Of a stretch of 32,000 nucleotides of DNA, positions 1 through 32,000 are shown piece by piece (the stretch's first letter is position 1; each line of letters starts with the position of its first letter). The DNA lies in contig OZ245049.1 in the NCBI GenBank assembly GCA_965224465.1, forward strand, positions 4,260,001 to 4,292,000, in the 5' to 3' direction. This stretch comes from Flavobacteriaceae bacterium (GTDB lineage: Bacteria > Bacteroidota > Bacteroidia > Flavobacteriales > Flavobacteriaceae). The translations under genes were made by a program, and so were the position numbers. Under the pieces are notes generated by a model. That model was not told the origin of the DNA. It was given only the letters and a program-made list of their open reading frames with translations, and did not search any database.

Positions 1-561
1 TCCTCCTTTAAAAGGAGTGTTAATAGTTACTTGGGCAAGATCTATAGCTGCTTGGTTTGCCAATAAGGCATGTCCATCAATACGGCGTATGGCAATAGGA
101 GTGTTCGGAAATAGTTTGTCTAACTTTTCTTTTGTTGGGTATTCCTTGATCTTCCAATCATTTTGATCCCATCCATGACCTGTGATATAAACTACATTTT
201 TATCTTTTTGAAAATTGACGATGCGTTCAATTACTTCGTCAAAACTTTTAGTGCCTACTAAGTTTACTTTTTGCTTGGAGAGCCCCAGTCCTAAAAAATG
301 ACAATGAGCATCTATAAACCCTGGTACGATGGTTTTTCCTTCTGCATCATTAATATATTCAGGTCTGTATTTAGCTTGAATTTCTAAATTACTTCCAATT
401 GCGACAATTCGTCCATCTTTGATAGCCATGGATTGAACCACATCGAAATTATCGTTAACCGTATAAATGTTTGCATTGATAATGATGGTATCTACTGCGG
501 ATTTTAATTCACAAGAAAGTAAAAGAATACTGCTAGCAATTAATATTAAGTACGTTTTCAT
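1..561 (-). CDS. amidohydrolase-family (YtcJ-like) metal-dependent hydrolase, N-terminal 187 codons; the 3' end lies beyond the window
   Basis: Open minus-strand frame from ATG at 559-561 to the window edge. It has a signal/lipoprotein-like N-terminus (MKTYLILIASSILLLSC), then INANIYTV...DGRIVAIG...GKTIVPGFIDAHCHF, the typical amidohydrolase N-terminal metal-binding HxH region. Absent from the ORF track because no stop falls in the window. Confidence 0.7.
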   Translation of the reverse strand, partial: MKTYLILIASSILLLSCELKSAVDTIIINANIYTVNDNFDVVQSMAIKDGRIVAIGSNLEIQAKYRPEYINDAEGKTIVPGFIDAHCHFLGLGLSKQKVNLVGTKSFDEVIERIVNFQKDKNVVYITGHGWDQNDWKIKEYPTKEKLDKLFPNTPIAIRRIDGHALLANQAAIDLAQVTINTPFKGG

Positions 562-840
562 GTTGGTTTTATAGAGGTCAAATGTTGATTTTGATGAATG
601 TTCAAAAATACAAAAAAGGAGTGTAATAAGATAGTTTTGTCTTGGAATACCAAAACATTTCCATTGATGGTTTACAAATGAAATTACTTTGTTGAATTAT
701 GGAGGAGTGTTTATTACACAGAAAAATTCGCGCAGATTTTAATCTTAAATCTACGCGAATCGTTATTGTGTATTTTTAGTATAGAAGTAAATTCTCACTT
801 GTTTGTCATGTGTTTTCTATATGTATTATTTAAAAATAGA

Positions 841-2253
841 TCAGTCCAAATGCTGATCTAACAAATAGATAAGTGAAGTCATGGCTGCCGTTCCTAATTG
901 AAGCTCTCGTTTGTTTACTTTATCAAAAGTATCGTTTGCAGAATGGTGGTAATCAAAATAGCGTTGTGAGTCTGGTAGATATCCCGTAAGAACAATAGAA
1001 TCAGATTTTAAAGGGGCAATATCTACTCCTGTATGTCCTTTTTCCCATTCGTGCAATCCATAAGGAGATAATAGTTTTTTCCAACTTTTAAACAATTCGA
1101 TTTTATCTATATTTCCGTCGTAACTAAAGCCTCTAGGGGTGTGTCCTCCAGCATCTGATTCTAGGGCTGCAACATGAATTTCTTTATTTTCTCTTGCTGC
1201 TTCTGCGTATCGTTTCCCTCCTCTATTTCCGTTTTCTTCATTCATAAAAAGAACCACTCTTATACTGTGTCTCGGTTGAATTTTATTTGTTTTAAAAATA
1301 CGTAAAACTTCAAGAGACTGTACAACTCCAGTTCCGTCATCGTGTGCTCCGTCTCCTAAGTCCCAAGAATCTAAATGCCCTCCAACGGTGATGTATTTGT
1401 CAGGGAATTGAGTGCCTTTTAATTCACCAATTACATTAAAAGAAGGAGCGTCTGGCAATGTTTTACACGATTGTTGAAAGTGAAATTTTAATTTAGGACT
1501 TGCTTTAAGAGCAGCACTTAATTCTTCGGAAGCCTTTGTACTAATGGCTGCAGCAGGGACACGTTGCTCTTTTGGTAAGTTTTTGTATCCCATAGAACCT
1601 GTATGTGGGAAATCGTCAATATTCCCTGTCATAGATCTAACAATTACGCCTAATGCTCCATAAGTCCCTACGGCATGAGCACCTGCCCATCGTTGGTCTA
1701 CACAACCTCCGTAGGCATGAAATGTATTGACGAGTGTTGGATCAAAAGGTCTGTTAAAAAACACGATTTTTCCTTTTAGTTTTTCTCCGTATTCTTTTAC
1801 CTGTTTAATGCTGTGTAGTTCTATAACCTCAGCAGTTATTCCGTTTTTAGGAGTAGCAACCGAGCCGCCTAATGCGCAAATTGCAACGGTTGTTTTGTTG
1901 TTTTTTGTGGTGAAAAAGGCAGTTTCTTGTGCGCCTCGTACCCAGTGTGGAACCATTATGGCTTGTAGCCAAACAGAATCAAATTGTTGTGTTTTCATTA
2001 ATTGCTCTCCCCATTGTACTGCTTTTTCTGCTTGTACAGAACCAGACAATCTATGTCCGATATTTTGAGTGAGATCTCTTAGCCAGTCATAGCCTTTACC
2101 ATCGCTTAAAGCAGTGTCAAAAATGGCTCTTATTACTGTCGAATCTTGAAGGTGCGTTTTTGAAGGACTGGTGTGGTCTTGTGATGTTGTGTTGTTGTGC
2201 TGACATGATGTGATTGTGGCAATTGAAATAAAAGCCAAAAGTAGTTTTTTCAT
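841..2253 (-). CDS. M28-family zinc aminopeptidase, secreted or lipoprotein
   Basis: 470-aa ORF with signal peptide and Cys (ATITSC). M28 metal-ligand motifs are present: GGHLDSWDLGDGAHDDGTG and LFMNEENG. Confidence 0.85.
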   Translation of the reverse strand: MKKLLLAFISIATITSCQHNNTTSQDHTSPSKTHLQDSTVIRAIFDTALSDGKGYDWLRDLTQNIGHRLSGSVQAEKAVQWGEQLMKTQQFDSVWLQAIMVPHWVRGAQETAFFTTKNNKTTVAICALGGSVATPKNGITAEVIELHSIKQVKEYGEKLKGKIVFFNRPFDPTLVNTFHAYGGCVDQRWAGAHAVGTYGALGVIVRSMTGNIDDFPHTGSMGYKNLPKEQRVPAAAISTKASEELSAALKASPKLKFHFQQSCKTLPDAPSFNVIGELKGTQFPDKYITVGGHLDSWDLGDGAHDDGTGVVQSLEVLRIFKTNKIQPRHSIRVVLFMNEENGNRGGKRYAEAARENKEIHVAALESDAGGHTPRGFSYDGNIDKIELFKSWKKLLSPYGLHEWEKGHTGVDIAPLKSDSIVLTGYLPDSQRYFDYHHSANDTFDKVNKRELQLGTAAMTSLIYLLDQHLD

Positions 2254-2282
2254 TTGTAGTTATTTGGAGGATAAATTTAGTC

Positions 2283-2326
2283 AAAAAAAACGAACCGTTA
2301 GAGAAAAATCTAAGGGTTCGTTTTTT
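2283..2326 (-). terminator. rho-independent terminator downstream of the beta-barrel gene
   Basis: Stem CGAACC (2291-2296) pairs with GGTTCG (2315-2320). It is flanked by an A-run and a T-run, so it reads as a hairpin plus U-tract on the minus strand. Confidence 0.6.
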
Positions 2327-2352
2327 ATCTTTTAAAAAAGGTGAAGCTGTAT

Positions 2353-4074
2353 TTATAAATCGAATTTATAGGTGAGGCCTCCTAACAATTGAGTTCCTTG
2401 TACTTGGTAGTTTAAAAAACGTTGGTAGTGTGAATTGGTGATATTATTTGCTTTTATAAAAGCACTTAGTCTGTCAGAAAAAATATAGCCAATATTTAGA
2501 TTTACATCTACAAAACCGTCAATTTTGGTAGCAGTAATCAGACTCGGGTTTTTGCCAAAAGGAACCACAAAGTCTTTTTTAGAACTTTCGTAAAATAGTT
2601 TGGCACTACCAAACCATTTATTGTATTGGTAATTGGAAAATACAGAAGCTTTTAACGTAGGGGTGTTCCATACTTCACGAAGGTTTGTAGGGGTGTAGTT
2701 TGTGTAATCTACGGTTGCTCCAATGTTAATTTCTTTGGCCATTTTAACATTAATTTCTCCATTAAAACTAATACTTTTTACATCGTCATATACGACGTTA
2801 AAAGAGTTTTCTGCTCTGTAGATTTCTGCAATTTTTAAACTTCCGTTTGTTTGAATTCTATGGTGTATAAACTGGGCTTTGTTATTGGTTTTACTATAGG
2901 TTATTTTTCCTTGGTAGCTGATGTTAGATGCTAATTTTCCTTTTGCTCCAAGGTATCCATTGTATTTATTGTCCGTAGGTAAAATGTGTAATGTAGGAGA
3001 TATCCAAGGGTTTTTATTAGAAAATGTTTGGTAAGAATTTTGGGTTAAATCACCGGTAAGTCCCCCTATTAATATAAAAGTATCGTCAAGTACTCGCAAT
3101 GAAGCCGTAATGTTTGGGTAGGCATAGAAGGTGTTTTCTTTTTCTTCTAAATTCATACTGTAATATGTTTTTACTCCTATATTAAAGGTCAAGTCGTCAC
3201 GTCTTATTTCAAAATTCGGATTGATTCCTAAGTTTACAAAACGGTGTTTAACTTTAGGAATACTGGCATATCCTTGTTTGAATTTTCCAGAAAGCATTTC
3301 GATAGAAATCACTGTATTTATGAGTTCCGTTGAAATAGGTAATTCAAGGGTTGGTTTTATAAGTAGGTGTATTTCGCTGCTATCAAAGGCATCTGATAAA
3401 TTAGAGATTTGTACATTGGTATTTGTCAGAAAGGAGTCGTAAAAGTTAATATTTCCTCCAGCGGATAAGGTATTGAATGTTTGTGTTATATCTAGGGTGT
3501 CAAAAAAGCCAGGTTCAAAATTTACGTTTTTTGGAATTCCATAAAAGTTTTGTTGTTTTCGTTGGTATCCAGCAGTTACTTTCCAATCGAAATCCCTGTC
3601 AGATTGTTTGTAGTACAAAGAGATGGCACTGTTAGAAAATTTAGTATCTAGCAGGGCATTTTTAACTCCGTTTTTTGAGGAGTAATGGTTTAGAAACAAT
3701 CCGAAATCATTGTCTCTGTTGCTTTGGCTGTGGATATACGCCTCAAGCATTGGGCTGGTGTAATTTCCAAATCCTGCAGAAACATAATTATTGTAAAATT
3801 TTGCTTGAGGTTCTCTGACTATATTTTTAGCTTTTCCTTTGCTTGGTGTAAATGTAGAAGCAACGGGGAAAGAGAAAATTTGATAATTAACGGTGTGCTT
3901 TTTTATGGAGTCTGATGCCTTCAGCTTCGGGTTGCTCTTTATTTTAAAAGCATCGGAAACGGTGGGTTTATATGATTTTATGATGGTAATTTCTTGGGTG
4001 TGTAGCGTGTCTTTTTTTTGTGCTAGTACTACGCTAGAACTTATAAAAATGAGGCTAACAAATAGATTTTTCAT
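2353..4074 (-). CDS. outer-membrane beta-barrel protein of unknown function
   Basis: ORF 2353..4140. The likely true start is the internal MKNLFVSLIFISSSVVLAQ signal peptide at 4074, which avoids overlap with the upstream TPR gene. Alternating beta-strand pattern throughout, and a C-terminal LGGLTYKFDL typical of OM barrels. No plug domain is visible. Confidence 0.6.
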   Translation of the reverse strand: MKNLFVSLIFISSSVVLAQKKDTLHTQEITIIKSYKPTVSDAFKIKSNPKLKASDSIKKHTVNYQIFSFPVASTFTPSKGKAKNIVREPQAKFYNNYVSAGFGNYTSPMLEAYIHSQSNRDNDFGLFLNHYSSKNGVKNALLDTKFSNSAISLYYKQSDRDFDWKVTAGYQRKQQNFYGIPKNVNFEPGFFDTLDITQTFNTLSAGGNINFYDSFLTNTNVQISNLSDAFDSSEIHLLIKPTLELPISTELINTVISIEMLSGKFKQGYASIPKVKHRFVNLGINPNFEIRRDDLTFNIGVKTYYSMNLEEKENTFYAYPNITASLRVLDDTFILIGGLTGDLTQNSYQTFSNKNPWISPTLHILPTDNKYNGYLGAKGKLASNISYQGKITYSKTNNKAQFIHHRIQTNGSLKIAEIYRAENSFNVVYDDVKSISFNGEINVKMAKEINIGATVDYTNYTPTNLREVWNTPTLKASVFSNYQYNKWFGSAKLFYESSKKDFVVPFGKNPSLITATKIDGFVDVNLNIGYIFSDRLSAFIKANNITNSHYQRFLNYQVQGTQLLGGLTYKFDL

Positions 4075-4111
4075 CAATGGATAGTGAAATGATTTTCTGT
4101 TCAACATCATC

Positions 4112-7100
4112 TTAATTTTTAATAGTTTGTATAGATTCATTGGTTTTGGCAGCTTCTTTTTTTATAGCACTCAATGTATTTGTCGCTTCTTCAACGATGC
4201 TGTCGAATTCACTAAAATTTTTGATTACGCTTTGTAAAATGTAAGTCGCCTGATAGCTGTCGTTTAATTCGTGAAAGTTTTTTGCCATGATAATAAGACT
4301 TTTTCCTCCCCATGTACGATGCGAAGCATAGTTGGCTGCGATGTTTTTTATAGTCTTATTGGAGACGCGATAACTTCCATCTTGCGACTCAAATAATGCT
4401 TGGTAATACAGCGCTTCTGCCTTTAAAGATCCTGTAGCAATAATATTTAGTTTTTTGTAGGCTGTTCTTGCCTTTTCAAAATCATTGGTCTGGATGGCGG
4501 AACGTGCAATAATAATTTGTGCGTCTGATTTTATAGCGTTGTCTACAGATGTATTTTTTAAGATCAATTCGGCATAGCTTTCTGCTTTGTTGAAGTTTTT
4601 CAAGGTATAATAACCTTTCATTAAATTGCTTTGTGCAAAAATCTCATTGTCTGTAGCATTCGAAGACTCCTCTAAGTTTAGTAATAGCGGCATGGCTTTT
4701 TTCCAGTTTTCTTTTTTGATGTAAATAGAAGACAATTGGTATAAACTTTTTTCTGTGTAAATGTTGGTGTTAAGAGCCAAAACGGTTTCGAAGTAAGGTA
4801 TTGATTGCGGGTATTTTTTTTGATTGTACAATGTTTGTGCTAAGAAATAATTTGCTTTTAAGCGATGGCTTCCTTTCGGAAAGCGTTGCAAGTATTTTTT
4901 TAAACTTCCAATTGCTCTGTGCGTGTTTTGTTGCATGTATTGTTTTTCAGCAACTTCAAAAGTGTCATTGTCTAGCTCTTGGTCGGTTACGTTTATAAAG
5001 TCGAGTGTTTTGACCCAAGCGGCATAACTGTCCACATCGCCCATGTCTATGTATATCTTACGAGCATTTTTAACCGATTCTTGTGCTTCGGCTGTATTCG
5101 GGTAATTATGAACTATTTGTTTGTAGATGCCTAATGCCTTAGAATTTTGGTTTGTATTGTAATAGATAATTCCTTTTTTTAAGAGGCTTTTTATAACAAA
5201 AGTACTTTTTTTATGTGTTTCAATCAATCGGTTATAGCTTTGCAATGCTTTGTTAGATTGTCCTTTGTTCATATAGGTGTTTCCTAATATATACATAGCA
5301 TCATCATGTAAACGAGATTTTTTATGTTGTTTTAGAAATTGTTGTAATGCTGCAATTTTTTGTTTGTTTTTCCCAAGGTATCCATAGCTAACAGCTTGTT
5401 GGAATTCGGCATAAGCTCTTTGTTTGGTTTTGTTATTTAGCGCTTTTTCGTACATAGAAATGGCTGCACTGTATCGGCTTAGGGCAAAATCACAATCCCC
5501 AATACGAAGATAGCTATCATTGAGTAATTCAGTGGTTTTGTTTTCTTGGTTTACATACTGTTTAAAAGTGATGAAGGCATTGCTGTAATCTTGCAGTTTA
5601 AAATAGGTGTATCCTAAATTATAATGAATCAAGTTTTCTTCTTCCAATCCTGATGTGTGAATGGATTTTTCAAATATCAGAAAATTACTTTTTGCGTTTA
5701 GGAAATCACCCAATCTAAAAGAGCATTCTCCTAACCAGTAGTTCGCTCTTAGTCGATGGCTGTTGTTTCGCGATTCTTCAGTTACAGTTTTAAAATCTGT
5801 TGCTGCGGTTTCGTATTTTTTTGCACTGAATAATTGAAGACCTCTAAAAAAATGTGCTTCTGACATCATTTTTTTACTATTTGGGTCTTTTTTGTGTTTT
5901 AGGTAGTGAATTACTCCATCAAAATCATTACTGGTCATAAAAGCATTCACAACCAATTGATGTATTTCAGAGAAAGCTTTTGATTTTGGATATTGTTTTA
6001 AATAGTTTTGAAGTACGTTGGGTACAGGTAGATAAGGATTTCCTATTTCGTAACTCAGTTTTGCGTAATTTAGCCAAGCATCTTTTTGGATAGCGGGATC
6101 AAAATCCATTTCGCTTGCATTTTTAAAAGCATTTAAAGCCTCCGATTTTTGCTCTTGATTTAAGTAGCATTTTGCTAAATGATAATAAGCATTTTGTGAA
6201 ACGGCATTGTCTCCATCGATTATTTTATTGAAATAAGAAATGGCTTCAGAGTATTCTTGTTGTTTGTAATGGGCATATCCTAGAAAATAGTAATCCGTAT
6301 TATTCCATTTACCTCCTTTTCCTTTGTAATTTTTTAAATGAGGAATGGCTTTTGCATATTTTTCTAAATTAAAGTAGCTTTCACCTAAGATTTTGGATAT
6401 TTCCGAATGTTCTTTCTTGGTTGCTTTTCCTAGGAGCGGTTCCGCTTTGTTTATAGCTAATTGGAATTTTCCAAGCTTAAAATTCATGTCGGCGAGGTAA
6501 TAGGAAACCTCTTTTTTATAGGATTCATCCTTAGAAACTTCCCCTAAATATTTATCGGCAGTTTTATAGTCATCGTTTTTGTATGCCATATATCCATAGT
6601 AATATTTGGACTGAGAACCGTATTTTTTAGAATTTAATAGTTTTCCGAAATACTGTTTAGAATTTGCATAATCTTTTCTGATAAATAAGGCATATCCATA
6701 GTTGAAATTATAAGTATCCAAGGAGCTTCCGCTTAAATTATCGGTACTTGCTTTTTCATACCATTTAAGGGCGTAGCTGTATTTACCTTTCTTAAAATAA
6801 TGATTGGCTACATCCATAAAAGCATCATTTCTTTTGGTGCTTGTAGGGTATTTGTCTACAAAGTTCTGCATTAACTTATCGGCATTTCTGTTTCCTAATT
6901 GCACAGCGCAATTGGCAATGTAATAGGAGCAATTTGCCCTGAGTTCAGAGTCTGGCTCAAAAGAATTTTGGATAGACGAAAATTCATACTGAGCAGCAAC
7001 ATAGGCGTTGTTTTGGAATAATTCCAAGGCATGATTGTATGATTGGAGCTCATTTGTCTTAATTATAGTTTCTTGCGAATAACTATTTGAAATTAAACAA

Positions 7101-7138
7101 GTGAGTGCCAATGTAATTACTAATTTAAAATGTTTCAT
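4112..7138 (-). CDS. large tetratricopeptide-repeat (TPR) protein with signal peptide
   Basis: 1008-aa ORF with an N-terminal signal peptide. TPR-like helical repeats (A..YY.G..Y...(D/N)Y..A...F) recur along the whole length. Confidence 0.75.
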   Translation of the reverse strand: MKHFKLVITLALTCLISNSYSQETIIKTNELQSYNHALELFQNNAYVAAQYEFSSIQNSFEPDSELRANCSYYIANCAVQLGNRNADKLMQNFVDKYPTSTKRNDAFMDVANHYFKKGKYSYALKWYEKASTDNLSGSSLDTYNFNYGYALFIRKDYANSKQYFGKLLNSKKYGSQSKYYYGYMAYKNDDYKTADKYLGEVSKDESYKKEVSYYLADMNFKLGKFQLAINKAEPLLGKATKKEHSEISKILGESYFNLEKYAKAIPHLKNYKGKGGKWNNTDYYFLGYAHYKQQEYSEAISYFNKIIDGDNAVSQNAYYHLAKCYLNQEQKSEALNAFKNASEMDFDPAIQKDAWLNYAKLSYEIGNPYLPVPNVLQNYLKQYPKSKAFSEIHQLVVNAFMTSNDFDGVIHYLKHKKDPNSKKMMSEAHFFRGLQLFSAKKYETAATDFKTVTEESRNNSHRLRANYWLGECSFRLGDFLNAKSNFLIFEKSIHTSGLEEENLIHYNLGYTYFKLQDYSNAFITFKQYVNQENKTTELLNDSYLRIGDCDFALSRYSAAISMYEKALNNKTKQRAYAEFQQAVSYGYLGKNKQKIAALQQFLKQHKKSRLHDDAMYILGNTYMNKGQSNKALQSYNRLIETHKKSTFVIKSLLKKGIIYYNTNQNSKALGIYKQIVHNYPNTAEAQESVKNARKIYIDMGDVDSYAAWVKTLDFINVTDQELDNDTFEVAEKQYMQQNTHRAIGSLKKYLQRFPKGSHRLKANYFLAQTLYNQKKYPQSIPYFETVLALNTNIYTEKSLYQLSSIYIKKENWKKAMPLLLNLEESSNATDNEIFAQSNLMKGYYTLKNFNKAESYAELILKNTSVDNAIKSDAQIIIARSAIQTNDFEKARTAYKKLNIIATGSLKAEALYYQALFESQDGSYRVSNKTIKNIAANYASHRTWGGKSLIIMAKNFHELNDSYQATYILQSVIKNFSEFDSIVEEATNTLSAIKKEAAKTNESIQTIKN

Positions 7139-7318
7139 TCGGATATTAATTAGCGCTAAAGAATAAATGGTTTATCAATAATAACGCTTTTTTTTCTCAA
7201 AATTGCATAATCAACTCATAAAATTGATAAAAATCGTCTTATTTTATAGGAATTGGAGTGTGAAAATATATTTTGTTGAAGTGTATGAATTTGTTATGTT
7301 TGTAGGAAACAATATACG

Positions 7319-7996
7319 ATGTCTCAGACCATATTAGATTTGAATAATTGTGCCATTTATCAAAGAGATAACTTGGTGCTTTCCAATGTGAATTTACATA
7401 TAAATAAAGGTGAATTTATTTACCTAATAGGGAAGACAGGAAGTGGTAAAAGTAGCTTAATGAAAACACTTTATGGAGATTTGCCTTTGCAGGAAGGTAA
7501 AGGACGTATTGTTGATTTTGATTTGACAAAGCTCAAAGAAAAAGAGATTCCTTATTTAAGAAGGAAAATAGGTGTTGTTTTTCAGGACTTTAAGTTATTG
7601 AATGACCGGACTGTTTTTAATAATTTGTTGTTTGTATTGAAAGCAACAGGTTGGAAAGATAAGGTAAAAATGAAATCTAAGATCGATGAAGTATTGGCGA
7701 AAGTAGGTTTAGATGCTAAGGGATTTAAGATGCCTTTTGAGTTGTCTGGTGGAGAGCAACAACGGGTAGCTATTGCAAGAGCTTTGCTAAATGATCCAGA
7801 ATTGATTTTGGCAGATGAGCCAACAGGAAATTTAGATCCAGCAACTTCAATGACGGTTATGAAGGTTTTAAAAGAAATTCATGCCAGTGGTAAAACCATT
7901 CTAATGGCCACCCATGATTATGCATTGATTTTAAAATACCCGTATAAAACGTTGAAATGTGAGGGTGGCGAATTGTTTGAAGTGGTAAAACGTTAG
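7319..7996 (+). CDS. ftsE: cell-division ABC ATPase FtsE-like
   Basis: 225 aa with Walker [13 protein letters not shown] signature [15 protein letters not shown] and Walker [13 protein letters not shown]. Size and absence of a fused permease fit FtsE. Confidence 0.75.
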
Positions 7997-8229
7997 TTTT
8001 TTGACGTATCTTTTTTTGTTAAGTAATAGATGTTTAAAAATAAGATAAACATATTGGTAATTATAACAGGCCAAGAAGTGGCGAGCATAAATCCATAAGC
8101 AACAAATAGTATGGCGCCTATGGAGTTGATAATTCTAAGGTGGTTTACATTTTTACGGGTAAACGAAACAATCAGTATTAGTGAAGCTAAGTACCCTACC
8201 CATTCTGTATAAGAAATTCCTATGATCAT
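7993..8229 (-). CDS. small three-TM membrane protein of unknown function
   Basis: 78-aa ORF with three hydrophobic segments. It converges on ftsE with a 4-nt overlap. Confidence 0.5.
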   Translation of the reverse strand: MIIGISYTEWVGYLASLILIVSFTRKNVNHLRIINSIGAILFVAYGFMLATSWPVIITNMFILFLNIYYLTKKDTSKN

Positions 8230-8303
8230 ATCTTTTTATTTTTTGATTAGCAGTCAAATATAATAGAAAGTTTCAATGGAGAGTAAAAATGTGAATAACT
8301 TGT

Positions 8304-8528
8304 TTATTGTTGACTTAGTTTCATTGTTTTGTATAATTCTTGAACTTCGTTTTTTGCCCAACTGGTTCTTCTTAAAAAAGTTAAGCTAGACCCTATGGAA
8401 GGATTGCTTTTAAAACAGCCAATAGGTATTTTATAAGCCATGTGTTCCCATCCGTAATATTTTTCTAATTCCTTGAGCATGTCTACTAATTTGACCCCAT
8501 GTCCTGGGTTGTTTTTTTGTGTTTCCAT
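8304..8528 (-). CDS. small DUF2132/VF530-like protein
   Basis: 74-aa ORF. The GVKLVDMLKELEKYYGWEHMA...FLRRTSWAKNEVQELY pattern is recalled from the VF530 family. It is tightly coupled to the upstream HAD gene by a 1-nt gap. Confidence 0.5.
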   Translation of the reverse strand: METQKNNPGHGVKLVDMLKELEKYYGWEHMAYKIPIGCFKSNPSIGSSLTFLRRTSWAKNEVQELYKTMKLSQQ

Positions 8529-8529
8529 T

Positions 8530-9333
8530 TTAGAATAATTCTTTGAGGGCTTTTGCTACGCCATCGTTTTTATTAGTATCTGTTACCATGTTTGCAATTT
8601 CAAGCACTTGCGTTTGTGCATTGGCTACTGCAATACCCATTCCTACTGCTTCTAGCATTTCAATATCGTTAAAATTATCACCAAATGCAATAATTTCTTC
8701 CATGTTAATAGTACTGTATGTATGTGTTAGCAATACCTCTATAGCTGTTTTTTTAGAAATTGATTTGTGTGATATCTCTATATATGTAGGTTTGGAGCGG
8801 TACAAATGGACGTCGTCGGAATGATTTTTTTCTAAGTATTTGTAGAGCATATCAATCTCGTTTTCATCTCCCATACACATTATTTTATGAGCTCCTTTTT
8901 TTTCTTGAGTCCATCTGTGTATGACGTCCTCAGTAGATTTTACAATAGGGCTGACCTTGGTGTTATTCTCTTCTCTTTTTGCCCAAAAATCCATACTAGG
9001 AACATACCATTCGTCATTAAAATACAAGCTCAAATGCACACTGTTTTCTTTGCATTGATCTGCTATATTTTGAATCATAGTCGGAGAAATGAATGTTGAA
9101 TGAATAATTTGGTCATTCGCAATCACTAAACCACCATTATAGGCAATTAAAGGTGTAGATTCATTCTTTAAATCTCTTTGTAAGTGCTGCATTGCTGATG
9201 GCATACGCGATGAAATTAAAACAAAAGGAATGTGTGAAACACGTTGCACTTGTGCAATGGTATTTTGTGATAATTCTCTGTTTGCATTTAATAATGTTCC
9301 ATCAATGTCTGAACAGATTAATTTGTAGGCCAT
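8530..9333 (-). CDS. Cof-type HAD-IIB phosphatase
   Basis: 267 aa with HAD motif I (SDIDGTLL) and motif IV (FGDNFNDIEML), plus a cap region of typical Cof size. Confidence 0.85.
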   Translation of the reverse strand: MAYKLICSDIDGTLLNANRELSQNTIAQVQRVSHIPFVLISSRMPSAMQHLQRDLKNESTPLIAYNGGLVIANDQIIHSTFISPTMIQNIADQCKENSVHLSLYFNDEWYVPSMDFWAKREENNTKVSPIVKSTEDVIHRWTQEKKGAHKIMCMGDENEIDMLYKYLEKNHSDDVHLYRSKPTYIEISHKSISKKTAIEVLLTHTYSTINMEEIIAFGDNFNDIEMLEAVGMGIAVANAQTQVLEIANMVTDTNKNDGVAKALKELF

Positions 9334-9391
9334 GTTGTAGGTTGCTTTTTTGCAAAAGTACGGGTTTTAATTTAGGCAAAGCTATTTTATA

Positions 9392-9552
9392 ATACCAAAT
9401 ACATTCCCAAGTAACGGTTTAGAAATGGAATTATTTTATGTTTTAGCTAGGCGAAAAGTCTAAGGATAGCCTTCGCTATCGTTTTATTTTTCAACAACGC
9501 TAGAACGTAAAAGAAACTATTTATATCGATTATTTTGGATTGTAATTGGTGT
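9392..9552 (+). mobile_element. MITE-like 161-bp element, copy 1
   Basis: Terminal inverted repeats ATACCAAATACA ... TGTAATTGGTGT. Internal hairpins TAGCTAGGC/GCCTTCGCTA and CTATCGTT/AACGCTAG. No coding capacity. Confidence 0.8.
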
Positions 9553-9553
9553 A

Positions 9554-9714
9554 ACACCAAATACATTTCCAGATGACGGTTTAGAAATGGAATTATTTTA
9601 TGTTTTAGCTAGGCGAAAAGTCTAAGGATAGCCTTCGCTATCGTTCTATTTTTCAACAACGCTAGAACGTAAAAGAAACTATTTATATCGATTATTTCGG
9701 ATTGTAATTGGTGT
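9554..9714 (+). mobile_element. MITE-like 161-bp element, copy 2, head-to-tail with copy 1
   Basis: Starts 1 nt after copy 1 ends and has the same length. It differs from copy 1 by only a handful of substitutions. Confidence 0.8.
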
Positions 9715-10165
9715 AAAAGGGTTCTACTAAGAATGTTATGAGTGATAGGTTTCAGGAAAACTATTCTTAATGTTTTTCTAAATAATTACTTTGTCAATGC
9801 CTTCAAAACATTTAATCCTGGGTCGATTCGGTAATTCCCCGAGGCTCTGCCTCGTGCCTTTGGGTAGCGGTTGTTGGTTAGTTAGAATGTTCTTGATGAT
9901 TTTCAAGATCTCATTCATATTCAGTATCATTATTTAGGATACTCAAAACAAAAGGCTGTATTCTGAAACAAAGATTACTAAATTAATTTGTTCCAAGAAA
10001 AGAGCGCCTTTGAAAATAACACAGAAATATATGTTCTAAAAGTCTGATTTTATTTCGTTAGAAGCCTGAGCGGAGTCGAGGGGGAAGGATTCGTTCCTTT
10101 AAATTTAACTGTAATTGAATATTTATATACTCCAAATTTATTCTTTTACACTAGGGGTTAACACA

Positions 10166-10663
10166 TCAGAACTCTCGTATTAAATAAAGTGCTGCACATG
10201 CACGAGCATCAGATAGTGCCTCGTGATGTTTGAGCTCAATATTATCTACCATGCAGCATTCATTGAGCTTTCCTGAAGGATATTTCTCGTTTGCTTTGCA
10301 TAATTTCATGGTGCATTCCCAACGATCTGCAATATTAAGAGAATCATAATCGAGGTGATGGGCTGCCATGGTATTCTTTAGTACGCTACGGTCGAAAGAT
10401 TCGTTATGAGCAACTATAATTTTTCCTTGCAAGCGTTTTTTGATTTCAGGATAAATAGCAGCAAATGATTGTGCATTTTGAGTGTCTCTTTGAGTAATTC
10501 CGTGAACTTGGGTATTCCGCCAGTTGTATTCGTTGTTTGGTGGTTTTATAAGGGTATGAAACTCTTCTGTTATTTTTCCGTTTTCTACGGTTACAATACC
10601 TACGGCGCAGGCAGAATTCCTGAATGCTGTGGCGGTTTCAAAGTCTATGGTTGTGAAATTCAT
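10166..10663 (-). CDS. DEDDh 3'-5' exonuclease (DnaQ / Pol III epsilon-like domain)
   Basis: 165 aa with Exo I TIDFETA, Exo II VAHNESFD and Exo III HHEALSDA. Confidence 0.85.
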   Translation of the reverse strand: MNFTTIDFETATAFRNSACAVGIVTVENGKITEEFHTLIKPPNNEYNWRNTQVHGITQRDTQNAQSFAAIYPEIKKRLQGKIIVAHNESFDRSVLKNTMAAHHLDYDSLNIADRWECTMKLCKANEKYPSGKLNECCMVDNIELKHHEALSDARACAALYLIREF

Positions 10664-11076
10664 GTGTTTGTTTTTTTGAATGACTTTTTTATAACAATCA
10701 TAAGCAAAGGAAAGCTAAATATAGTCTTTTACGTTTTCCTAAGCATTGGTGTATTTGCGTATGGCGCAAGGTAAGGGACAAAGATGTATTTGTTAGTAAG
10801 AGAAAGGAGTATTTTTCATGTCTTAAGAAGGTTCATTGGATGTGAGCTGTATCAAATGGTTGAGTTTTTCTTCTTGATGGCGCTTGTATGGGTGAGATCC
10901 ACAACTAAATACGATTTTAATTCATGTACCGCTATATTTTTTAATTCCACTAGTGGGGTTTAATTCTCCGATGCTTGCAACGAAATTAGTAAGATTTTTT
11001 TCTTTTTCATGCCTCGTGGGCTTGCTCCGAGGTTATTGACTTTTTTTATAAAAAAAACAAAGCAAGATAGAGGCGT

Positions 11077-11238
11077 ATACCAATTACATTTCCATTGACG
11101 GTTAAGAAATGGAATTATTTTTTTTTAGCTAGGCGGGAAATGGAAGGATAGCCTTAGTTAATGTTTTGTTTTTCAACTAGGCTAGCACGGAAAGCAACCT
11201 ATTTATATCCGGGAGGGTAAAACTAAGTGATTGTAAGT
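11077..11238 (+). mobile_element. MITE-like element, diverged copy 3
   Basis: ATACCAATTACATTTCCATTGACGGTTAAGAAATGGAATTATTT...TAGCTAGGCGG...GGATAGCCTTAG...CTATTTATATCC aligns with copies 1, 2 and 4. The 3' TIR is degenerate (GATTGTAAGTTAAC). Confidence 0.6.
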
Positions 11239-11610
11239 TAACTCAATACTTGATTTAAGAGAATGTGAGGTATTTTATAAAAAAAATAATACTACAACAA
11301 TCTAGTACATACTCATGCTGGCGCTCTTTTTGTTTTATATCGCTGTATTTTTTAATTAATTTATTTGGTAAAAAGAAATTAAACTACTAATTTAGTGATA
11401 GATATGGCGATTTAGAATCTTATTCTTCTTTCCAAAATAAACGGTTATATAATATCTATGCTTCGTATTTTCTTTACGAAAGCTTTAAAAATTTCAGTTT
11501 TTTTGTTCGAGAATTTATTCTAAACGCACCATATAAAATCAAAATACTTTTATACTAGTAAAAAGGTGGATTGATTTTAAAAAAGAATTGCTAATTTAAA
11601 TAAAAAATTA

Positions 11611-12171
11611 ATGGGATCATTTAGAGCTCACCTAGAATTAGGTGGTACCAAATTTGATGTGCTTTTTTCAGAGTACACATTCAGTCGTTCAACAGACAAA
11701 AAAGGAAAAGTATCTTCCAATGTAATCGGAGGAAGAGTTACAGTAGAAATTGAATCAACAGAGGATACTTCAGTAATTGAAGCCATGTTAAACAGTCAAT
11801 TTAAATCTGTAGAAGGGAAATTAGTCTACAAAAAAACAGACGAAGATTCTAAAATGAAAGAAGTAGAATTTAAAAATGCCTACTTATACCAACCACATTT
11901 CCAAGTGACGGTTTAGAAATAGAATTATTTTTTGTTCTAGCTAGGCGGAAAATCTAAGGATAGCCTTAGCTATCGTTCTATTTTTTAACAACGATAGAAC
12001 AAAAAATAAACTATTTATATCGGTTATTTTGGATTGTAGTTGGTATTCATACATTTTACCGAAACTTTAGACGTAAACGGAGACATTCCAATGAAAATTA
12101 GATTTACAGTTTCAGCCGAAGAAATTATCATCGGAAATGCATCCATCGATAATCGTTGGCCAAAAGCATAA
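11611..12171 (+). pseudogene. tssD: T6SS-iii tube protein Hcp/TssD, interrupted by a MITE
   Basis: The 5' part is MGSFRAHLELGGTKFDVLFSEYTFSRSTDKKGKVSSNVIGGRVTVEIESTED...KMKEVEFKNAYL. The 3' part, in the same frame at 12046-12171, is FIHFTETLDVNGDIPMKIRFTVSAEEIIIGNASIDNRWPKA*. Joined, they give ~133 aa with the Bacteroidota TssD pattern as recalled, including the N.WP C-terminus. The intervening 161 bp carries many in-frame stops. Confidence 0.8.
11886..12046 (+). mobile_element. MITE-like element, copy 4, inserted in hcp/tssD
   Basis: TIRs ATACCAACCACA / TGTAGTTGGTAT, with a possible AT target duplication. Internal hairpins are retained, and CTATCGTT/AACGATAG is now perfectly paired. Confidence 0.8.
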
Positions 12172-12191
12172 TAGTACCCTAAAAATAGTTA

Positions 12192-12227
12192 AAAAAGGAG
12201 TGAGCAGTTGCTTTACTCCTTTTTTTG
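12192..12227 (+). terminator. rho-independent terminator after hcp
   Basis: AAAAAGGAGTGA-GCAGTTGC-TTACTCCTTTTTTT: a 7-bp stem with one G-U pair, followed by a T-run. Confidence 0.6.
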
Positions 12228-12354
12228 TATTGGGGATTGTTTGATTTTTGAATAAAAACGCACACTTTTCTACAGTATTAAATAACAAAAAACAAGAGGG
12301 ATCCCCATAGTTTTTCTAGCTTTAGTAATAAAAATAATTGCAAAAAAAAGAGAT

Positions 12355-14172
12355 ATGAGTGCACCAAAAACCAGCCTAAGTATAGACGGGAAAACCATTA
12401 CAAGTTTTACTAAAATATACTTAGTTCAAAAAATAAATGACCATCATTTTTTTGAAGTTATTTTAGACAATGATGTGGTAGAAGAAACTGGAGGACATAC
12501 GATAGATAAATCGAAGGGTTGGCTAGGGAAATCATTAATTATAACTTTTGGTACCGTCGATTTCTTAGGTTATATAAGCTCCATAAACCTTGAAAATAAG
12601 GATGGACATAATGGTGATTTAATCATAAAAGGATATTCGCCCACCATACTTTTACAAGGAGGAAAACAATTGTGTTCTTGGCGACAAAACACCTTAGAAG
12701 GTATTGTAAGACAAACCATGGGAGACTTACGAGTACCGTTACTCATAAAACCTACATTTAACGAAGTCATAGAATACCAAGTACAATACAACGAAAATAA
12801 TTATGATTTTTTACAGCGATTGGCAAAACAATACAACGAATGGTTTTATTATAACGGCGTACAATTAATATTTGGGAAACCACCCCAAGAAGAAGCTGTA
12901 GCAATCGAATACGGAAGAGACCTGTCCGAAATACAATTAGAAATAAAAATAAAGGATCACGGACAAACAAAATTTTCTTACAACGCTACCAATAACAGAT
13001 TAATAAGCACTTCGTCCAAGGATCAAGTAGCAGGATTAAACGAACTGGGCTCACATGCCTTTTATACCTCTTTGGAAACCTACAAAAACCCAAAAAATGG
13101 TTTCACCAATATTGAGACTGAAATGAAATCTCAAATAGACGATTTAGTGGCACGTAAACAAGCCACGCTAAGTGCAGGCTTGCATGTAATGAAAGGAAAA
13201 AGCACCAAACAGGGCTTAACCGTAGGAACTGTGATTAAGGTGAGATCTGCCAAGGTAGACGAGGAAACTAGCTTTGACATTAAAAATTATGGGGAGTATA
13301 TGATTACCAATATAAGCCACCATGCTACAGAACGTTCGGAATATTACAACACCTTTGAGGCGATTCCGTCTGGAATTGCAGTACTCGAAGAACCCAAGGT
13401 ATCCTTGCCCAAGGCATCAAACCAACTAGCCACGGTTATGTCTAATGCCGACCCCAGAGAAATGGGACGCGTACAAGTACGTTTTAATTGGCAAATACAC
13501 ACCATGAAAACTTCCTGGATACGTGTAATGACACCCGATGCTGGAAGCAGTAAAAACCATGCAAAAAATAGAGGACATGTTTTTATCCCCGAAGTAAACG
13601 ACCAGGTAATGGTAGGTTTTGAATACAACGATCCCAACCGACCCTTTGTGATGGGGAGTATGTTTCATAGTGAAAATGGCGCAGGAGGAAAACAAGACAA
13701 TAATATAAAATCCATCATTACTAAAAGTGGACATCGTATTGAGTTTAATGATACGCCGAGCAGTGAAAGTATTACCATTACGGATAAAAAAGGCAATCAT
13801 ATAATTATAGATACTAAAAATGAAACAATTAGTATCAATGCATTAAAGGATATTAATATTACTGCGGGAGAAAACATCAACATAAGCGCAGGTAAAAATA
13901 TTGTGGTAAATGCGGGAGAGAATATAGATGAGACGGCTGGACGGAATATATCTGTGGCTGCAGGGAAAGATATGATGTTAAATGCTGCAGGAGAAATGAC
14001 TGAAATTGCTGATAAACGTAAAGATCTAATAGATAAAGATTATAGCCGACAATCCAAAACTTCTGATGAGTATGCAAACCAAATTTCTTTATTTAGTGCG
14101 GCAGAAAACATGACTTTACAAAGTACAAAGACAGTTGTTATTAATAGTGCAGAAAAAAGTAAATTATTTTAA
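12355..14172 (+). CDS. vgrG: T6SS spike protein VgrG/TssI
   Basis: 605 aa. It has a gp27-like N-terminal part and a gp5/gpV OB-fold block (GRVQVRFNWQ...SWIRVMTPDAGS...GHVFIPEVNDQVMVGFEYNDPNRPFVMGSMFH). A C-terminal beta-helix repeat follows (ITAGENINISAGKNIVVNAGENIDETAGRNISVAAGKDM). Confidence 0.9.
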   Translation: MSAPKTSLSIDGKTITSFTKIYLVQKINDHHFFEVILDNDVVEETGGHTIDKSKGWLGKSLIITFGTVDFLGYISSINLENKDGHNGDLIIKGYSPTILLQGGKQLCSWRQNTLEGIVRQTMGDLRVPLLIKPTFNEVIEYQVQYNENNYDFLQRLAKQYNEWFYYNGVQLIFGKPPQEEAVAIEYGRDLSEIQLEIKIKDHGQTKFSYNATNNRLISTSSKDQVAGLNELGSHAFYTSLETYKNPKNGFTNIETEMKSQIDDLVARKQATLSAGLHVMKGKSTKQGLTVGTVIKVRSAKVDEETSFDIKNYGEYMITNISHHATERSEYYNTFEAIPSGIAVLEEPKVSLPKASNQLATVMSNADPREMGRVQVRFNWQIHTMKTSWIRVMTPDAGSSKNHAKNRGHVFIPEVNDQVMVGFEYNDPNRPFVMGSMFHSENGAGGKQDNNIKSIITKSGHRIEFNDTPSSESITITDKKGNHIIIDTKNETISINALKDINITAGENINISAGKNIVVNAGENIDETAGRNISVAAGKDMMLNAAGEMTEIADKRKDLIDKDYSRQSKTSDEYANQISLFSAAENMTLQSTKTVVINSAEKSKLF

Positions 14173-14174
14173 TT

Positions 14175-14351
14175 ATGGCAATAATACGACAAGCAAAAAA
14201 TTATAAGGTTGTTGTTAATAACAACTATCAAGCAGTTATAGGAGGGAAACTGGAGAAATATGCAGATAGTATAACTATTGACGCTATAGATGGTGATTTA
14301 AAATTAGGTAGTAATAAAAAAGTGATAAGTAATGGCGGCTGTGAAAGTTAA
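14175..14351 (+). CDS. 58-aa beta-strand-repeat ORF directly after vgrG; either a separate small gene or a detached N-terminus of the next effector
   Basis: ATG lies 2 nt after the vgrG stop. Sequence MAIIRQAKNYKVVVNNNYQAVIGGKLEKYADSITIDAIDGDLKLGSNKKVISNGGCES resembles the VgrG C-terminal beta-helix periodicity. It overlaps the next ORF by 20 nt in another frame. Below the ORF-track length cutoff. Confidence 0.45.
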   Translation: MAIIRQAKNYKVVVNNNYQAVIGGKLEKYADSITIDAIDGDLKLGSNKKVISNGGCES

Positions 14352-15672
14352 ATTTGGAGAAGTTAAGGTTATAGAAAGAGTTATAATAGGTCCTGTAATT
14401 CCAGCAAAAATAGCTGTACACTTTAGGCCTAAAGATGACTGGAAGGGTGAGTTTGGTTTTGACTGGATGCGTATAGGAGATACAAACTTATTTAACGATG
14501 CAAATTATAAAGCAATCGTTTCTAAACAGTATGAAAAAGGAACAAATACCTTAGAAACAGATGGTAATGTTTATAAAGGTGATTTTAAAAAAGATAAAAC
14601 CCTTTATAACTTATTAAAAAACGACTATAATACTCATACAATACCTTGGAAAACAACAATAAAAAATGGTGTAAAAGTCGCTGAAAATTATTTTGTACCT
14701 TGGTTATCTTTGTATCCTAACGAAGTACCTTGCGATGATAACGGAACACTTTCAACACAAACTATTTACCAAAATACCGAAGCTACTTTAAGTTTAATTA
14801 TTGACATTACAGAGGAAGCCGATTATTTAAAATTCGATACCAACGAACATTTTAAAGAAATCCCCCAAATAAACATTAAAGGAAAAACAGGACTTCTTAA
14901 AACTGAAGAAATAACTATTAGTTGTAAAACAGAATTTACAAGCGACCAAACATTAGTTATACAAGCCTATAAAAAAAATAAAACTACGGGTGAATTAGAA
15001 AGCAATATAGCAGGTAAACTAAAAATTTGGGCAAACGATACTGCTAAACGTAAAAAAACAAAAGTAGTGTTTGTTCAAATAAAGACTCCTGAAATTATTT
15101 TAACGAAAGGTAAAAGAACTGCCGATGCGAGTAAAGAAGAAAAAAGAATCAGCCAATACCTTAACCAAGCTTTAATAGAGTTACACGCTGATTCTGAAAT
15201 AGCAGATTTAGACCTTTCGAGTGTAACAACATTTTTACAATATATAAAAAGCAGAAAAGTGAGTTCTAAAAGTAATATTACAGGAGGCAGTCGTTTAAAA
15301 GATTATTTAAAAGCTCAACTAACCGCTCAATTTGGCACTAAATATGACGGCTTTTTTAAAGCATTTTATTTTGCAGAAGATGGCTATCATTCTAGCGGAG
15401 GTTTGCTAAGTGGTTATTCACAACCTAAAGCTGATTATGTTGTTGTCTTTAAGTCAGCAAACGACCAAACAGCTTCGCATGAGTTTTTACACTCCTTTAA
15501 TTTAGCTCATACGTTTACCAACAAAGTAGCAAGTGCAAACGCAAAATTTACGTATGAATATAAAAAAACAGACAATTTGTTAGATTATTCACATCATATA
15601 GGTAGAAATAATAATAAACGTTGTGGACTTTTTCATTGGCAATGGATACAAGCAAATAATTCTATCACTTAA
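14332..15672 (+). CDS. putative T6SS effector, metzincin-like zinc metallopeptidase
   Basis: 446 aa. HEFLHSFNLAH (15478-15510) matches HExxHxxxxxH spacing, with N where metzincins have G. It sits immediately downstream of vgrG and upstream of an immunity-like gene. Confidence 0.6.
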   Translation: MAAVKVKFGEVKVIERVIIGPVIPAKIAVHFRPKDDWKGEFGFDWMRIGDTNLFNDANYKAIVSKQYEKGTNTLETDGNVYKGDFKKDKTLYNLLKNDYNTHTIPWKTTIKNGVKVAENYFVPWLSLYPNEVPCDDNGTLSTQTIYQNTEATLSLIIDITEEADYLKFDTNEHFKEIPQINIKGKTGLLKTEEITISCKTEFTSDQTLVIQAYKKNKTTGELESNIAGKLKIWANDTAKRKKTKVVFVQIKTPEIILTKGKRTADASKEEKRISQYLNQALIELHADSEIADLDLSSVTTFLQYIKSRKVSSKSNITGGSRLKDYLKAQLTAQFGTKYDGFFKAFYFAEDGYHSSGGLLSGYSQPKADYVVVFKSANDQTASHEFLHSFNLAHTFTNKVASANAKFTYEYKKTDNLLDYSHHIGRNNNKRCGLFHWQWIQANNSIT

Positions 15673-15681
15673 ATTATAATA

Positions 15682-16341
15682 ATGAAACTAATATATTATA
15701 TAGTACTATATACTTTATCATTAAGTTGTATTACACAAAAAACAACAACAATATTAAATAATAACAACATGCAATATCCTGAATATAATATACCTATAAT
15801 AACCAACAAATTTGAAGTTTTTGATATAGAAATTTTCAATAAAGAGGTCAATATAATTAGCAAAAAAAGAGTAATCCAAAATGATTTAATCTACCTAGAA
15901 GAAAATTACCAAAAACCTGGATATATACGCAGAATTTACGAGAATGAGTCTTTTTTTATGATTAGTAAATTCTTTTATGACAATGGTAATATAAAATCAA
16001 AAATTATTTCTTTTAACAATGGTTCTCCATATGGTATTTGGTACGAATTCAACGAAGAAGGTAAACTCATAAAAGAAACGGATTATAATCAACCAAAAAA
16101 CAAAATAGGTTGGCGTTATATATTAAGATACTGTAATAAAAATAACATTCCATTAACAAAAGGCTATAAAGAATTTTCAGGGTTTCAGACAACTATTTAT
16201 TTAGATAAAGATGTAGAAAAAGAACAGGGCATTTGGACAATAACTTGGCAAATAGCAGGCGACAAACTAAAAGAGATAAAATTACACGGATTTTCAGCTC
16301 GTATAATTAGTGAAAAAGAATTAGAATTTATAAACCCTTAA
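15682..16341 (+). CDS. candidate immunity protein with MORN-variant (YwqK-like) repeats and a signal/lipoprotein N-terminus
   Basis: N-terminus is MKLIYYIVLYTLSLSC. Repeats FYDNGNIKSK...NGSPYGIWYEFNEEGKLIKETDYN resemble YwqK-family antitoxin/immunity repeats. There is a 9-nt gap after the effector gene. Confidence 0.55.
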   Translation: MKLIYYIVLYTLSLSCITQKTTTILNNNNMQYPEYNIPIITNKFEVFDIEIFNKEVNIISKKRVIQNDLIYLEENYQKPGYIRRIYENESFFMISKFFYDNGNIKSKIISFNNGSPYGIWYEFNEEGKLIKETDYNQPKNKIGWRYILRYCNKNNIPLTKGYKEFSGFQTTIYLDKDVEKEQGIWTITWQIAGDKLKEIKLHGFSARIISEKELEFINP

Positions 16342-16388
16342 TGAGATAAATATTCATTTTGCAGAGGCTAACTCTAAAAATAAAAACT

Positions 16389-16686
16389 ATGCCACAAAAA
16401 AATAAAAGAAACCGCTCAATTAGAATGCGACAAAGGGACAATCCTTGTTAAATTGGTGGCAACCGAAGAAGATGACAAACCAAATGAAAACATACAACCG
16501 TTAGGTAGCTGTAAATTATAACCAATAGCAAGCGGCTATGCACCTTGCGTACCGCAAACTCAAAAATGGACTAAAACGGCCAAACTCGATGAGATTAACG
16601 AAATGAAAATAGTATTAAAAAATGAAGAGATATATAAAGTATTCCGTTGGGTAGATGAAAAACGAAACAGCCATTTTGGAGTATAG
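16389..16686 (+). pseudogene. decayed DUF4280 (PAAR-like) gene
   Basis: After ATG 16389 the frame shifts in an A-run. The shifted frame reads KETAQLECDKGTILVKLVATEEDDKPNENIQPLGSCKL*PIASGYAPCVPQTQKWT. This parallels GATCECIQGTLPDILKV...FGQCKLQPTPSGYKTCQPNITEWN of the intact DUF4280 gene at 18047. An in-frame TAA is present. Confidence 0.65.
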
Positions 16687-16880
16687 AAAAAAGACTAAAA
16701 AAAGACTTTAATAACAATACGATACTTACTAAATATTATTACAGGAACTATTATAGAAGAAAAGGAAGAAGCGTATATATATGAAGAATACTAAGCTAAA
16801 ATGTAGTTTATGTATACTTAGCACAGTACGATTAGTTAAAACTATTGATTTTATAAAATAACAACTTTAAAGCGTATATT

Positions 16881-18035
16881 TTGACATATTTTTTAAGATA
16901 CAAAGTTACATCGACCGATACAATTGAGTCTATCGCTAAAAAACACCATTTAGATATAGAAGATCTAAAGGAGTATCACAATAATAAATCCTCTATATAT
17001 GATAGGATTTTATTTGGGATCCCCGAGCATGTAAAGGAGATAGTGCTACCTCCTAAAGGTTTTACACTTAATAATGGTAAAGAAGTTTGGGACAAGATAT
17101 ATGGGGATAAACCTGTACACGTAAAGCTTTCTTATAGTGGAAAGTTTTACAATACTAAATTTATAGGCGATCTTGCTTATGCTGTTTTTAAAACCATAGA
17201 GACTGCTAGCAATAAAACAACTATTAAATACCACGTAAGTATTCGTTTTTATGTGAATGATAATAATAAACATTATGTTTCTATAGATGTTACTTCCAGC
17301 ACATATATAAACAATGAAGAGCCAGACCTTATTACCGACGAATTAGCTATTTCTTGTATGAAGTCTTTATATCCTATTGTTTTACAGCTGGATAATGACG
17401 GATTGTTGGTGGAAATACAAAACCATGATGCTATTTTGTCCCGTTGGAAAAAGCAAAAGATAATAAATCTAACATATTATAAAGGAAAGGTGGCCGAAAA
17501 TTATTTTCAACTTTTTGAACAAGCATTAGCTTCAAAAAGCAGCTTACTTCATTTTTTGAAAAAGGATTGGTTTTTTCAAGTCTATTTTAACAAAATATAC
17601 GCAAAGTATACACCTAATTACGATTTAGAGAGTGTGTTAAGTTTTTCCATATTACCAAATACTACTCCTGTGCAATTTACGGTTAGACAAGAAGTTGATA
17701 CGTATTTAAAGAATCAACAAATAAAAATTGAATTAAAAGGACTGTGTTCGGACCCTAGAAGTAGGACAGAATTGGAAAACGGAAATTACTTTCCTGCAAT
17801 GATTCATAAAAACCCGATTCCAGTAGTAGGGAAGTATAGGGCATTGTATTTTTTACATCCAAGGACAAAAAAAATAAAAGCTGCATTTTTAGAATGTAGT
17901 TTAAAACTTGAACAAGAGAAACGGATAAGCATTTCTATATCAGAAATAAAAAACAATGAAAGCAACAGGCATCCGGATGCTATTATAGAACCCAAAGAAA
18001 AGAAAGCTTCTTTTTTTAAAATGTTATTTTCATAA
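16881..18035 (+). CDS. LysM-like N-terminal domain protein of unknown function, possibly an adaptor for module 2
   Basis: 384 aa. The N-terminus YKVTSTDTIESIAKKHHLDIEDLKEYHN fits the LysM consensus (Y.V..GDT...IA......L...N). Only a TTG start is available, because a stop lies at 16854-16856 and there is no upstream ATG. Confidence 0.5.
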   Translation: MTYFLRYKVTSTDTIESIAKKHHLDIEDLKEYHNNKSSIYDRILFGIPEHVKEIVLPPKGFTLNNGKEVWDKIYGDKPVHVKLSYSGKFYNTKFIGDLAYAVFKTIETASNKTTIKYHVSIRFYVNDNNKHYVSIDVTSSTYINNEEPDLITDELAISCMKSLYPIVLQLDNDGLLVEIQNHDAILSRWKKQKIINLTYYKGKVAENYFQLFEQALASKSSLLHFLKKDWFFQVYFNKIYAKYTPNYDLESVLSFSILPNTTPVQFTVRQEVDTYLKNQQIKIELKGLCSDPRSRTELENGNYFPAMIHKNPIPVVGKYRALYFLHPRTKKIKAAFLECSLKLEQEKRISISISEIKNNESNRHPDAIIEPKEKKASFFKMLFS

Positions 18036-18046
18036 AAATAAACATC

Positions 18047-18541
18047 ATGAGCGAAAAACACATTCTTGTGCAAGGTGCAACTTGCGAATGTATCCAAGGT
18101 ACATTACCAGACATATTAAAAGTAGCTTCACATACAAACGAGTATGCCAATGATAAAGAAGGTAGCGAAAAGTTAATAGCAACCACCTTAGAAATAGGGC
18201 AACCTTTCGAGAAAAACACATTTGGACAATGCAAGTTACAGCCAACACCTAGCGGCTATAAAACATGCCAACCCAATATTACCGAATGGAACCGTTTTTA
18301 CGAAGATGTAGTCCTAAAGAATGGAGGAAATATACTTACGGAAGATAGCCAAGCTATTTGTGCCATAGCAGGGGCGCCCTGTATTAAAATAAAGGACCAT
18401 GGGCAAATAACCGAGCCAAGCGAGAAAAACATAGCAAATGCCGACCAAGATGTACAAGCGCAACTAAACCCATTAGTTGATACAAAGGACTTGTTTTTAA
18501 ATAGTAATACGGAAGAAGGAGTAGAAGATAAAGCGAGTTAA
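18047..18541 (+). CDS. DUF4280 PAAR-like spike-tip protein
   Basis: 164 aa. The Cys pattern is VQGATCECIQGTLP...FGQCK...YKTCQP...W...AICAIAGAPCIKI. It lies in T6SS context between the LysM-like gene and the large effector. Confidence 0.7.
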   Translation: MSEKHILVQGATCECIQGTLPDILKVASHTNEYANDKEGSEKLIATTLEIGQPFEKNTFGQCKLQPTPSGYKTCQPNITEWNRFYEDVVLKNGGNILTEDSQAICAIAGAPCIKIKDHGQITEPSEKNIANADQDVQAQLNPLVDTKDLFLNSNTEEGVEDKAS

Positions 18542-18552
18542 AAAATACAATT

Positions 18553-21222
18553 ATGCCAAAAGGAGTTAAAAAAATAAAGCTATACAAAGGAATGTACTAT
18601 CCGGACCAGTCGGCTTCATTAACCACGCAAGTTACTATACAGCCAGATCAGTTTGTCTCTTTTAAAGTAGAAGAATGGCTTCCGGACACTACGGAAGCTG
18701 AAAAAGAAGAAGGTGTATATTGGATGCGGCAATCACAAGATCGTAGAACAATTATATATAAAAATAAAGCTAAAGAGTATCAATTTAAAATAGGGAAAAA
18801 ATTATGTGGCCCTTATTCTTTTTATATAGAAGCGAGTAGGTCTGGAAACCGAGACTTTAAAAATAAAGCGGGTATATATGTAAGCGGATCTACAACAGCT
18901 CTTATAAAAGCGAGTGATTGGCGAAAAACAAAAAACGGAGAGGATATTAAAAATAGTGACCCTATAAAATATGGAGAACTAGTTTATTTATGGCTAGAAA
19001 CCGAAGGTCTAAACGGGGATGATGTAACAATTGAAATTTATAATAAAGCACTGGGAAGCGATGATTTAATTTTTACATACACAAATGTTACTATAGAAGA
19101 CGGGGAAGTGTTTCTTAAAATTGGAAATACTGCTTCTTGGATGGCTAAGGTTAATAACATAAGGGGAATAGAGAAATTTTGCATTAAAGTTAAGAAAGAT
19201 GGTAAATATATTCAAGACCATCTAGATGATGATATACATGCCGTATATCTTAATGTTAAAAAAGAATTAGCATCTGCTCAAACACTGCCTTCAGAAAATA
19301 TCACAGCTACTAAAGTGTTTAAAACTGAGGTAAATGCAGAACGCCACGACCCTTGCAGATTTACTGAAATTAAAGTAACTGAACTAAAAGAAAAAAACGG
19401 AAAATTAAAACCCATAACCATCTCTATTTTTAAGGATGGTCAAAAAAGAGAAGGACAAAGAATTATTAAGGAATATATAAACCGAATTATTAACTTTAAT
19501 TTTAATGATGCAAGTTTACGACCAGATGCTCAAAAAAAATTAAATAATATTTTAGGGTTTCTATTAGGGCATAAAGGAACAGAAATAACAATGAAAGGAC
19601 ACGCTTGTGTTATAGGTGATATAGATTTTAACAAATTACTATCGCAACAACGCAGCGATGCCGTTAAAGCTTTTTTTGTAAAAGGAGGTTTAGACGCTAG
19701 ACGAATGAATAGCTTAGGATTTGGAGAGTTTAATGTAGAAGAAGTTGATACTATTGCAAATAGAGACAAAGCCAGTTATATAAACTCACGTAAAGTGGAC
19801 GTATCCTTTACATTTGACGCCCATGATGCCAATACATTGGTTTATGAAACTGTAGCAGGAAGCGAAAAATATAGCACCGATTTAACGATTGATATTACAG
19901 ATTTTGATACAAAAGATTGCTTTAGAGATACAGATAAACACAATGAAAAAGTAATAATAGAAAGTGATGTAGCCAAAGAAGTAACCGCAAACGGAAAAAA
20001 AGGTATTTTATATCCCGTATTTTCTACGCTGCCAGACCAAAAAGATTTTTTTGATGCCAACTATTATGCTGCTTTAGAATATCTTTGGCCATCCAATGCA
20101 AAAAGTAATGAGTTTTATTTTTTCCTTAATTCGTGCCGGTATTATTCAAATAAAAAGAAAGCCACTCTTGTAGTAAAGACCTATCCAGATATAAAATGGA
20201 CACTGGCATTTGAATTAGCTATAAATATATCTCATAAGAAGTTTTCGAATATGCCAGAAGGAGCTATCTGGAATAAACATTGGAAAGATGCTCAGCCAGC
20301 AGGAGTTGCAAGAAGCCTTATTAATAGACGAAATAAAGAAGGAAAACTTACTCCAAAAGCTGGCGTACCAATTAAATGGGGGTTTGGTATTGAAGCGGAA
20401 TGGAATAAAAAGAATTCTAAACGTAAATTTAGTGCAGAAATAGAAAGTAAAATCAGGAAATTTACAGACACTGTAGAGGAAGTTGCAGGTGTACTAGACC
20501 AAGCCAGTGAATGGGGAAGAAATGCGGCCGAATTTACAGGATTACCAATTACATTTGATATTATATACCCTAAAGTTTCTTTTGGAATATCTTGGTATGC
20601 AGAAGGGGCTCAAAAAAACGGTAAACTAGCCACCGTTGGCGAAATTGGTTTTGCAGCAGATCCTTTAATTGGGGCAGTTGGCACTGTAGATTTAATTGCA
20701 GCAACCATATATGCCATCTCTATTGGAACAACAGGTAGTCCTGCTGTAGTAAAGCTATATAACAAGTTTACAGGGATTGCAGAAAACCTTGGTGCGAGTG
20801 TTGCCTTTGATGCTGTTTTTACAGGTGAATTGTTTATTAAATTTCCTAATTTACAAATACATAGTGTAAATGGTATTAAGCTTGACGGTGGGTTTGATCT
20901 TGGGGGAAAATTTACTATGGCTATAAGATTAGAAATTAGTATAGAAGTTGGTAAAATAGAATCTTCAAAAAAAGCTCCAATTATAAAAATAAGTGTATCT
21001 GCTATAATGCAAATAGGATTTGGTGGTTCGCTAAAGATTGATTCAGACAAATATGGCGTGTATATAATACCTAAAGTTGAGTTTTCGGGTGCAAAAATTG
21101 TAGCAGAAATTAAAGGAGAATTTGGCTGGTGGAGTTGGATGGGCGTCAGTTATACTCTAGAAGAAGTGATTATCGAGCCTAGTTCGTACACAATGGATAA
21201 AACATATATTTCAGGAAGTTAA
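18553..21222 (+). CDS. large putative T6SS effector: unknown N-terminal region, degenerate OmpA-like domain, Gly-rich amphipathic C-terminal domain (candidate membrane-active toxin)
   Basis: 889 aa. The OmpA_C-like block spans ~19480-19815 (FNFNDASLRPDAQKKLNNILGFLLGHKGTEITMKGHACVIGDIDFNKLLSQQRSDAVKAFFVKGGLDARRMNSLGFGE...NSRKVDVSF). The C-terminal ~250 aa are rich in G/A/I/V with alternating beta-like patterns (GAVGTVDLIAATIYAISIGTTGSPA...GFGGSLKIDSD...). Confidence 0.6.
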   Translation: MPKGVKKIKLYKGMYYPDQSASLTTQVTIQPDQFVSFKVEEWLPDTTEAEKEEGVYWMRQSQDRRTIIYKNKAKEYQFKIGKKLCGPYSFYIEASRSGNRDFKNKAGIYVSGSTTALIKASDWRKTKNGEDIKNSDPIKYGELVYLWLETEGLNGDDVTIEIYNKALGSDDLIFTYTNVTIEDGEVFLKIGNTASWMAKVNNIRGIEKFCIKVKKDGKYIQDHLDDDIHAVYLNVKKELASAQTLPSENITATKVFKTEVNAERHDPCRFTEIKVTELKEKNGKLKPITISIFKDGQKREGQRIIKEYINRIINFNFNDASLRPDAQKKLNNILGFLLGHKGTEITMKGHACVIGDIDFNKLLSQQRSDAVKAFFVKGGLDARRMNSLGFGEFNVEEVDTIANRDKASYINSRKVDVSFTFDAHDANTLVYETVAGSEKYSTDLTIDITDFDTKDCFRDTDKHNEKVIIESDVAKEVTANGKKGILYPVFSTLPDQKDFFDANYYAALEYLWPSNAKSNEFYFFLNSCRYYSNKKKATLVVKTYPDIKWTLAFELAINISHKKFSNMPEGAIWNKHWKDAQPAGVARSLINRRNKEGKLTPKAGVPIKWGFGIEAEWNKKNSKRKFSAEIESKIRKFTDTVEEVAGVLDQASEWGRNAAEFTGLPITFDIIYPKVSFGISWYAEGAQKNGKLATVGEIGFAADPLIGAVGTVDLIAATIYAISIGTTGSPAVVKLYNKFTGIAENLGASVAFDAVFTGELFIKFPNLQIHSVNGIKLDGGFDLGGKFTMAIRLEISIEVGKIESSKKAPIIKISVSAIMQIGFGGSLKIDSDKYGVYIIPKVEFSGAKIVAEIKGEFGWWSWMGVSYTLEEVIIEPSSYTMDKTYISGS

Positions 21223-21234
21223 AAAATAATAATT

Positions 21235-22095
21235 ATGAAAAACACAAAATTTGAAAAACCATATTACTCAATTTATGTTTACGAATTGAGTGCAGGTGAA
21301 ATATGGGTGAATGATGTGCCTCTTTTAAATTGGAAAGGACCACAAACTACGGATGGTGTGTATAATGGGAACATACCTATTAATCAAGTAGTATTACAGA
21401 ATGGTGTTTATGAGTTGAAGTGTATATTAAAGCCTCACTATGGTCAAAAAAAGTTGGTTAATACTATTGAGTCCTCTGTTTACACTATTGGGTTTCGTTG
21501 TAGACATGTAGATAATATAAAAAGTGGTATAAATGTAAATGGAGATGTTTATATTATGGAAAGACCTTATCAAAAGAGTTCTTCTGATTATAACTGGAAA
21601 GATCCCCTTATTAATTTAGAAGTGTATGTTGATGTGACGAAATTAACAATTACAGAACTCCCTTTTGTATTAGATGGTTGGCAAAACTCTGTAGATTTAT
21701 CTAAAATTAAAGAAAAGGTGCTGTTTCAAGAGGTTTTAGACTATTATCGCCAAATACATGCTATAATGGCTGCACACAATGCAACTAAGTTTTTAGAATT
21801 ATCTGAAGAAAAAATGAAACTGCAAGAACAAGCATTTTACTTTACCGAAGAGCGCAAAAAAAGCTTTAGAGCAGGAGCCATAAGTTTATTTAGTCAAAAA
21901 CTAGCGCCATTACCATTGGTTCCTTCAAATTTAAAATTACAAATTATGGGATATGGTAAATTAGTGCGCCTATTACAATTAGATGGGAGTGCTGCATTAC
22001 AATACGCAAGTCCAAAACCAGCGGAGCAAAGCAATATAGAGCTGGATGTAAAACTACACATGCGGAGTCAAGATAAAGGACTTAGTGTAATTTAA
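21235..22095 (+). CDS. 286-aa protein of unknown function, no signal peptide, paralogue A
   Basis: ORF lies 12 nt after the effector stop. It is paralogous to 22588..23448 and distantly to 30899..31675. Confidence 0.6.
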   Translation: MKNTKFEKPYYSIYVYELSAGEIWVNDVPLLNWKGPQTTDGVYNGNIPINQVVLQNGVYELKCILKPHYGQKKLVNTIESSVYTIGFRCRHVDNIKSGINVNGDVYIMERPYQKSSSDYNWKDPLINLEVYVDVTKLTITELPFVLDGWQNSVDLSKIKEKVLFQEVLDYYRQIHAIMAAHNATKFLELSEEKMKLQEQAFYFTEERKKSFRAGAISLFSQKLAPLPLVPSNLKLQIMGYGKLVRLLQLDGSAALQYASPKPAEQSNIELDVKLHMRSQDKGLSVI

Positions 22096-22106
22096 AACCT
22101 TATTTT

Positions 22107-22583
22107 ATGCAACGAAGAAACTTTATGAAAAACATAGCCATAAGTACAATTGGCATTTCATTTTCAGGAATTTTATTAAATTGCGCTGGAAAAGTAATGT
22201 ATTTGGATACTTTAATAGGACAAGCTGAGGATGTACTAAAAGGATTTGAAAAAGAAGGCGACAGCAATTTCTCCTATTATATTATTTCGAGTTTTGAGCA
22301 TTCTTTTTTTTCAGGGGATGTGGTTTTTGTTTTTTGTAAAAACAATACAATAGTTGGTTTTTCAGTGAAAAGAAACAATAATAAAGCAAGCAAAGAGATA
22401 GAAGCATTGTCAGAATTGTATGGTACTAAAAAAATAACCTACGAGAGTGACTTTGGAATAGAATACCAATGGAAAACAGCTGATAGAAGAATTTCTTTAA
22501 GCCATACTAAAACGTATAAAGACTTTCCTCAAAACACCTTCTATAGCGAAGCTTTATTAGATAGTAAACTGATTGTAGTGTAA
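22107..22583 (+). CDS. 158-aa lipoprotein with Tat-like signal, candidate immunity protein
   Basis: MQRRNFMKNIAISTIGISFSGILLNCAG carries a twin-arginine RRxF(L/M)K motif plus a lipobox-like LLNC. Confidence 0.6.
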   Translation: MQRRNFMKNIAISTIGISFSGILLNCAGKVMYLDTLIGQAEDVLKGFEKEGDSNFSYYIISSFEHSFFSGDVVFVFCKNNTIVGFSVKRNNNKASKEIEALSELYGTKKITYESDFGIEYQWKTADRRISLSHTKTYKDFPQNTFYSEALLDSKLIVV

Positions 22584-22587
22584 AATT

Positions 22588-23448
22588 ATGGAAAACACAA
22601 AATTTGAAAAACCATATTACTCAATTTATGTATATGAGCTTAGTGCAGGAGAAATTTGGGTGAATGATGTACCACTAGTTCGTTGGGTAGGACTTCAAAC
22701 GGCTGATGGTGACTATATTGGGGAAATACCAATCAATCAAGTTGTTTTAGAAAATGGAGAATATGAATTAGAATGTAAATTATTGCCTAGGTATGGTAAT
22801 AAACTTTTAGGAAATTCATCCTCTTACGATTTATATAACATCGCATTTCAATGTAGAGAAGTAAATGTTTTAAAAAGTAGTATTGTCTTTCATCCTGAAA
22901 TAGACACGCCCTCTTCTGGAAATTGGGATGAAAATAAGAAAAAATTTATTAGCGACGTATTTAATGATTTACCAGTATACATTTCAAAAACCAAATTTAA
23001 AATAACAGAACTCCCTTTTGTATTAGATGGTTGGCAAAACTCTGTAGATTTATCTAAAATTAAAGAAAAGGTGCTGTTTCAAGATGTTTTAGACTATTAT
23101 CGCCAAATACATGCTATAATGGCTGCACACAATGCAACTAAGTTTTTAGAAATATCTGAAGAAAAAATGAAACTGCAAGAACAAGCATTTTACTTTACCG
23201 AGGAGCGTAAAAAAAGCTTTAGAGCAGGAGCCATAAGTTTATTTAGTCAAAAACTAGCACCATTACCATTGGTTCCTTCAAATTTAAAATTGCAAATTAT
23301 GGGATATGGTAGATTAGTGCGCCTGTTGCAATTAGATGGGAGTGCTGCTTTACAATACGCAAGTCCAAAACCAGAAGAACAAAGCAATATAGAGTTGGAT
23401 GTAAAACTACACATGCGAAGTCAAGAAAAAGGATTTAGTATAATTTAA
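22588..23448 (+). CDS. 286-aa protein of unknown function, paralogue B
   Basis: The C-terminal half, from ITELPFVLDGWQNS onward, is almost identical to paralogue A at both nucleotide and protein level. The N-terminal half is much more diverged. Confidence 0.6.
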   Translation: MENTKFEKPYYSIYVYELSAGEIWVNDVPLVRWVGLQTADGDYIGEIPINQVVLENGEYELECKLLPRYGNKLLGNSSSYDLYNIAFQCREVNVLKSSIVFHPEIDTPSSGNWDENKKKFISDVFNDLPVYISKTKFKITELPFVLDGWQNSVDLSKIKEKVLFQDVLDYYRQIHAIMAAHNATKFLEISEEKMKLQEQAFYFTEERKKSFRAGAISLFSQKLAPLPLVPSNLKLQIMGYGRLVRLLQLDGSAALQYASPKPEEQSNIELDVKLHMRSQEKGFSII

Positions 23449-23533
23449 AGATTATTTTATGCAACGAAGAAACTTTATAAAAAATACAGCAATAGGTGTT
23501 ATCGGTATTTCTTTTTCAGGAATTCTATTAAAT

Positions 23534-24658
23534 CTTAAATTCAACTAATAAACGCAACTTTTCGATTTGATTCTATGATGGTTATATTTTCAAAACAGAA
23601 AAGTAGGAAAACCTACCTTTCTTGTCTTGATGGATATGTATCTTACGGTCTCAAATCTCGAAAAAAGAAGTTGTATGAAACACATCACCCAAGCGCAAAG
23701 ATACACAATTTGTTGCATGTTAAAACAAGGTTATAAACAGGTTGAGATAGCAGCTGCTATAGGAAAAGACAAGTCTGTTATTAGCAAAGAGATTAAGCGT
23801 AATTCAGACAAAAGAAATGGAGTTTACAAGCATGAATTAGCCCAAAAAAAGTATGCTAAACGTCATAAAGAAAAGCCTAAAAGAAAACGCTTTACAGAAG
23901 ATATTCAACAAGCAATAGAGTTGTTATTGCGAGACGATTATAGTCCTGAGCAAGTAGTTGGTGTCCTAAAAAAACAAGGTAAAGAAACGGTGTCTATTGA
24001 GCGTATATATCAGCATATTAGGGAAGACAAGAGGAATGATGGTGATTTACATACACACCTTCGCAGACAGGGAAGGAGATATAGAAAACGTGGCTCATCA
24101 AAGGATTCTAGAGGGGTTATAAAGAATCGTATTAGTATAGAACAACGCCCTGAAGTTGTTGAACAAAGAAATCGATTTGGAGATTTAGAGGTCGATTTAA
24201 TCATAGGTAAAAACCATAATCAAGCCATACTTACCGTAAATGATAGAGCTTCTGGAATGCTTAAAATGAAAAAAGTAAGCTCTAAAGAAGCAGTTGTTGT
24301 CACTAAAGCTATCAATGAAATATTAGAAGACTGGAAGCCTTATCTACATACTATAACAGCTGATAATGGAAAAGAATTTGCAGGCCATGAGCAGGTTGCA
24401 GAAAATTTATGTATTGATTACTTTTTTGCGCATCCATATCACTCTTGGGAAAGAGGATCTAACGAAAATTTAAATGGTTTGATTAGACAATATTTTGCCA
24501 AAGGAAGTGACTTTACAAACCTAACAGATCAAAGAATCAAAGAGGTAGAAACAAAATTAAATAACAGACCTAGGAAGAGACATAAATATCAAAACCCTAT
24601 ATTTGTAATGGAACAATTATTATTTAACTAAAAGTTGCGTTTGTGACTTGAATTCAGC
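23534..24658 (+). mobile_element. IS30-family insertion sequence
   Basis: ~1125 bp. Imperfect ~25-bp TIRs (AATTCAAsTmAyAAACGCAACTTTT). The 3-bp AAT is duplicated at 23531-23533 and 24659-24661. A single transposase ORF is present. Confidence 0.85.
23675..24631 (+). CDS. IS30-family DDE transposase
   Basis: N-terminal HTH MKHITQAQRYTICCMLKQGYKQVEIAAAIGKDKSVISKEIKRN. DDE region contains LEVDLIIG, ITADNGKEF and HPYHSWERGSNENLNGLIRQYF. The track ORF begins at a TTG at 23627; the ATG at 23675 is preferred. Confidence 0.9.
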   Translation: MKHITQAQRYTICCMLKQGYKQVEIAAAIGKDKSVISKEIKRNSDKRNGVYKHELAQKKYAKRHKEKPKRKRFTEDIQQAIELLLRDDYSPEQVVGVLKKQGKETVSIERIYQHIREDKRNDGDLHTHLRRQGRRYRKRGSSKDSRGVIKNRISIEQRPEVVEQRNRFGDLEVDLIIGKNHNQAILTVNDRASGMLKMKKVSSKEAVVVTKAINEILEDWKPYLHTITADNGKEFAGHEQVAENLCIDYFFAHPYHSWERGSNENLNGLIRQYFAKGSDFTNLTDQRIKEVETKLNNRPRKRHKYQNPIFVMEQLLFN

Positions 24659-25067
24659 AATTGCTCTGGAGAAGTAATGTCTTTAGATAATTTAATCGGG
24701 CAATCAGAAGATATACTAAAAGGGTATAACAAAGAAGGCGACAGCAATTTCTCCTATTATATTATTTCGAGTTTTGAACATTCTTTTTTTTCAGGGGAAA
24801 AAGTTTTTGTTTTTTGTGAAAACAATACAATAGTTGGTTTTTCGGTAAAAAGAAACAACAATAAAGCAAGCAAAGAAATAGAAGCATTGTCAGAATTATA
24901 TGGAACTAAAAAAATAACCTACGAGAGTGACTTTGGAATTGAATACCAATGGAAAACAGCTGCTAGAAGAATTTCTTTAAGCCATACCAAAACGTATAAA
25001 GACTTTCCTCAAAACACCTTCTATAGCGAAGCTTTACTAGATAGTAAACTGATTGTAGTGTAAAATT

Positions 25068-25139
25068 ATGGAAAACACAAAATTTGAAAAGCTCTTTTAC
25101 TCTGTTTATATTTATGGGTTGAGTGCAGGATCTAAGTAA
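25068..25139 (+). pseudogene. remnant (first 21 codons) of a third 286-aa family copy
   Basis: MENTKFEKLFYSVYIYGLSAG matches the paralogue N-termini. Homology stops at 25130, where sequence related to the effector gene begins. Confidence 0.75.
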
Positions 25140-26823
25140 ATCAATTGTCTCTTTTAAAGTAGAAGAATGGCTTCTGGGCACAACCGAAGCTGAAAAAAGA
25201 AGCGATGCTATAAAGGCTTTTTTTGCAAAAGGAAAACTAGATCCAGACCGTATTACATCTGTAGGTTATGGAGAAGCTAATCGTAAAGATAAGGATTCTT
25301 CCGCATTTATAAACGAAAAGGATTATATAGAGGCGAGGCGGGTAGATATTTCTTTTAACATTCCAGTGCATCAAGCAATAGTTTATGAAACTATTGCCCC
25401 AAGTCATAAAAAAAACATCACTATAGATGTTACGGATTTTGATACAAAAGATTGTTTTAGAGAAGCAAACAAGCATAAAGTAGAAATCCTGGTACTATCG
25501 GACAATGCAACAGAAAAAAACGGAGCTAACTCTTTAGAGTTCCCCATACAATCCACCTTGTCAGCAGCAAACCCAGCTCCTTTACAATATATCTGGCCAA
25601 AATACAACCTAATTAATCCAGAAAAAAGCATGGACGCTGCAGCAACCTATATTGCGCATATACATAGTTGTCGGTATTTTTTTAATGCTCATACCCCTAC
25701 AGTGGTTGTAAAAGCATATCCTGATATTAAGTGGGATTTTCACTTATTTTTAAATTTAAGTAATAGTTTGGCTGTGAAATCGCAAAACCTTTCTCCTGCA
25801 CAACATAAAAAAATGCAAAGTAATGCAGGGAAAATTGGCGCCGAAAAACGCTGGAAACAAACCGATATAGATTTTGGTGTTGTACTTGCCGCAAAATGGG
25901 ATAAAAACCCAACTACAAGTAATTATGGAAGTGAATTAGACCTCACATTAAAATGGGAAGATAAGATAAAACGTTTTTATCAGATTTTTTCTCAATTAAA
26001 AGAAGCTTCTAAAATAATAGCTGGAAAAACAAAAAGTACAGCTGGAAAAACAGTTGGTAAAAAATTTCCTTTAGACGTTGATGTTTTACCTCCTAATTTA
26101 TGTCTAGGTGTCGAATGGCAATTGGAAAGAGGTATAAAAAATAATAAAGAAAGTACAGAGTTAGGGACATTATTAAAGTTTTATTTTAAAGCAGAGCCAC
26201 TTCTAGGAATAGAGCTAACTTTTGATTTGTTAAATGCTGCTGTTACAGCCGTAGCAAGTCCAGCTGCGGCTTTAATTGTTTCAGAAATAAGAGATTGGCT
26301 AAAAGGTGATGATGATGAAAACAGACCACTATCAATCGATATATATCTTAATTTAGTTGTTTTTGGTACAATTCAAATCTCAGATTTATCATTACAATAC
26401 AACACCGCTTCTGATAGTACAGATCCAAAACAAAAAGCACAATTAGACGCATCTGCAACTGTAGGTTTAAAGATAGAAGCAGGCTTGGTTGTAAAAGCCA
26501 GATTAGTAGTAATAGTAGGCGAATTTTATGCACAAGCCTACGCTAAGTTTGAAGGTTTAGGCTCTATAACCTTTGGGCATAAGTTAGTACATCAAACTAG
26601 TAAATTATACTATAGACCTAAACTAATGTTTGATGGTGTCACGGCTAAGGTAGAAATTAAAGCGGAAATAGGACTTTTAATTAAAAAGGGATGGTTTGAA
26701 GGTGATTATAATAAAGATCTAGTAGATTTTAACGAAAAATATGAATTGTTTAAACCTTTTGACATCATTGAAGGCATAGAAAAATTAACAGGATTAAGTG
26801 CGAATATAACACTCTTAGGATAA
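25123..26823 (+). CDS. orphan effector cassette 1: 5'-truncated, internally deleted paralogue of the 889-aa effector
   Basis: Only a GTG start is available. SIVSFKVEEWLLGTTEAEK matches main-gene codons at ~18653-18705. The sequence then jumps in frame to RSDAIKAFFAKGKLD (main-gene 19651 onward), so about 315 codons are missing. The rest is collinear but diverged over the full C-terminal domain. Confidence 0.7.
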   Translation: MQDLSKSIVSFKVEEWLLGTTEAEKRSDAIKAFFAKGKLDPDRITSVGYGEANRKDKDSSAFINEKDYIEARRVDISFNIPVHQAIVYETIAPSHKKNITIDVTDFDTKDCFREANKHKVEILVLSDNATEKNGANSLEFPIQSTLSAANPAPLQYIWPKYNLINPEKSMDAAATYIAHIHSCRYFFNAHTPTVVVKAYPDIKWDFHLFLNLSNSLAVKSQNLSPAQHKKMQSNAGKIGAEKRWKQTDIDFGVVLAAKWDKNPTTSNYGSELDLTLKWEDKIKRFYQIFSQLKEASKIIAGKTKSTAGKTVGKKFPLDVDVLPPNLCLGVEWQLERGIKNNKESTELGTLLKFYFKAEPLLGIELTFDLLNAAVTAVASPAAALIVSEIRDWLKGDDDENRPLSIDIYLNLVVFGTIQISDLSLQYNTASDSTDPKQKAQLDASATVGLKIEAGLVVKARLVVIVGEFYAQAYAKFEGLGSITFGHKLVHQTSKLYYRPKLMFDGVTAKVEIKAEIGLLIKKGWFEGDYNKDLVDFNEKYELFKPFDIIEGIEKLTGLSANITLLG

Positions 26824-26881
26824 TATTTATAAAATGGATTATAATAATTAAAACGAACATGCTTAATAACAATTATAAAAA

Positions 26882-27475
26882 ATGAACAAACTATTTAAAA
26901 TATTTTTAATGGCTTCTATGATGCAAAGTTGTGGATCGCAAACAGATTTTGATTTAACGCAACTAACTCTAAAAGGAGAAAAAATTGGAGACTTTGTTAC
27001 AAAGGACATGACAAAACAGGTATACCCATTAGTCAATAAAACAGTTACAGATAAAGAATATATAATTGTCAAAAGTGATAAGTTGCTAAAATTTAATAGC
27101 ACAAATTTAATTGGACGTCAAAATCCAAATAGTCATAAATATGGTATAAATGGGGTGTCTTTTTATTATACTAAAGTAGATAGTATCATTTATAAATATA
27201 CAATTTCTATTTATTCTAAAAAACAAGCAAAAGACCTACTTAAGGCTTTATATGAAAAATTGGGTAAACCTAACTACACTAGCTATAGGAGTGCTGAAGA
27301 TAAAGAAAAGAATAATTTTAACGCCTTGCTATGGGAGGATACTGTAAATAATCACTTATATCAACTTCGATATGGTTTAAACGGTACAGTAAAGGCAAAT
27401 TTAGAAGTGAAAAATAACTCTACAAACATTCAAGAGTTAAATATAATCAGGGCAAACTCACACTTTAATGCTTAA
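26882..27475 (+). CDS. lipoprotein, candidate immunity for orphan 1; 3' end displaced by ISAs1 insertion
   Basis: Signal and lipobox are MNKLFKIFLMASMMQSC. The last 9 codons and the stop are supplied by IS sequence. The native continuation resumes at 28685 and ends at 28820 (GSFGYWEDFLYTRQQQKNLKYSYQEYLSERLKNDSNDFKNQLTK*). Confidence 0.65.
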   Translation: MNKLFKIFLMASMMQSCGSQTDFDLTQLTLKGEKIGDFVTKDMTKQVYPLVNKTVTDKEYIIVKSDKLLKFNSTNLIGRQNPNSHKYGINGVSFYYTKVDSIIYKYTISIYSKKQAKDLLKALYEKLGKPNYTSYRSAEDKEKNNFNALLWEDTVNNHLYQLRYGLNGTVKANLEVKNNSTNIQELNIIRANSHFNA

Positions 27476-28674
27476 TACTTTTAACAGATATGCTTGATTC
27501 CAGCCTGCTTTAAGTCTTTTTCCAGCAATACCTTGTTTCTCCGTTTTTTCGTTTCTCAATAGATTCAGGGCAATTTTCAATAGTATTGAATAGTTTTGAG
27601 CTGCATTTTTATTTCTTTTTCTAGAGGCATCCTCTGAGAATGCAACATCCAATGTCCAATGTAATTTATTCTCTACACCCCAATGAGAACGAATATGACT
27701 TTGATGATTTACAGCGGTATCTTTTAAGCTAGAAATGTAATATCTAGTTGCCTTTTCTGTTTGTTTATCACTGTTTTTGAACTCCCTTATACTTTCTATT
27801 TTTATAACTTGAGTCAACTTATTCCATTTATTATCTGCGTTCTTAATAAATTGAAAATCAGAAATTACGCTACATTTTCTAGTTTCAATTCTTCCATGAC
27901 CAAGGTCAAAGTCTGTATCTATTTCTATGTTTTTTGAGAATTTGAATTCGTCCTTTATTTCCTCTAGTAGTTGTTTTTGATTTCCCTTTACGGCAAGTAT
28001 GTAATTGGCATCATTTTTTATAATCTTATCCGCAATATCAGTTTGAGTTCCCATTGCGTCTATTGTAATTATATTGCCTTCTATACACAAAGTATCAAGT
28101 AATTCCGGGATCGCAGTTATCTCATTAGATTTTTCATTGACTCTAATTTGACCCAAAACTAAATTGTTTTGATCAGCCCATGCGCTCACCATATGTACAG
28201 GTGATTTTTTTCCATTTGATTTTGCTCCTCTAAGCGCTTTTCCATCAATAGCTATTACCTGCCCTTTTGATATAGTTGAAATAGAATTGACCCATTCTAT
28301 GAAACATGTTTCAAGCTGAGAACTGTCTATCGACGAGAATACCCTGTTAATAGTGTCTTCTGATGGTATTCCATTTGGTAATTGTAGAAATTTCCTTAAA
28401 AAACCTTCTTTTGAACAAGCAAACTCAACCATTTGTTTCCATGTTTCTGCTCCACAAATGACTGAAATTATCCCAATAAGGAGGATGTCAACCAAGTTGT
28501 GTAACTTGTTTATATCGCTTCTAGGGTCTTCTATATTGCCAAAAATACTCATTATTTTACTGTCTGAATTCATATCGTTACCTATCTAATTATCAACATA
28601 ATATACTGATAATTAACGAGGTAAGCAACTTAAATTCAATGAAATTAACTTAAAAATAGTATGAGTTTGCCCTG
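27448..28674 (-). mobile_element. ISAs1-family insertion sequence
   Basis: 1227 bp with TIRs CAGGGCAAACTCA / TGAGTTTGCCCTG. A perfect 10-bp target duplication TAAATATAAT lies at 27438-27447 and 28675-28684. Confidence 0.9.
27458..28573 (-). CDS. ISAs1-family transposase (H-repeat-associated type)
   Basis: 371 aa with IEDPRSDINKLHNLVDILLIGIISVICGAETWKQMVEFA, VIAIDGKALRGA, ITIDAMGTQ, AVKGNQ and HWGVENKLHWTLDVAFSEDASR. Confidence 0.9.
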   Translation of the reverse strand: MNSDSKIMSIFGNIEDPRSDINKLHNLVDILLIGIISVICGAETWKQMVEFACSKEGFLRKFLQLPNGIPSEDTINRVFSSIDSSQLETCFIEWVNSISTISKGQVIAIDGKALRGAKSNGKKSPVHMVSAWADQNNLVLGQIRVNEKSNEITAIPELLDTLCIEGNIITIDAMGTQTDIADKIIKNDANYILAVKGNQKQLLEEIKDEFKFSKNIEIDTDFDLGHGRIETRKCSVISDFQFIKNADNKWNKLTQVIKIESIREFKNSDKQTEKATRYYISSLKDTAVNHQSHIRSHWGVENKLHWTLDVAFSEDASRKRNKNAAQNYSILLKIALNLLRNEKTEKQGIAGKRLKAGWNQAYLLKVLSIKV

Positions 28675-28854
28675 TAAATATAATAGGTTCTTTTGGTTAT
28701 TGGGAAGATTTTCTATATACAAGGCAACAACAAAAAAATCTCAAATATTCTTATCAAGAATATCTGTCTGAACGATTGAAAAACGATTCAAATGATTTTA
28801 AGAATCAACTTACCAAATAGATAATCCCCAACTTAATAGATTGTTTTTTAAAAG

Positions 28855-28918
28855 CTTGTGAATTGTAGTCTGATTTCGATTTAACACAGCTCACTTTAAA
28901 AAGAGAAAAAGTTAATGG
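28855..28918 (+). pseudogene. fragment of a lipoprotein immunity gene N-terminus
   Basis: TGTGAATTGTAGTCTGATTTCGATTTAACACAGCTCACTTTAAAAAGAGAAAAAGTT aligns with 26925-26985 of the gene at 26882 (SC..DFDLTQLTLK). It has no start codon and contains a stop. Confidence 0.55.
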
Positions 28919-28934
28919 TAGTACAAAGTTTAAA

Positions 28935-29303
28935 TTGAATACTCCCTCATACGTTAATGAGGGAGAGGCTGAGTTAAAAACGGTACTTTCTATAGAATTA
29001 AAAGCAGGAATTGAAGTTAAAGCCGCAATTGTTATAGTTATTGGAGAAGCCTATTTTAAGGCAGAAGCATCCGCTAAAGGAAAGGCATCCGTAACTTTTG
29101 GCCATGGATTATATTATAAGCAGGTAAATAGCAAAAATAGAGAGTTGTATTATGCTCCAAAACTGAATTTTGATGGGTTAAAAGTAAGTGCTGTGATTAA
29201 AACCGAAATTGGTCTTTTAATTAAAAAAGGTTGGTTTAAAGGAGATTATGATGGAGATTTACTGGATTATAAAACAAAAAAAACACTTTTTTGCCCCTTT
29301 TGA
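28935..29303 (+). pseudogene. orphan effector cassette 2: extreme C-terminal fragment (~110 codons) only
   Basis: LSIELKAGIEVKAAIVIVIGEAYFKAEASAKGKASVTFGHGLYYKQ...YYAPKLNFDGLKVSAVIKTEIGLLIKKGWFKGDYDGDL aligns with the end of orphan 1 (VGLKIEAGLVVKARLVVIVGEFYAQAYAKFEGLGSITFGH...IGLLIKKGWFEGDYNKDL). Confidence 0.75.
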
Positions 29304-29368
29304 TGTTCTTAAAGAACTAACTGGTAAAGAGGTTAAAATAATACTCATAAATTCATAAAAAAAACACA

Positions 29369-30079
29369 ATGAAAGTAGCGCAACAACTTTTTAGTATAAT
29401 ATTTTTAATTCTGTTACAATCGTGTAACTCACAAGAGAAAAAAGGAAACAAAAACAACGGAACAATGCAGCAACCATTTGATTTAGCTAACCTTACCTTA
29501 AATGAAAATATTGATGATATATTGTTAACAACTCATACATCCTTAAATGACACCATAATAGTGAACGATTACACCTATTTAGGGAATCAAAGGGTAGCAT
29601 TTTTTAAAAAAAACATATTAGTTTTTAATGGAGCACAACTTTTTAATAAGAACGATGAAATTAAAAGCCAAGTATTGTTTCATTATGGTAAAATAGACAA
29701 AGAATTAGGAGCATTTCATAATGAAAAAGATGATATTTTAGGAATGTATCAACTCAATCTAAACACAAAAAAAGAAAGTGAATTGCTCTTTGTTAATTTA
29801 AATAGCAAACTCGGTAAATGTGCTTTCACAAAAACAAGAGAAGGTTTTATAGCTGATATAAAAGAGAACAATCTAATCCCTACAAAAGATAAATTTAATG
29901 AAGAAGTATTTATTTGGAAGAAGAATGAATTAATATATTACTATTTTAAATCAGAAGTAGAAAATAAACCCAAGCAATACTTTTGTAAACTTTTTGTATT
30001 TAAATTTAATCATAAAGAATGGGTCAGCTTTTTAAGTACTTCAAGTTACCCTGAAGCTAATGAAATATTATCCTTTTGA
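29369..30079 (+). CDS. lipoprotein, candidate immunity for orphan 2
   Basis: Signal and lipobox are IFLILLQSC. It shares the post-lipobox motif FDL..LTL with the 26882 lipoprotein. Confidence 0.6.
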   Translation: MKVAQQLFSIIFLILLQSCNSQEKKGNKNNGTMQQPFDLANLTLNENIDDILLTTHTSLNDTIIVNDYTYLGNQRVAFFKKNILVFNGAQLFNKNDEIKSQVLFHYGKIDKELGAFHNEKDDILGMYQLNLNTKKESELLFVNLNSKLGKCAFTKTREGFIADIKENNLIPTKDKFNEEVFIWKKNELIYYYFKSEVENKPKQYFCKLFVFKFNHKEWVSFLSTSSYPEANEILSF

Positions 30080-30868
30080 AAACACTACTGGAAATCATTT
30101 TAATGACAGTTCTGTTACAATCGTGTAACTCACAAGAGAAAAAAGGAAACAAAAACAATGGAACAATGCAGCAACCATTTGATTTAGCAAATCTTACCTT
30201 AAATGAAAATATTGATGATATATTGTTAACAACTCATACATCCTTAAATGACACGTTAATAGTGAACGATTACACCTATTTAGGGAATCAAAGGGTAGCA
30301 TTTTCTGAAAAGAACTTATTAGTTTTTAATGGAGCACAACTTTTTAATAAGAACGATGAAGTTAAAAGCCAAGTATTGTTTCATTATGGTAAAATAGACA
30401 AAGAATTTGGAGCCATTTATAATGAGAAAGATAACATATTGGGTATGTATTAAATAAAAACAGCAACAGAAAGTAAAGCCGATTTACTTTTTAAAGTCAT
30501 TAATTATAGAAAATAAAGAGTAAAAAAATATAAATTAGGTACTATTGAAACCCATCATTGGGTAAATAACAATATGTATTTTTATTATATTATGAAAAAA
30601 GAAAATTCAAAAAACGTGTTTTTAAACATATTATTTGTCTTTAATAAAAACCACAAAGAATGGATTAATTTAATTGGTGCGTTAGGATATTCTGATGATA
30701 TGTTTTATGAAAATAAATAAAGATACCGGAAGATTTTCAGAAAACTAAATGGTTTATTTTGTTCAATATAAAATCATGAAAAAAGAAATAAATTATTCCT
30801 ATCAAGATTGTCTAGTTGAACGATTAAAAATGAATTTTGATTATATTCAGAATATAATAACCAAATAA
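30076..30868 (+). pseudogene. decayed tandem duplicate of the 29369 lipoprotein gene
   Basis: The first ~125 codons are nearly identical to 29369..30079. Then come a premature TAA at 30451, further stops and frameshifts. Recognisable remnants remain: YFYYIMKKENSKNVFLNILFVFNKNHKEWINLIGALGYSDDMFYENK and INYSYQDCLVERLK, the latter matching the tail at 28685..28820. Confidence 0.65.
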
Positions 30869-30898
30869 ATATCCAATTAAAACATTAAAAGAAGAGTT

Positions 30899-31675
30899 AT
30901 GAAAGAACCTTATTATATGATTGATTTTAATGCAGGAGCATGCTTATTTGAAATTAGAGTAAACGATCAACCAGTATTAAAAATGAACCTAGAAGGTCAG
31001 GCATCAACAAGAATCCCTATTAATAATGCAATTTTCAATAGTGGAAAACAAGAAGTTTCTGTTAAAATGCTTCCATTGTTAGGGCAAACAAAATTTTCAT
31101 CCAAAGCAGAGCTAAGCTACTCTATAAAGCTGTTTGATACAGTAAATGATTTTCAGTATAAGGAGCAGTATGATGGTTTTGAATCTATGAAAATTGAAAG
31201 TACAACAGCTCTAATAATAACGAATACGTTTTTTTTTAATGCGGAAATTCCATATAAGTTAAAAGATTATTGGAAAGATGGTGGGGAGATAAAAGACATT
31301 GAGGATTATGAAAAAAAAATAAGGAGAGCATATTTAGGGATAATAAACTTAATTAAAGGAGAGCAATTTGATTTGTTTTCTAAAAAGATATCTGATAGAG
31401 AATATAACATAGCTACTTCAATGTACCTTTCTTCAAATGAGTCAAATAGGAGGATTCAGGGTTTAATTAATGATTTAAATAGCGGATATGACTATCTTCT
31501 ATTTGAGGAAGAGTTTGCAATACCTGTTATTTCATCTTACGGAAAAAAAATAGCGTTGAAGAAAATAGACGGAGATCCGGCTTTAGGTTTTGGAAATAAA
31601 GAGAAAAGAGAGCAGCTTCTGTTAGATATAGAGTTTTATTTTAATAAAACAACCAATTCATTTGAAATTATATAA
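30899..31675 (+). CDS. 258-aa protein, distant member of the 286-aa family
   Basis: KEPYYMIDFNAGACLFEIRVNDQPVLKMN...IPINNAIFNSGKQEVSVKMLP parallels KFEKPYYSIYVYELSAGEIWVNDVPLLNW...IPINQVVLQNGVYELKCILKP. No signal peptide. Confidence 0.55.
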   Translation: MKEPYYMIDFNAGACLFEIRVNDQPVLKMNLEGQASTRIPINNAIFNSGKQEVSVKMLPLLGQTKFSSKAELSYSIKLFDTVNDFQYKEQYDGFESMKIESTTALIITNTFFFNAEIPYKLKDYWKDGGEIKDIEDYEKKIRRAYLGIINLIKGEQFDLFSKKISDREYNIATSMYLSSNESNRRIQGLINDLNSGYDYLLFEEEFAIPVISSYGKKIALKKIDGDPALGFGNKEKREQLLLDIEFYFNKTTNSFEII

Positions 31676-31755
31676 AAGCTGTTCTATCCGAATGGTACTG
31701 TAAAATTAATGTTTTTCTGTTAGTTCGAGTCATTACCTTATCTACCCACAGTTAG

Positions 31756-32000
31756 TTTAAGTGGACATTATCATTTTTGCTTAACCTTACCAACGATTTA
31801 AGTGTTAAATGGCAAAATTTGGATGCTCATGAACATAAAAAACTTCAAAAAAGAGCTGGTAAAATTGGGGCTGAAAAGCGTTGGAAACAAAAGGATGCTA
31901 CTTTTGGATATAGCCTAAAAAGTGAATGGGATAAAAATAGTGCTGGTAAATTTAATAAAGAAAGAGAGTTAAAAGCAGAATATGAAACAAAGTTTAAAAA
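31756..32000 (+). pseudogene. orphan effector cassette 3: 5'-truncated, continues past the window end
   Basis: FKWTLSFLLNLTNDLSVKWQNLDAHEHKKLQKRAGKIGAEKRWKQKDATFGYSLKSEWDKN aligns with orphan 1 (IKWDFHLFLNLSNSLAVKSQNLSPAQHKKMQSNAGKIGAEKRWKQTDIDFGVVLAAKWDKN). Weak homology continues upstream to ~31690 across an in-frame TAG at 31753. Confidence 0.7.

What the first reader, a model, noticed from the sequence alone, without database searches (positions are those of the whole stretch)
11611..12171. T6SS tube gene hcp/tssD split by a 161-bp MITE, with both halves left in the same reading frame
The element at 11886..12046 sits between ...EVEFKNAYL and FIHFTETLDVNG.... Both halves are in the frame with codon starts at positions congruent to 1 mod 3. 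The net insertion is therefore a multiple of 3, about 159 nt if AT is a target duplication. Removing it restores a ~133-aa TssD. The insert contains many in-frame stops, so the gene as written is inactive. Either this auxiliary hcp is dead, which fits the other decay in the island, or precise excision or population heterogeneity acts as an on/off switch for the cluster.
Basis: seen in the sequence. Interest (0 to 1): 0.7.

Follow-up and report, generated by a model that had tools for sequence, protein, structure and literature searches.

The report
Small transposon splits spare Hcp gene
A 159-bp non-coding mobile element (a MITE) has jumped into one copy of the type VI secretion tube gene hcp/tssD in a marine Flavobacteriaceae genome and knocked it out; this is an ordinary kind of event, and the same chromosome keeps an intact, 96% identical copy of the gene.

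Summary
ORFs 11611..11916 and 12040..12171 are two halves of one TssD/Hcp gene, in the same frame, separated by a hairpin-forming repeat.

The details need correcting:
- The element is 159 nt (11887..12045), not 161.
- It is flanked by a 3-bp target duplication of the Leu92 codon (TTA at 11884-86, now TTC at 12046-48), not by AT.
- The net insertion is 162 nt, so the restored protein has 132 aa, like almost all homologues, not 133.
- Frame preservation is arithmetic (159+3 = 54 codons), not evidence of selection. All six frames of the element carry stops.

The element is a MITE family with a TWA target. The window holds five copies or fragments, including a tandem dimer TAA-A-TAA-B-TAA. Two copies lie in a Flavobacteriaceae MAG and one in a metagenome contig. 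No parent transposase was found.

Two orthologues show the empty site, TAC TTA GTA.

The 5.24-Mb contig that carries this window's VgrG and truncated Hcp also encodes an intact 132-aa Hcp that differs at 5 residues. The split gene is therefore a redundant auxiliary copy. It shows no other lesion, so the insertion is probably recent.

An excision-based on/off switch is neither supported nor testable here. This is a new member of a known kind, of low to moderate interest.

The parts
11611..11886 (+). hcp/tssD 5' part, codons 1-92 (ending ...KNAYL)
   Evidence: Pfam PF17642 profile positions 2-91, E = 4e-27. It is 91% identical in DNA to the orthologue in L003.
11884..11886 (+). Left copy of the target-site duplication, TTA (Leu92 codon)
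   Evidence: Flank table of all copies. The empty-site orthologues read TAC TTA GTA.
11887..12045 (+). 159-bp MITE (TACCAACC...GTTGGTA), non-coding
   Evidence: nhmmer E = 8e-52 against the family profile. It is 88% identical to the copies at 9393-9551 and 9555-9713. All six frames carry stops. It folds as a long hairpin.
11887..11909 (+). Left terminal inverted repeat
   Evidence: Inverted repeat I1: 24-nt arms, 75% complementary. Terminal pairs are kept with compensatory changes among copies.
12023..12045 (+). Right terminal inverted repeat
11914..11916 (+). Premature stop (TAG) that ends the truncated product: 92 Hcp residues plus 9 element-encoded residues (YQPHFQVTV)
   Evidence: ORF list. 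The 101-aa product is identical to P0249.
11959..11984 (.). Central G+C-rich hairpin GATAGC-CTTA-GCTATC followed by a T-run; terminator-like on both strands in this copy
   Evidence: Terminator scan. This is the most conserved part of the family.
12046..12048 (+). Right copy of the target-site duplication, now TTC (one mismatch to TTA)
12049..12171 (+). hcp/tssD 3' part, codons 93-132 plus stop (IHFTETL...RWPKA)
   Evidence: Pfam PF17642 profile positions 90-128. Alignment to the orthologue and gap-free alignment to PDB 9qwl.
12191..12226 (+). hcp's own intrinsic-terminator-like hairpin and U7 run, upstream of vgrG
   Evidence: Fold gives -16.5 kcal/mol, z = -5.5.
12355..14172 (+). Intact vgrG (605 aa) downstream
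   Evidence: Pfam Phage_GPD, Phage_base_V and DUF2345. It has the same length as its homologues and is identical to P0242.
9390..9716 (+). Tandem dimer of the same MITE sharing target triplets: TAA-A(9393-9551)-TAA-B(9555-9713)-TAA
11078..11211 (+). Copy of the MITE lacking its right end, about 400 bp upstream of hcp
   Evidence: nhmmer E = 4e-28, model positions 1-138; alignment.
648..691 (+). Solo left-end fragment of the MITE
   Evidence: nhmmer E = 0.005; repeat family D8.

Best explanation
A 159-bp non-autonomous DNA transposon (MITE) inserted into the TTA codon for Leu92 of an auxiliary hcp/tssD gene and duplicated that triplet. The element has imperfect terminal inverted repeats of about 24 bp. 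It inserts at TWA triplets and makes a 3-bp duplication.

Shown here:
- The insertion, its boundaries and its target duplication.
- The empty site in two orthologues.
- The stop codons in the element.
- The existence of the paralogue.

Consequences. Translation now stops 9 codons into the element. The product is a 101-aa fragment lacking the last 40 residues of the Hcp fold, so this copy cannot build a tube. The downstream half stays in frame only because 159+3 = 162 is a multiple of three.

Context. The gene is the first gene of an hcp-vgrG-effector/immunity island that has no core T6SS genes in the window. The same 5.24-Mb contig encodes an intact 132-aa Hcp that differs at 5 residues.

Inferred, not shown:
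- The loss is probably tolerated.
- The insertion is probably recent.
- A transposase encoded elsewhere mobilised the element. The type of that transposase is unknown; an IS5/PIF-Harbinger-like enzyme is a guess from the TWA duplication, recalled from memory.
For: 1. One gene, two contiguous halves.
- Pfam TssD positions 2-91 and 90-128.
- The 132-aa reconstruction scores 136.5 bits over profile positions 2-128.
- It aligns without a gap to PDB 9qwl and 7yw0.
- It is 91% identical in DNA to the orthologue in L003 on both sides of the site.

2. Empty sites.
- L003 and L006 both read TAC TTA GTA exactly where the window reads TAC TTA [159 nt] TTC ATA.

3. Target duplication is direct, not inverted.
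- L002 TAA/TAA; tandem dimer TAA-A-TAA-B-TAA; L004 TTA/TTA; hcp TTA/TTC.
- Only L001 fails, with AAA/TTA.

4. Repeat family.
- The window holds 3 full copies, 1 copy lacking its right end and 1 end fragment.
- Two copies lie in MAG NORP150 and one diverged copy lies in a metagenome contig.
- The five close full copies are exactly 159 nt.

5. MITE anatomy.
- Terminal inverted repeats.
- A hairpin with z about -8.
- Compensatory changes at terminal pairs.
- Stops in all six frames.
- No Rfam match, even at E <= 1.

6. Redundancy.
- P0249 equals the window's 101-aa ORF and P0242 equals the window's VgrG.
- Both are recorded on one 5,241,564-bp contig that also carries the intact 132-aa Hcp P0248.

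7. Little decay.
- dN/dS is 0.14 against the orthologue.
- There are no other stops or frameshifts.
- Only 2 residues are unseen in 114 homologues, and 34 of those 114 homologues have at least as many.

8. Auxiliary context.
- No core T6SS families were found among the window's ORFs.
- In relative L006, hcp-vgrG follows ClpV, TssN, TssO and TssR.
Against: - No autonomous element with matching ends was found. The IS30-family and ISAs1-family elements in the window have unrelated inverted repeats, so mobilisation in trans is inferred.
- The hcp duplication is imperfect (TTA/TTC) and one copy (L001) has no matching flanks.
- Genome-wide copy number is unknown, because the source genome is hidden from the look-up tools.
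- The family looks rare in public data. However, those scans required an exact 19-22-base core match.
- Loss of function and redundancy are deduced from sequence, not measured.
- The location of the intact paralogue, and whether it can serve this island's VgrG and effectors, is unknown.
Confidence: 0.85

Rival explanations
1. Reversible switch. The hairpin-forming element, flanked by short direct repeats, is lost by precise excision (replication slippage or transposase action) in part of the population. That would restore a 132-aa Hcp and switch this auxiliary island on.
For: - Removing 162 nt restores an ORF that scores as a full TssD.
- The rest of the gene is undamaged.
- The element is a strong hairpin in DNA, -31.7 kcal/mol. 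From general knowledge of transposon precise excision, such hairpins favour slippage between flanking repeats.
Against: - The flanking repeats are only 3 bp and now differ (TTA against TTC), leaving 2 bp of identity.
- No excised allele of this locus could be examined.
- Frame preservation is arithmetic, not a sign of selection.
- An intact paralogue exists on the same contig, which removes the need for a switch.
- Another gene in the island is split by an IS, which points to plain decay.
Confidence: 0.05
2. Domesticated regulatory module. The repeat is kept for a function of its conserved core, such as a bidirectional transcription terminator or a small RNA. In this reading, its presence in hcp serves to attenuate transcription into vgrG.
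For: - The central hairpin GATAGC-CTTN-GCTATC with a T-run is called terminator-like in every full copy.
- It is the most conserved segment, even in the diverged copies L004 and 11078.
- Several stem positions are G-U pairs on the + strand only.
- All five window copies share one orientation.
- Terminator-like MITEs are known, for example SPRITE (PMC10969869).
Against: - Core conservation is biased by how the copies were found, since the database patterns were taken from the core.
- hcp already has its own terminator downstream.
- A regulator would not need to sit inside a coding sequence and destroy it.
- There is no Rfam match.
- This reading does not conflict with a transposon origin.
Confidence: 0.05
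3. Assembly or chimera artefact. The 162 bp were placed in hcp by misassembly of a dispersed repeat.
For: The element is repeated nearby, and repeats can confuse assemblers.
Against: - The insert is shorter than a sequencing read.
- It is flanked by the family's characteristic TWA triplet, placed exactly at a TTA that is present in the empty orthologous sites.
- The hcp copy differs by 12% from the neighbouring copies, so it is not a collapsed duplicate.
- The source is a single 5.24-Mb contig.
Confidence: 0.02
4. The gene is still expressed across the insert, either by translational bypassing from the take-off codon TTA to a landing codon, or by RNA-level removal (a self-splicing element), or the two fragments assemble as a split protein.
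For: - The duplicated triplet lies in phase with the reading frame on both sides of a strong hairpin. This superficially recalls bypass elements (own knowledge of T4 gene 60 and yeast mitochondrial byps).
Against: - The take-off and landing codons differ (TTA against TTC).
- The gap is 162 nt, against about 50 nt or less in known cases (own knowledge).
- No stop codon directly follows the take-off codon.
- No intron or ribozyme family matches, even at E <= 1.
- The 3' ORF has only a TTG start inside the element.
Confidence: 0.01

Closest known systems
Prokaryotic MITEs in general (e.g. Correia elements of Neisseria, QMITEs of Coxiella, RUP/SPRITE of pneumococcus; review PMC10969869)
   Same: - Small (159 bp), AT-rich and non-coding.
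- Terminal inverted repeats and a short target duplication.
- Stable stem-loop.
- Several copies, clustered and even adjacent to each other.
- A terminator-like core.
- Able to inactivate genes.

   Different: - The sequence matches no described family that I could find. Rfam gave nothing and two of the literature searches found no MITE described in Flavobacteriaceae or in an hcp gene.
- The duplication is the 3-bp TWA rather than the TA of Correia elements (own knowledge) or the 7-9 bp of QMITE2.
- No parent IS is known.
Tourist-type MITEs / PIF-Harbinger and IS5-family elements with 3-bp duplications (own knowledge)
   Same: A 3-bp duplication of TAA or TTA (TWA) at every well-preserved copy.
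   Different: - No transposase gene or IS with the same ends was available, so superfamily assignment rests on the duplication alone.
- The termini (TACCAA...) do not resemble the IS5-type ends I recall.
- The IS30 and IS3 families also make 2-5-bp duplications (own knowledge).
Rickettsia palindromic elements (RPEs), which insert in frame into genes and are translated (PMC10969869)
   Same: A palindromic element of about 150 bp inside a protein-coding gene, with the downstream part left in frame.
   Different: RPEs are open in the host frame and give fusion proteins. This element has 1-8 stops in every frame of every copy, so it truncates the protein.
Bacteroidota T6SS (subtype iii) Hcp/TssD, e.g. 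PDB 9qwl, 7yw0
   Same: The reconstructed 132-aa protein aligns end to end, E = 4e-36, without gaps, and meets Pfam PF17642.
   Different: The gene here is interrupted. It sits in an island with vgrG, a DUF4280 (PAAR-like) protein and effector/immunity-like genes, but with no core apparatus genes.

Membership tests
MITE (miniature inverted-repeat transposable element) | Small size and no coding capacity | tested here: met
   The element is 159 nt, and every one of the six frames has 1-8 stops in all five close copies.
MITE (miniature inverted-repeat transposable element) | Terminal inverted repeats | tested here: met
   24-nt arms, 75% complementary, in the hcp copy. Terminal pairs are kept across 7 copies, with two-sided changes at pairs 1/161, 2/160 and 7/155.
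MITE (miniature inverted-repeat transposable element) | Target-site duplication flanking each insertion, absent from empty sites | tested here: met
   A 3-bp direct TWA repeat is perfect at 4 of 6 insertions, matches 2 of 3 bases at hcp and 1 of 3 at L001. The empty orthologous sites carry a single TTA.
MITE (miniature inverted-repeat transposable element) | Multiple dispersed copies with different flanks | tested here: met
   Five copies or fragments in the window, two in MAG NORP150 on different contigs, and one in a metagenome contig. Genome-wide copy number could not be measured.
MITE (miniature inverted-repeat transposable element) | A cognate autonomous IS with the same ends that supplies transposase in trans | tested here: inconclusive
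   None was found in the window or in loci L001-L006. The IS30-family and ISAs1-family elements in the window have unrelated ends. The rest of the genome is not readable here.
TssD/Hcp (Pfam PF17642) | Full-length match to the family profile | tested here: met
   After removal of 162 nt: 136.5 bits, profile positions 2-128 of 128, against a cut-off of 25.8.
TssD/Hcp (Pfam PF17642) | Uninterrupted ORF able to encode the whole fold | tested here: not met
   The ORF ends at 11916 after 92 native residues. The last 40 residues, including the conserved NRWP motif, are separated from it.
IS5 / PIF-Harbinger-type elements | 3-bp TWA (TNA) target duplication | tested here: met
   That this feature is typical of those groups is from memory.
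IS5 / PIF-Harbinger-type elements | Ends related to those of a DDE transposase-encoding member | not testable with these tools
   No IS reference library was available. The scans of the genome and metagenome collections were already used for the core pattern.
In-frame translated palindromic elements (RPE-like) | Element open in the host reading frame | tested here: not met
   There are 7 stops in the host frame of the hcp copy.
Self-splicing introns / known structured RNAs | Match to a curated RNA family | tested here: not met
   No Rfam hit at gathering scores over the window, nor at E <= 1 over 9300-12250.
Programmed translational bypass (gene 60 / byp-like) | Identical take-off and landing codons, a short gap, and a stop after the take-off codon | tested here: not met
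   The codons are TTA and TTC, the gap is 162 nt, and the next codon is TAC. The criteria themselves are from own knowledge.

The most novel reading that the evidence does not exclude
The insertion is a reversible lesion. The 159-bp hairpin, flanked by the duplicated Leu codon, is excised precisely at a useful frequency. In that case this auxiliary hcp-vgrG-effector island would be phase-variable within the population, a MITE-based on/off switch for a T6SS module in Bacteroidota.
Probability: 0.04. Interest if true: 0.55.

Novelty: new member of a known kind. Interest (0 to 1): 0.25.

Why it matters
- **For annotation.** The locus should be marked as one hcp pseudogene interrupted by a mobile element, not as a 101-aa protein. 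The repeat defines a MITE family of marine Flavobacteriaceae that appears to be undescribed, with a clear TWA target and a fixed 159-bp length. Bacteroidota MITEs are little catalogued.
- **For biology.** It is an example of mobile-element erosion of an accessory T6SS effector island while a near-identical Hcp paralogue is retained. That bears on how such islands turn over.
- **Limits.** It does not open a new mechanism. Gene knock-out by a MITE is well known (PMC10969869).

Tried and rejected
**Exact-protein look-ups.**
- Look-ups of the window's VgrG, its 101-aa Hcp fragment and its RNase T-like protein, and of P0121 and P0248, all returned nothing.
- The source genome appears to be hidden. 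No other alleles of this locus, genome-wide copy count or DNA of the paralogue's locus could be obtained.

**Database scans for the element.**
- Only 2 copies in the genome collection and 1 in metagenomes.
- None in viral contigs, plasmids or phages.
- The patterns needed an exact core, so diverged copies are missed.

- In tandem copy B the terminal dinucleotides are AC...GT. That is an inverted relation, so they belong to the repeat arms.
- Only the 3-bp TWA reading explains the 162-nt period of the dimer and the flanks of L002 and L004.

**Other ideas that failed.**
- A 1008-aa ORF next to the L002 copy has the same length as the window's TPR protein but is unrelated.
- The IS30-family and ISAs1-family elements of the window were tested as possible parents and rejected on their ends.
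- Rfam was searched at two thresholds with no hit.
- Literature searches found no described MITE in Flavobacteriaceae and no MITE-split hcp.
- The relatives' loci L005 and L006 hold no copy of the element.

Full report
**1. What is in the sequence**

The + strand carries an ORF at 11611..11916 (101 aa) and another at 12040..12171 (43 aa, TTG start). Both are in the frame with codon starts congruent to 1 mod 3.

Against Pfam TssD (PF17642), the first ORF covers profile positions 2-91 and the second covers 90-128. A join of the two covers 2-128 of 128 with E = 1e-37.

Between the halves lies a sequence with these properties:
- 24-nt inverted ends.
- It folds as one long hairpin on either strand. 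RNA: -54.4 and -50.4 kcal/mol, z about -7.8. DNA: -31.7 kcal/mol, z = -8.5.

**2.

Of the 120 homologues held, 103 are 132 aa long.

| Locus | Sequence at the site |
|---|---|
| L003, gene for P0001 (91% aa and nt identity) | TAC TTA GTA CAT |
| L006, MAG GCA_016764435.1 | TAC TTA GTA TAT |
| Window | TAC TTA [159 nt] TTC ATA CAT |

Removing 162 nt gives ...KNAYLIHFTETL..., 132 aa. This version scores 136.5 bits against the TssD profile, compared with 129.2 for the 133-aa join. It also aligns without a gap to solved Bacteroidales TssD structures 9qwl and 7yw0.

The element is therefore 11887..12045 (159 nt). It is flanked by TTA (11884-86, the Leu92 codon) and TTC (12046-48), a 3-bp target duplication with one later change.

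**3. The duplication rule holds for the family**

The same element occurs elsewhere, as found by nhmmer and the repeat finder:
- 9393-9551 and 9555-9713: 96% identical to each other, 88% to the hcp copy.
- 11078-11211: right end missing.
- 648-691: left-end fragment.

Public collections gave three more copies:
- Two 159-nt copies in a Flavobacteriaceae MAG, NORP150 (L001 and L002).
- One more diverged 161-nt copy in a metagenome contig (L004).

| Copy | Left flank | Right flank |
|---|---|---|
| L002 | TAA | TAA |
| L004 | TTA | TTA |
| Tandem dimer | TAA-A-TAA-B-TAA | (period 162 = 159+3) |
| hcp | TTA | TTC |
| L001 | AAA | TTA |

The flanks are direct repeats, not inverted, so they are duplications and not extensions of the inverted ends.

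In tandem copy B those positions read AC...GT, which is an inverted relation.

The dimer is what one expects if a second copy inserted into the TAA left beside the first copy.

**4. Classification**

The element meets the working definition of a prokaryotic MITE (features as summarised in PMC10969869):
- Small, AT-rich and without coding capacity: stops in all six frames of all copies.
- Inverted ends with compensatory changes among copies.
- A short target duplication.
- Several copies, locally clustered.
- A stable stem-loop.

Its centre carries a 6-bp G+C-rich hairpin followed by a T-run. The simple scan calls this terminator-like in every full copy, and on both strands in the hcp copy.

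No Rfam family matches, even at E <= 1.

The one defining feature I could not establish is a parent IS with the same ends. The IS30-family element (23.5-24.7 kb) and the ISAs1-family element (27.4-28.7 kb) in the window have unrelated inverted repeats.

A TWA 3-bp duplication recalls IS5/PIF-Harbinger-type transposases. That link is from memory and is only a lead.

**5. Why the halves are in frame**

159 + 3 = 162 = 54 codons. Any insertion of a full-length copy keeps the downstream frame. The five close copies are exactly 159 nt.

The host frame of the hcp copy has 7 stops. This is not an RPE-like translated insertion, and the shared frame carries no functional message.

**6. Consequence for the gene**

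Translation ends at TAG 11914-16, after 92 native residues and 9 element-encoded ones. The missing 40 residues include invariant positions of the family (P107, M108, S115-E117 and N128-P131 in the numbering). That this fragment cannot form the Hcp ring is an inference from the family's fold.

Otherwise the gene is clean:
- No other stop or frameshift.
- dN/dS 0.14 against the orthologue.
- Only two residues unseen among 114 homologues (K13T and K96T), and 34 of those 114 homologues have at least as many. T96 is shared with the paralogue P0248.

The insertion therefore looks recent.

**7. Context and redundancy**

Order of features around the gene:
- Upstream are housekeeping-type genes: M28 peptidase, TPR protein, ABC ATPase, HAD hydrolase and an RNase T-like exonuclease.
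- Then comes hcp and its own terminator hairpin (12191-12226).
- Then an intact vgrG of 605 aa.
- Then ORFs without family matches, a DUF4280 (PAAR-like) protein, an OmpA-domain protein and duplicated small ORFs typical of effector/immunity arrays.

No core T6SS gene is present in the window. In relative L006, hcp-vgrG directly follows ClpV, TssN, TssO and TssR. The window's locus is therefore an auxiliary island.

Cluster look-ups identify the source:
- The window's VgrG equals P0242.
- The window's 101-aa fragment equals P0249.
- Both are recorded on one 5,241,564-bp contig.
- That contig also carries P0248, an intact 132-aa Hcp that differs from the reconstructed gene at 5 residues (...KNAYLVHFTETL...).
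- It carries two further VgrG paralogues as well.

There is at least one, so the split copy is redundant at the sequence level.

**8. The switch hypothesis**

Nothing supports it beyond the fact that excision would restore the ORF. Points against it:
- The direct repeats are 3 bp, with only 2 bp still identical.
- A paralogue is present.
- A second gene of the island, a 158-aa paralogue at 23459..25063, is split by a 1125+3-bp IS30-family element. This points to ordinary erosion.

I could not look for excised alleles. Every look-up touching the source genome returned nothing. I give the switch about 4-5%.

**9. Other rivals**

- **Artefact.** This is unlikely. The insert is shorter than a read. 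It sits exactly at a TTA that is present in the empty sites and carries the family's duplication. It differs by 12% from neighbouring copies.
- **Expression across the insert by bypassing or splicing.** This fails each criterion I could test: unequal flanking codons, a 162-nt gap, and no RNA family match.
- **A function for the conserved core (terminator or sRNA).** This remains possible and is compatible with a transposon origin. However, the apparent core conservation is biased by my search patterns.

**10. Verdict**

This is an ordinary MITE knock-out of a spare hcp copy.

The MITE family itself seems undescribed (literature searches; Rfam). It is a new member of a known kind. Interest is 0.25.

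Noticed in passing
window 9390-9716: Two copies of the MITE lie head to tail and share target triplets (TAA-A-TAA-B-TAA, period 162). This is as expected if the second copy inserted into the duplicated TAA beside the first. The two copies are 96% identical.
   Followed up: yes
window 648-691, 9393-9713, 11078-11211, 11887-12045: All five copies or fragments of the MITE in the window have the same orientation, and four of them lie within 2.7 kb just upstream of and inside hcp. Several stem positions are G-U pairs on the + strand only. No explanation was tested.
   Followed up: partly
window 11078-11231: This MITE copy keeps its left end and core but loses similarity after about 11211 (CTATTTATATC|CGGGAGGG...). 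It might mark the boundary of the hcp-vgrG island, or a deletion.
   Followed up: no
window 23459-25063: A 158-aa gene, paralogue of 22107..22583, is split by an IS30-family element (transposase ORF 23627..24631; inverted repeats 23538-62 and 24630-54). Removing 1128 nt (1125 + 3-bp AAT) restores a 158-aa ORF. This insertion also leaves the frame unchanged.
   Followed up: yes
window 27441-28681: An ISAs1-family element on the - strand (DDE_Tnp_1_assoc + DDE_Tnp_1, 371 aa), with 24-nt inverted repeats containing CAGGGCAAACTCA, sits inside the effector/immunity array.
   Followed up: partly
window 18553-31675: The array downstream of vgrG is built of duplicated modules:
- 21235..22095 and 22588..23448, both 286 aa.
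- 889-aa OmpA-domain ORF 18553..21222 and a shorter 566-aa relative at 25123..26823.
- 29409-29708 and 30110-30409, 96% identical.
These ORFs have no Pfam family.
   Followed up: no
window 11644-11655: hcp codons 12-15 read GGT ACC AAA TTT where the orthologue has GGA AAG GAA TTT. This is a cluster of 4 nucleotide changes in 6 positions. It replaces the almost invariant K13 (112 of 114 homologues) and creates TACCAAAT, the first 8 bases of the MITE in tandem copy A. It could be coincidence or the trace of an earlier event.
   Followed up: no
whole window / proteins P0242, P0248, P0249: The window's source is a 5,241,564-bp contig present in NCBI and ENA. Its proteins are in the protein collection, but look-ups of its DNA return nothing. 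Apparent rarity of the MITE in the genome scan therefore excludes the source genome itself.
   Followed up: partly
L001 7530-7538; L002 1264-1279; L004 3944-4258: The three copies found outside the window all sit at 3' ends of genes: 6 nt after a stop codon in L001, 13 nt from the end of a convergent ORF in L002, and between convergent genes in L004. This fits survival of insertions in terminator regions.
   Followed up: partly

Follow-up and report, generated by a model that had tools for sequence, protein, structure and literature searches.

The effector island described here is best explained by sequential displacement: it would preserve a series of toxin tips, each superseded by the next, together with their protection genes, a reading that we put at a probability of about 0.68. 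In the window (the whole 32,000-nt stretch of DNA that was analysed), one intact 889-aa effector gene is followed by three truncated paralogues, and BLASTP confirms the four copies and their clear homology, as the sequence-only reading had proposed in describing a full-length effector with at least three 5′-truncated copies. The orphan-module layout that it recognised, a live effector and then 5′-truncated paralogues with their own small genes, is likewise supported. The features are as follows.

11611..12168, plus strand: hcp/tssD of the auxiliary cluster (Pfam TssD, E = 4e-27)
12355..14172, plus strand: VgrG spike protein (Pfam Phage_GPD, Phage_base_V, DUF2345)
16881..18035, plus strand: adaptor, homologue of B. 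fragilis BtapC (phmmer against 9jg8_A)
18047..18541, plus strand: DUF4280 PAAR-like spike tip (Pfam DUF4280, E = 1e-19)
18553..21222, plus strand: full-length 889-aa cargo effector, Eff889 (homologues, structure model)
18553..19302, plus strand: predicted N-terminal beta-sandwich loading domain of Eff889, aa 1 to about 250 (pLDDT about 90)
19495..19737, plus strand: OmpA-like domain, aa 315-395 (Pfam OmpA 42.9 bits, cutoff 27.2)
20182..20199, plus strand: YPDIKW demarcation motif, aa 544-549 (family alignment)
20200..21222, plus strand: variable C-terminal domain, putative toxin, type 1 (identity drop, cluster of 33)
21235..22095, plus strand: A1, A/E family, 286 aa, candidate cognate immunity protein or chaperone
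22107..22583, plus strand: B1, lipoprotein, 158 aa, candidate periplasmic immunity protein (RR motif, LLNC lipobox)
22588..23448, plus strand: A2, paralogue of A1 (74% aa identity)
23459..25063, plus strand: B2, paralogue of B1 (92%), split by an IS30 element (repeats, Pfam)
25068..25139, plus strand: A3′, stub of a third A gene (23 codons up to a TAA stop; repeat D5)
25123..26823, plus strand: orphan 1, 566-aa ORF (Eff566), type-0 effector remnant (retains aa 35-51 and everything from aa 364 on)
26882..28821, plus strand: C, lipoprotein gene (26882-27447 and 28676-28821), split by an ISAs1 element
28827..29303, plus strand: orphan 2, last third of a type-0 tip (ORF proper 28935-29303; tblastn)
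29369..30079, plus strand: D1, lipoprotein, 236 aa
30076..30717 (end approximate), plus strand: D2, duplicate of D1, pseudogene (96% nt identity over 300 nt)
30899..31675, plus strand: E, A/E family, 258 aa (comparison with L001)
31756..32000, plus strand: orphan 3, type-0 tip running off the window (starts at the YPDIKW position)

Judged from its gene neighbourhood and sequence, Eff889 is a T6SSiii cargo effector. The genes for the adaptor, the DUF4280 protein and Eff889 follow one another in this order, and the DUF4280 gene directly upstream, together with the Pfam OmpA match, supports the earlier description of a T6SS-iii effector on a DUF4280-associated OmpA-like scaffold. The label 'apparently uncharacterised' does not fit the delivery module, which matches the solved BtapC-BtpeA-BtaeB complex of B. 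fragilis. The adaptor, whose N-terminus gives a weak LysM-like match, aligns over aa 135-238 with 9jg8_A, 'Bacteroides T6SS Adapter Protein C' (phmmer, E = 6e-5), and the DUF4280 protein matches the N-terminus of BtpeA (9jg8_B, E = 3e-15). For the whole Eff889 model the best Foldseek matches in the PDB are 9jg8_C (E = 9e-8) and 9jdh (BtaeB-NTD, E = 1.6e-6); they were placed on the N-terminal domain via target length and a weak profile match of aa 116-188 with 9jdh (E = 0.05), so that this domain, as modelled, resembles BtaeB-NTD while sequence similarity to BtaeB is marginal. The live module of this auxiliary T6SSiii effector island would comprise VgrG, an adaptor of the BtapC kind, the DUF4280 PAAR-like tip and the 889-aa cargo. 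At the VgrG tip the N-terminal beta-sandwich of Eff889 most likely docks onto both the PAAR-like protein and the adaptor, in the manner of B. fragilis BtaeB. The same domain type is also fused to unrelated C-termini in other proteins.

The module is conserved: in related loci from 80 genomes, DUF4280 is found in 80/80, the adaptor directly upstream in 79/80, VgrG in 71/80 and an A/E gene in 79/80. The B. fragilis complex on its VgrG spike (9jg8, 9jdh) has the same three parts, all encoded downstream of vgrG, but its PAAR-like protein carries a toxin domain (608 aa, DUF3289) whereas that of the window is a bare 164-aa tip, and BtaeB is labelled a 'peptidase C39-like domain-containing protein' in the PDB, whereas Eff889 combines an OmpA-like domain with a beta-rich tip. 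A second B. fragilis system, Bte3/Bti3 with Ate3 and Pte3, shares lipoprotein immunity and the need for a DUF4280 tip and a dedicated adaptor, and structural orthologues of Bte3 have been reported in free-living Bacteroidota (PMC13402684). Compared by description, Bte3 contains a barrel and differs from Eff889 in its length of 768 aa and its lack of an OmpA-like domain; a polymorphic tip, a boundary motif and orphan fragments are not reported for it (PMC13402684). The hcp gene of the window spans 558 nt rather than the expected 399 (tblastn with the Hcp of L001, 11611-12168), being interrupted at about 11886-12060 by a 159-nt palindromic insertion that folds into a long hairpin (z = -7.4) and is MITE-like.

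Eff889 has 167 homologues, mostly of 860-960 aa, with 'OmpA family protein' as their sole annotation. Its structure model (mean pLDDT 74) and the family alignment suggest an order of N-terminal domain, OmpA-like domain, a conserved beta domain ending in YPDIKW and a variable tip of about 340-370 aa. In the OmpA-like domain, GHAC aligns with the usual GHTD of PDB OmpA domains the Arg of LSxxR is retained, and the Asp canonical for DAP binding is replaced. Identity to family members averages 20-28% in the variable domain versus 43-56% upstream, and neither Pfam nor NCBIfam detects a catalytic domain in Eff889. The tip, modelled on orphan 1 (pLDDT 90.6, pTM 0.82), has strands of 25-27 residues with amphipathic faces and a hydrophobic segment (mean Kyte-Doolittle 1.8); it is predicted to form a large amphipathic beta-sheet or open barrel enclosing a hydrophobic helical hairpin, with no significant neighbour in the PDB. 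The tip is most likely a non-enzymatic toxin acting on the cell envelope.

The family is polymorphic and exchanges its C-terminal parts at YPDIKW. In the alignment the P, D and W positions never vary and Y, I and K hardly do, with exact YPDIKW in 140 of 172 proteins and FPDIKW, YPDVKW or similar in the others. Identity drops from 80-100% to 10-35% right after the motif, with the likeliest change point 5-9 columns past the motif start in 32/48 pairs. Across the 172 proteins, identities before and after the motif are poorly correlated (r = 0.16), and for 447 pairs identity is 70% or more before the motif and 30% or less after it, in some cases even 90% or more and 25% or less. The absence of known demarcation signals had been noted earlier, and rightly so for YD/RHS and VENN; the tips are nevertheless demarcated, since YPDIKW is a previously unreported, family-specific boundary motif. 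Tips fall into four clusters at 40% identity, the type-1 tip of Eff889 lying in a cluster of 33, and all clusters join at 30%. The idea of unrelated toxins was thus rejected in favour of diverged versions of one homologous domain, and all tips are predicted to share one beta-rich fold.

The three remnants have all lost the 5′ end and kept the 3′ end, in the same orientation, and each directly abuts the preceding unit. Orphan 1, whose frame opens with a GVG start only and whose YPDIKW lies at 25717-25734, aligns with aa 364-858 of Eff889 over its residues 23-517 (BLASTP, E = 4e-57, 30% identity); in a second HSP, aa 35-51 match residues 9-25 at 15/17 positions. It therefore lacks aa 1-34 and 52-363 (312 codons), close to the previously estimated loss of the N-terminus and some 315 internal codons. 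The short near-identical nucleotide patches described before include 18653-18705 against 25145-25197 (92%) and 19885-19950 against 25420-25485 (79%). The first, 53 nt long, is what the proposed codon-35 junction depends on, a point against it; it matches Eff889 at 49/53 positions versus 34/48 for Eff911. The search for relatives in which an orphan cassette is fused to a full-length N-terminus was successful: orphan 1 shares 80% identity with the last 560 aa of P0048, an effector of 911 aa (Eff911) whose locus reads adaptor, DUF4280, Eff911, C-like gene, 331-aa gene, E-like gene, and the tip of orphan 1 is 66% identical to that of T. maritimum P0044.

Orphan 2 is longer and more damaged than the last 110 or so codons originally assigned to 28935-29303. 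The 122-aa ORF there matches Eff566 with E = 4e-30, while homology to aa 402-546 begins at 28827 (28827-29300, 37%, tblastn), five nt past the stop of the preceding gene, giving about 158 codons with one in-frame stop and two thirds of the tip missing. It is 58% identical to the Apibacter effector P0098, and gene order in its unit, the third, is that of Apibacter L081. Orphan 3 (E = 1.5e-22 to Eff566; 50% identity to its aa 202-283, 65-71% to other type-0 effectors) was thought to start mid-domain; it starts at the conserved/variable boundary motif, with an in-frame TAG and then FKW where YPDIKW is expected. Extra effector pieces near the gene are recurrent, not typical, which weighs against displacement: they were seen in only about 9 of 138 related loci. 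Eight of these have downstream pieces or stand-alone tips; in the ninth, L043, the main gene is preceded by a diverged stretch resembling a tip. Orphans elsewhere are found in L082, L118, L002, L012, L081 and L133; many representatives consist of the C-terminal part only, and such proteins, as called, begin 5 aa before the motif.

Tip type and the downstream A/E-family gene vary together. An A-like gene follows type-1 effectors in 26/29 loci (median gap 21 nt), and an E-like gene follows type-0 effectors in 33/33; in 11 loci a B-like gene comes after an A-like one. The partner genes of each tip type encode a cytoplasmic A/E protein and one of the lipoproteins B, C or D, which presumably provide immunity, or immunity and a chaperone. 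A1 has no Pfam or NCBIfam match. Like the other A/E proteins it has no signal peptide, which is odd for immunity to an envelope toxin. The A-B pair is tandemly duplicated in the window. C, whose C-terminal 47 aa were recovered past the IS, is 63% identical to the gene following Eff911 in L001, and D-like genes lie between effector and E-like gene in Apibacter L081; many Chryseobacterium loci also have them downstream of the effector. The E-like partner of Eff911 in L001 shares 77% identity with E, while unit 2 (orphan 1 and C) has no E-like gene of its own, and unit boundaries are therefore ambiguous. Extra A/E copies occur in L002, L016, L019, L023, L043, L060, L073, L075 and L081.

Two IS elements, the A3′ stub and the D2 pseudogene show that the array has decayed. 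An IS30-family element (23538-24654) lies inside B2, flanked by an AAT target duplication, with direct repeats D3 and D7, 25-nt inverted repeats I1 and a transposase with Pfam HTH_38 and rve. An ISAs1-family element (about 27448-28675) lies inside C, with terminal inverted repeats, an 8-9 bp AAATATAAT duplication and a minus-strand transposase (Pfam DDE_Tnp_1); both keep intact target duplications. The stub begins in a sequence 83% identical to the start of A1 (repeat D5, 25064-25129), and D2 has in-frame stops at codon 126 and at about codon 147. Stub, IS insertions and pseudogene are just as compatible with plain decay of tandem modules, and complete modules, arisen by duplication or independent insertion, could simply be eroding into functionless remnants with no displacement. 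The MITE-like hcp insertion, the 312-codon deletion, the tandem A-B pair and the two complete modules on one relative's contig (L019, L022) also suit this account. We consider it unlikely, since random deletion would not favour the uniform 5′ loss, same orientation and abutment that displacement predicts. No adaptor, DUF4280 or VgrG remnants were found between the window's units, though every complete module in the 80 genomes has them; five partner genes are still intact; and one remnant and several orphans in other genomes start at the motif.

Sequential displacement has been described for V. cholerae T6SS arrays, in which new modules displace an old effector whose immunity gene is kept downstream, the proposed mechanism being recombination aided by one-sided homology (PMC5361080). 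That system is a proteobacterial T6SSi with unrelated effector families and arrays mostly of immunity genes, whereas large 3′ effector pieces (up to 566 codons) and paired partner genes persist in the window. Displacement here, combined with BtaeB-like delivery, an envelope-acting tip and partner protection, would proceed by left-side recombination of an incoming module in conserved upstream sequence and right-side illegitimate joining inside the resident effector gene, so that what is left of the old gene's 3′ part would be shifted downstream together with its partners and the oldest unit would be the most distal. A displacement junction should leave little space between units, and each orphan indeed starts at most 80 nt from the preceding gene or stub. 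We infer how the events were ordered and how each junction arose: the right-hand junctions would lie at the motif (orphan 3), mid-tip (orphan 2) and at codon 35 (orphan 1). Later, orphan 1 would have lost 312 codons in frame at an A-run, two IS elements would have inserted, and D2 would have acquired a nonsense mutation. Without the N-terminal domain, the truncated toxins cannot be loaded.

Rhs/CdiA orphan arrays (PMC3482391) have the same layout: the N-terminal part is conserved, a motif marks a sharp boundary, the tips vary and are followed by cognate genes, and 5′-truncated orphan modules lie downstream. The window differs in having one homologous fold rather than many unrelated toxins, and Pfam finds no YD/RHS repeats, TPS/FHA domains, VENN or PxxxxDPxGL in it. 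Long near-identical tracts reportedly let Rhs and CDI orphans recombine, and the window's orphans lack such tracts. Recombination swapping the expressed tip had been suggested for this array, as a stockpile of silent cassettes to be fused to the expressed N-terminus by homologous recombination, like the Rhs orphans of Salmonella or cdiA orphans; the open 566-codon frame of orphan 1, the clear tip exchange at YPDIKW in the family and a 30-nt exact match near codon 35 speak for it. This match is the longest between main gene and any orphan, which makes tip switching today unlikely and leaves the strain no substrate for it: a crossover in the only shared tract (codons 35-51) would delete aa 52-363 and with them the loading and OmpA domains, nucleotide identity over the conserved region (aa 364-549) reaches only about 65% (202/309), and orphans 2 and 3 have no exact match of at least 12 nt to the main gene. 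With orphan 2 reduced to a third of a tip with an in-frame stop, and two partner genes broken by IS elements, an active stockpile is highly improbable. Least probable is that Eff889 is mainly a structural spike or cell-wall-anchoring component with accessory rather than immunity genes downstream: its OmpA-like domain, the want of a detected catalytic domain and the requirement of the analogous B. fragilis Bte3, Bfe5 and Bfe7 for T6SS firing (PMC13402684) would suit such a role, but the C-terminal third is polymorphic with co-varying partner genes, orphan tips and extra A/E copies accumulate, some genomes hold several diverged paralogues, OmpA-less members (about 775 aa, Capnocytophaga and Flavobacterium) exist, the DAP-binding Asp is replaced, and Bte3, both structural and toxic, illustrates that the roles are not mutually exclusive.

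Under sequential displacement, the array would be comparable to the acquired interbacterial defence (AID, orphan immunity) islands of Bacteroidales that PMC10470768 mentions, in which immunity genes likewise accumulate without a working cognate toxin. AID islands are mobile, recombinase-associated and separate from the T6SS locus, whereas the array of the window lies directly behind the effector, contains effector remnants and has no recombinase other than the IS transposases. Its five intact partner genes, A1, B1, A2, D1 and E, probably still protect the organism against relatives carrying those tips.

The window has a G+C content of ~32%, and its left third carries housekeeping genes (for an M28 peptidase, a TPR protein, an ABC ATPase, a HAD hydrolase and an RNase T-like exonuclease); no tRNA or Rfam match was obtained anywhere in the window. 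From ~11.6 kb onward, all genes except one transposase lie on the + strand and form an auxiliary T6SSiii island. Judging from sequence, this locus encodes a candidate polymorphic T6SS effector together with displaced orphan modules, and what is new here is the T6SSiii setting, the scaffold and the motif. The upstream part of the island consists of the following genes.

11611-12168, + strand: hcp/tssD, interrupted
12355-14172, + strand: vgrG
14332-15672, + strand: 446-aa protein with an HExxH-like motif
15682-16341, + strand: 219-aa protein with a signal peptide, directly after the 446-aa gene
16881-18035, + strand: 384-aa protein (adaptor homologue)
18047-18541, + strand: DUF4280 protein (Pfam, E = 1e-19)
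18553-21222, + strand: Eff889, the full-length 889-aa candidate effector, an 'OmpA family' protein

The island hcp/tssD gene contains a 159-nt insertion (~11886-12060) that brings a stop codon; the insert folds into a long imperfect hairpin (z = -7.4), looks like a MITE, and has an end sequence that occurs once only within the window. The genes for the 446-aa and 219-aa proteins are probably a second effector/immunity pair behind VgrG. The HExxH-like motif of the former reads SHEFLHSFNLAH and its Reprolysin_5 match is weak; a homologue of either protein was found in none of 80 related loci.

Eff889 is followed by an array of four units, in which A and E denote one family of partner genes and B, C and D lipoprotein partner genes or a pseudogene.

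Unit 1: Eff889, A1, B1, A2 (74% identical to A1), B2 (92% identical to B1, split by an IS) and A3'
23538-24654: IS30-type element in B2; inverted repeats of 25 nt, AAT target duplication
25068-25139: A3', 23 codons and then TAA
Unit 2: orphan 1 (25123-26823, a 566-aa ORF, Eff566), then lipoprotein gene C, split by an IS
~27448-28675: ISAs1-type element in C, with repeats at its termini and a duplication of 8-9 bp; the last 47 codons of C lie beyond it
Unit 3: fragment 2 (orphan 2), D1, its duplicate D2 (interrupted by two in-frame stops) and E
Unit 4: fragment 3 (orphan 3, from 31756), continuing past the window end

The three 5'-truncated paralogues recognized in the sequence-only reading are indeed present. 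Eff566 aligns to Eff889 over aa 364-858 (E = 4e-57), with a second HSP over aa 35-51 (15/17 identical); the ORF therefore lacks aa 1-34 and 52-363. The 122-aa ORF of fragment 2 and the fragment at the window end match the 566-aa ORF with E = 4e-30 and E = 1.5e-22, respectively, and the near-identical nucleotide patches were likewise recovered (53 nt at 92%, 66 nt at 79%). Fragment 2 is a homologous remnant as proposed, but its start at 28935 (the ORF being 28935-29303) has to be moved: homology begins at 28827, 5 nt past the stop codon of the preceding gene, with one in-frame stop inside. Fragment 3, thought to start mid-domain, starts at the position of the boundary motif of the family. The array is more eroded than first described, with two IS elements, the A3' stub and the stops in D2. 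The gene order of unit 3 matches that of an Apibacter locus (L081), whose effector is the one that fragment 2 resembles most (58%). A possible C-like stub before fragment 2 (DFDLTQLTL) was rejected; it aligns to the effector tip itself.

Homologues of Eff889 are mostly 860-960 aa long and occur in Chryseobacterium, Flavobacterium, Aquimarina, Tenacibaculum (including the fish pathogen T. maritimum), Apibacter, Pedobacter and others, amounting to ~400 clusters at 50% identity with E < 1e-30. Mean identity to Eff889 is 43-56% through aa 550 and 20-28% thereafter. When 172 full-length proteins were divided at [YF]PD[IV]KW, the identities of the N-part and C-part were correlated with r = 0.16 only; 447 pairs combined an identity of 70% or more upstream of the motif with 30% or less downstream, 119 pairs showed the reverse, and in some pairs the values were 90% or more up to the boundary and 25% or less beyond it. 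In aligned pairs of homologues, for example P0036/P0105 or P0014/P0062, 80-100% of positions agree as far as the motif, and the value is 10-35% in the following alignment window and beyond. When a change point between two rates was fitted, the switch fell 5-9 columns past the first residue of the motif in 32 of 48 pairs and further upstream in the rest. The exact string YPDIKW, for which a literature search found no paper, is present in 140 of the 172 proteins (Eff889 aa 544-549; 20182-20199). Where the sequence-only reading saw no known demarcation motif, these 172 proteins reveal a family-specific one. With a conserved trafficking N-terminus and a variable C-terminus that meet at a sharp boundary, the family has the organization described for polymorphic toxins by Zhang et al. 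2012.

The C-terminal domains after YPDIKW (tips) form four clusters at 40% identity (116, 33, 16 and 7 members). Eff889 carries a type 1 tip; the three orphan tips are all type 0 and represent three sub-types with a mutual identity of 44-50%. Tips from many unrelated toxin folds were not found, all 172 being joined at 30% identity, and in a distant clade (944-1020 aa) tip homology is weak but still detectable. Taken together, these links point to allelic diversification of one domain rather than a set of unrelated toxins.

Partner genes follow the tip type. An A-like gene is next to type-1 tips in 26 of 29 loci (median gap 21 nt), often with a B-like lipoprotein gene after it, and type-0 tips are followed by a ~215-235-aa gene and then an E-like gene in 33/33 loci. 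This ~215-235-aa gene is a C/D-like lipoprotein gene in the window, in L081 and in L001, a locus of another Flavobacteriaceae genome; elsewhere it is deduced from a median gap of 657 nt. A and E are homologous (E ~1e-8 to 1e-9) and their products have no signal peptides, and the B, C and D products have lipoprotein signal peptides. None of the A, B, C, D and E proteins has a match in Pfam or NCBIfam, and a search for A/E homologues returned 'hypothetical protein' names only. The co-variation of partner genes with tip type argues for their being functionally cognate.

A structural model of the orphan-1 tip built from 133 sequences (pLDDT 90.6, pTM 0.82) is beta-rich. It contains strands 25-27 residues long in which hydrophobic and polar faces alternate, three helical segments, and a hydrophobic helical hairpin with a mean Kyte-Doolittle value of 1.8 over 19 residues (equivalent to aa 706-724 of Eff889). 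It has no significant neighbour in the PDB, none with E < 1e-3; the weak matches are outer-membrane barrels and lipid-transfer proteins (E > 4e-3). From the long amphipathic strands, the hydrophobic hairpin and these weak matches we infer that the tip may be a non-enzymatic membrane- or envelope-acting toxin, as proposed for Bte3 of Bacteroides. Bte3 acts in the periplasm, is neutralized by a lipoprotein and is needed for firing (PMC13402684). The PDB contains no Bte3 structure, and none of the 10 representatives named from a profile search was a Bacteroides protein.

How did the array arise? The IS elements are not the cause of the truncations: both are inserted in lipoprotein genes (B2 and C) with intact target-site duplications, and no effector fragment borders on either of them. 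The intact duplications also mark both insertions as recent. The orphan-type architecture is borne out, with candidate old immunity genes and 3' effector remnants in the same orientation downstream of a live module. Every orphan starts at most 80 nt from the gene or stub before it, has retained its 3' end and shares the orientation of the others; remnants of adaptor, DUF4280 and VgrG genes were looked for between the units and none were found. This is what sequential displacement predicts, the process proposed for T6SS clusters of V. cholerae (PMC5361080) and the most likely origin of the array. On its left an incoming module would recombine by homology, and its right end would join by illegitimate recombination within the effector gene already in place, with right-hand junctions at the motif (fragment 3), mid-tip (fragment 2) and codon 35 (orphan 1).

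Orphan 1 also occurs on a full-length N-terminus, as anticipated. In the 911-aa P0048 (Eff911, locus L001), the C-terminal 560 residues are 80% identical to orphan 1, and P0044 of T. maritimum matches it at 66%. The P0048 locus is ordered TssC, Hcp, Hcp, VgrG, other genes, adaptor, DUF4280, Eff911, a C-like gene (63% to C), a 331-aa gene and an E-like gene (77% to E). The 5' patch of orphan 1 is closer to Eff889 (49/53 nt identical) than to Eff911 (34/48), and over its remainder it matches Eff911 at 81% identity. Across the 312-codon gap, ...GAAGCTGAAAAA is fused in frame to AGAAGCGAT... at an A-run; the gap would be a later deletion by microhomology, which the A-run join fits. The order of events in the array is one that we infer.

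An alternative role for the array is that of a reservoir from which the expressed tip is exchanged. Exchange at the motif stands at the level of the family, but active switching was overstated, and reuse of the orphans in this strain seems unlikely on sequence grounds. Exact identity between the main gene and an orphan extends over 30 nt at most (codons 35-45), where a crossover would delete the loading and OmpA domains; the conserved region common to the main gene and orphan 1 has ~65% nucleotide identity, and fragments 2 and 3 share no exact match of at least 12 nt with the main gene. In L082, main gene and orphan are likewise 66% identical only.

All tip types were represented in a query panel run against 138 loci, 84 of them genome-derived and 54 from metagenomes. 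About nine of the 138 have additional pieces of effector (L002, L012, L043, L081, L082, L118, L133, L138 and L092), among them, in L043, a diverged stretch resembling a tip that precedes the main gene on its upstream side and two effector fragments in L118; L082 has the order adaptor, DUF4280, Eff920, 219-aa gene, 256-aa gene, 395-aa orphan. Orphan or stand-alone tips include the three in the window, those in L082, L118, L002, L012, L081 and L133, and CT-only proteins. Many CT-only entries are among the top 150 of the representative search, and the CT-only proteins P0201 and P0185 start 5 residues before the motif. On the 15.7-kb contig with P0185 (JGI metagenome 3300059473), gene sizes suggest a long series of units, each made up of a tip orphan (371, 473 and 329 aa), a lipoprotein gene and an A/E-family gene.

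Other arrangements were observed as well. Two complete modules ~22 kb apart on one Aequorivita MAG contig (L019 and L022; JBQEAY010000015) each have their own VgrG, adaptor, DUF4280 protein and full-length effector. In L092, a diverged partial N-terminal/middle copy without a tip (6926-8118, aa ~187-573) follows the full-length effector, a fragment type opposite to those in the window. L084 of Flavobacterium anhuiense (CP158864; 9135-11896) appears to be a broken main gene and not an orphan, because the main effector gene itself falls into two ORFs (237 aa and 631 aa).

The delivery part of the locus can be tied to a solved structure. Against Pfam and NCBIfam, Eff889 and Eff566 have an OmpA domain as sole match. 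For the AlphaFold model of Eff889 (mean pLDDT 74; ~90 over aa 1-250), Foldseek finds 9jg8 chain C as the closest PDB match (E = 9e-8, target-normalized TM-score 0.54), followed by 9jdh (BtaeB-NTD, E = 1.6e-6), the other matches being OmpA-like domains. PDB 9jg8 is the 'cargo complex (BtpeA-BtaeB-BtapC) bound to the VgrG spike'. In the model, the N-terminal domain of Eff889 has the BtaeB-NTD fold; its sequence profile match is only E = 0.05. The 384-aa protein matches the BtapC/Ate3-family adaptor (9jg8_A, E = 6e-5 over 104 residues), and the DUF4280 protein beside the effector matches the PAAR-like N-terminus of BtpeA (9jg8_B, E = 3e-15). On account of these sequence and model matches, the three genes at 16881-21222 are predicted to be the flavobacterial counterpart of the B. 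fragilis spike-loading module, paralleling Ate3/Pte3/Bte3, so that a family taken to be uncharacterized has a characterized homologue of its delivery module in BtapC-BtpeA-BtaeB. The gene order is kept across 80 genomes of different species: DUF4280 is found in 80/80, the adaptor in 79/80, and VgrG at most 10 kb away in 71/80; 79/80 have an A/E-family gene on the downstream side. Fte1 of F. johnsoniae was considered as a member of the effector family and discarded, Fte1/Fjoh_3275 being a DUF4280 protein.

The N-terminal domain (aa 1 to ~280; ~270-300 aa) was also seen joined to C-termini that do not match the Eff889-family profile (P0396, P0406, P0418, P0439, P0448, P0452 and P0453). Its fusion to unrelated C-termini suggests that it may serve as a reusable T6SSiii loading domain.

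The OmpA-like domain belongs to PF00691 (42.9 bits versus a cutoff of 27.2), and its fold also matches OprF, OmpA and Pal. In A. baumannii OmpA structures, the Asp of GHTD and the Arg of LSxxR contact DAP. Eff889 retains the Arg, and the Asp position is a Cys, GHAC (aa 348-351; 19594-19605) standing where GHTD is canonical. Because this Cys is near-invariant in the family (consensus GYACVIG), ligand binding may differ from the canonical mode. Family members of ~775 aa in Capnocytophaga canis and Flavobacterium are without an OmpA domain.

The scaffold differs from those of the well-known polymorphic toxins. Rhs/YD and VENN motifs are absent from Eff889 and Eff566 in Pfam, with NCBIfam reporting OmpA only, in agreement with the sequence-only reading. 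Unlike Rhs/YD toxins, Eff889 has neither an RHS/YD repeat shell nor a PxxxxDPxGL boundary, and its model consists of beta-sandwiches with no Rhs cocoon; unlike CdiA, it has no TPS domain, FHA repeats or VENN (Pfam), and its boundary motif is YPDIKW instead. A far-reaching joint reading, to which we assign a probability of roughly one in five, is that YPDIKW is a functional site (a cleavage/release site or a preferred recombination joint) that defines a new class of polymorphic toxins of the T6SSiii of Flavobacteriia and Sphingobacteriia. BtaeB-like loading and atypical OmpA-like domains would then deliver interchangeable, non-enzymatic open-barrel envelope toxins, neutralized in two parts by a lipoprotein and a cytoplasmic A/E protein.

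There are almost no studies of T6SSiii effectors beyond gut Bacteroidales. The family offers a delivery module tied to a solved structure, a sharp landmark for the start of the tip and predictable partner genes; together these make effector/immunity typing of such genomes straightforward and provide clean construct boundaries for testing a probably non-enzymatic envelope toxin. Finally, the sequential-displacement view of T6SS arsenal evolution would be widened from Proteobacteria to Bacteroidota.

Follow-up and report, generated by a model that had tools for sequence, protein, structure and literature searches.

The locus raises the question of what an 889-residue protein with an OmpA-like domain in its interior does for the Flavobacteriaceae bacterium that encodes it. 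In the window, the stretch of 32,000 nucleotides analysed here (features in Table 1), a first-pass annotation had seen a candidate novel membrane-active toxin anchored by a degenerate OmpA-like part. We assign a probability of about 0.8 to the protein being a contact-dependent antibacterial toxin of the Bte3 family, a T6SS-iii cargo effector of Bacteroidota.

Table 1. Features of the cargo island in the window, with positions counted from its first nucleotide
Feature	Position	Strand	Evidence or remark
hcp/tssD of cargo island, interrupted	11611..12168	+	Pfam TssD E 4e-27 on 101-aa ORF; tblastn
VgrG spike protein, 605 aa	12355..14172	+	Pfam Phage_GPD, Phage_base_V, DUF2345; NCBIfam VgrG models
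BtapC/Ate3-type adaptor, 384 aa	16881..18035	+	phmmer; BLASTP
DUF4280 PAAR-like spike tip, 164 aa	18047..18541	+	Pfam DUF4280 E 1.1e-19
Effector ORF, 889 aa	18553..21222	+	probable Bte3-family T6SS cargo effector
Effector aa 1-250, two beta-sandwich domains	18553..19302	+	putative spike-loading module
Effector aa 315-420, OmpA-like domain, GHAC for GHTD	19495..19812	+	Pfam, NCBIfam, phmmer, Foldseek
Effector aa 421-545, conserved beta domain (= Bte3 'beta3')	19813..20187	+	alignments; P0326 alignment
Effector aa 546-889, toxin candidate domain	20188..21219	+	AF2 of aa 421-889; homology to P0326
p286a, Bti3-like, 286 aa, no signal peptide, immunity candidate	21235..22095	+	hhalign
lip158, 158-aa lipoprotein, second immunity candidate	22107..22583	+	lipobox in N-terminus MQRRNFMKNIAISTIGISFSGILLNC
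p286b, second Bti3-like gene, orphan immunity copy	22588..23448	+	76% identical to p286a
IS30-type transposase	23627..24631	+	Pfam HTH_38; rve and HTH_32 weak, sub-threshold
lip158 copy, 5'-truncated, no signal peptide	24677..25063	+	92% identical to lip158 aa 31-158
Effector paralog, rearranged, N-terminally deleted, 566 aa	25123..26823	+	lacks aa 52-363
lip197, 197-aa lipoprotein, cognate partner of 566-type effector	26882..27475	+	lipobox MMQSC
IS4-type transposase	27458..28573	-	Pfam DDE_Tnp_1_assoc, DDE_Tnp_1

The effector gene belongs to a Flavobacteriia T6SS cargo module whose order (VgrG, adaptor, DUF4280 tip, effector, immunity genes) recurs in about 80 genomes. Among 80 related loci, the adaptor is found in 78 and the DUF4280 gene in 79; 67 have VgrG upstream, and 76 have a p286-like gene downstream of the effector. 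The adaptor matches 'Bacteroides T6SS Adapter Protein C' (9jg8_A; phmmer E 6e-5) and orf2 of L082, a Bacteroidales bte3-type locus (BLASTP E 2e-13). For the DUF4280 protein, the matches are BtpeA (9jg8_B; N-terminus, E 3e-15) and the corresponding DUF4280 gene in L082 (E 3e-11). This VgrG/adaptor/PAAR-like setting bears out the earlier view that the protein is a secreted effector.

Bte3 and Bti3 are the B. fragilis GA3 T6SS pair, with adaptor Ate3 and PAAR-like protein Pte3 (Nat Commun 2026, PMC13402684). In that study, Bte3 killed E. coli only as a pelB fusion, i.e. it was toxic only in the periplasm, where Bti3 neutralised it; it also gave rise to SDS-resistant high-molecular-weight species, and its barrel was described as 'open' with hydrophobic helices enclosed. 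We compared the effector with P0326, a 768-aa B. fragilis protein that stands for 268 member sequences and shares 99% identity with a GenBank fragment from B. fragilis. Both P0326 and P0319 agree with the published Bte3; the equation of P0326 with Bte3 rests on length, species, locus layout, abundance and the lipoprotein neighbour rather than on sequence comparison. The gene order at the P0326 locus (VgrG, effector, 325-aa lipoprotein, orf1, adaptor, DUF4280, second effector pair) is the layout described in PMC13402684. Pairwise identity between effector and P0326 is only 24% (BLASTP E 3e-13), and the family profiles align with a probability of 99.92% over 569 columns (hhalign E 3e-35; aa 106-860 against 125-734). 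Judged from sequence, the effector appears homologous to the Bte3 family through P0326 and its relatives. The family defined by the C-terminal domain comprises 272 representative clusters (50% identity) at E<=1e-3, 56 of them at E<=1e-30, and this domain is therefore not a product of chance. With family, accessories and immunity family described in 2026 (PMC13402684), the label 'novel' goes too far.

The p286 family aligns over its full length with the 325-aa lipoprotein encoded after the B. fragilis effector gene (hhalign 99.4%, E 4e-21). Both p286a and p286b begin straight with the conserved domain, leaving no possible upstream in-frame start, and among p286-type copies in related loci 63 of 78 have no signal peptide and 14 of 78 carry a lipobox. 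Since Bti3 protects only with its lipoprotein localisation (PMC13402684), whereas p286a and p286b have no signal peptide, the immunity logic may differ here. Neither p286 protein is itself a periplasmic or outer-membrane lipoprotein, but a separate lipoprotein gene adjoins: lip158, which follows the p286 gene in eight related loci of the same effector subtype. Homology and synteny suggest that p286a, probably together with lip158, gives self-protection.

The DNA of the truncated lip158 copy is 91% identical over 472 bp. The 566-aa paralog shares 30% identity with effector aa 364-858 (BLASTP), plus a 17-aa match to aa 35-51, and the 5' end of its gene shares homology with that of the p286 genes. 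A full-length 911-aa ortholog of this paralog (80% identity) is present in locus L030, and relatives of lip197 directly follow 566-type effectors in L030, L073, L074 and L080. At the other end, a 132-aa Aquimarina Hcp aligned by tblastn spans 11611-12168 across in-frame stops, and the gene carries a MITE-like insert of ~161 bp (11886-12046) with 24-nt terminal inverted repeats. The array is flanked by IS elements, and the hcp gene beside the cargo module is disrupted; expression and delivery of this effector copy are not assured for these reasons.

The AF2 model of the full-length effector (pLDDT 81.9) runs from beta-sandwiches through an OmpA fold to a long-strand sheet plus helices; by secondary structure, aa 1-250 are beta-only, aa 421-545 form a beta domain and aa 546-889 the long-strand sheet with helices. 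The all-beta aa 1-250, with pLDDT mostly above 90, are 44% identical to those of P0026, an OmpA-less relative. Foldseek matches the N-terminal beta-sandwiches to 9jg8_C (E 6e-7, 265 columns, TM by target 0.56), a match that is lost when the query is restricted to aa 421-889. We infer that chain C is BtaeB, as chains A and B are BtapC and BtpeA. Because adaptor, tip and effector N-terminus all match 9jg8, the cargo would be mounted on the spike in the same way.

The protein might instead be mainly a structural part of the spike that T6SS assembly requires, its OmpA-like domain helping the apparatus to engage the producer's own cell wall, and not act as a toxin in this organism. Deletion of bte3 indeed abolishes Hcp secretion in B. 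fragilis (PMC13402684), and T6SS membrane-complex accessories such as TagL have OmpA-like peptidoglycan-binding domains (5m38 is among the fold hits). However, Bte3 alone is toxic in the E. coli periplasm and Bti3 protects against it (PMC13402684), the effector lacks the signal peptide or transmembrane segment needed to place its OmpA-like domain in the producer's periplasm, and a polymorphic toxin is what arrays of divergent effector paralogs, with downstream genes that co-vary and orphan copies of immunity genes, typically mark. We regard a mainly structural role as very improbable.

The OmpA-like domain seen by the first-pass annotation is well founded. Residues 315-395 (nt 19495-19737) score 42.9 bits with Pfam OmpA (PF00691; E 6.6e-11, cut-off 27.2), and 16 NCBIfam OmpA/Pal/YiaD models match there too; phmmer matches solved OmpA C-domains (e.g. 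5wtp_A, E 5.5e-11, aa 301-417), and the region in the AF2 model superposes on the C-domains of OprF, OmpA and Pal (Foldseek E 7e-8 to 1e-5; TM by target 0.8-0.90, e.g. 5u1h, 3td5, 4g4w, 1oap). PF00691 is also matched by 28 of 50 aligned effector relatives. The domain is non-canonical, as had been proposed, and the GHTD motif is indeed changed, but the earlier reading of the replacement as CV is one position out of register: in the phmmer alignment, G-H-A-C-V-I-G lies opposite G-H-T-D-S-T-G, so that Thr becomes Ala and Asp becomes Cys. In OmpA/Pal-peptidoglycan complexes such as 3td5, the Asp of G-H-T-D contacts meso-diaminopimelate (DAP); the effector has Cys in its place. R367, the Arg of the N..LS..R(A) motif, is kept, is invariant in the family alignment and pairs with the 5wtp Arg. 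G-[YHF]-A-C is found in 136 of 146 OmpA-bearing relatives (93%) and T-D in only three, and the change is a family trait. With the DAP-binding Asp absent from 93% of the family, a peptidoglycan anchor, as proposed, becomes less convincing.

About 79% of the sampled long family members carry the insertion, and from its strong conservation we take it to be functional. The profile alignment gives aa ~300-420 no counterpart in the B. fragilis family, and there is none in a 776-aa Capnocytophaga relative. As OmpA-less members, including Bte3, are toxic, the core of the toxicity must lie outside the OmpA-like domain.

By homology to B. fragilis Bte3, the effector likely acts in the periplasm. Searches of Pfam, NCBIfam and PDB sequences with the C-terminal 470 residues gave no match; apart from the OmpA-like domain, the whole effector is without Pfam/NCBIfam family or enzymatic signature, in keeping with the earlier statement that the C-terminal domain has no catalytic motif (Pfam, NCBIfam, PDB). 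Modeled alone, aa 421-889 (pLDDT 81.3, pTM 0.75) have no significant fold match in the PDB (Foldseek) or BFVD. The C-terminal unit opens with aa 421-545, the best-conserved part of the C-terminal half (46% mean pairwise identity; C456, H463, C528-R-Y and YPDIKW invariant in family alignments), which align to P0326 aa ~313-415. This domain precedes a unit of ~345 aa (~546-889), homologous to P0326 aa ~415-734, and the 'last ~250 residues' once viewed as a separate domain are its second half. In the AF2 model, aa 546-889 comprise five beta strands of 19-23 residues and one helix of 33-36 residues; the term 'open barrel' is read for the effector from the AF2 secondary-structure string only.

The composition described by the first-pass annotation is confirmed: aa 641-889 contain 12.0% G, 9.2% A, 7.6% V, 12.4% I and 0.8% R, with G+A+V+I at 41% against 25% in aa 1-300, and the quoted strings, the uncharged stretch GAVGTVDLIAATIYAISIGTTGSPAVV and GEFGWWSWMG, occupy aa 707-733 and 855-864. 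The 19-residue Kyte-Doolittle maximum in the C-terminus is 1.79, centered on aa 715. A predicted helical hairpin in the toxin candidate domain (aa 714-745, nt 20692-20787) is moderately hydrophobic and rich in small residues. The hairpin is conserved from Flavobacteriia through B. fragilis, following an invariant PLIGA..IDLIA motif, and over that range its 19-residue maximum is 1.4-1.9, borderline for membrane insertion.

Such features could belong to a pore-former, in which hairpin and amphipathic strands would insert into a membrane after periplasmic delivery and depolarise or permeabilise it, perhaps once open barrels had oligomerised into a closed one. As a sub-hypothesis, pore formation is compatible with Bte3-family membership. 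The G/A/V/I-rich composition with almost no Arg, the conserved hairpin, the five long strands, the lack of a catalytic motif in Pfam and NCBIfam searches and the identity of the weak Foldseek neighbours of aa 421-889 as membrane barrels are all in line with this proposal, as are the periplasm-only toxicity and SDS-resistant species of Bte3 (PMC13402684). No known pore-former was significantly matched, however (best PDB hit E 0.026, TM<=0.16; nothing in BFVD), the hairpin is of borderline hydrophobicity for a transmembrane helix, and alternation of hydrophobic and polar residues is equally typical of soluble beta-sheets. The pore-forming T6SS toxins VasX, Tse4 and Ssp6 have integral-membrane immunity proteins, whereas the candidates here are a soluble protein and a lipoprotein. 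Pore formation is a tentative proposal on this balance.

Those same immunity candidates would fit interface mimicry or sequestration if the C-terminal domain, the OmpA-like domain or both titrate a conserved periplasmic or outer-membrane factor, so that the envelope fails with no pore being formed; OmpA/Pal-type tethers, lipoprotein trafficking and OMP biogenesis are examples. Bacteroides T6SS precedents are BteO of B. fragilis, a non-enzymatic effector that binds OmpA C-terminal domains (PMC12541434), and Bte1, which binds PpiD-YfgM (as cited in PMC12541434), and a conserved outer-membrane target was proposed by the authors of the Bte3 study (PMC13402684). An OmpA-like domain that is conserved yet devoid of the DAP-binding Asp also suits a protein-protein rather than a peptidoglycan role. 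The target has been identified neither here nor in the Bte3 paper, though, and the toxicity of OmpA-less members counts against the OmpA-like domain as the core of the toxicity. Titration is possible but doubtful. Another proposal, that periplasmic phospholipid, LPS or lipoprotein acyl chains are sequestered in a hydrophobic cavity of the open barrel, would suit the description of the barrel as 'open', with hydrophobic helices enclosed. None of the Foldseek hits is significant; the best of them, to the lipid-transfer sheets of microsomal triglyceride transfer protein and vitellogenin, have E 0.026-0.2 and a probability of at most 0.6, but these E-values and TM-scores (<=0.15) are at noise level, and Pfam, NCBIfam and PDB searches show no resemblance in sequence to LolA, LptA, Tle or lipid-transfer families. 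We consider it quite unlikely.

For the Bte3-family effector that we favor, the following sequence of events can be proposed. The beta-sandwiches of aa 1-250 would load the effector onto the VgrG spike, with adaptor and DUF4280 tip taking part, as suggested by 9jg8 homology and the Bte3 experiments. The spike would be fired into a neighbouring Gram-negative cell, where, as for Bte3, the effector would act in the periplasm. Its toxic part is predicted to be aa ~421-889, in which the conserved beta domain is joined to a modeled 'open beta-barrel' of long strands that encloses the small-residue-rich hydrophobic hairpin and has no enzymatic signature. Killing is most likely non-enzymatic, through insertion into or binding of a conserved cell-envelope component of the outer or inner membrane. 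The OmpA-like domain probably brings the toxin to the tether layer between peptidoglycan and outer membrane, whether by non-canonical peptidoglycan binding or by contact with OmpA/Pal-type proteins.

It is also conceivable, if unlikely, that the insert, instead of being a peptidoglycan anchor of the usual sort, is a re-purposed docking module (Cys for Asp, Arg unchanged) for the OmpA/Pal-type tethers of the target cell itself or for a modified peptidoglycan stem, with two-layered immunity alongside in Flavobacteriia. The open beta-barrel would then be held at the junction of outer membrane and cell wall, and protection would combine a cytoplasmic Bti3-like protein, blocking the toxin before loading, with a separate periplasmic lipoprotein, blocking incoming toxin. 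If so, both the targeting principle and the immunity logic would be new for the Bte3 family, and the arrangement would be a pointer to the Bte3 target.

Members of the family occur widely among environmental Bacteroidota (Chryseobacterium, Flavobacterium, Aquimarina, Pedobacter, Chitinophagaceae), and sequence profiles, not fold alone, tie them to Bte3. New here are the OmpA-like insertion and the Bti3-like proteins without signal peptide, each with a small lipoprotein. Because the commonest environmental form has an internal altered OmpA-like domain, public databases label these toxins 'OmpA family protein', a likely annotation error that is corrected here for hundreds of proteins. Bte3 acts broadly; the insert offers a testable clue to the site of action, the peptidoglycan/outer-membrane tether layer, and signal-less Bti3-like proteins with their lipoproteins raise a concrete question on immunity.

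Comparison with known systems places the effector more closely. VasX, Tse4, Ssp6, Tme and Tke5/BTH_I2691 likewise have no enzymatic motif and a Gly/Ala-rich hydrophobic segment, and a periplasmic-side envelope action is predicted for the effector too. It is set apart from them by Pfam, NCBIfam and PDB searches rather than family-by-family comparison: no Pfam/NCBIfam or PDB sequence match and no significant Foldseek match links it to VasX, Tse4, Ssp6, Tme or Tke5, it is mainly beta instead of helical, its immunity candidates are not integral membrane proteins, and it would load by a Bacteroidota-specific adaptor and PAAR-like protein, not MIX, DUF4123 or Hcp. BteO, as described in the literature, is also a Bacteroidota T6SS effector without enzymatic motifs, acting in the periplasm at the OmpA-like/peptidoglycan tether layer; the link is one of analogy, and BteO targets OmpA domains whereas the present effector contains one. 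With PF00691 domains (OmpA, Pal, OprF, MotB, TagL) the insert shares an above-cut-off HMM score, the fold and the LSxxR(A) Arg, but the GHTD Asp is Cys in 93% of the effector family and this copy lies inside a secreted toxin instead of a protein resident in the envelope. In the BtpeA-BtaeB-BtapC complex on VgrG (PDB 9jg8), the adaptor resembles BtapC and the DUF4280 protein the N-terminus of BtpeA by sequence, and the effector N-terminus resembles the putative BtaeB by fold; the effector C-terminal domain has no sequence similarity to any 9jg8 chain, and the PAAR-like domain fused there to an effector (DUF3289 protein) is here a stand-alone protein of 164 aa.

The closest relationship is with Bte3/Bti3. 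The homologous stretch, ~570 columns, starts at the second beta-sandwich, runs out to where the C-terminal domain ends and includes invariant PCK[FY]T, C...H, CR[YH], YPD.KW and PLI.A.G.IDLIA; neither effector has an enzymatic signature, and both loci supply the cognate VgrG, an adaptor like BtapC/Ate3, a PAAR-like DUF4280 tip and an adjoining downstream gene for homologous Bti3-type proteins (p286 family against the P0326-side lipoprotein, hhalign). The effector differs in the ~120-aa OmpA-like domain between N-terminal module and 'beta3' (889 against 768 aa), in having adaptor and tip upstream of the effector instead of downstream of the immunity gene as in Bacteroides, in a Bti3-like protein without lipoprotein signal, next to which a small lipoprotein is separately encoded, and in its host, a low-GC member of the Flavobacteriia rather than a gut Bacteroides.

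From ~11.6 kb onward, the low-GC window (~32% GC) carries a one-directional gene array, a Bacteroidota-type T6SS auxiliary cargo island. The first ~11 kb hold housekeeping genes for an M28 peptidase, a TPR protein, an ABC ATPase, a HAD hydrolase and an RNase T-like exonuclease. The 446-aa protein encoded directly 3′ of VgrG contains an HEFLH motif and matches Reprolysin_5 weakly; together with the neighboring MORN-like protein it probably constitutes a second, unrelated effector–immunity pair (14332–16341), and no relatives of these two genes are found among the 80 related loci described below.

Features of the gene array, with positions in the window
Feature	Position	Strand
Hcp/TssD	11611–12168	
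VgrG	12355–14172	
446-aa HExxH-containing protein	14332–15672	
219-aa MORN-like protein with signal peptide	15682–16341	
p384, 384-aa protein	16881–18035	
DUF4280 protein, 164 aa	18047–18541	
889-aa effector ORF	18553–21222	+
p286a, 286-aa protein	21235–22095	
lip158, 158-aa lipoprotein	22107–22583	
p286b, second 286-aa protein	22588–23448	
IS30-type transposase	23627–24631	
Lipoprotein gene copy, 5′-truncated	24677–25063	
Truncated paralog of the effector, 566 aa	25123–26823	
lip197, 197-aa lipoprotein	26882–27475	
IS4-type transposase	27458–28573	−

The C-terminal 469 residues of the effector have no match in Pfam, NCBIfam or PDB sequences, and neither the N-terminal 316 residues nor a profile of the C-terminal domain matched any PDB sequence. 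A word-indexed homolog search with the C-terminal segment alone returned only two near-identical fragments, and an exhaustive HMMER search was needed to recover the family. The C-terminal domain is shared by 272 representative clusters, most of them 870–950 aa long and carrying the domain at the same place. Hosts include Chryseobacterium, Flavobacterium, Tenacibaculum, Aquimarina, Sinomicrobium, Pedobacter, Mucilaginibacter, Chitinophagaceae and Capnocytophaga, and in public databases the members go by no names other than ‘OmpA family protein’ and ‘hypothetical protein’. Shorter members (~745–790 aa) do not have the OmpA segment; a 776-aa Capnocytophaga protein, for example, aligns to effector residues 1–280 and 405–858, skipping the OmpA region. 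A C-terminal ‘toxin cassette’ with a sharp polymorphic boundary was considered and rejected, because identity falls gradually from 46% to 30% and there is therefore no clear recombination junction. F. johnsoniae Fte1 was considered as a possible member and set aside, being the DUF4280 protein Fjoh_3275.

The feature that drew attention to this protein, an OmpA-like domain followed by a Gly-rich C-terminal domain, is real. The OmpA-like domain scores above the Pfam OmpA gathering cut-off at residues 315–395, a stretch that many OmpA/Pal models of NCBIfam also hit. Solved OmpA C-domains match it by sequence, and its AF2 model superposes on them with TM scores of 0.8–0.9. The first-pass annotation had the TD of the GHTD motif replaced by CV, which is one residue out of register: the Thr–Asp pair corresponds to Ala–Cys, as seen in an alignment with a Capnocytophaga OmpA (G-H-T-D-S-T-G versus G-H-A-C-V-I-G in the effector). 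The arginine of LSxxR is kept. An OmpA core is present in 146 of the 185 family members longer than 700 aa; Ala–Cys occupies the Thr–Asp positions in 136 of these 146 and Thr–Asp is found in only three, so that the substitution is an old, selected family trait and not a sign of decay. The domain is also the most conserved block of the protein, with a mean pairwise identity of 39% versus 25–28% elsewhere (alignment A2).

Hundreds of these T6SS toxins, from Chryseobacterium, Flavobacterium, Pedobacter and others, bear the public names ‘OmpA family protein’ or ‘outer membrane protein OmpA-like peptidoglycan-associated protein’, a label that misrepresents them as structural proteins of the envelope. 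We also note that C268, C456 and C528 are conserved from the Flavobacteriia to the B. fragilis relatives (alignments A2, A8 and A10) and that C352, within the GHAC motif, is invariant among OmpA-bearing members. These four cysteines may form disulfides only after reaching the oxidising periplasm of the target.

With an alignment of the seven closest sequences as query, we found 80 related loci (L001–L080), where the surroundings of the effector are strongly conserved. A DUF4280 gene lies directly upstream in 79, a p384 gene is present in 78, a p286-like gene follows downstream in 76 and VgrG is found in 67. The C-terminal subtype of the effector co-varies with the gene directly 3′ of it: effectors of the window type are followed by a p286 relative (43–54% identical) and then, in eight loci, by a detectable lip158 relative, and those of the 566-aa paralog subtype are followed by lip197-type lipoproteins.

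The accessory genes tie the effector to a structurally defined cargo complex on the VgrG spike (PDB 9jg8). p384 matches chain A, ‘Bacteroides T6SS Adapter Protein C’ (BtapC; E 6e-5), and the counterpart of the DUF4280 protein is the N-terminal, PAAR-like part of BtpeA, chain B (E 3e-15). For the full-length effector model (pLDDT 81.9), the one strong fold match besides OmpA domains is to 9jg8 chain C (E 6e-7, 265 columns), which we infer to be BtaeB from the identities of chains A and B (BtapC and BtpeA). This match is lost when residues 421–889 are searched alone and therefore belongs to the N-terminal β-sandwich region.

A report citing the 9jg8 complex describes the B. fragilis toxin Bte3, which requires its cognate VgrG along with the adaptor Ate3 (a BtapC ortholog) and Pte3, a PAAR-like DUF4280 protein. 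In E. coli, Bte3 is toxic only if it is exported to the periplasm, and the lipoprotein Bti3 neutralises it; structural orthologs of Bte3 are reported in free-living Bacteroidota (PMC13402684). Is the effector in the window one of these? Its family profile gave weak matches that included Bacteroidales proteins, from Porphyromonas macacae and a Bacteroidales MAG. A profile built from OmpA-less members found only Flavobacteriia and Sphingobacteriia among its best 120 matches, and a profile seeded with those Bacteroidales proteins was required to reach B. fragilis. The latter retrieved P0326, a 768-aa protein representing 268 member sequences and 99% identical to a GenBank fragment from B. fragilis; its gene lies directly 3′ of VgrG and 5′ of a 325-aa lipoprotein gene. 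The inference that P0326 is Bte3, or the allele Bfe3, is a strong one, though not an identity check.

The effector matches P0326 directly (BLASTP E 3e-13), and its family aligns to the Bacteroidales family profile over 569 columns (hhalign 99.92%, E 3e-35; residues 106–860 versus 125–734), with effector residues ~300–420 as an unmatched insertion. p384 matches the 315-aa protein of L082, a Bacteroidales bte3-type locus (E 2e-13), the DUF4280 protein matches its L082 counterpart (E 3e-11) and the p286 family aligns over its full length to the 325-aa lipoprotein of the Bacteroidales locus L081 (hhalign 99.4%, E 4e-21). Thus, all four components of the module are homologous to Bacteroidales counterparts, and we place the probability that the effector belongs to the Bte3 family at about 0.8.

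Two further features of L082 may be mentioned. Its ‘orf1’ (12260–13270), of 336 aa, matches no Pfam family, and no counterpart of it was detected in the window; the 491-aa protein and TPR protein encoded after the DUF4280 gene (14987–17199) are presumably the bte4/bti4-type pair.

The immunity genes are arranged unusually. A profile of p286 has no match among PDB sequences. The Bti3-like proteins of the window, p286a and p286b, have no signal peptide of any kind, and no upstream start is possible. Among 78 Bti3-like copies in the related loci, 63 have no signal peptide and 14 have a lipobox, as B. fragilis Bti3 does; in the loci examined, the signal-less copies generally adjoin a gene for a small (160–220-aa) secreted protein or lipoprotein. 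In the window the p286–lip158 pair is duplicated as a unit, the second copy being broken by the IS30 element, and this duplication suggests that both proteins contribute to immunity. The combination of a Bti3-like protein with a lipoprotein (21235–25063 and L001–L080) may constitute a two-component, two-compartment immunity system.

At the head of the cargo island, hcp is split by a ~161-bp insert (11886–12046) that ends in imperfect inverted repeats of 24 nt and contains a perfect 15-nt hairpin; the two Hcp halves are still in the same frame with stop codons between them, and the insert looks like a MITE-type insertion making hcp a pseudogene. The island of the window may therefore be decaying. 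Next to the IS30 element, the truncated lipoprotein gene no longer has codons for a signal peptide. The 566-aa paralog, a remnant of rearrangement, consists of a p286 5′ fragment, effector residues 35–51 and then residues 364 to the end, with the first ~40 nt of the gene deriving from the 5′ end of a p286 gene. It cannot be loaded onto the spike; it retains its own lipoprotein partner and has a full-length ortholog in one related locus (L030). This second effector copy is recombination-scarred, and it is flanked by the IS30-type and IS4-type transposases.

The composition and peptides quoted for the C-terminus in the first-pass annotation are correct. Modelled alone (109 sequences; pLDDT 81.3, pTM 0.75), this region includes a β domain at residues 421–545 with invariant C456, H463, C528-R-Y and YPDIKW motifs, a low-confidence loop, a helix of 33–36 residues and five strands of 19–23 residues. 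A helical hairpin rich in Ala, Gly, Ser, Thr and Ile (residues 714–745) lies between two long strands, after an invariant PLIGA..IDLIA motif; its character is conserved from the Flavobacteriia to B. fragilis, and its hydropathy over 19 residues peaks at 1.4–1.9. Foldseek found no significant match in the PDB (best E 0.026, TM ≤0.16) or in BFVD. The weak PDB neighbors, lipid-transfer sheets and TonB-dependent barrels, are generic long-strand sheets and were not relied on. The modelled fold is new relative to solved structures, in agreement with the description given by the Bte3 authors (PMC13402684).

Computation shows that the effector belongs to the family, in what order its domains lie, which accessory and immunity genes accompany it and that its OmpA motif is non-canonical; going by the Bacteroides experiments, the N-terminal sandwiches would attach the effector to VgrG with the PAAR-like tip and the adaptor, the effector would be delivered into the periplasm of a neighboring cell and be toxic there, and the Bti3-like protein would neutralise it. 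The C-terminal domain would most likely act non-enzymatically on the envelope. It could insert and form a pore, as the first-pass annotation favored, or it could act as a binder; within the family assignment both models are tentative and carry similar weight. The OmpA-like insert probably positions the C-terminal domain at the peptidoglycan/outer-membrane tether layer.

Gene order also connects these Bacteroidales loci with Bte3. On a longer contig carrying P0319, a close relative of P0326, the order is VgrG, effector, 325-aa lipoprotein, orf1, 315-aa protein, DUF4280 protein, a second effector pair, TssF and TssG, which is the layout described for bte3 (PMC13402684). The effector represents a family whose description dates from 2026 and not an entirely new class of toxin; what is new is the OmpA-like insertion, which is conserved and altered, and the unusual way in which immunity is arranged.

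Follow-up and report, generated by a model that had tools for sequence, protein, structure and literature searches.

A tandem two-gene unit with a mosaic first gene beside a T6SS cargo effector gene in a marine Flavobacteriaceae-like genome

The genome studied, which is marine and Flavobacteriaceae-like, carries a tandem two-gene unit immediately 3′ of a T6SS toxin gene. Nearly all differences between the copies of the first gene of the unit, A, fall in one domain, which across 21 genomes varies together with the killing end of the toxin. We put at about 50% the probability that positions 21235–25139 of the window (the whole 32,000-nt stretch analysed, from contig OZ245049.1) hold displaced immunity-type modules, which form a short array on the 3′ side of the gene for a polymorphic T6SS cargo effector and in which A would be the toxin-specific subunit and B, the second gene product, its lipoprotein partner. 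This reading is supported by the covariation of the A N-domain, the conserved synteny and the finding of the same mosaic in Aquimarina longa; such covariation marks the uncharacterised protein A as a candidate toxin-specific partner.

Layout and mosaic divergence of the repeat unit

The first-pass annotation had placed a unit of about 1353 bp at 21235–22587 and 22588–25067, in about 2.05 copies, and this was confirmed by direct repeats, spaced 1353 and 2480 nt at these coordinates, and by alignment. The 1353-bp unit consists of gene A (286 aa) and gene B (a 158-aa lipoprotein) and occurs twice, followed by a cut-off third occurrence (Table 1). Unit 1 (21235–22587, 1353 nt) and unit 2 (22588–23533 plus 24662–25067, 1352 nt after removing an insertion) are 84% identical overall. 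The third copy, previously given as 63 nt at 25068–25130, matches the first 63 nt of A1 and A2 at 51/63 and 52/63 positions, respectively; its reading frame meets a stop after 23 codons, followed by effector-derived sequence, and the joint between the two sits at the microhomology CTCTTTTAAA.

Table 1. Features in and around the repeated unit (window positions)
Feature	Positions	Strand	Evidence and remarks
BtapC/Ate3-like T6SS adaptor	16881–18035	+	384 aa; weak N-terminal LysM match; phmmer to PDB 9jg8_A 'Bacteroides T6SS Adapter Protein C', E 6e-5
DUF4280 PAAR-like spike tip protein	18047–18541	+	164 aa; Pfam PF14107, E 1.1e-19; matches 9jg8_B (BtpeA) N-terminus, E 3e-15
Cargo effector	18553–21222	+	889 aa; N-terminal beta-sandwich loading domains, OmpA-like domain, polymorphic C-terminus
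A1	21235–22095	+	286-aa ORF, signal-less, two-domain; starts 12 nt past the effector stop codon; AF2 pLDDT 88.8
B1	22107–22583	+	158-aa lipoprotein, twin-arginine type signal (MQRRNFMKN...LLNC)
A2	22588–23448	+	Second 286-aa copy; aa 22–138 diverged, aa 1–21 and 139–286 homogenised with A1
B2, 5′ part	23459–23533	+	Signal peptide up to the lipobox; aligns with B1; IS cuts between LLN and C
IS30-family insertion sequence	23534–24658	+	Transposase 23627–24631; inverted repeats; target duplication
B2, 3′ part	24662–25063	+	Mature domain; 128-aa ORF from 24677; 91–98% nt identity to B1
A3 remnant	25068–25158	+	63 nt clearly homologous to A, possibly ~90 nt up to the joint
Orphan effector remnant	25139–26823	+	Homologous to effector aa 35–52 joined to aa 364–889; 30% identity, BLASTP E 4e-57
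Sec-type lipoprotein (Lp)	26882–27475	+	197 aa; small-lipoprotein superfamily of B; hhalign Lp vs. B family probability 94%, E 1e-7
Second transposase gene	27458–28573	-	Interrupts the array; DDE_Tnp_1 (E 1.7e-31) and DDE_Tnp_1_assoc (E 3.3e-20), Pfam
Effector C-terminal fragment	28935–29303	+	122 aa; translation like the end of the 566-aa orphan
Lipoprotein (236 aa), then partial duplicate of its first 125 aa	29369–30453	+	Translation; Lp family alignment member
Third, distant A-superfamily member	30899–31675	+	258 aa, signal-less, 29% identical to A1; hmmsearch E 4e-66

Identity between A1 and A2 is distributed unevenly. The first 63 nt agree at 56/63 positions, 60-nt windows drop to 38–47% identity around 21505–21645, and the 3′ halves (21652–22095 vs. 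23005–23448), described before as near-identical, indeed share 426/444 nt (96%); at the protein level, 20/21 residues are identical in aa 1–21 and 141/148 in aa 139–286. The dS values were 1.11 in codons 22–138 and 0.146 in codons 139–286 (C-half range 0.07–0.25), an 8- to 15-fold ratio, so the unevenness does not stem from faulty alignment, and proper alignment did not render the divergence uniform. Further, A1 and A2 are 33% identical in aa 61–138, yet each is 41–49% identical there to proteins of other species, while over aa 1–21 plus 139–286 they are 95% identical to each other vs. at most 75% to anything else. The closest relatives are hence incongruent, A1 and A2 being nearest each other in the flanks and not in aa 61–138. 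This incongruence and the dS contrast together point to recombination or gene conversion and not to selection alone, and show that the mosaic of the duplicate A genes has a recombinational origin. The same mosaic was found in Aquimarina longa, where identity between the A copies rises from 35–75% to 95–100% at about nt 300 and identity between the B copies is 100%.

In the variable part of A, dN/dS was 0.38–0.58 with dS saturated, and no sign of diversifying selection in place was seen there. Because of these values, the A1/A2 difference looks like two old alleles joined by cassette exchange and not like fast divergence in place. Of the earlier proposal that gene conversion homogenises one domain while the other diversifies, the homogenisation against an anciently diverged part therefore stood, and diversifying selection in place did not.

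Gene B2 is split by the IS30 element exactly at the lipobox of the second 158-aa gene, between LLN and C. The transposase matches NCBIfam transpos_IS30 (NF033563, E 1.2e-86), the terminal inverted repeats match at 24/32 positions, and the target duplication is the 3-bp AAT at 23531–23533 and 24659–24661. When the element was excised in silico, B2 became an intact 158-aa ORF with 142/158 residues identical to B1, and because B2 is otherwise intact, the insertion is recent.

The cargo module and covariation of A with the toxin end

The module order in 30 Bacteroidota genomes was BtapC-like adaptor (at most loci), DUF4280 PAAR-like protein, 'OmpA family' effector, A and usually B, with 8–14 nt between effector and A. 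The A family was T6SS-linked in 30/30 genomes examined, and is thus not an unrelated housekeeping family found outside T6SS contexts. The window effector has an OmpA-like peptidoglycan-binding domain at aa 315–395 (Pfam OmpA, E 6.6e-11) and a polymorphic beta-hairpin/helix C-terminal domain at about aa 561–889, and its AF2 model (pLDDT 75) matches 9jg8_C (E 1e-7) and 9jdh, the BtaeB N-terminal domain (E 2e-6), in Foldseek. The B. fragilis complex BtpeA–BtaeB–BtapC on VgrG (PDB 9jg8, 9jdh) thereby matches the 164-aa protein, the N-terminal domain of the 889-aa protein and the 384-aa protein of the window, so that cargo loading is accounted for without A; the complex has nothing like A or B, and sheds light on loading but not on what the duplicated unit does. 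It also bears on the proposal that A is a co-secreted accessory or co-effector which enters the target cell with the effector. Such a role would suit a protein with no signal peptide, tight effector linkage and no known fold, but we regard it as very improbable, given that many relatives of A are lipoproteins, orphan A copies occur without effectors and the solved B. fragilis cargo complex contains no such subunit.

Pairwise distances were compared among 21 genomes from three classes, using rho and Mantel p. Residues 22–138 of A showed strong covariation with effector aa 561–889 (rho 0.84, Mantel p 0.0005) but none with effector aa 1–560 (rho 0.03), the two effector parts being themselves uncorrelated (rho −0.01). 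The suggestion that the variable half of A is a specificity determinant was thus borne out, as this half follows the C-terminal ~330 aa of the effector and not the rest. Rho with the toxin end was 0.61 for the A C-half, and B did not covary with it (rho 0.01), while B vs. the A C-half gave 0.34 (p 0.017). The gradient 0.84/0.61/0.01 is equally expected from simple linkage, if the recombination breakpoints lie within A. The C-terminal domain of the window effector was tracked better by the N-half of A1 than by that of A2 (rho 0.72 vs. 0.43), and A1 is probably its cognate partner.

According to the explanation we favour, the A N-domain (aa ~22–138) would be specific for the variable C-terminal toxin domain of the effector, while the C-terminal domain (aa ~139–286) would be the constant part with which B works. 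The toxin end and the A N-domain would be exchanged together as a single cassette and older modules shifted downstream, A2–B2 being one of these and A3 a stump produced when sequences joined illegitimately. Between copies, the first 60 nt of A, the A C-half and B would be kept near-identical by gene conversion or unequal crossing-over. The IS30 element would recently have knocked out B2, for which B1 could substitute, since A1 and A2 share 95% of the residues in their C-halves.

The repeat might also be a neutral by-product, in which an unequal crossover doubled A–B, a foreign patch recombined into one A and unit 2 is decaying; the mosaic would then have no functional meaning and B alone would be the immunity protein. 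The interrupted B2, the A3 stump and the second IS and effector fragments downstream, which mark a region clearly in flux, are consistent with this, as are a dN/dS below 1 and a correlation gradient compatible with linkage alone. However, the A2 ORF is full-length and intact, the IS insertion is recent in an otherwise intact B2, and orphan A–B pairs are intact in eight other genomes. Moreover, Aquimarina longa shows the same division into a variable N-part on one side and a constant C-part with B on the other, and across the family (21 genomes, three classes) the N-domain tracks the toxin end; together these points make this explanation improbable.

Signals of A and B and the possible site of action

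The AF2 model of A comprises an N-terminal beta-sandwich (aa ~22–138) and a C-terminal helix/sheet domain (aa ~139–286); searches of Pfam and of PDB folds gave no match for the superfamily. The lack of a signal peptide, pointed out earlier for the 286-aa proteins, holds in all 91 close homologues. Of 148 representatives from the profile search of the wider superfamily, about half have lipoprotein signals and the other half are signal-less, and one protein, P0256, combines a lipoprotein signal with a B/Lp-like domain and an A domain that follow it (hhalign 95.8%, E 7e-9), indicating that the A fold can function outside the cytoplasm.

As judged from sequence, B has a conserved lipoprotein signal motif of the twin-arginine (Tat) type: M1, R3, F6 and C26 are invariant in the alignment of 23 B homologues, and R[RK]xF[ILVMFT] occurs in 24/26 B ORFs vs. 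0/134 other lipoprotein-like ORFs, while the Tat signal profile TIGR01409 matches just 1/23 B proteins (E 0.039). Export of signal-less partners as hitchhikers on Tat signals is established, and E. coli PaoABC and the hydrogenase small/large subunits resemble A–B in that one partner has a twin-arginine signal and the adjacent product none (PMC4273604, PMC10924467). The known hitchhikers are cofactor-containing redox enzymes; the A–B complex is putative. To our knowledge, no immunity protein uses this route.

Within the favoured explanation, A would bind and neutralise the toxin domain, and its C-half would dock on B. The route that we prefer, tentatively and at somewhat less than even odds, is that folded A crosses the inner membrane on the twin-arginine signal of B, so that A–B would be a lipid-anchored periplasmic immunity complex; alternatively, A may reside in the cytoplasm in a Tla3-like role. 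Against this route, the signal-less A258-type members, including the one at 30899–31675, adjoin Sec-type lipoproteins, and the Chryseobacterium A genes adjoin a membrane protein and a Sec-type lipoprotein, with no B, so that a Tat route could not be general. Intact A–B pairs are kept away from any cognate effector in eight genomes, which argues for a defensive rather than a secretion role.

A possible but doubtful alternative is that A serves as a cytoplasmic chaperone/antitoxin derived from a lipoprotein immunity ancestor that lost its signal, and holds the beta-barrel-like toxin end soluble or inactive in the producer until firing; B (or Lp) would then be the periplasmic immunity protein and A2 the leftover of a replaced cassette. 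The missing signal (91/91 close homologues, about half of the superfamily), the signal-less members beside Sec-type lipoproteins or a membrane protein with no visible export route, and the 8–14 nt spacing, which suggests co-production with the effector, all agree with this, and the toxin-end covariation fits equally well. A precedent is Tla3, a Tli4 homologue that serves as a cytoplasmic adaptor (PMC6560169), and Bte3 aggregates in cells in SDS-resistant form (PMC13402684). However, it leaves unexplained the conserved Tat-type signal of B, the missing covariation of B with the toxin, the A–B pairs without a cognate effector in eight genomes and the fused lipoprotein with a B-like and an A domain. 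In addition, the BtapC-like and DUF4280 proteins already cover loading, and there may be no need for a cytoplasmic antitoxin, given that cytosolic Bte3 is non-toxic in E. coli (PMC13402684).

Related modules and the downstream remnants

The toxicity of Bte3-like effectors is confined to the periplasm, Bti3 is a lipoprotein immunity protein described as a beta-sandwich plus four helices, and structural orthologues were reported in free-living Bacteroidota (PMC13402684). [quoted passage not shown] In contrast, Bti3 is a lipoprotein working alone, while A1/A2 are signal-less and paired with a separate Tat-type lipoprotein; the window effector has an extra OmpA-like domain compared with Bte3, and the adaptor and PAAR-like genes lie upstream of the effector here but downstream of bti3 in B. 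fragilis.

In P. aeruginosa, Tle3 has as its cytoplasmic adaptor Tla3, a homologue of the immunity protein Tli4, and periplasmic immunity is provided by Tli3 (PMC6560169). This three-gene logic, in which the effector acts in the periplasm, one protein gives immunity there and an immunity homologue binds the toxin in the cytoplasm, resembles what is proposed here for a cytoplasmic A. However, Tla3 (DUF2875) and A (no Pfam match) belong to unrelated families, and Tla3 links its toxin to VgrG, whereas a BtapC-like adaptor is already present in the window.

Downstream of the repeat, the orphan effector remnant (566 aa) is without loading domains. In orphan toxin-tip/immunity arrays (Rhs, CDI, T6SS; Bacteroidales acquired interbacterial defence clusters), displaced C-terminal toxin fragments and immunity genes accumulate downstream of the active effector, conserved flanks favour recombination and insertion sequences are frequent. 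Unlike in such arrays, the recombination boundary here lies midway along an immunity-type gene, of which one domain appears to swap with the toxin while the other stays constant with the second gene.

The tandem A-B array and its mosaic

Two copies of a gene for a 286-aa protein (A1 and A2), each followed by a gene for a 158-aa lipoprotein (B1 and B2), lie 3′ of an 889-aa effector gene, and the start of a third A copy (A3) closes the array. Families of direct repeats spaced 1353 and 2480 nt apart linked 21231-22587, 22584-25067 and 25064-25129, matching exactly the coordinates at which the first-pass annotation had placed a 1353-bp tandem repeat. Without the IS, the units measure 1353 and 1352 nt and are 84% identical to each other; the surplus of 1128 nt in unit 2 consists of an IS30-family element plus a single copy of its 3-bp target duplication. 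The element lies in the lipobox (LLN↓C) of B2, and its in silico excision restored an intact 158-aa ORF identical to B1 at 142 of 158 residues, indicating a recent insertion. The A3 start matches at 51-52 of 63 nt, ends after 23 codons, and runs into effector-derived DNA at a microhomology of 10 nt, CTCTTTTAAA, which occurs both in the 286-aa gene and in the 5′ portion of the effector gene.

Features of the T6SS island and the A-B array in the window
Feature	Coordinates	Strand	Remarks
TssD/Hcp ORF	11611-11916		101 aa; spans positions 2-91 of the 128-position TssD profile
VgrG	12355-14172
446-aa protein and 219-aa lipoprotein	14332-16341		directly 3′ of VgrG
DUF4280 PAAR-like protein	18047-18541		matches BtpeA N-terminus (9jg8_B, E 3e-15)
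Effector	18553-21222	+	889 aa; toxin end, aa 561-889
A1	21235-22095	+	286 aa
B1	22107-22583	+	158 aa, lipoprotein
A2	22588-23448	+	286 aa
B2	23459-23533, 24662-25063		split by the IS
IS30-family IS	23534-24658		transposase NF033563, E 1.2e-86; terminal inverted repeats 24/32; target duplication AAT
A3	25068-25158		third-copy stump
Orphan effector remnant	25139-26823		54-nt stretch homologous to effector codons 35-52, continuing as a homologue (30% identity) of aa 364-889
Second transposase (DDE_Tnp_1 + DDE_Tnp_1_assoc)	27458-28573	minus	overlaps 3′ end of a 197-aa lipoprotein ORF
236-aa lipoprotein and 125-aa ORF	29369-30453		125-aa ORF at 30076-30453
Third A-family member	30899-31675		29% identical

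Nucleotide identity between A1 and A2, computed in 60-nt windows, fell from 90% at the start to 38-47% around 21505-21645 and was 92-100% from 21646 to the stop codon; between B1 and B2 it was 78-98%. The mosaic of a diverged N-half and a near-identical C-half, proposed from the sequence alone, was recovered at synonymous sites, where divergence is 1.11 over codons 22-138 but 0.066 over codons 139-220 and 0.245 over codons 221-286. Since synonymous divergence is itself uneven along A, protein-level selection alone does not explain the mosaic. Consistently, A1 and A2 are only 33% identical over aa 61-138, where each is 41-49% identical to proteins of other organisms, and 95% identical over aa 1-21 plus 139-286, where neither exceeds 75% identity to anything else. 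These differing closest relatives per segment indicate that the flanks of A were homogenised within this genome and that the middle represents two old alleles. The dN/dS of the variable part was 0.38-0.58, which offers no sign that positive selection has acted there in place.

Two other genomes carry mosaic A copies. In Aquimarina longa, which has the same pattern, identity between the two A copies is 35-75% in the first 300 nt and 95-100% beyond them, and the two B copies are 100% identical. In Pedobacter mendelii the mosaic is inverse, as the first 180 nt of the A paralogues (9998-10813 and 12655-13473 of the locus) are 97-100% identical and the rest 50-77%, homogenisation being confined to that 5′ stretch. 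This makes the 5′ end of the A gene a second homogenised or recombining patch, in agreement with the first 63 nt being kept three times in the window.

In the Aquimarina longa locus (9995-14621), A, B and a lipoprotein-type relative of A were independently duplicated in tandem with the same mosaic, and the units flank a 71-aa ORF that fuses the start of an A gene to the final ~49 aa of an effector.

The A family and its T6SS setting

Searches of A1 and A2 against Pfam and NCBIfam gave no family match at E up to 0.1, nor did the two match the T6SS adaptor/chaperone families DUF4123, DUF1795/Eag, DUF2169 and DUF2875 at the same limit; all named homologues are annotated as "hypothetical protein", the best hits being Aquimarina and Aequorivita relatives. 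Among 1.84 billion cluster representatives, a profile search returned 770 A relatives, and the superfamily extends over Flavobacteriia, Sphingobacteriia, Chitinophagia and some Bacteroidales, as distant as Tannerella. The AF2 model of A (pLDDT 88.8) predicts a beta-sandwich at aa 9-139, four helices within aa 160-220 (160-179, 183-189, 191-201 and 205-220) and a small C-terminal sheet. A Foldseek search of this model against the PDB gave nothing below E 0.1, and the A profile against PDB sequences gave only a chance-level match to PglZ (E 0.023).

The first 11 kb of the window hold housekeeping genes, and the T6SS island begins at a shortened Hcp gene. A 384-aa protein encoded upstream of the unit matches BtapC, the solved Bacteroides T6SS adaptor (9jg8_A, E 6e-5). 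In the AF2 model of the "OmpA family" effector (pLDDT 75), the N-terminal beta-sandwiches resemble the N-terminal domain of BtaeB (Foldseek: 9jg8_C, E 1e-7; 9jdh, E 2e-6); the model also contains a peptidoglycan-binding domain of the OmpA type, and its C-terminal domain consists of long beta-hairpins and helices. The adaptor, the effector N-terminal domain and the DUF4280 protein of the window are thus homologous to the BtapC/BtaeB/BtpeA complex. A role of A itself as the loading adaptor was rejected, since the locus already has BtapC-like and PAAR-like genes.

Loci with an A relative were surveyed in one genome per species, yielding 30 loci. The order adaptor, DUF4280, effector, A recurs across Flavobacteriia, Sphingobacteriia and Chitinophagia, A lying directly 3′ of the effector in 22 of the 30 loci and B following A in 22. 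The VgrG/Hcp and DUF4280 neighbours of the window recur in the 30 related loci as well. These results indicate that the A family is T6SS-linked, and argue against its being an unrelated housekeeping family found outside T6SS contexts.

Downstream of the unit lie two Sec-type lipoprotein genes, the second transposase and an effector-end fragment. The joint of the orphan effector remnant falls in the middle of the OmpA-like domain, making it a deletion derivative, and without loading domains it cannot work as an effector as it stands.

Several further observations concern the island. The window Hcp/TssD is shorter than its relatives in other loci (128-134 aa) and is probably truncated or frameshifted. 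The 446-aa protein encoded 3′ of VgrG carries a HEFLHSFNLAH zinc-peptidase-like motif with a weak M12 match, the adjoining 219-aa lipoprotein has a MORN_2 repeat match, and by these motifs the two look like a second effector/immunity pair. The second transposase parts the 197-aa lipoprotein from the next cassette, at a place where a gene of the A258 type (signal-less A relatives such as the third A-family member) would be expected. The 125-aa ORF is a near-exact repeat of the first 125 aa of the upstream 236-aa lipoprotein, that is, another partial tandem duplication within the array. A sigma-70 and terminator scan, which does not extend to Bacteroidota promoters, gave background-level hits, with no terminator-like site between the effector, A1, B1 and A2. 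A readthrough fusion of effector and A was rejected, as the common frame occurs in the window but not in other loci.

Covariation of A with the toxin end

Pairwise distances were compared over 21 effector-A pairs, and those involving B over the 14 genomes also having B. For A aa 22-138, the distances correlated with those of the toxin end, aa 561-889, at a Spearman coefficient of 0.84 (Mantel p 0.0005) and did not correlate with those of effector aa 1-560 (0.03), in line with the first-pass proposal that the variable half is a specificity determinant. A weaker correlation with the toxin end was found for the A C-half (0.61). The B mature domain followed neither the toxin end (0.01) nor the A N-half (-0.01), and correlated weakly with the A C-half (0.34, p 0.017). 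Within the effector, the distances of the two parts (aa 1-560 and aa 561-889) were uncorrelated over the window effector and 20 related loci (rho -0.01), indicating that recombination has combined a front that tracks the lineage with a toxin end that is exchangeable.

The covariation pattern indicates that the effector end and the A N-domain form an exchangeable cassette. The constant part is the A C-domain together with B, and its boundary equals that in the tandem copies; the gradient of covariation would also be expected from linkage alone if the breakpoints lie inside A. The resident effector end was tracked better by the N-half of A1 (0.72) than by that of A2 (0.43), as would be expected if A1 is the cognate copy and A2 an orphan. 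The A family is large, unannotated, two-domain and toxin-tracking, with neither a structural match nor a Pfam entry, and no description of it was found in the literature searched.

The recombination boundaries fall at predicted domain borders, near aa 560 of the effector and aa 140 of A, and their coincidence provides natural domain swaps for mapping toxin recognition. No case of a recombination boundary inside an immunity-type gene at a predicted domain border was found in the literature searched. Polymorphic-toxin loci are known to have arrays of orphan immunity genes, to take up IS insertions and to undergo gene conversion, and T6SS effector-immunity loci with orphan arrays are familiar. 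The array is best read as a set of displaced modules, kept partly identical through gene conversion or unequal crossing-over.

Localisation of A and the role of B

The signal of B1 reads MQRRNFMKN...GILLNC, in agreement with a Tat motif of the S/T-R-R-x-F-L-K type ahead of a moderately hydrophobic stretch and the lipobox cysteine; R3, F6 and C26 are invariant, and the family N-terminus, M-x-R-R-x-F-I-x-N...L-x-S-C, is a twin-arginine motif followed by a lipobox. RR is present in 20 of 23 aligned B proteins and in 22 of all 26 B ORFs of at least 140 aa, while a Tat-type motif was found in 24 of 26 B ORFs vs. none of 134 other lipoprotein-like ORFs in the same loci. The Tat signal profile TIGR01409 matched 1 of 23 B proteins (E 0.039), short signal models seldom reaching significance. 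Pfam and NCBIfam scans of B and a literature search on Tat in Flavobacteria gave nothing usable, and the 32-kb window contains no tat genes.

An hhalign comparison (94%, E 1e-7) shows homology between B and the Sec-type lipoproteins encoded in the downstream cassettes. P0256, a representative of the A superfamily, is itself a lipoprotein in which a domain of the B/Lp type is fused ahead of the A domain (95.8%, E 7e-9, by hhalign with the profile of Lp, the family of small Sec-type lipoproteins). The B family aligned weakly with the N-terminal extensions of P0256 and of a second representative, P0297 (E 0.25 and 6e-4), so that a B-like/A fusion is claimed for P0256, via the Lp profile alone, and P0297 is at most a candidate.

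The lack of a signal peptide in A, already remarked from the sequence, extends to A1, A2 and 91 close homologues, and an upstream extension of A1 is ruled out by the effector stop codon 12 nt upstream. Among 148 A relatives (150 listed of 770), about half have an N-terminal lipoprotein signal and the other half are signal-less. Localisation thus appears labile, as A relatives vary among lipoprotein, fused and signal-less forms, and A is here paired with a toxin-indifferent Tat-type lipoprotein. The C-terminal ~35 residues of the A profile were matched in 58 of 67 signal-less vs. 41 of 73 lipoprotein members, a bias that is discounted because the profile was built from signal-less sequences.

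The favoured reading makes A the toxin-specific partner of the effector C-terminal domain, and A-B an immunity-type module. Such a defensive role is favoured by intact A-B pairs apart from any cognate effector in eight genomes, by the many A relatives that are lipoproteins, and by spike loading being already covered by the BtapC and BtpeA homologues. It is also favoured by precedent, since Bte3-like effectors of B. fragilis are lethal from the periplasm only, and Bti3, the lipoprotein that confers immunity to them, has been described as an N-terminal beta-sandwich followed by four alpha-helices (PMC13402684). Set against this verbal description, the A model, with strands at aa 9-139, four helices and then an extra sheet, may have a similar layout. 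A1 and A2 lack the lipoprotein signal that about half of the wider superfamily has. An immunity protein against a periplasmic toxin would be sited in the toxin's compartment and have a signal peptide, but A has none. This raises the testable question of how a periplasm-acting Bacteroidota toxin is neutralised when the specificity partner carries no export signal.

The preferred answer is that folded A may leave with B through the Tat pathway, for which hitchhiker complexes are known (PMC4273604, PMC10924467). Such co-export would explain the Tat signal of B, the missing signal of A, the indifference of B to toxin type, the co-homogenisation of the A C-half with B, and the tolerated IS in B2. 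In its full form this is a split immunity complex, a tentative reading given roughly one chance in four: signal-less A would be the toxin-recognising subunit, exported folded via the twin-arginine signal of B, its N-domain being swapped with the toxin end while its C-domain and the carrier B are kept identical by gene conversion. One carrier could then serve several specificity subunits. The split complex, if true, would explain in functional terms why a mosaic boundary lies inside an immunity gene, and the Tat piggy-back would be a new export logic for interbacterial immunity; to our knowledge, it would provide the first Tat-hitchhiking interbacterial immunity protein. No signal-less specificity protein paired with a Tat-type lipoprotein was found in the literature searched.

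The main rival keeps A in the cytoplasm, in the role of a chaperone or antitoxin descended from an immunity protein, a situation comparable to that of Tla3 in P. aeruginosa (PMC6560169). It is supported by the signal-less A258-type members, which adjoin Sec-type lipoproteins, and by Chryseobacterium A genes, which have no B. If A is indeed cytoplasmic, an immunity fold would have been re-used in the producer a second time, independently of Tla3.

The gene order around A also varies. In Chryseobacterium (L017 10817-12179; L018-L020, L027 and L029 likewise), the gene after A encodes a 215-217-aa protein with a single membrane helix at its N-terminus, the next gene encodes a Sec-type lipoprotein, and B is absent. 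In Pedobacter and F. branchiophilum (L022 10824-11480; L010 7135-7875), a membrane protein lies between A and B. An extra signal-less 162-172-aa gene with a conserved start (...FL.PF..E/KE...) and no Pfam family, whose product could be a further module component, e.g., an export chaperone, lies between A and B in three loci (L007 10842-11345; L013 10836-11333; L016 10835-11353) and just upstream of A in L001 (9376-9864).
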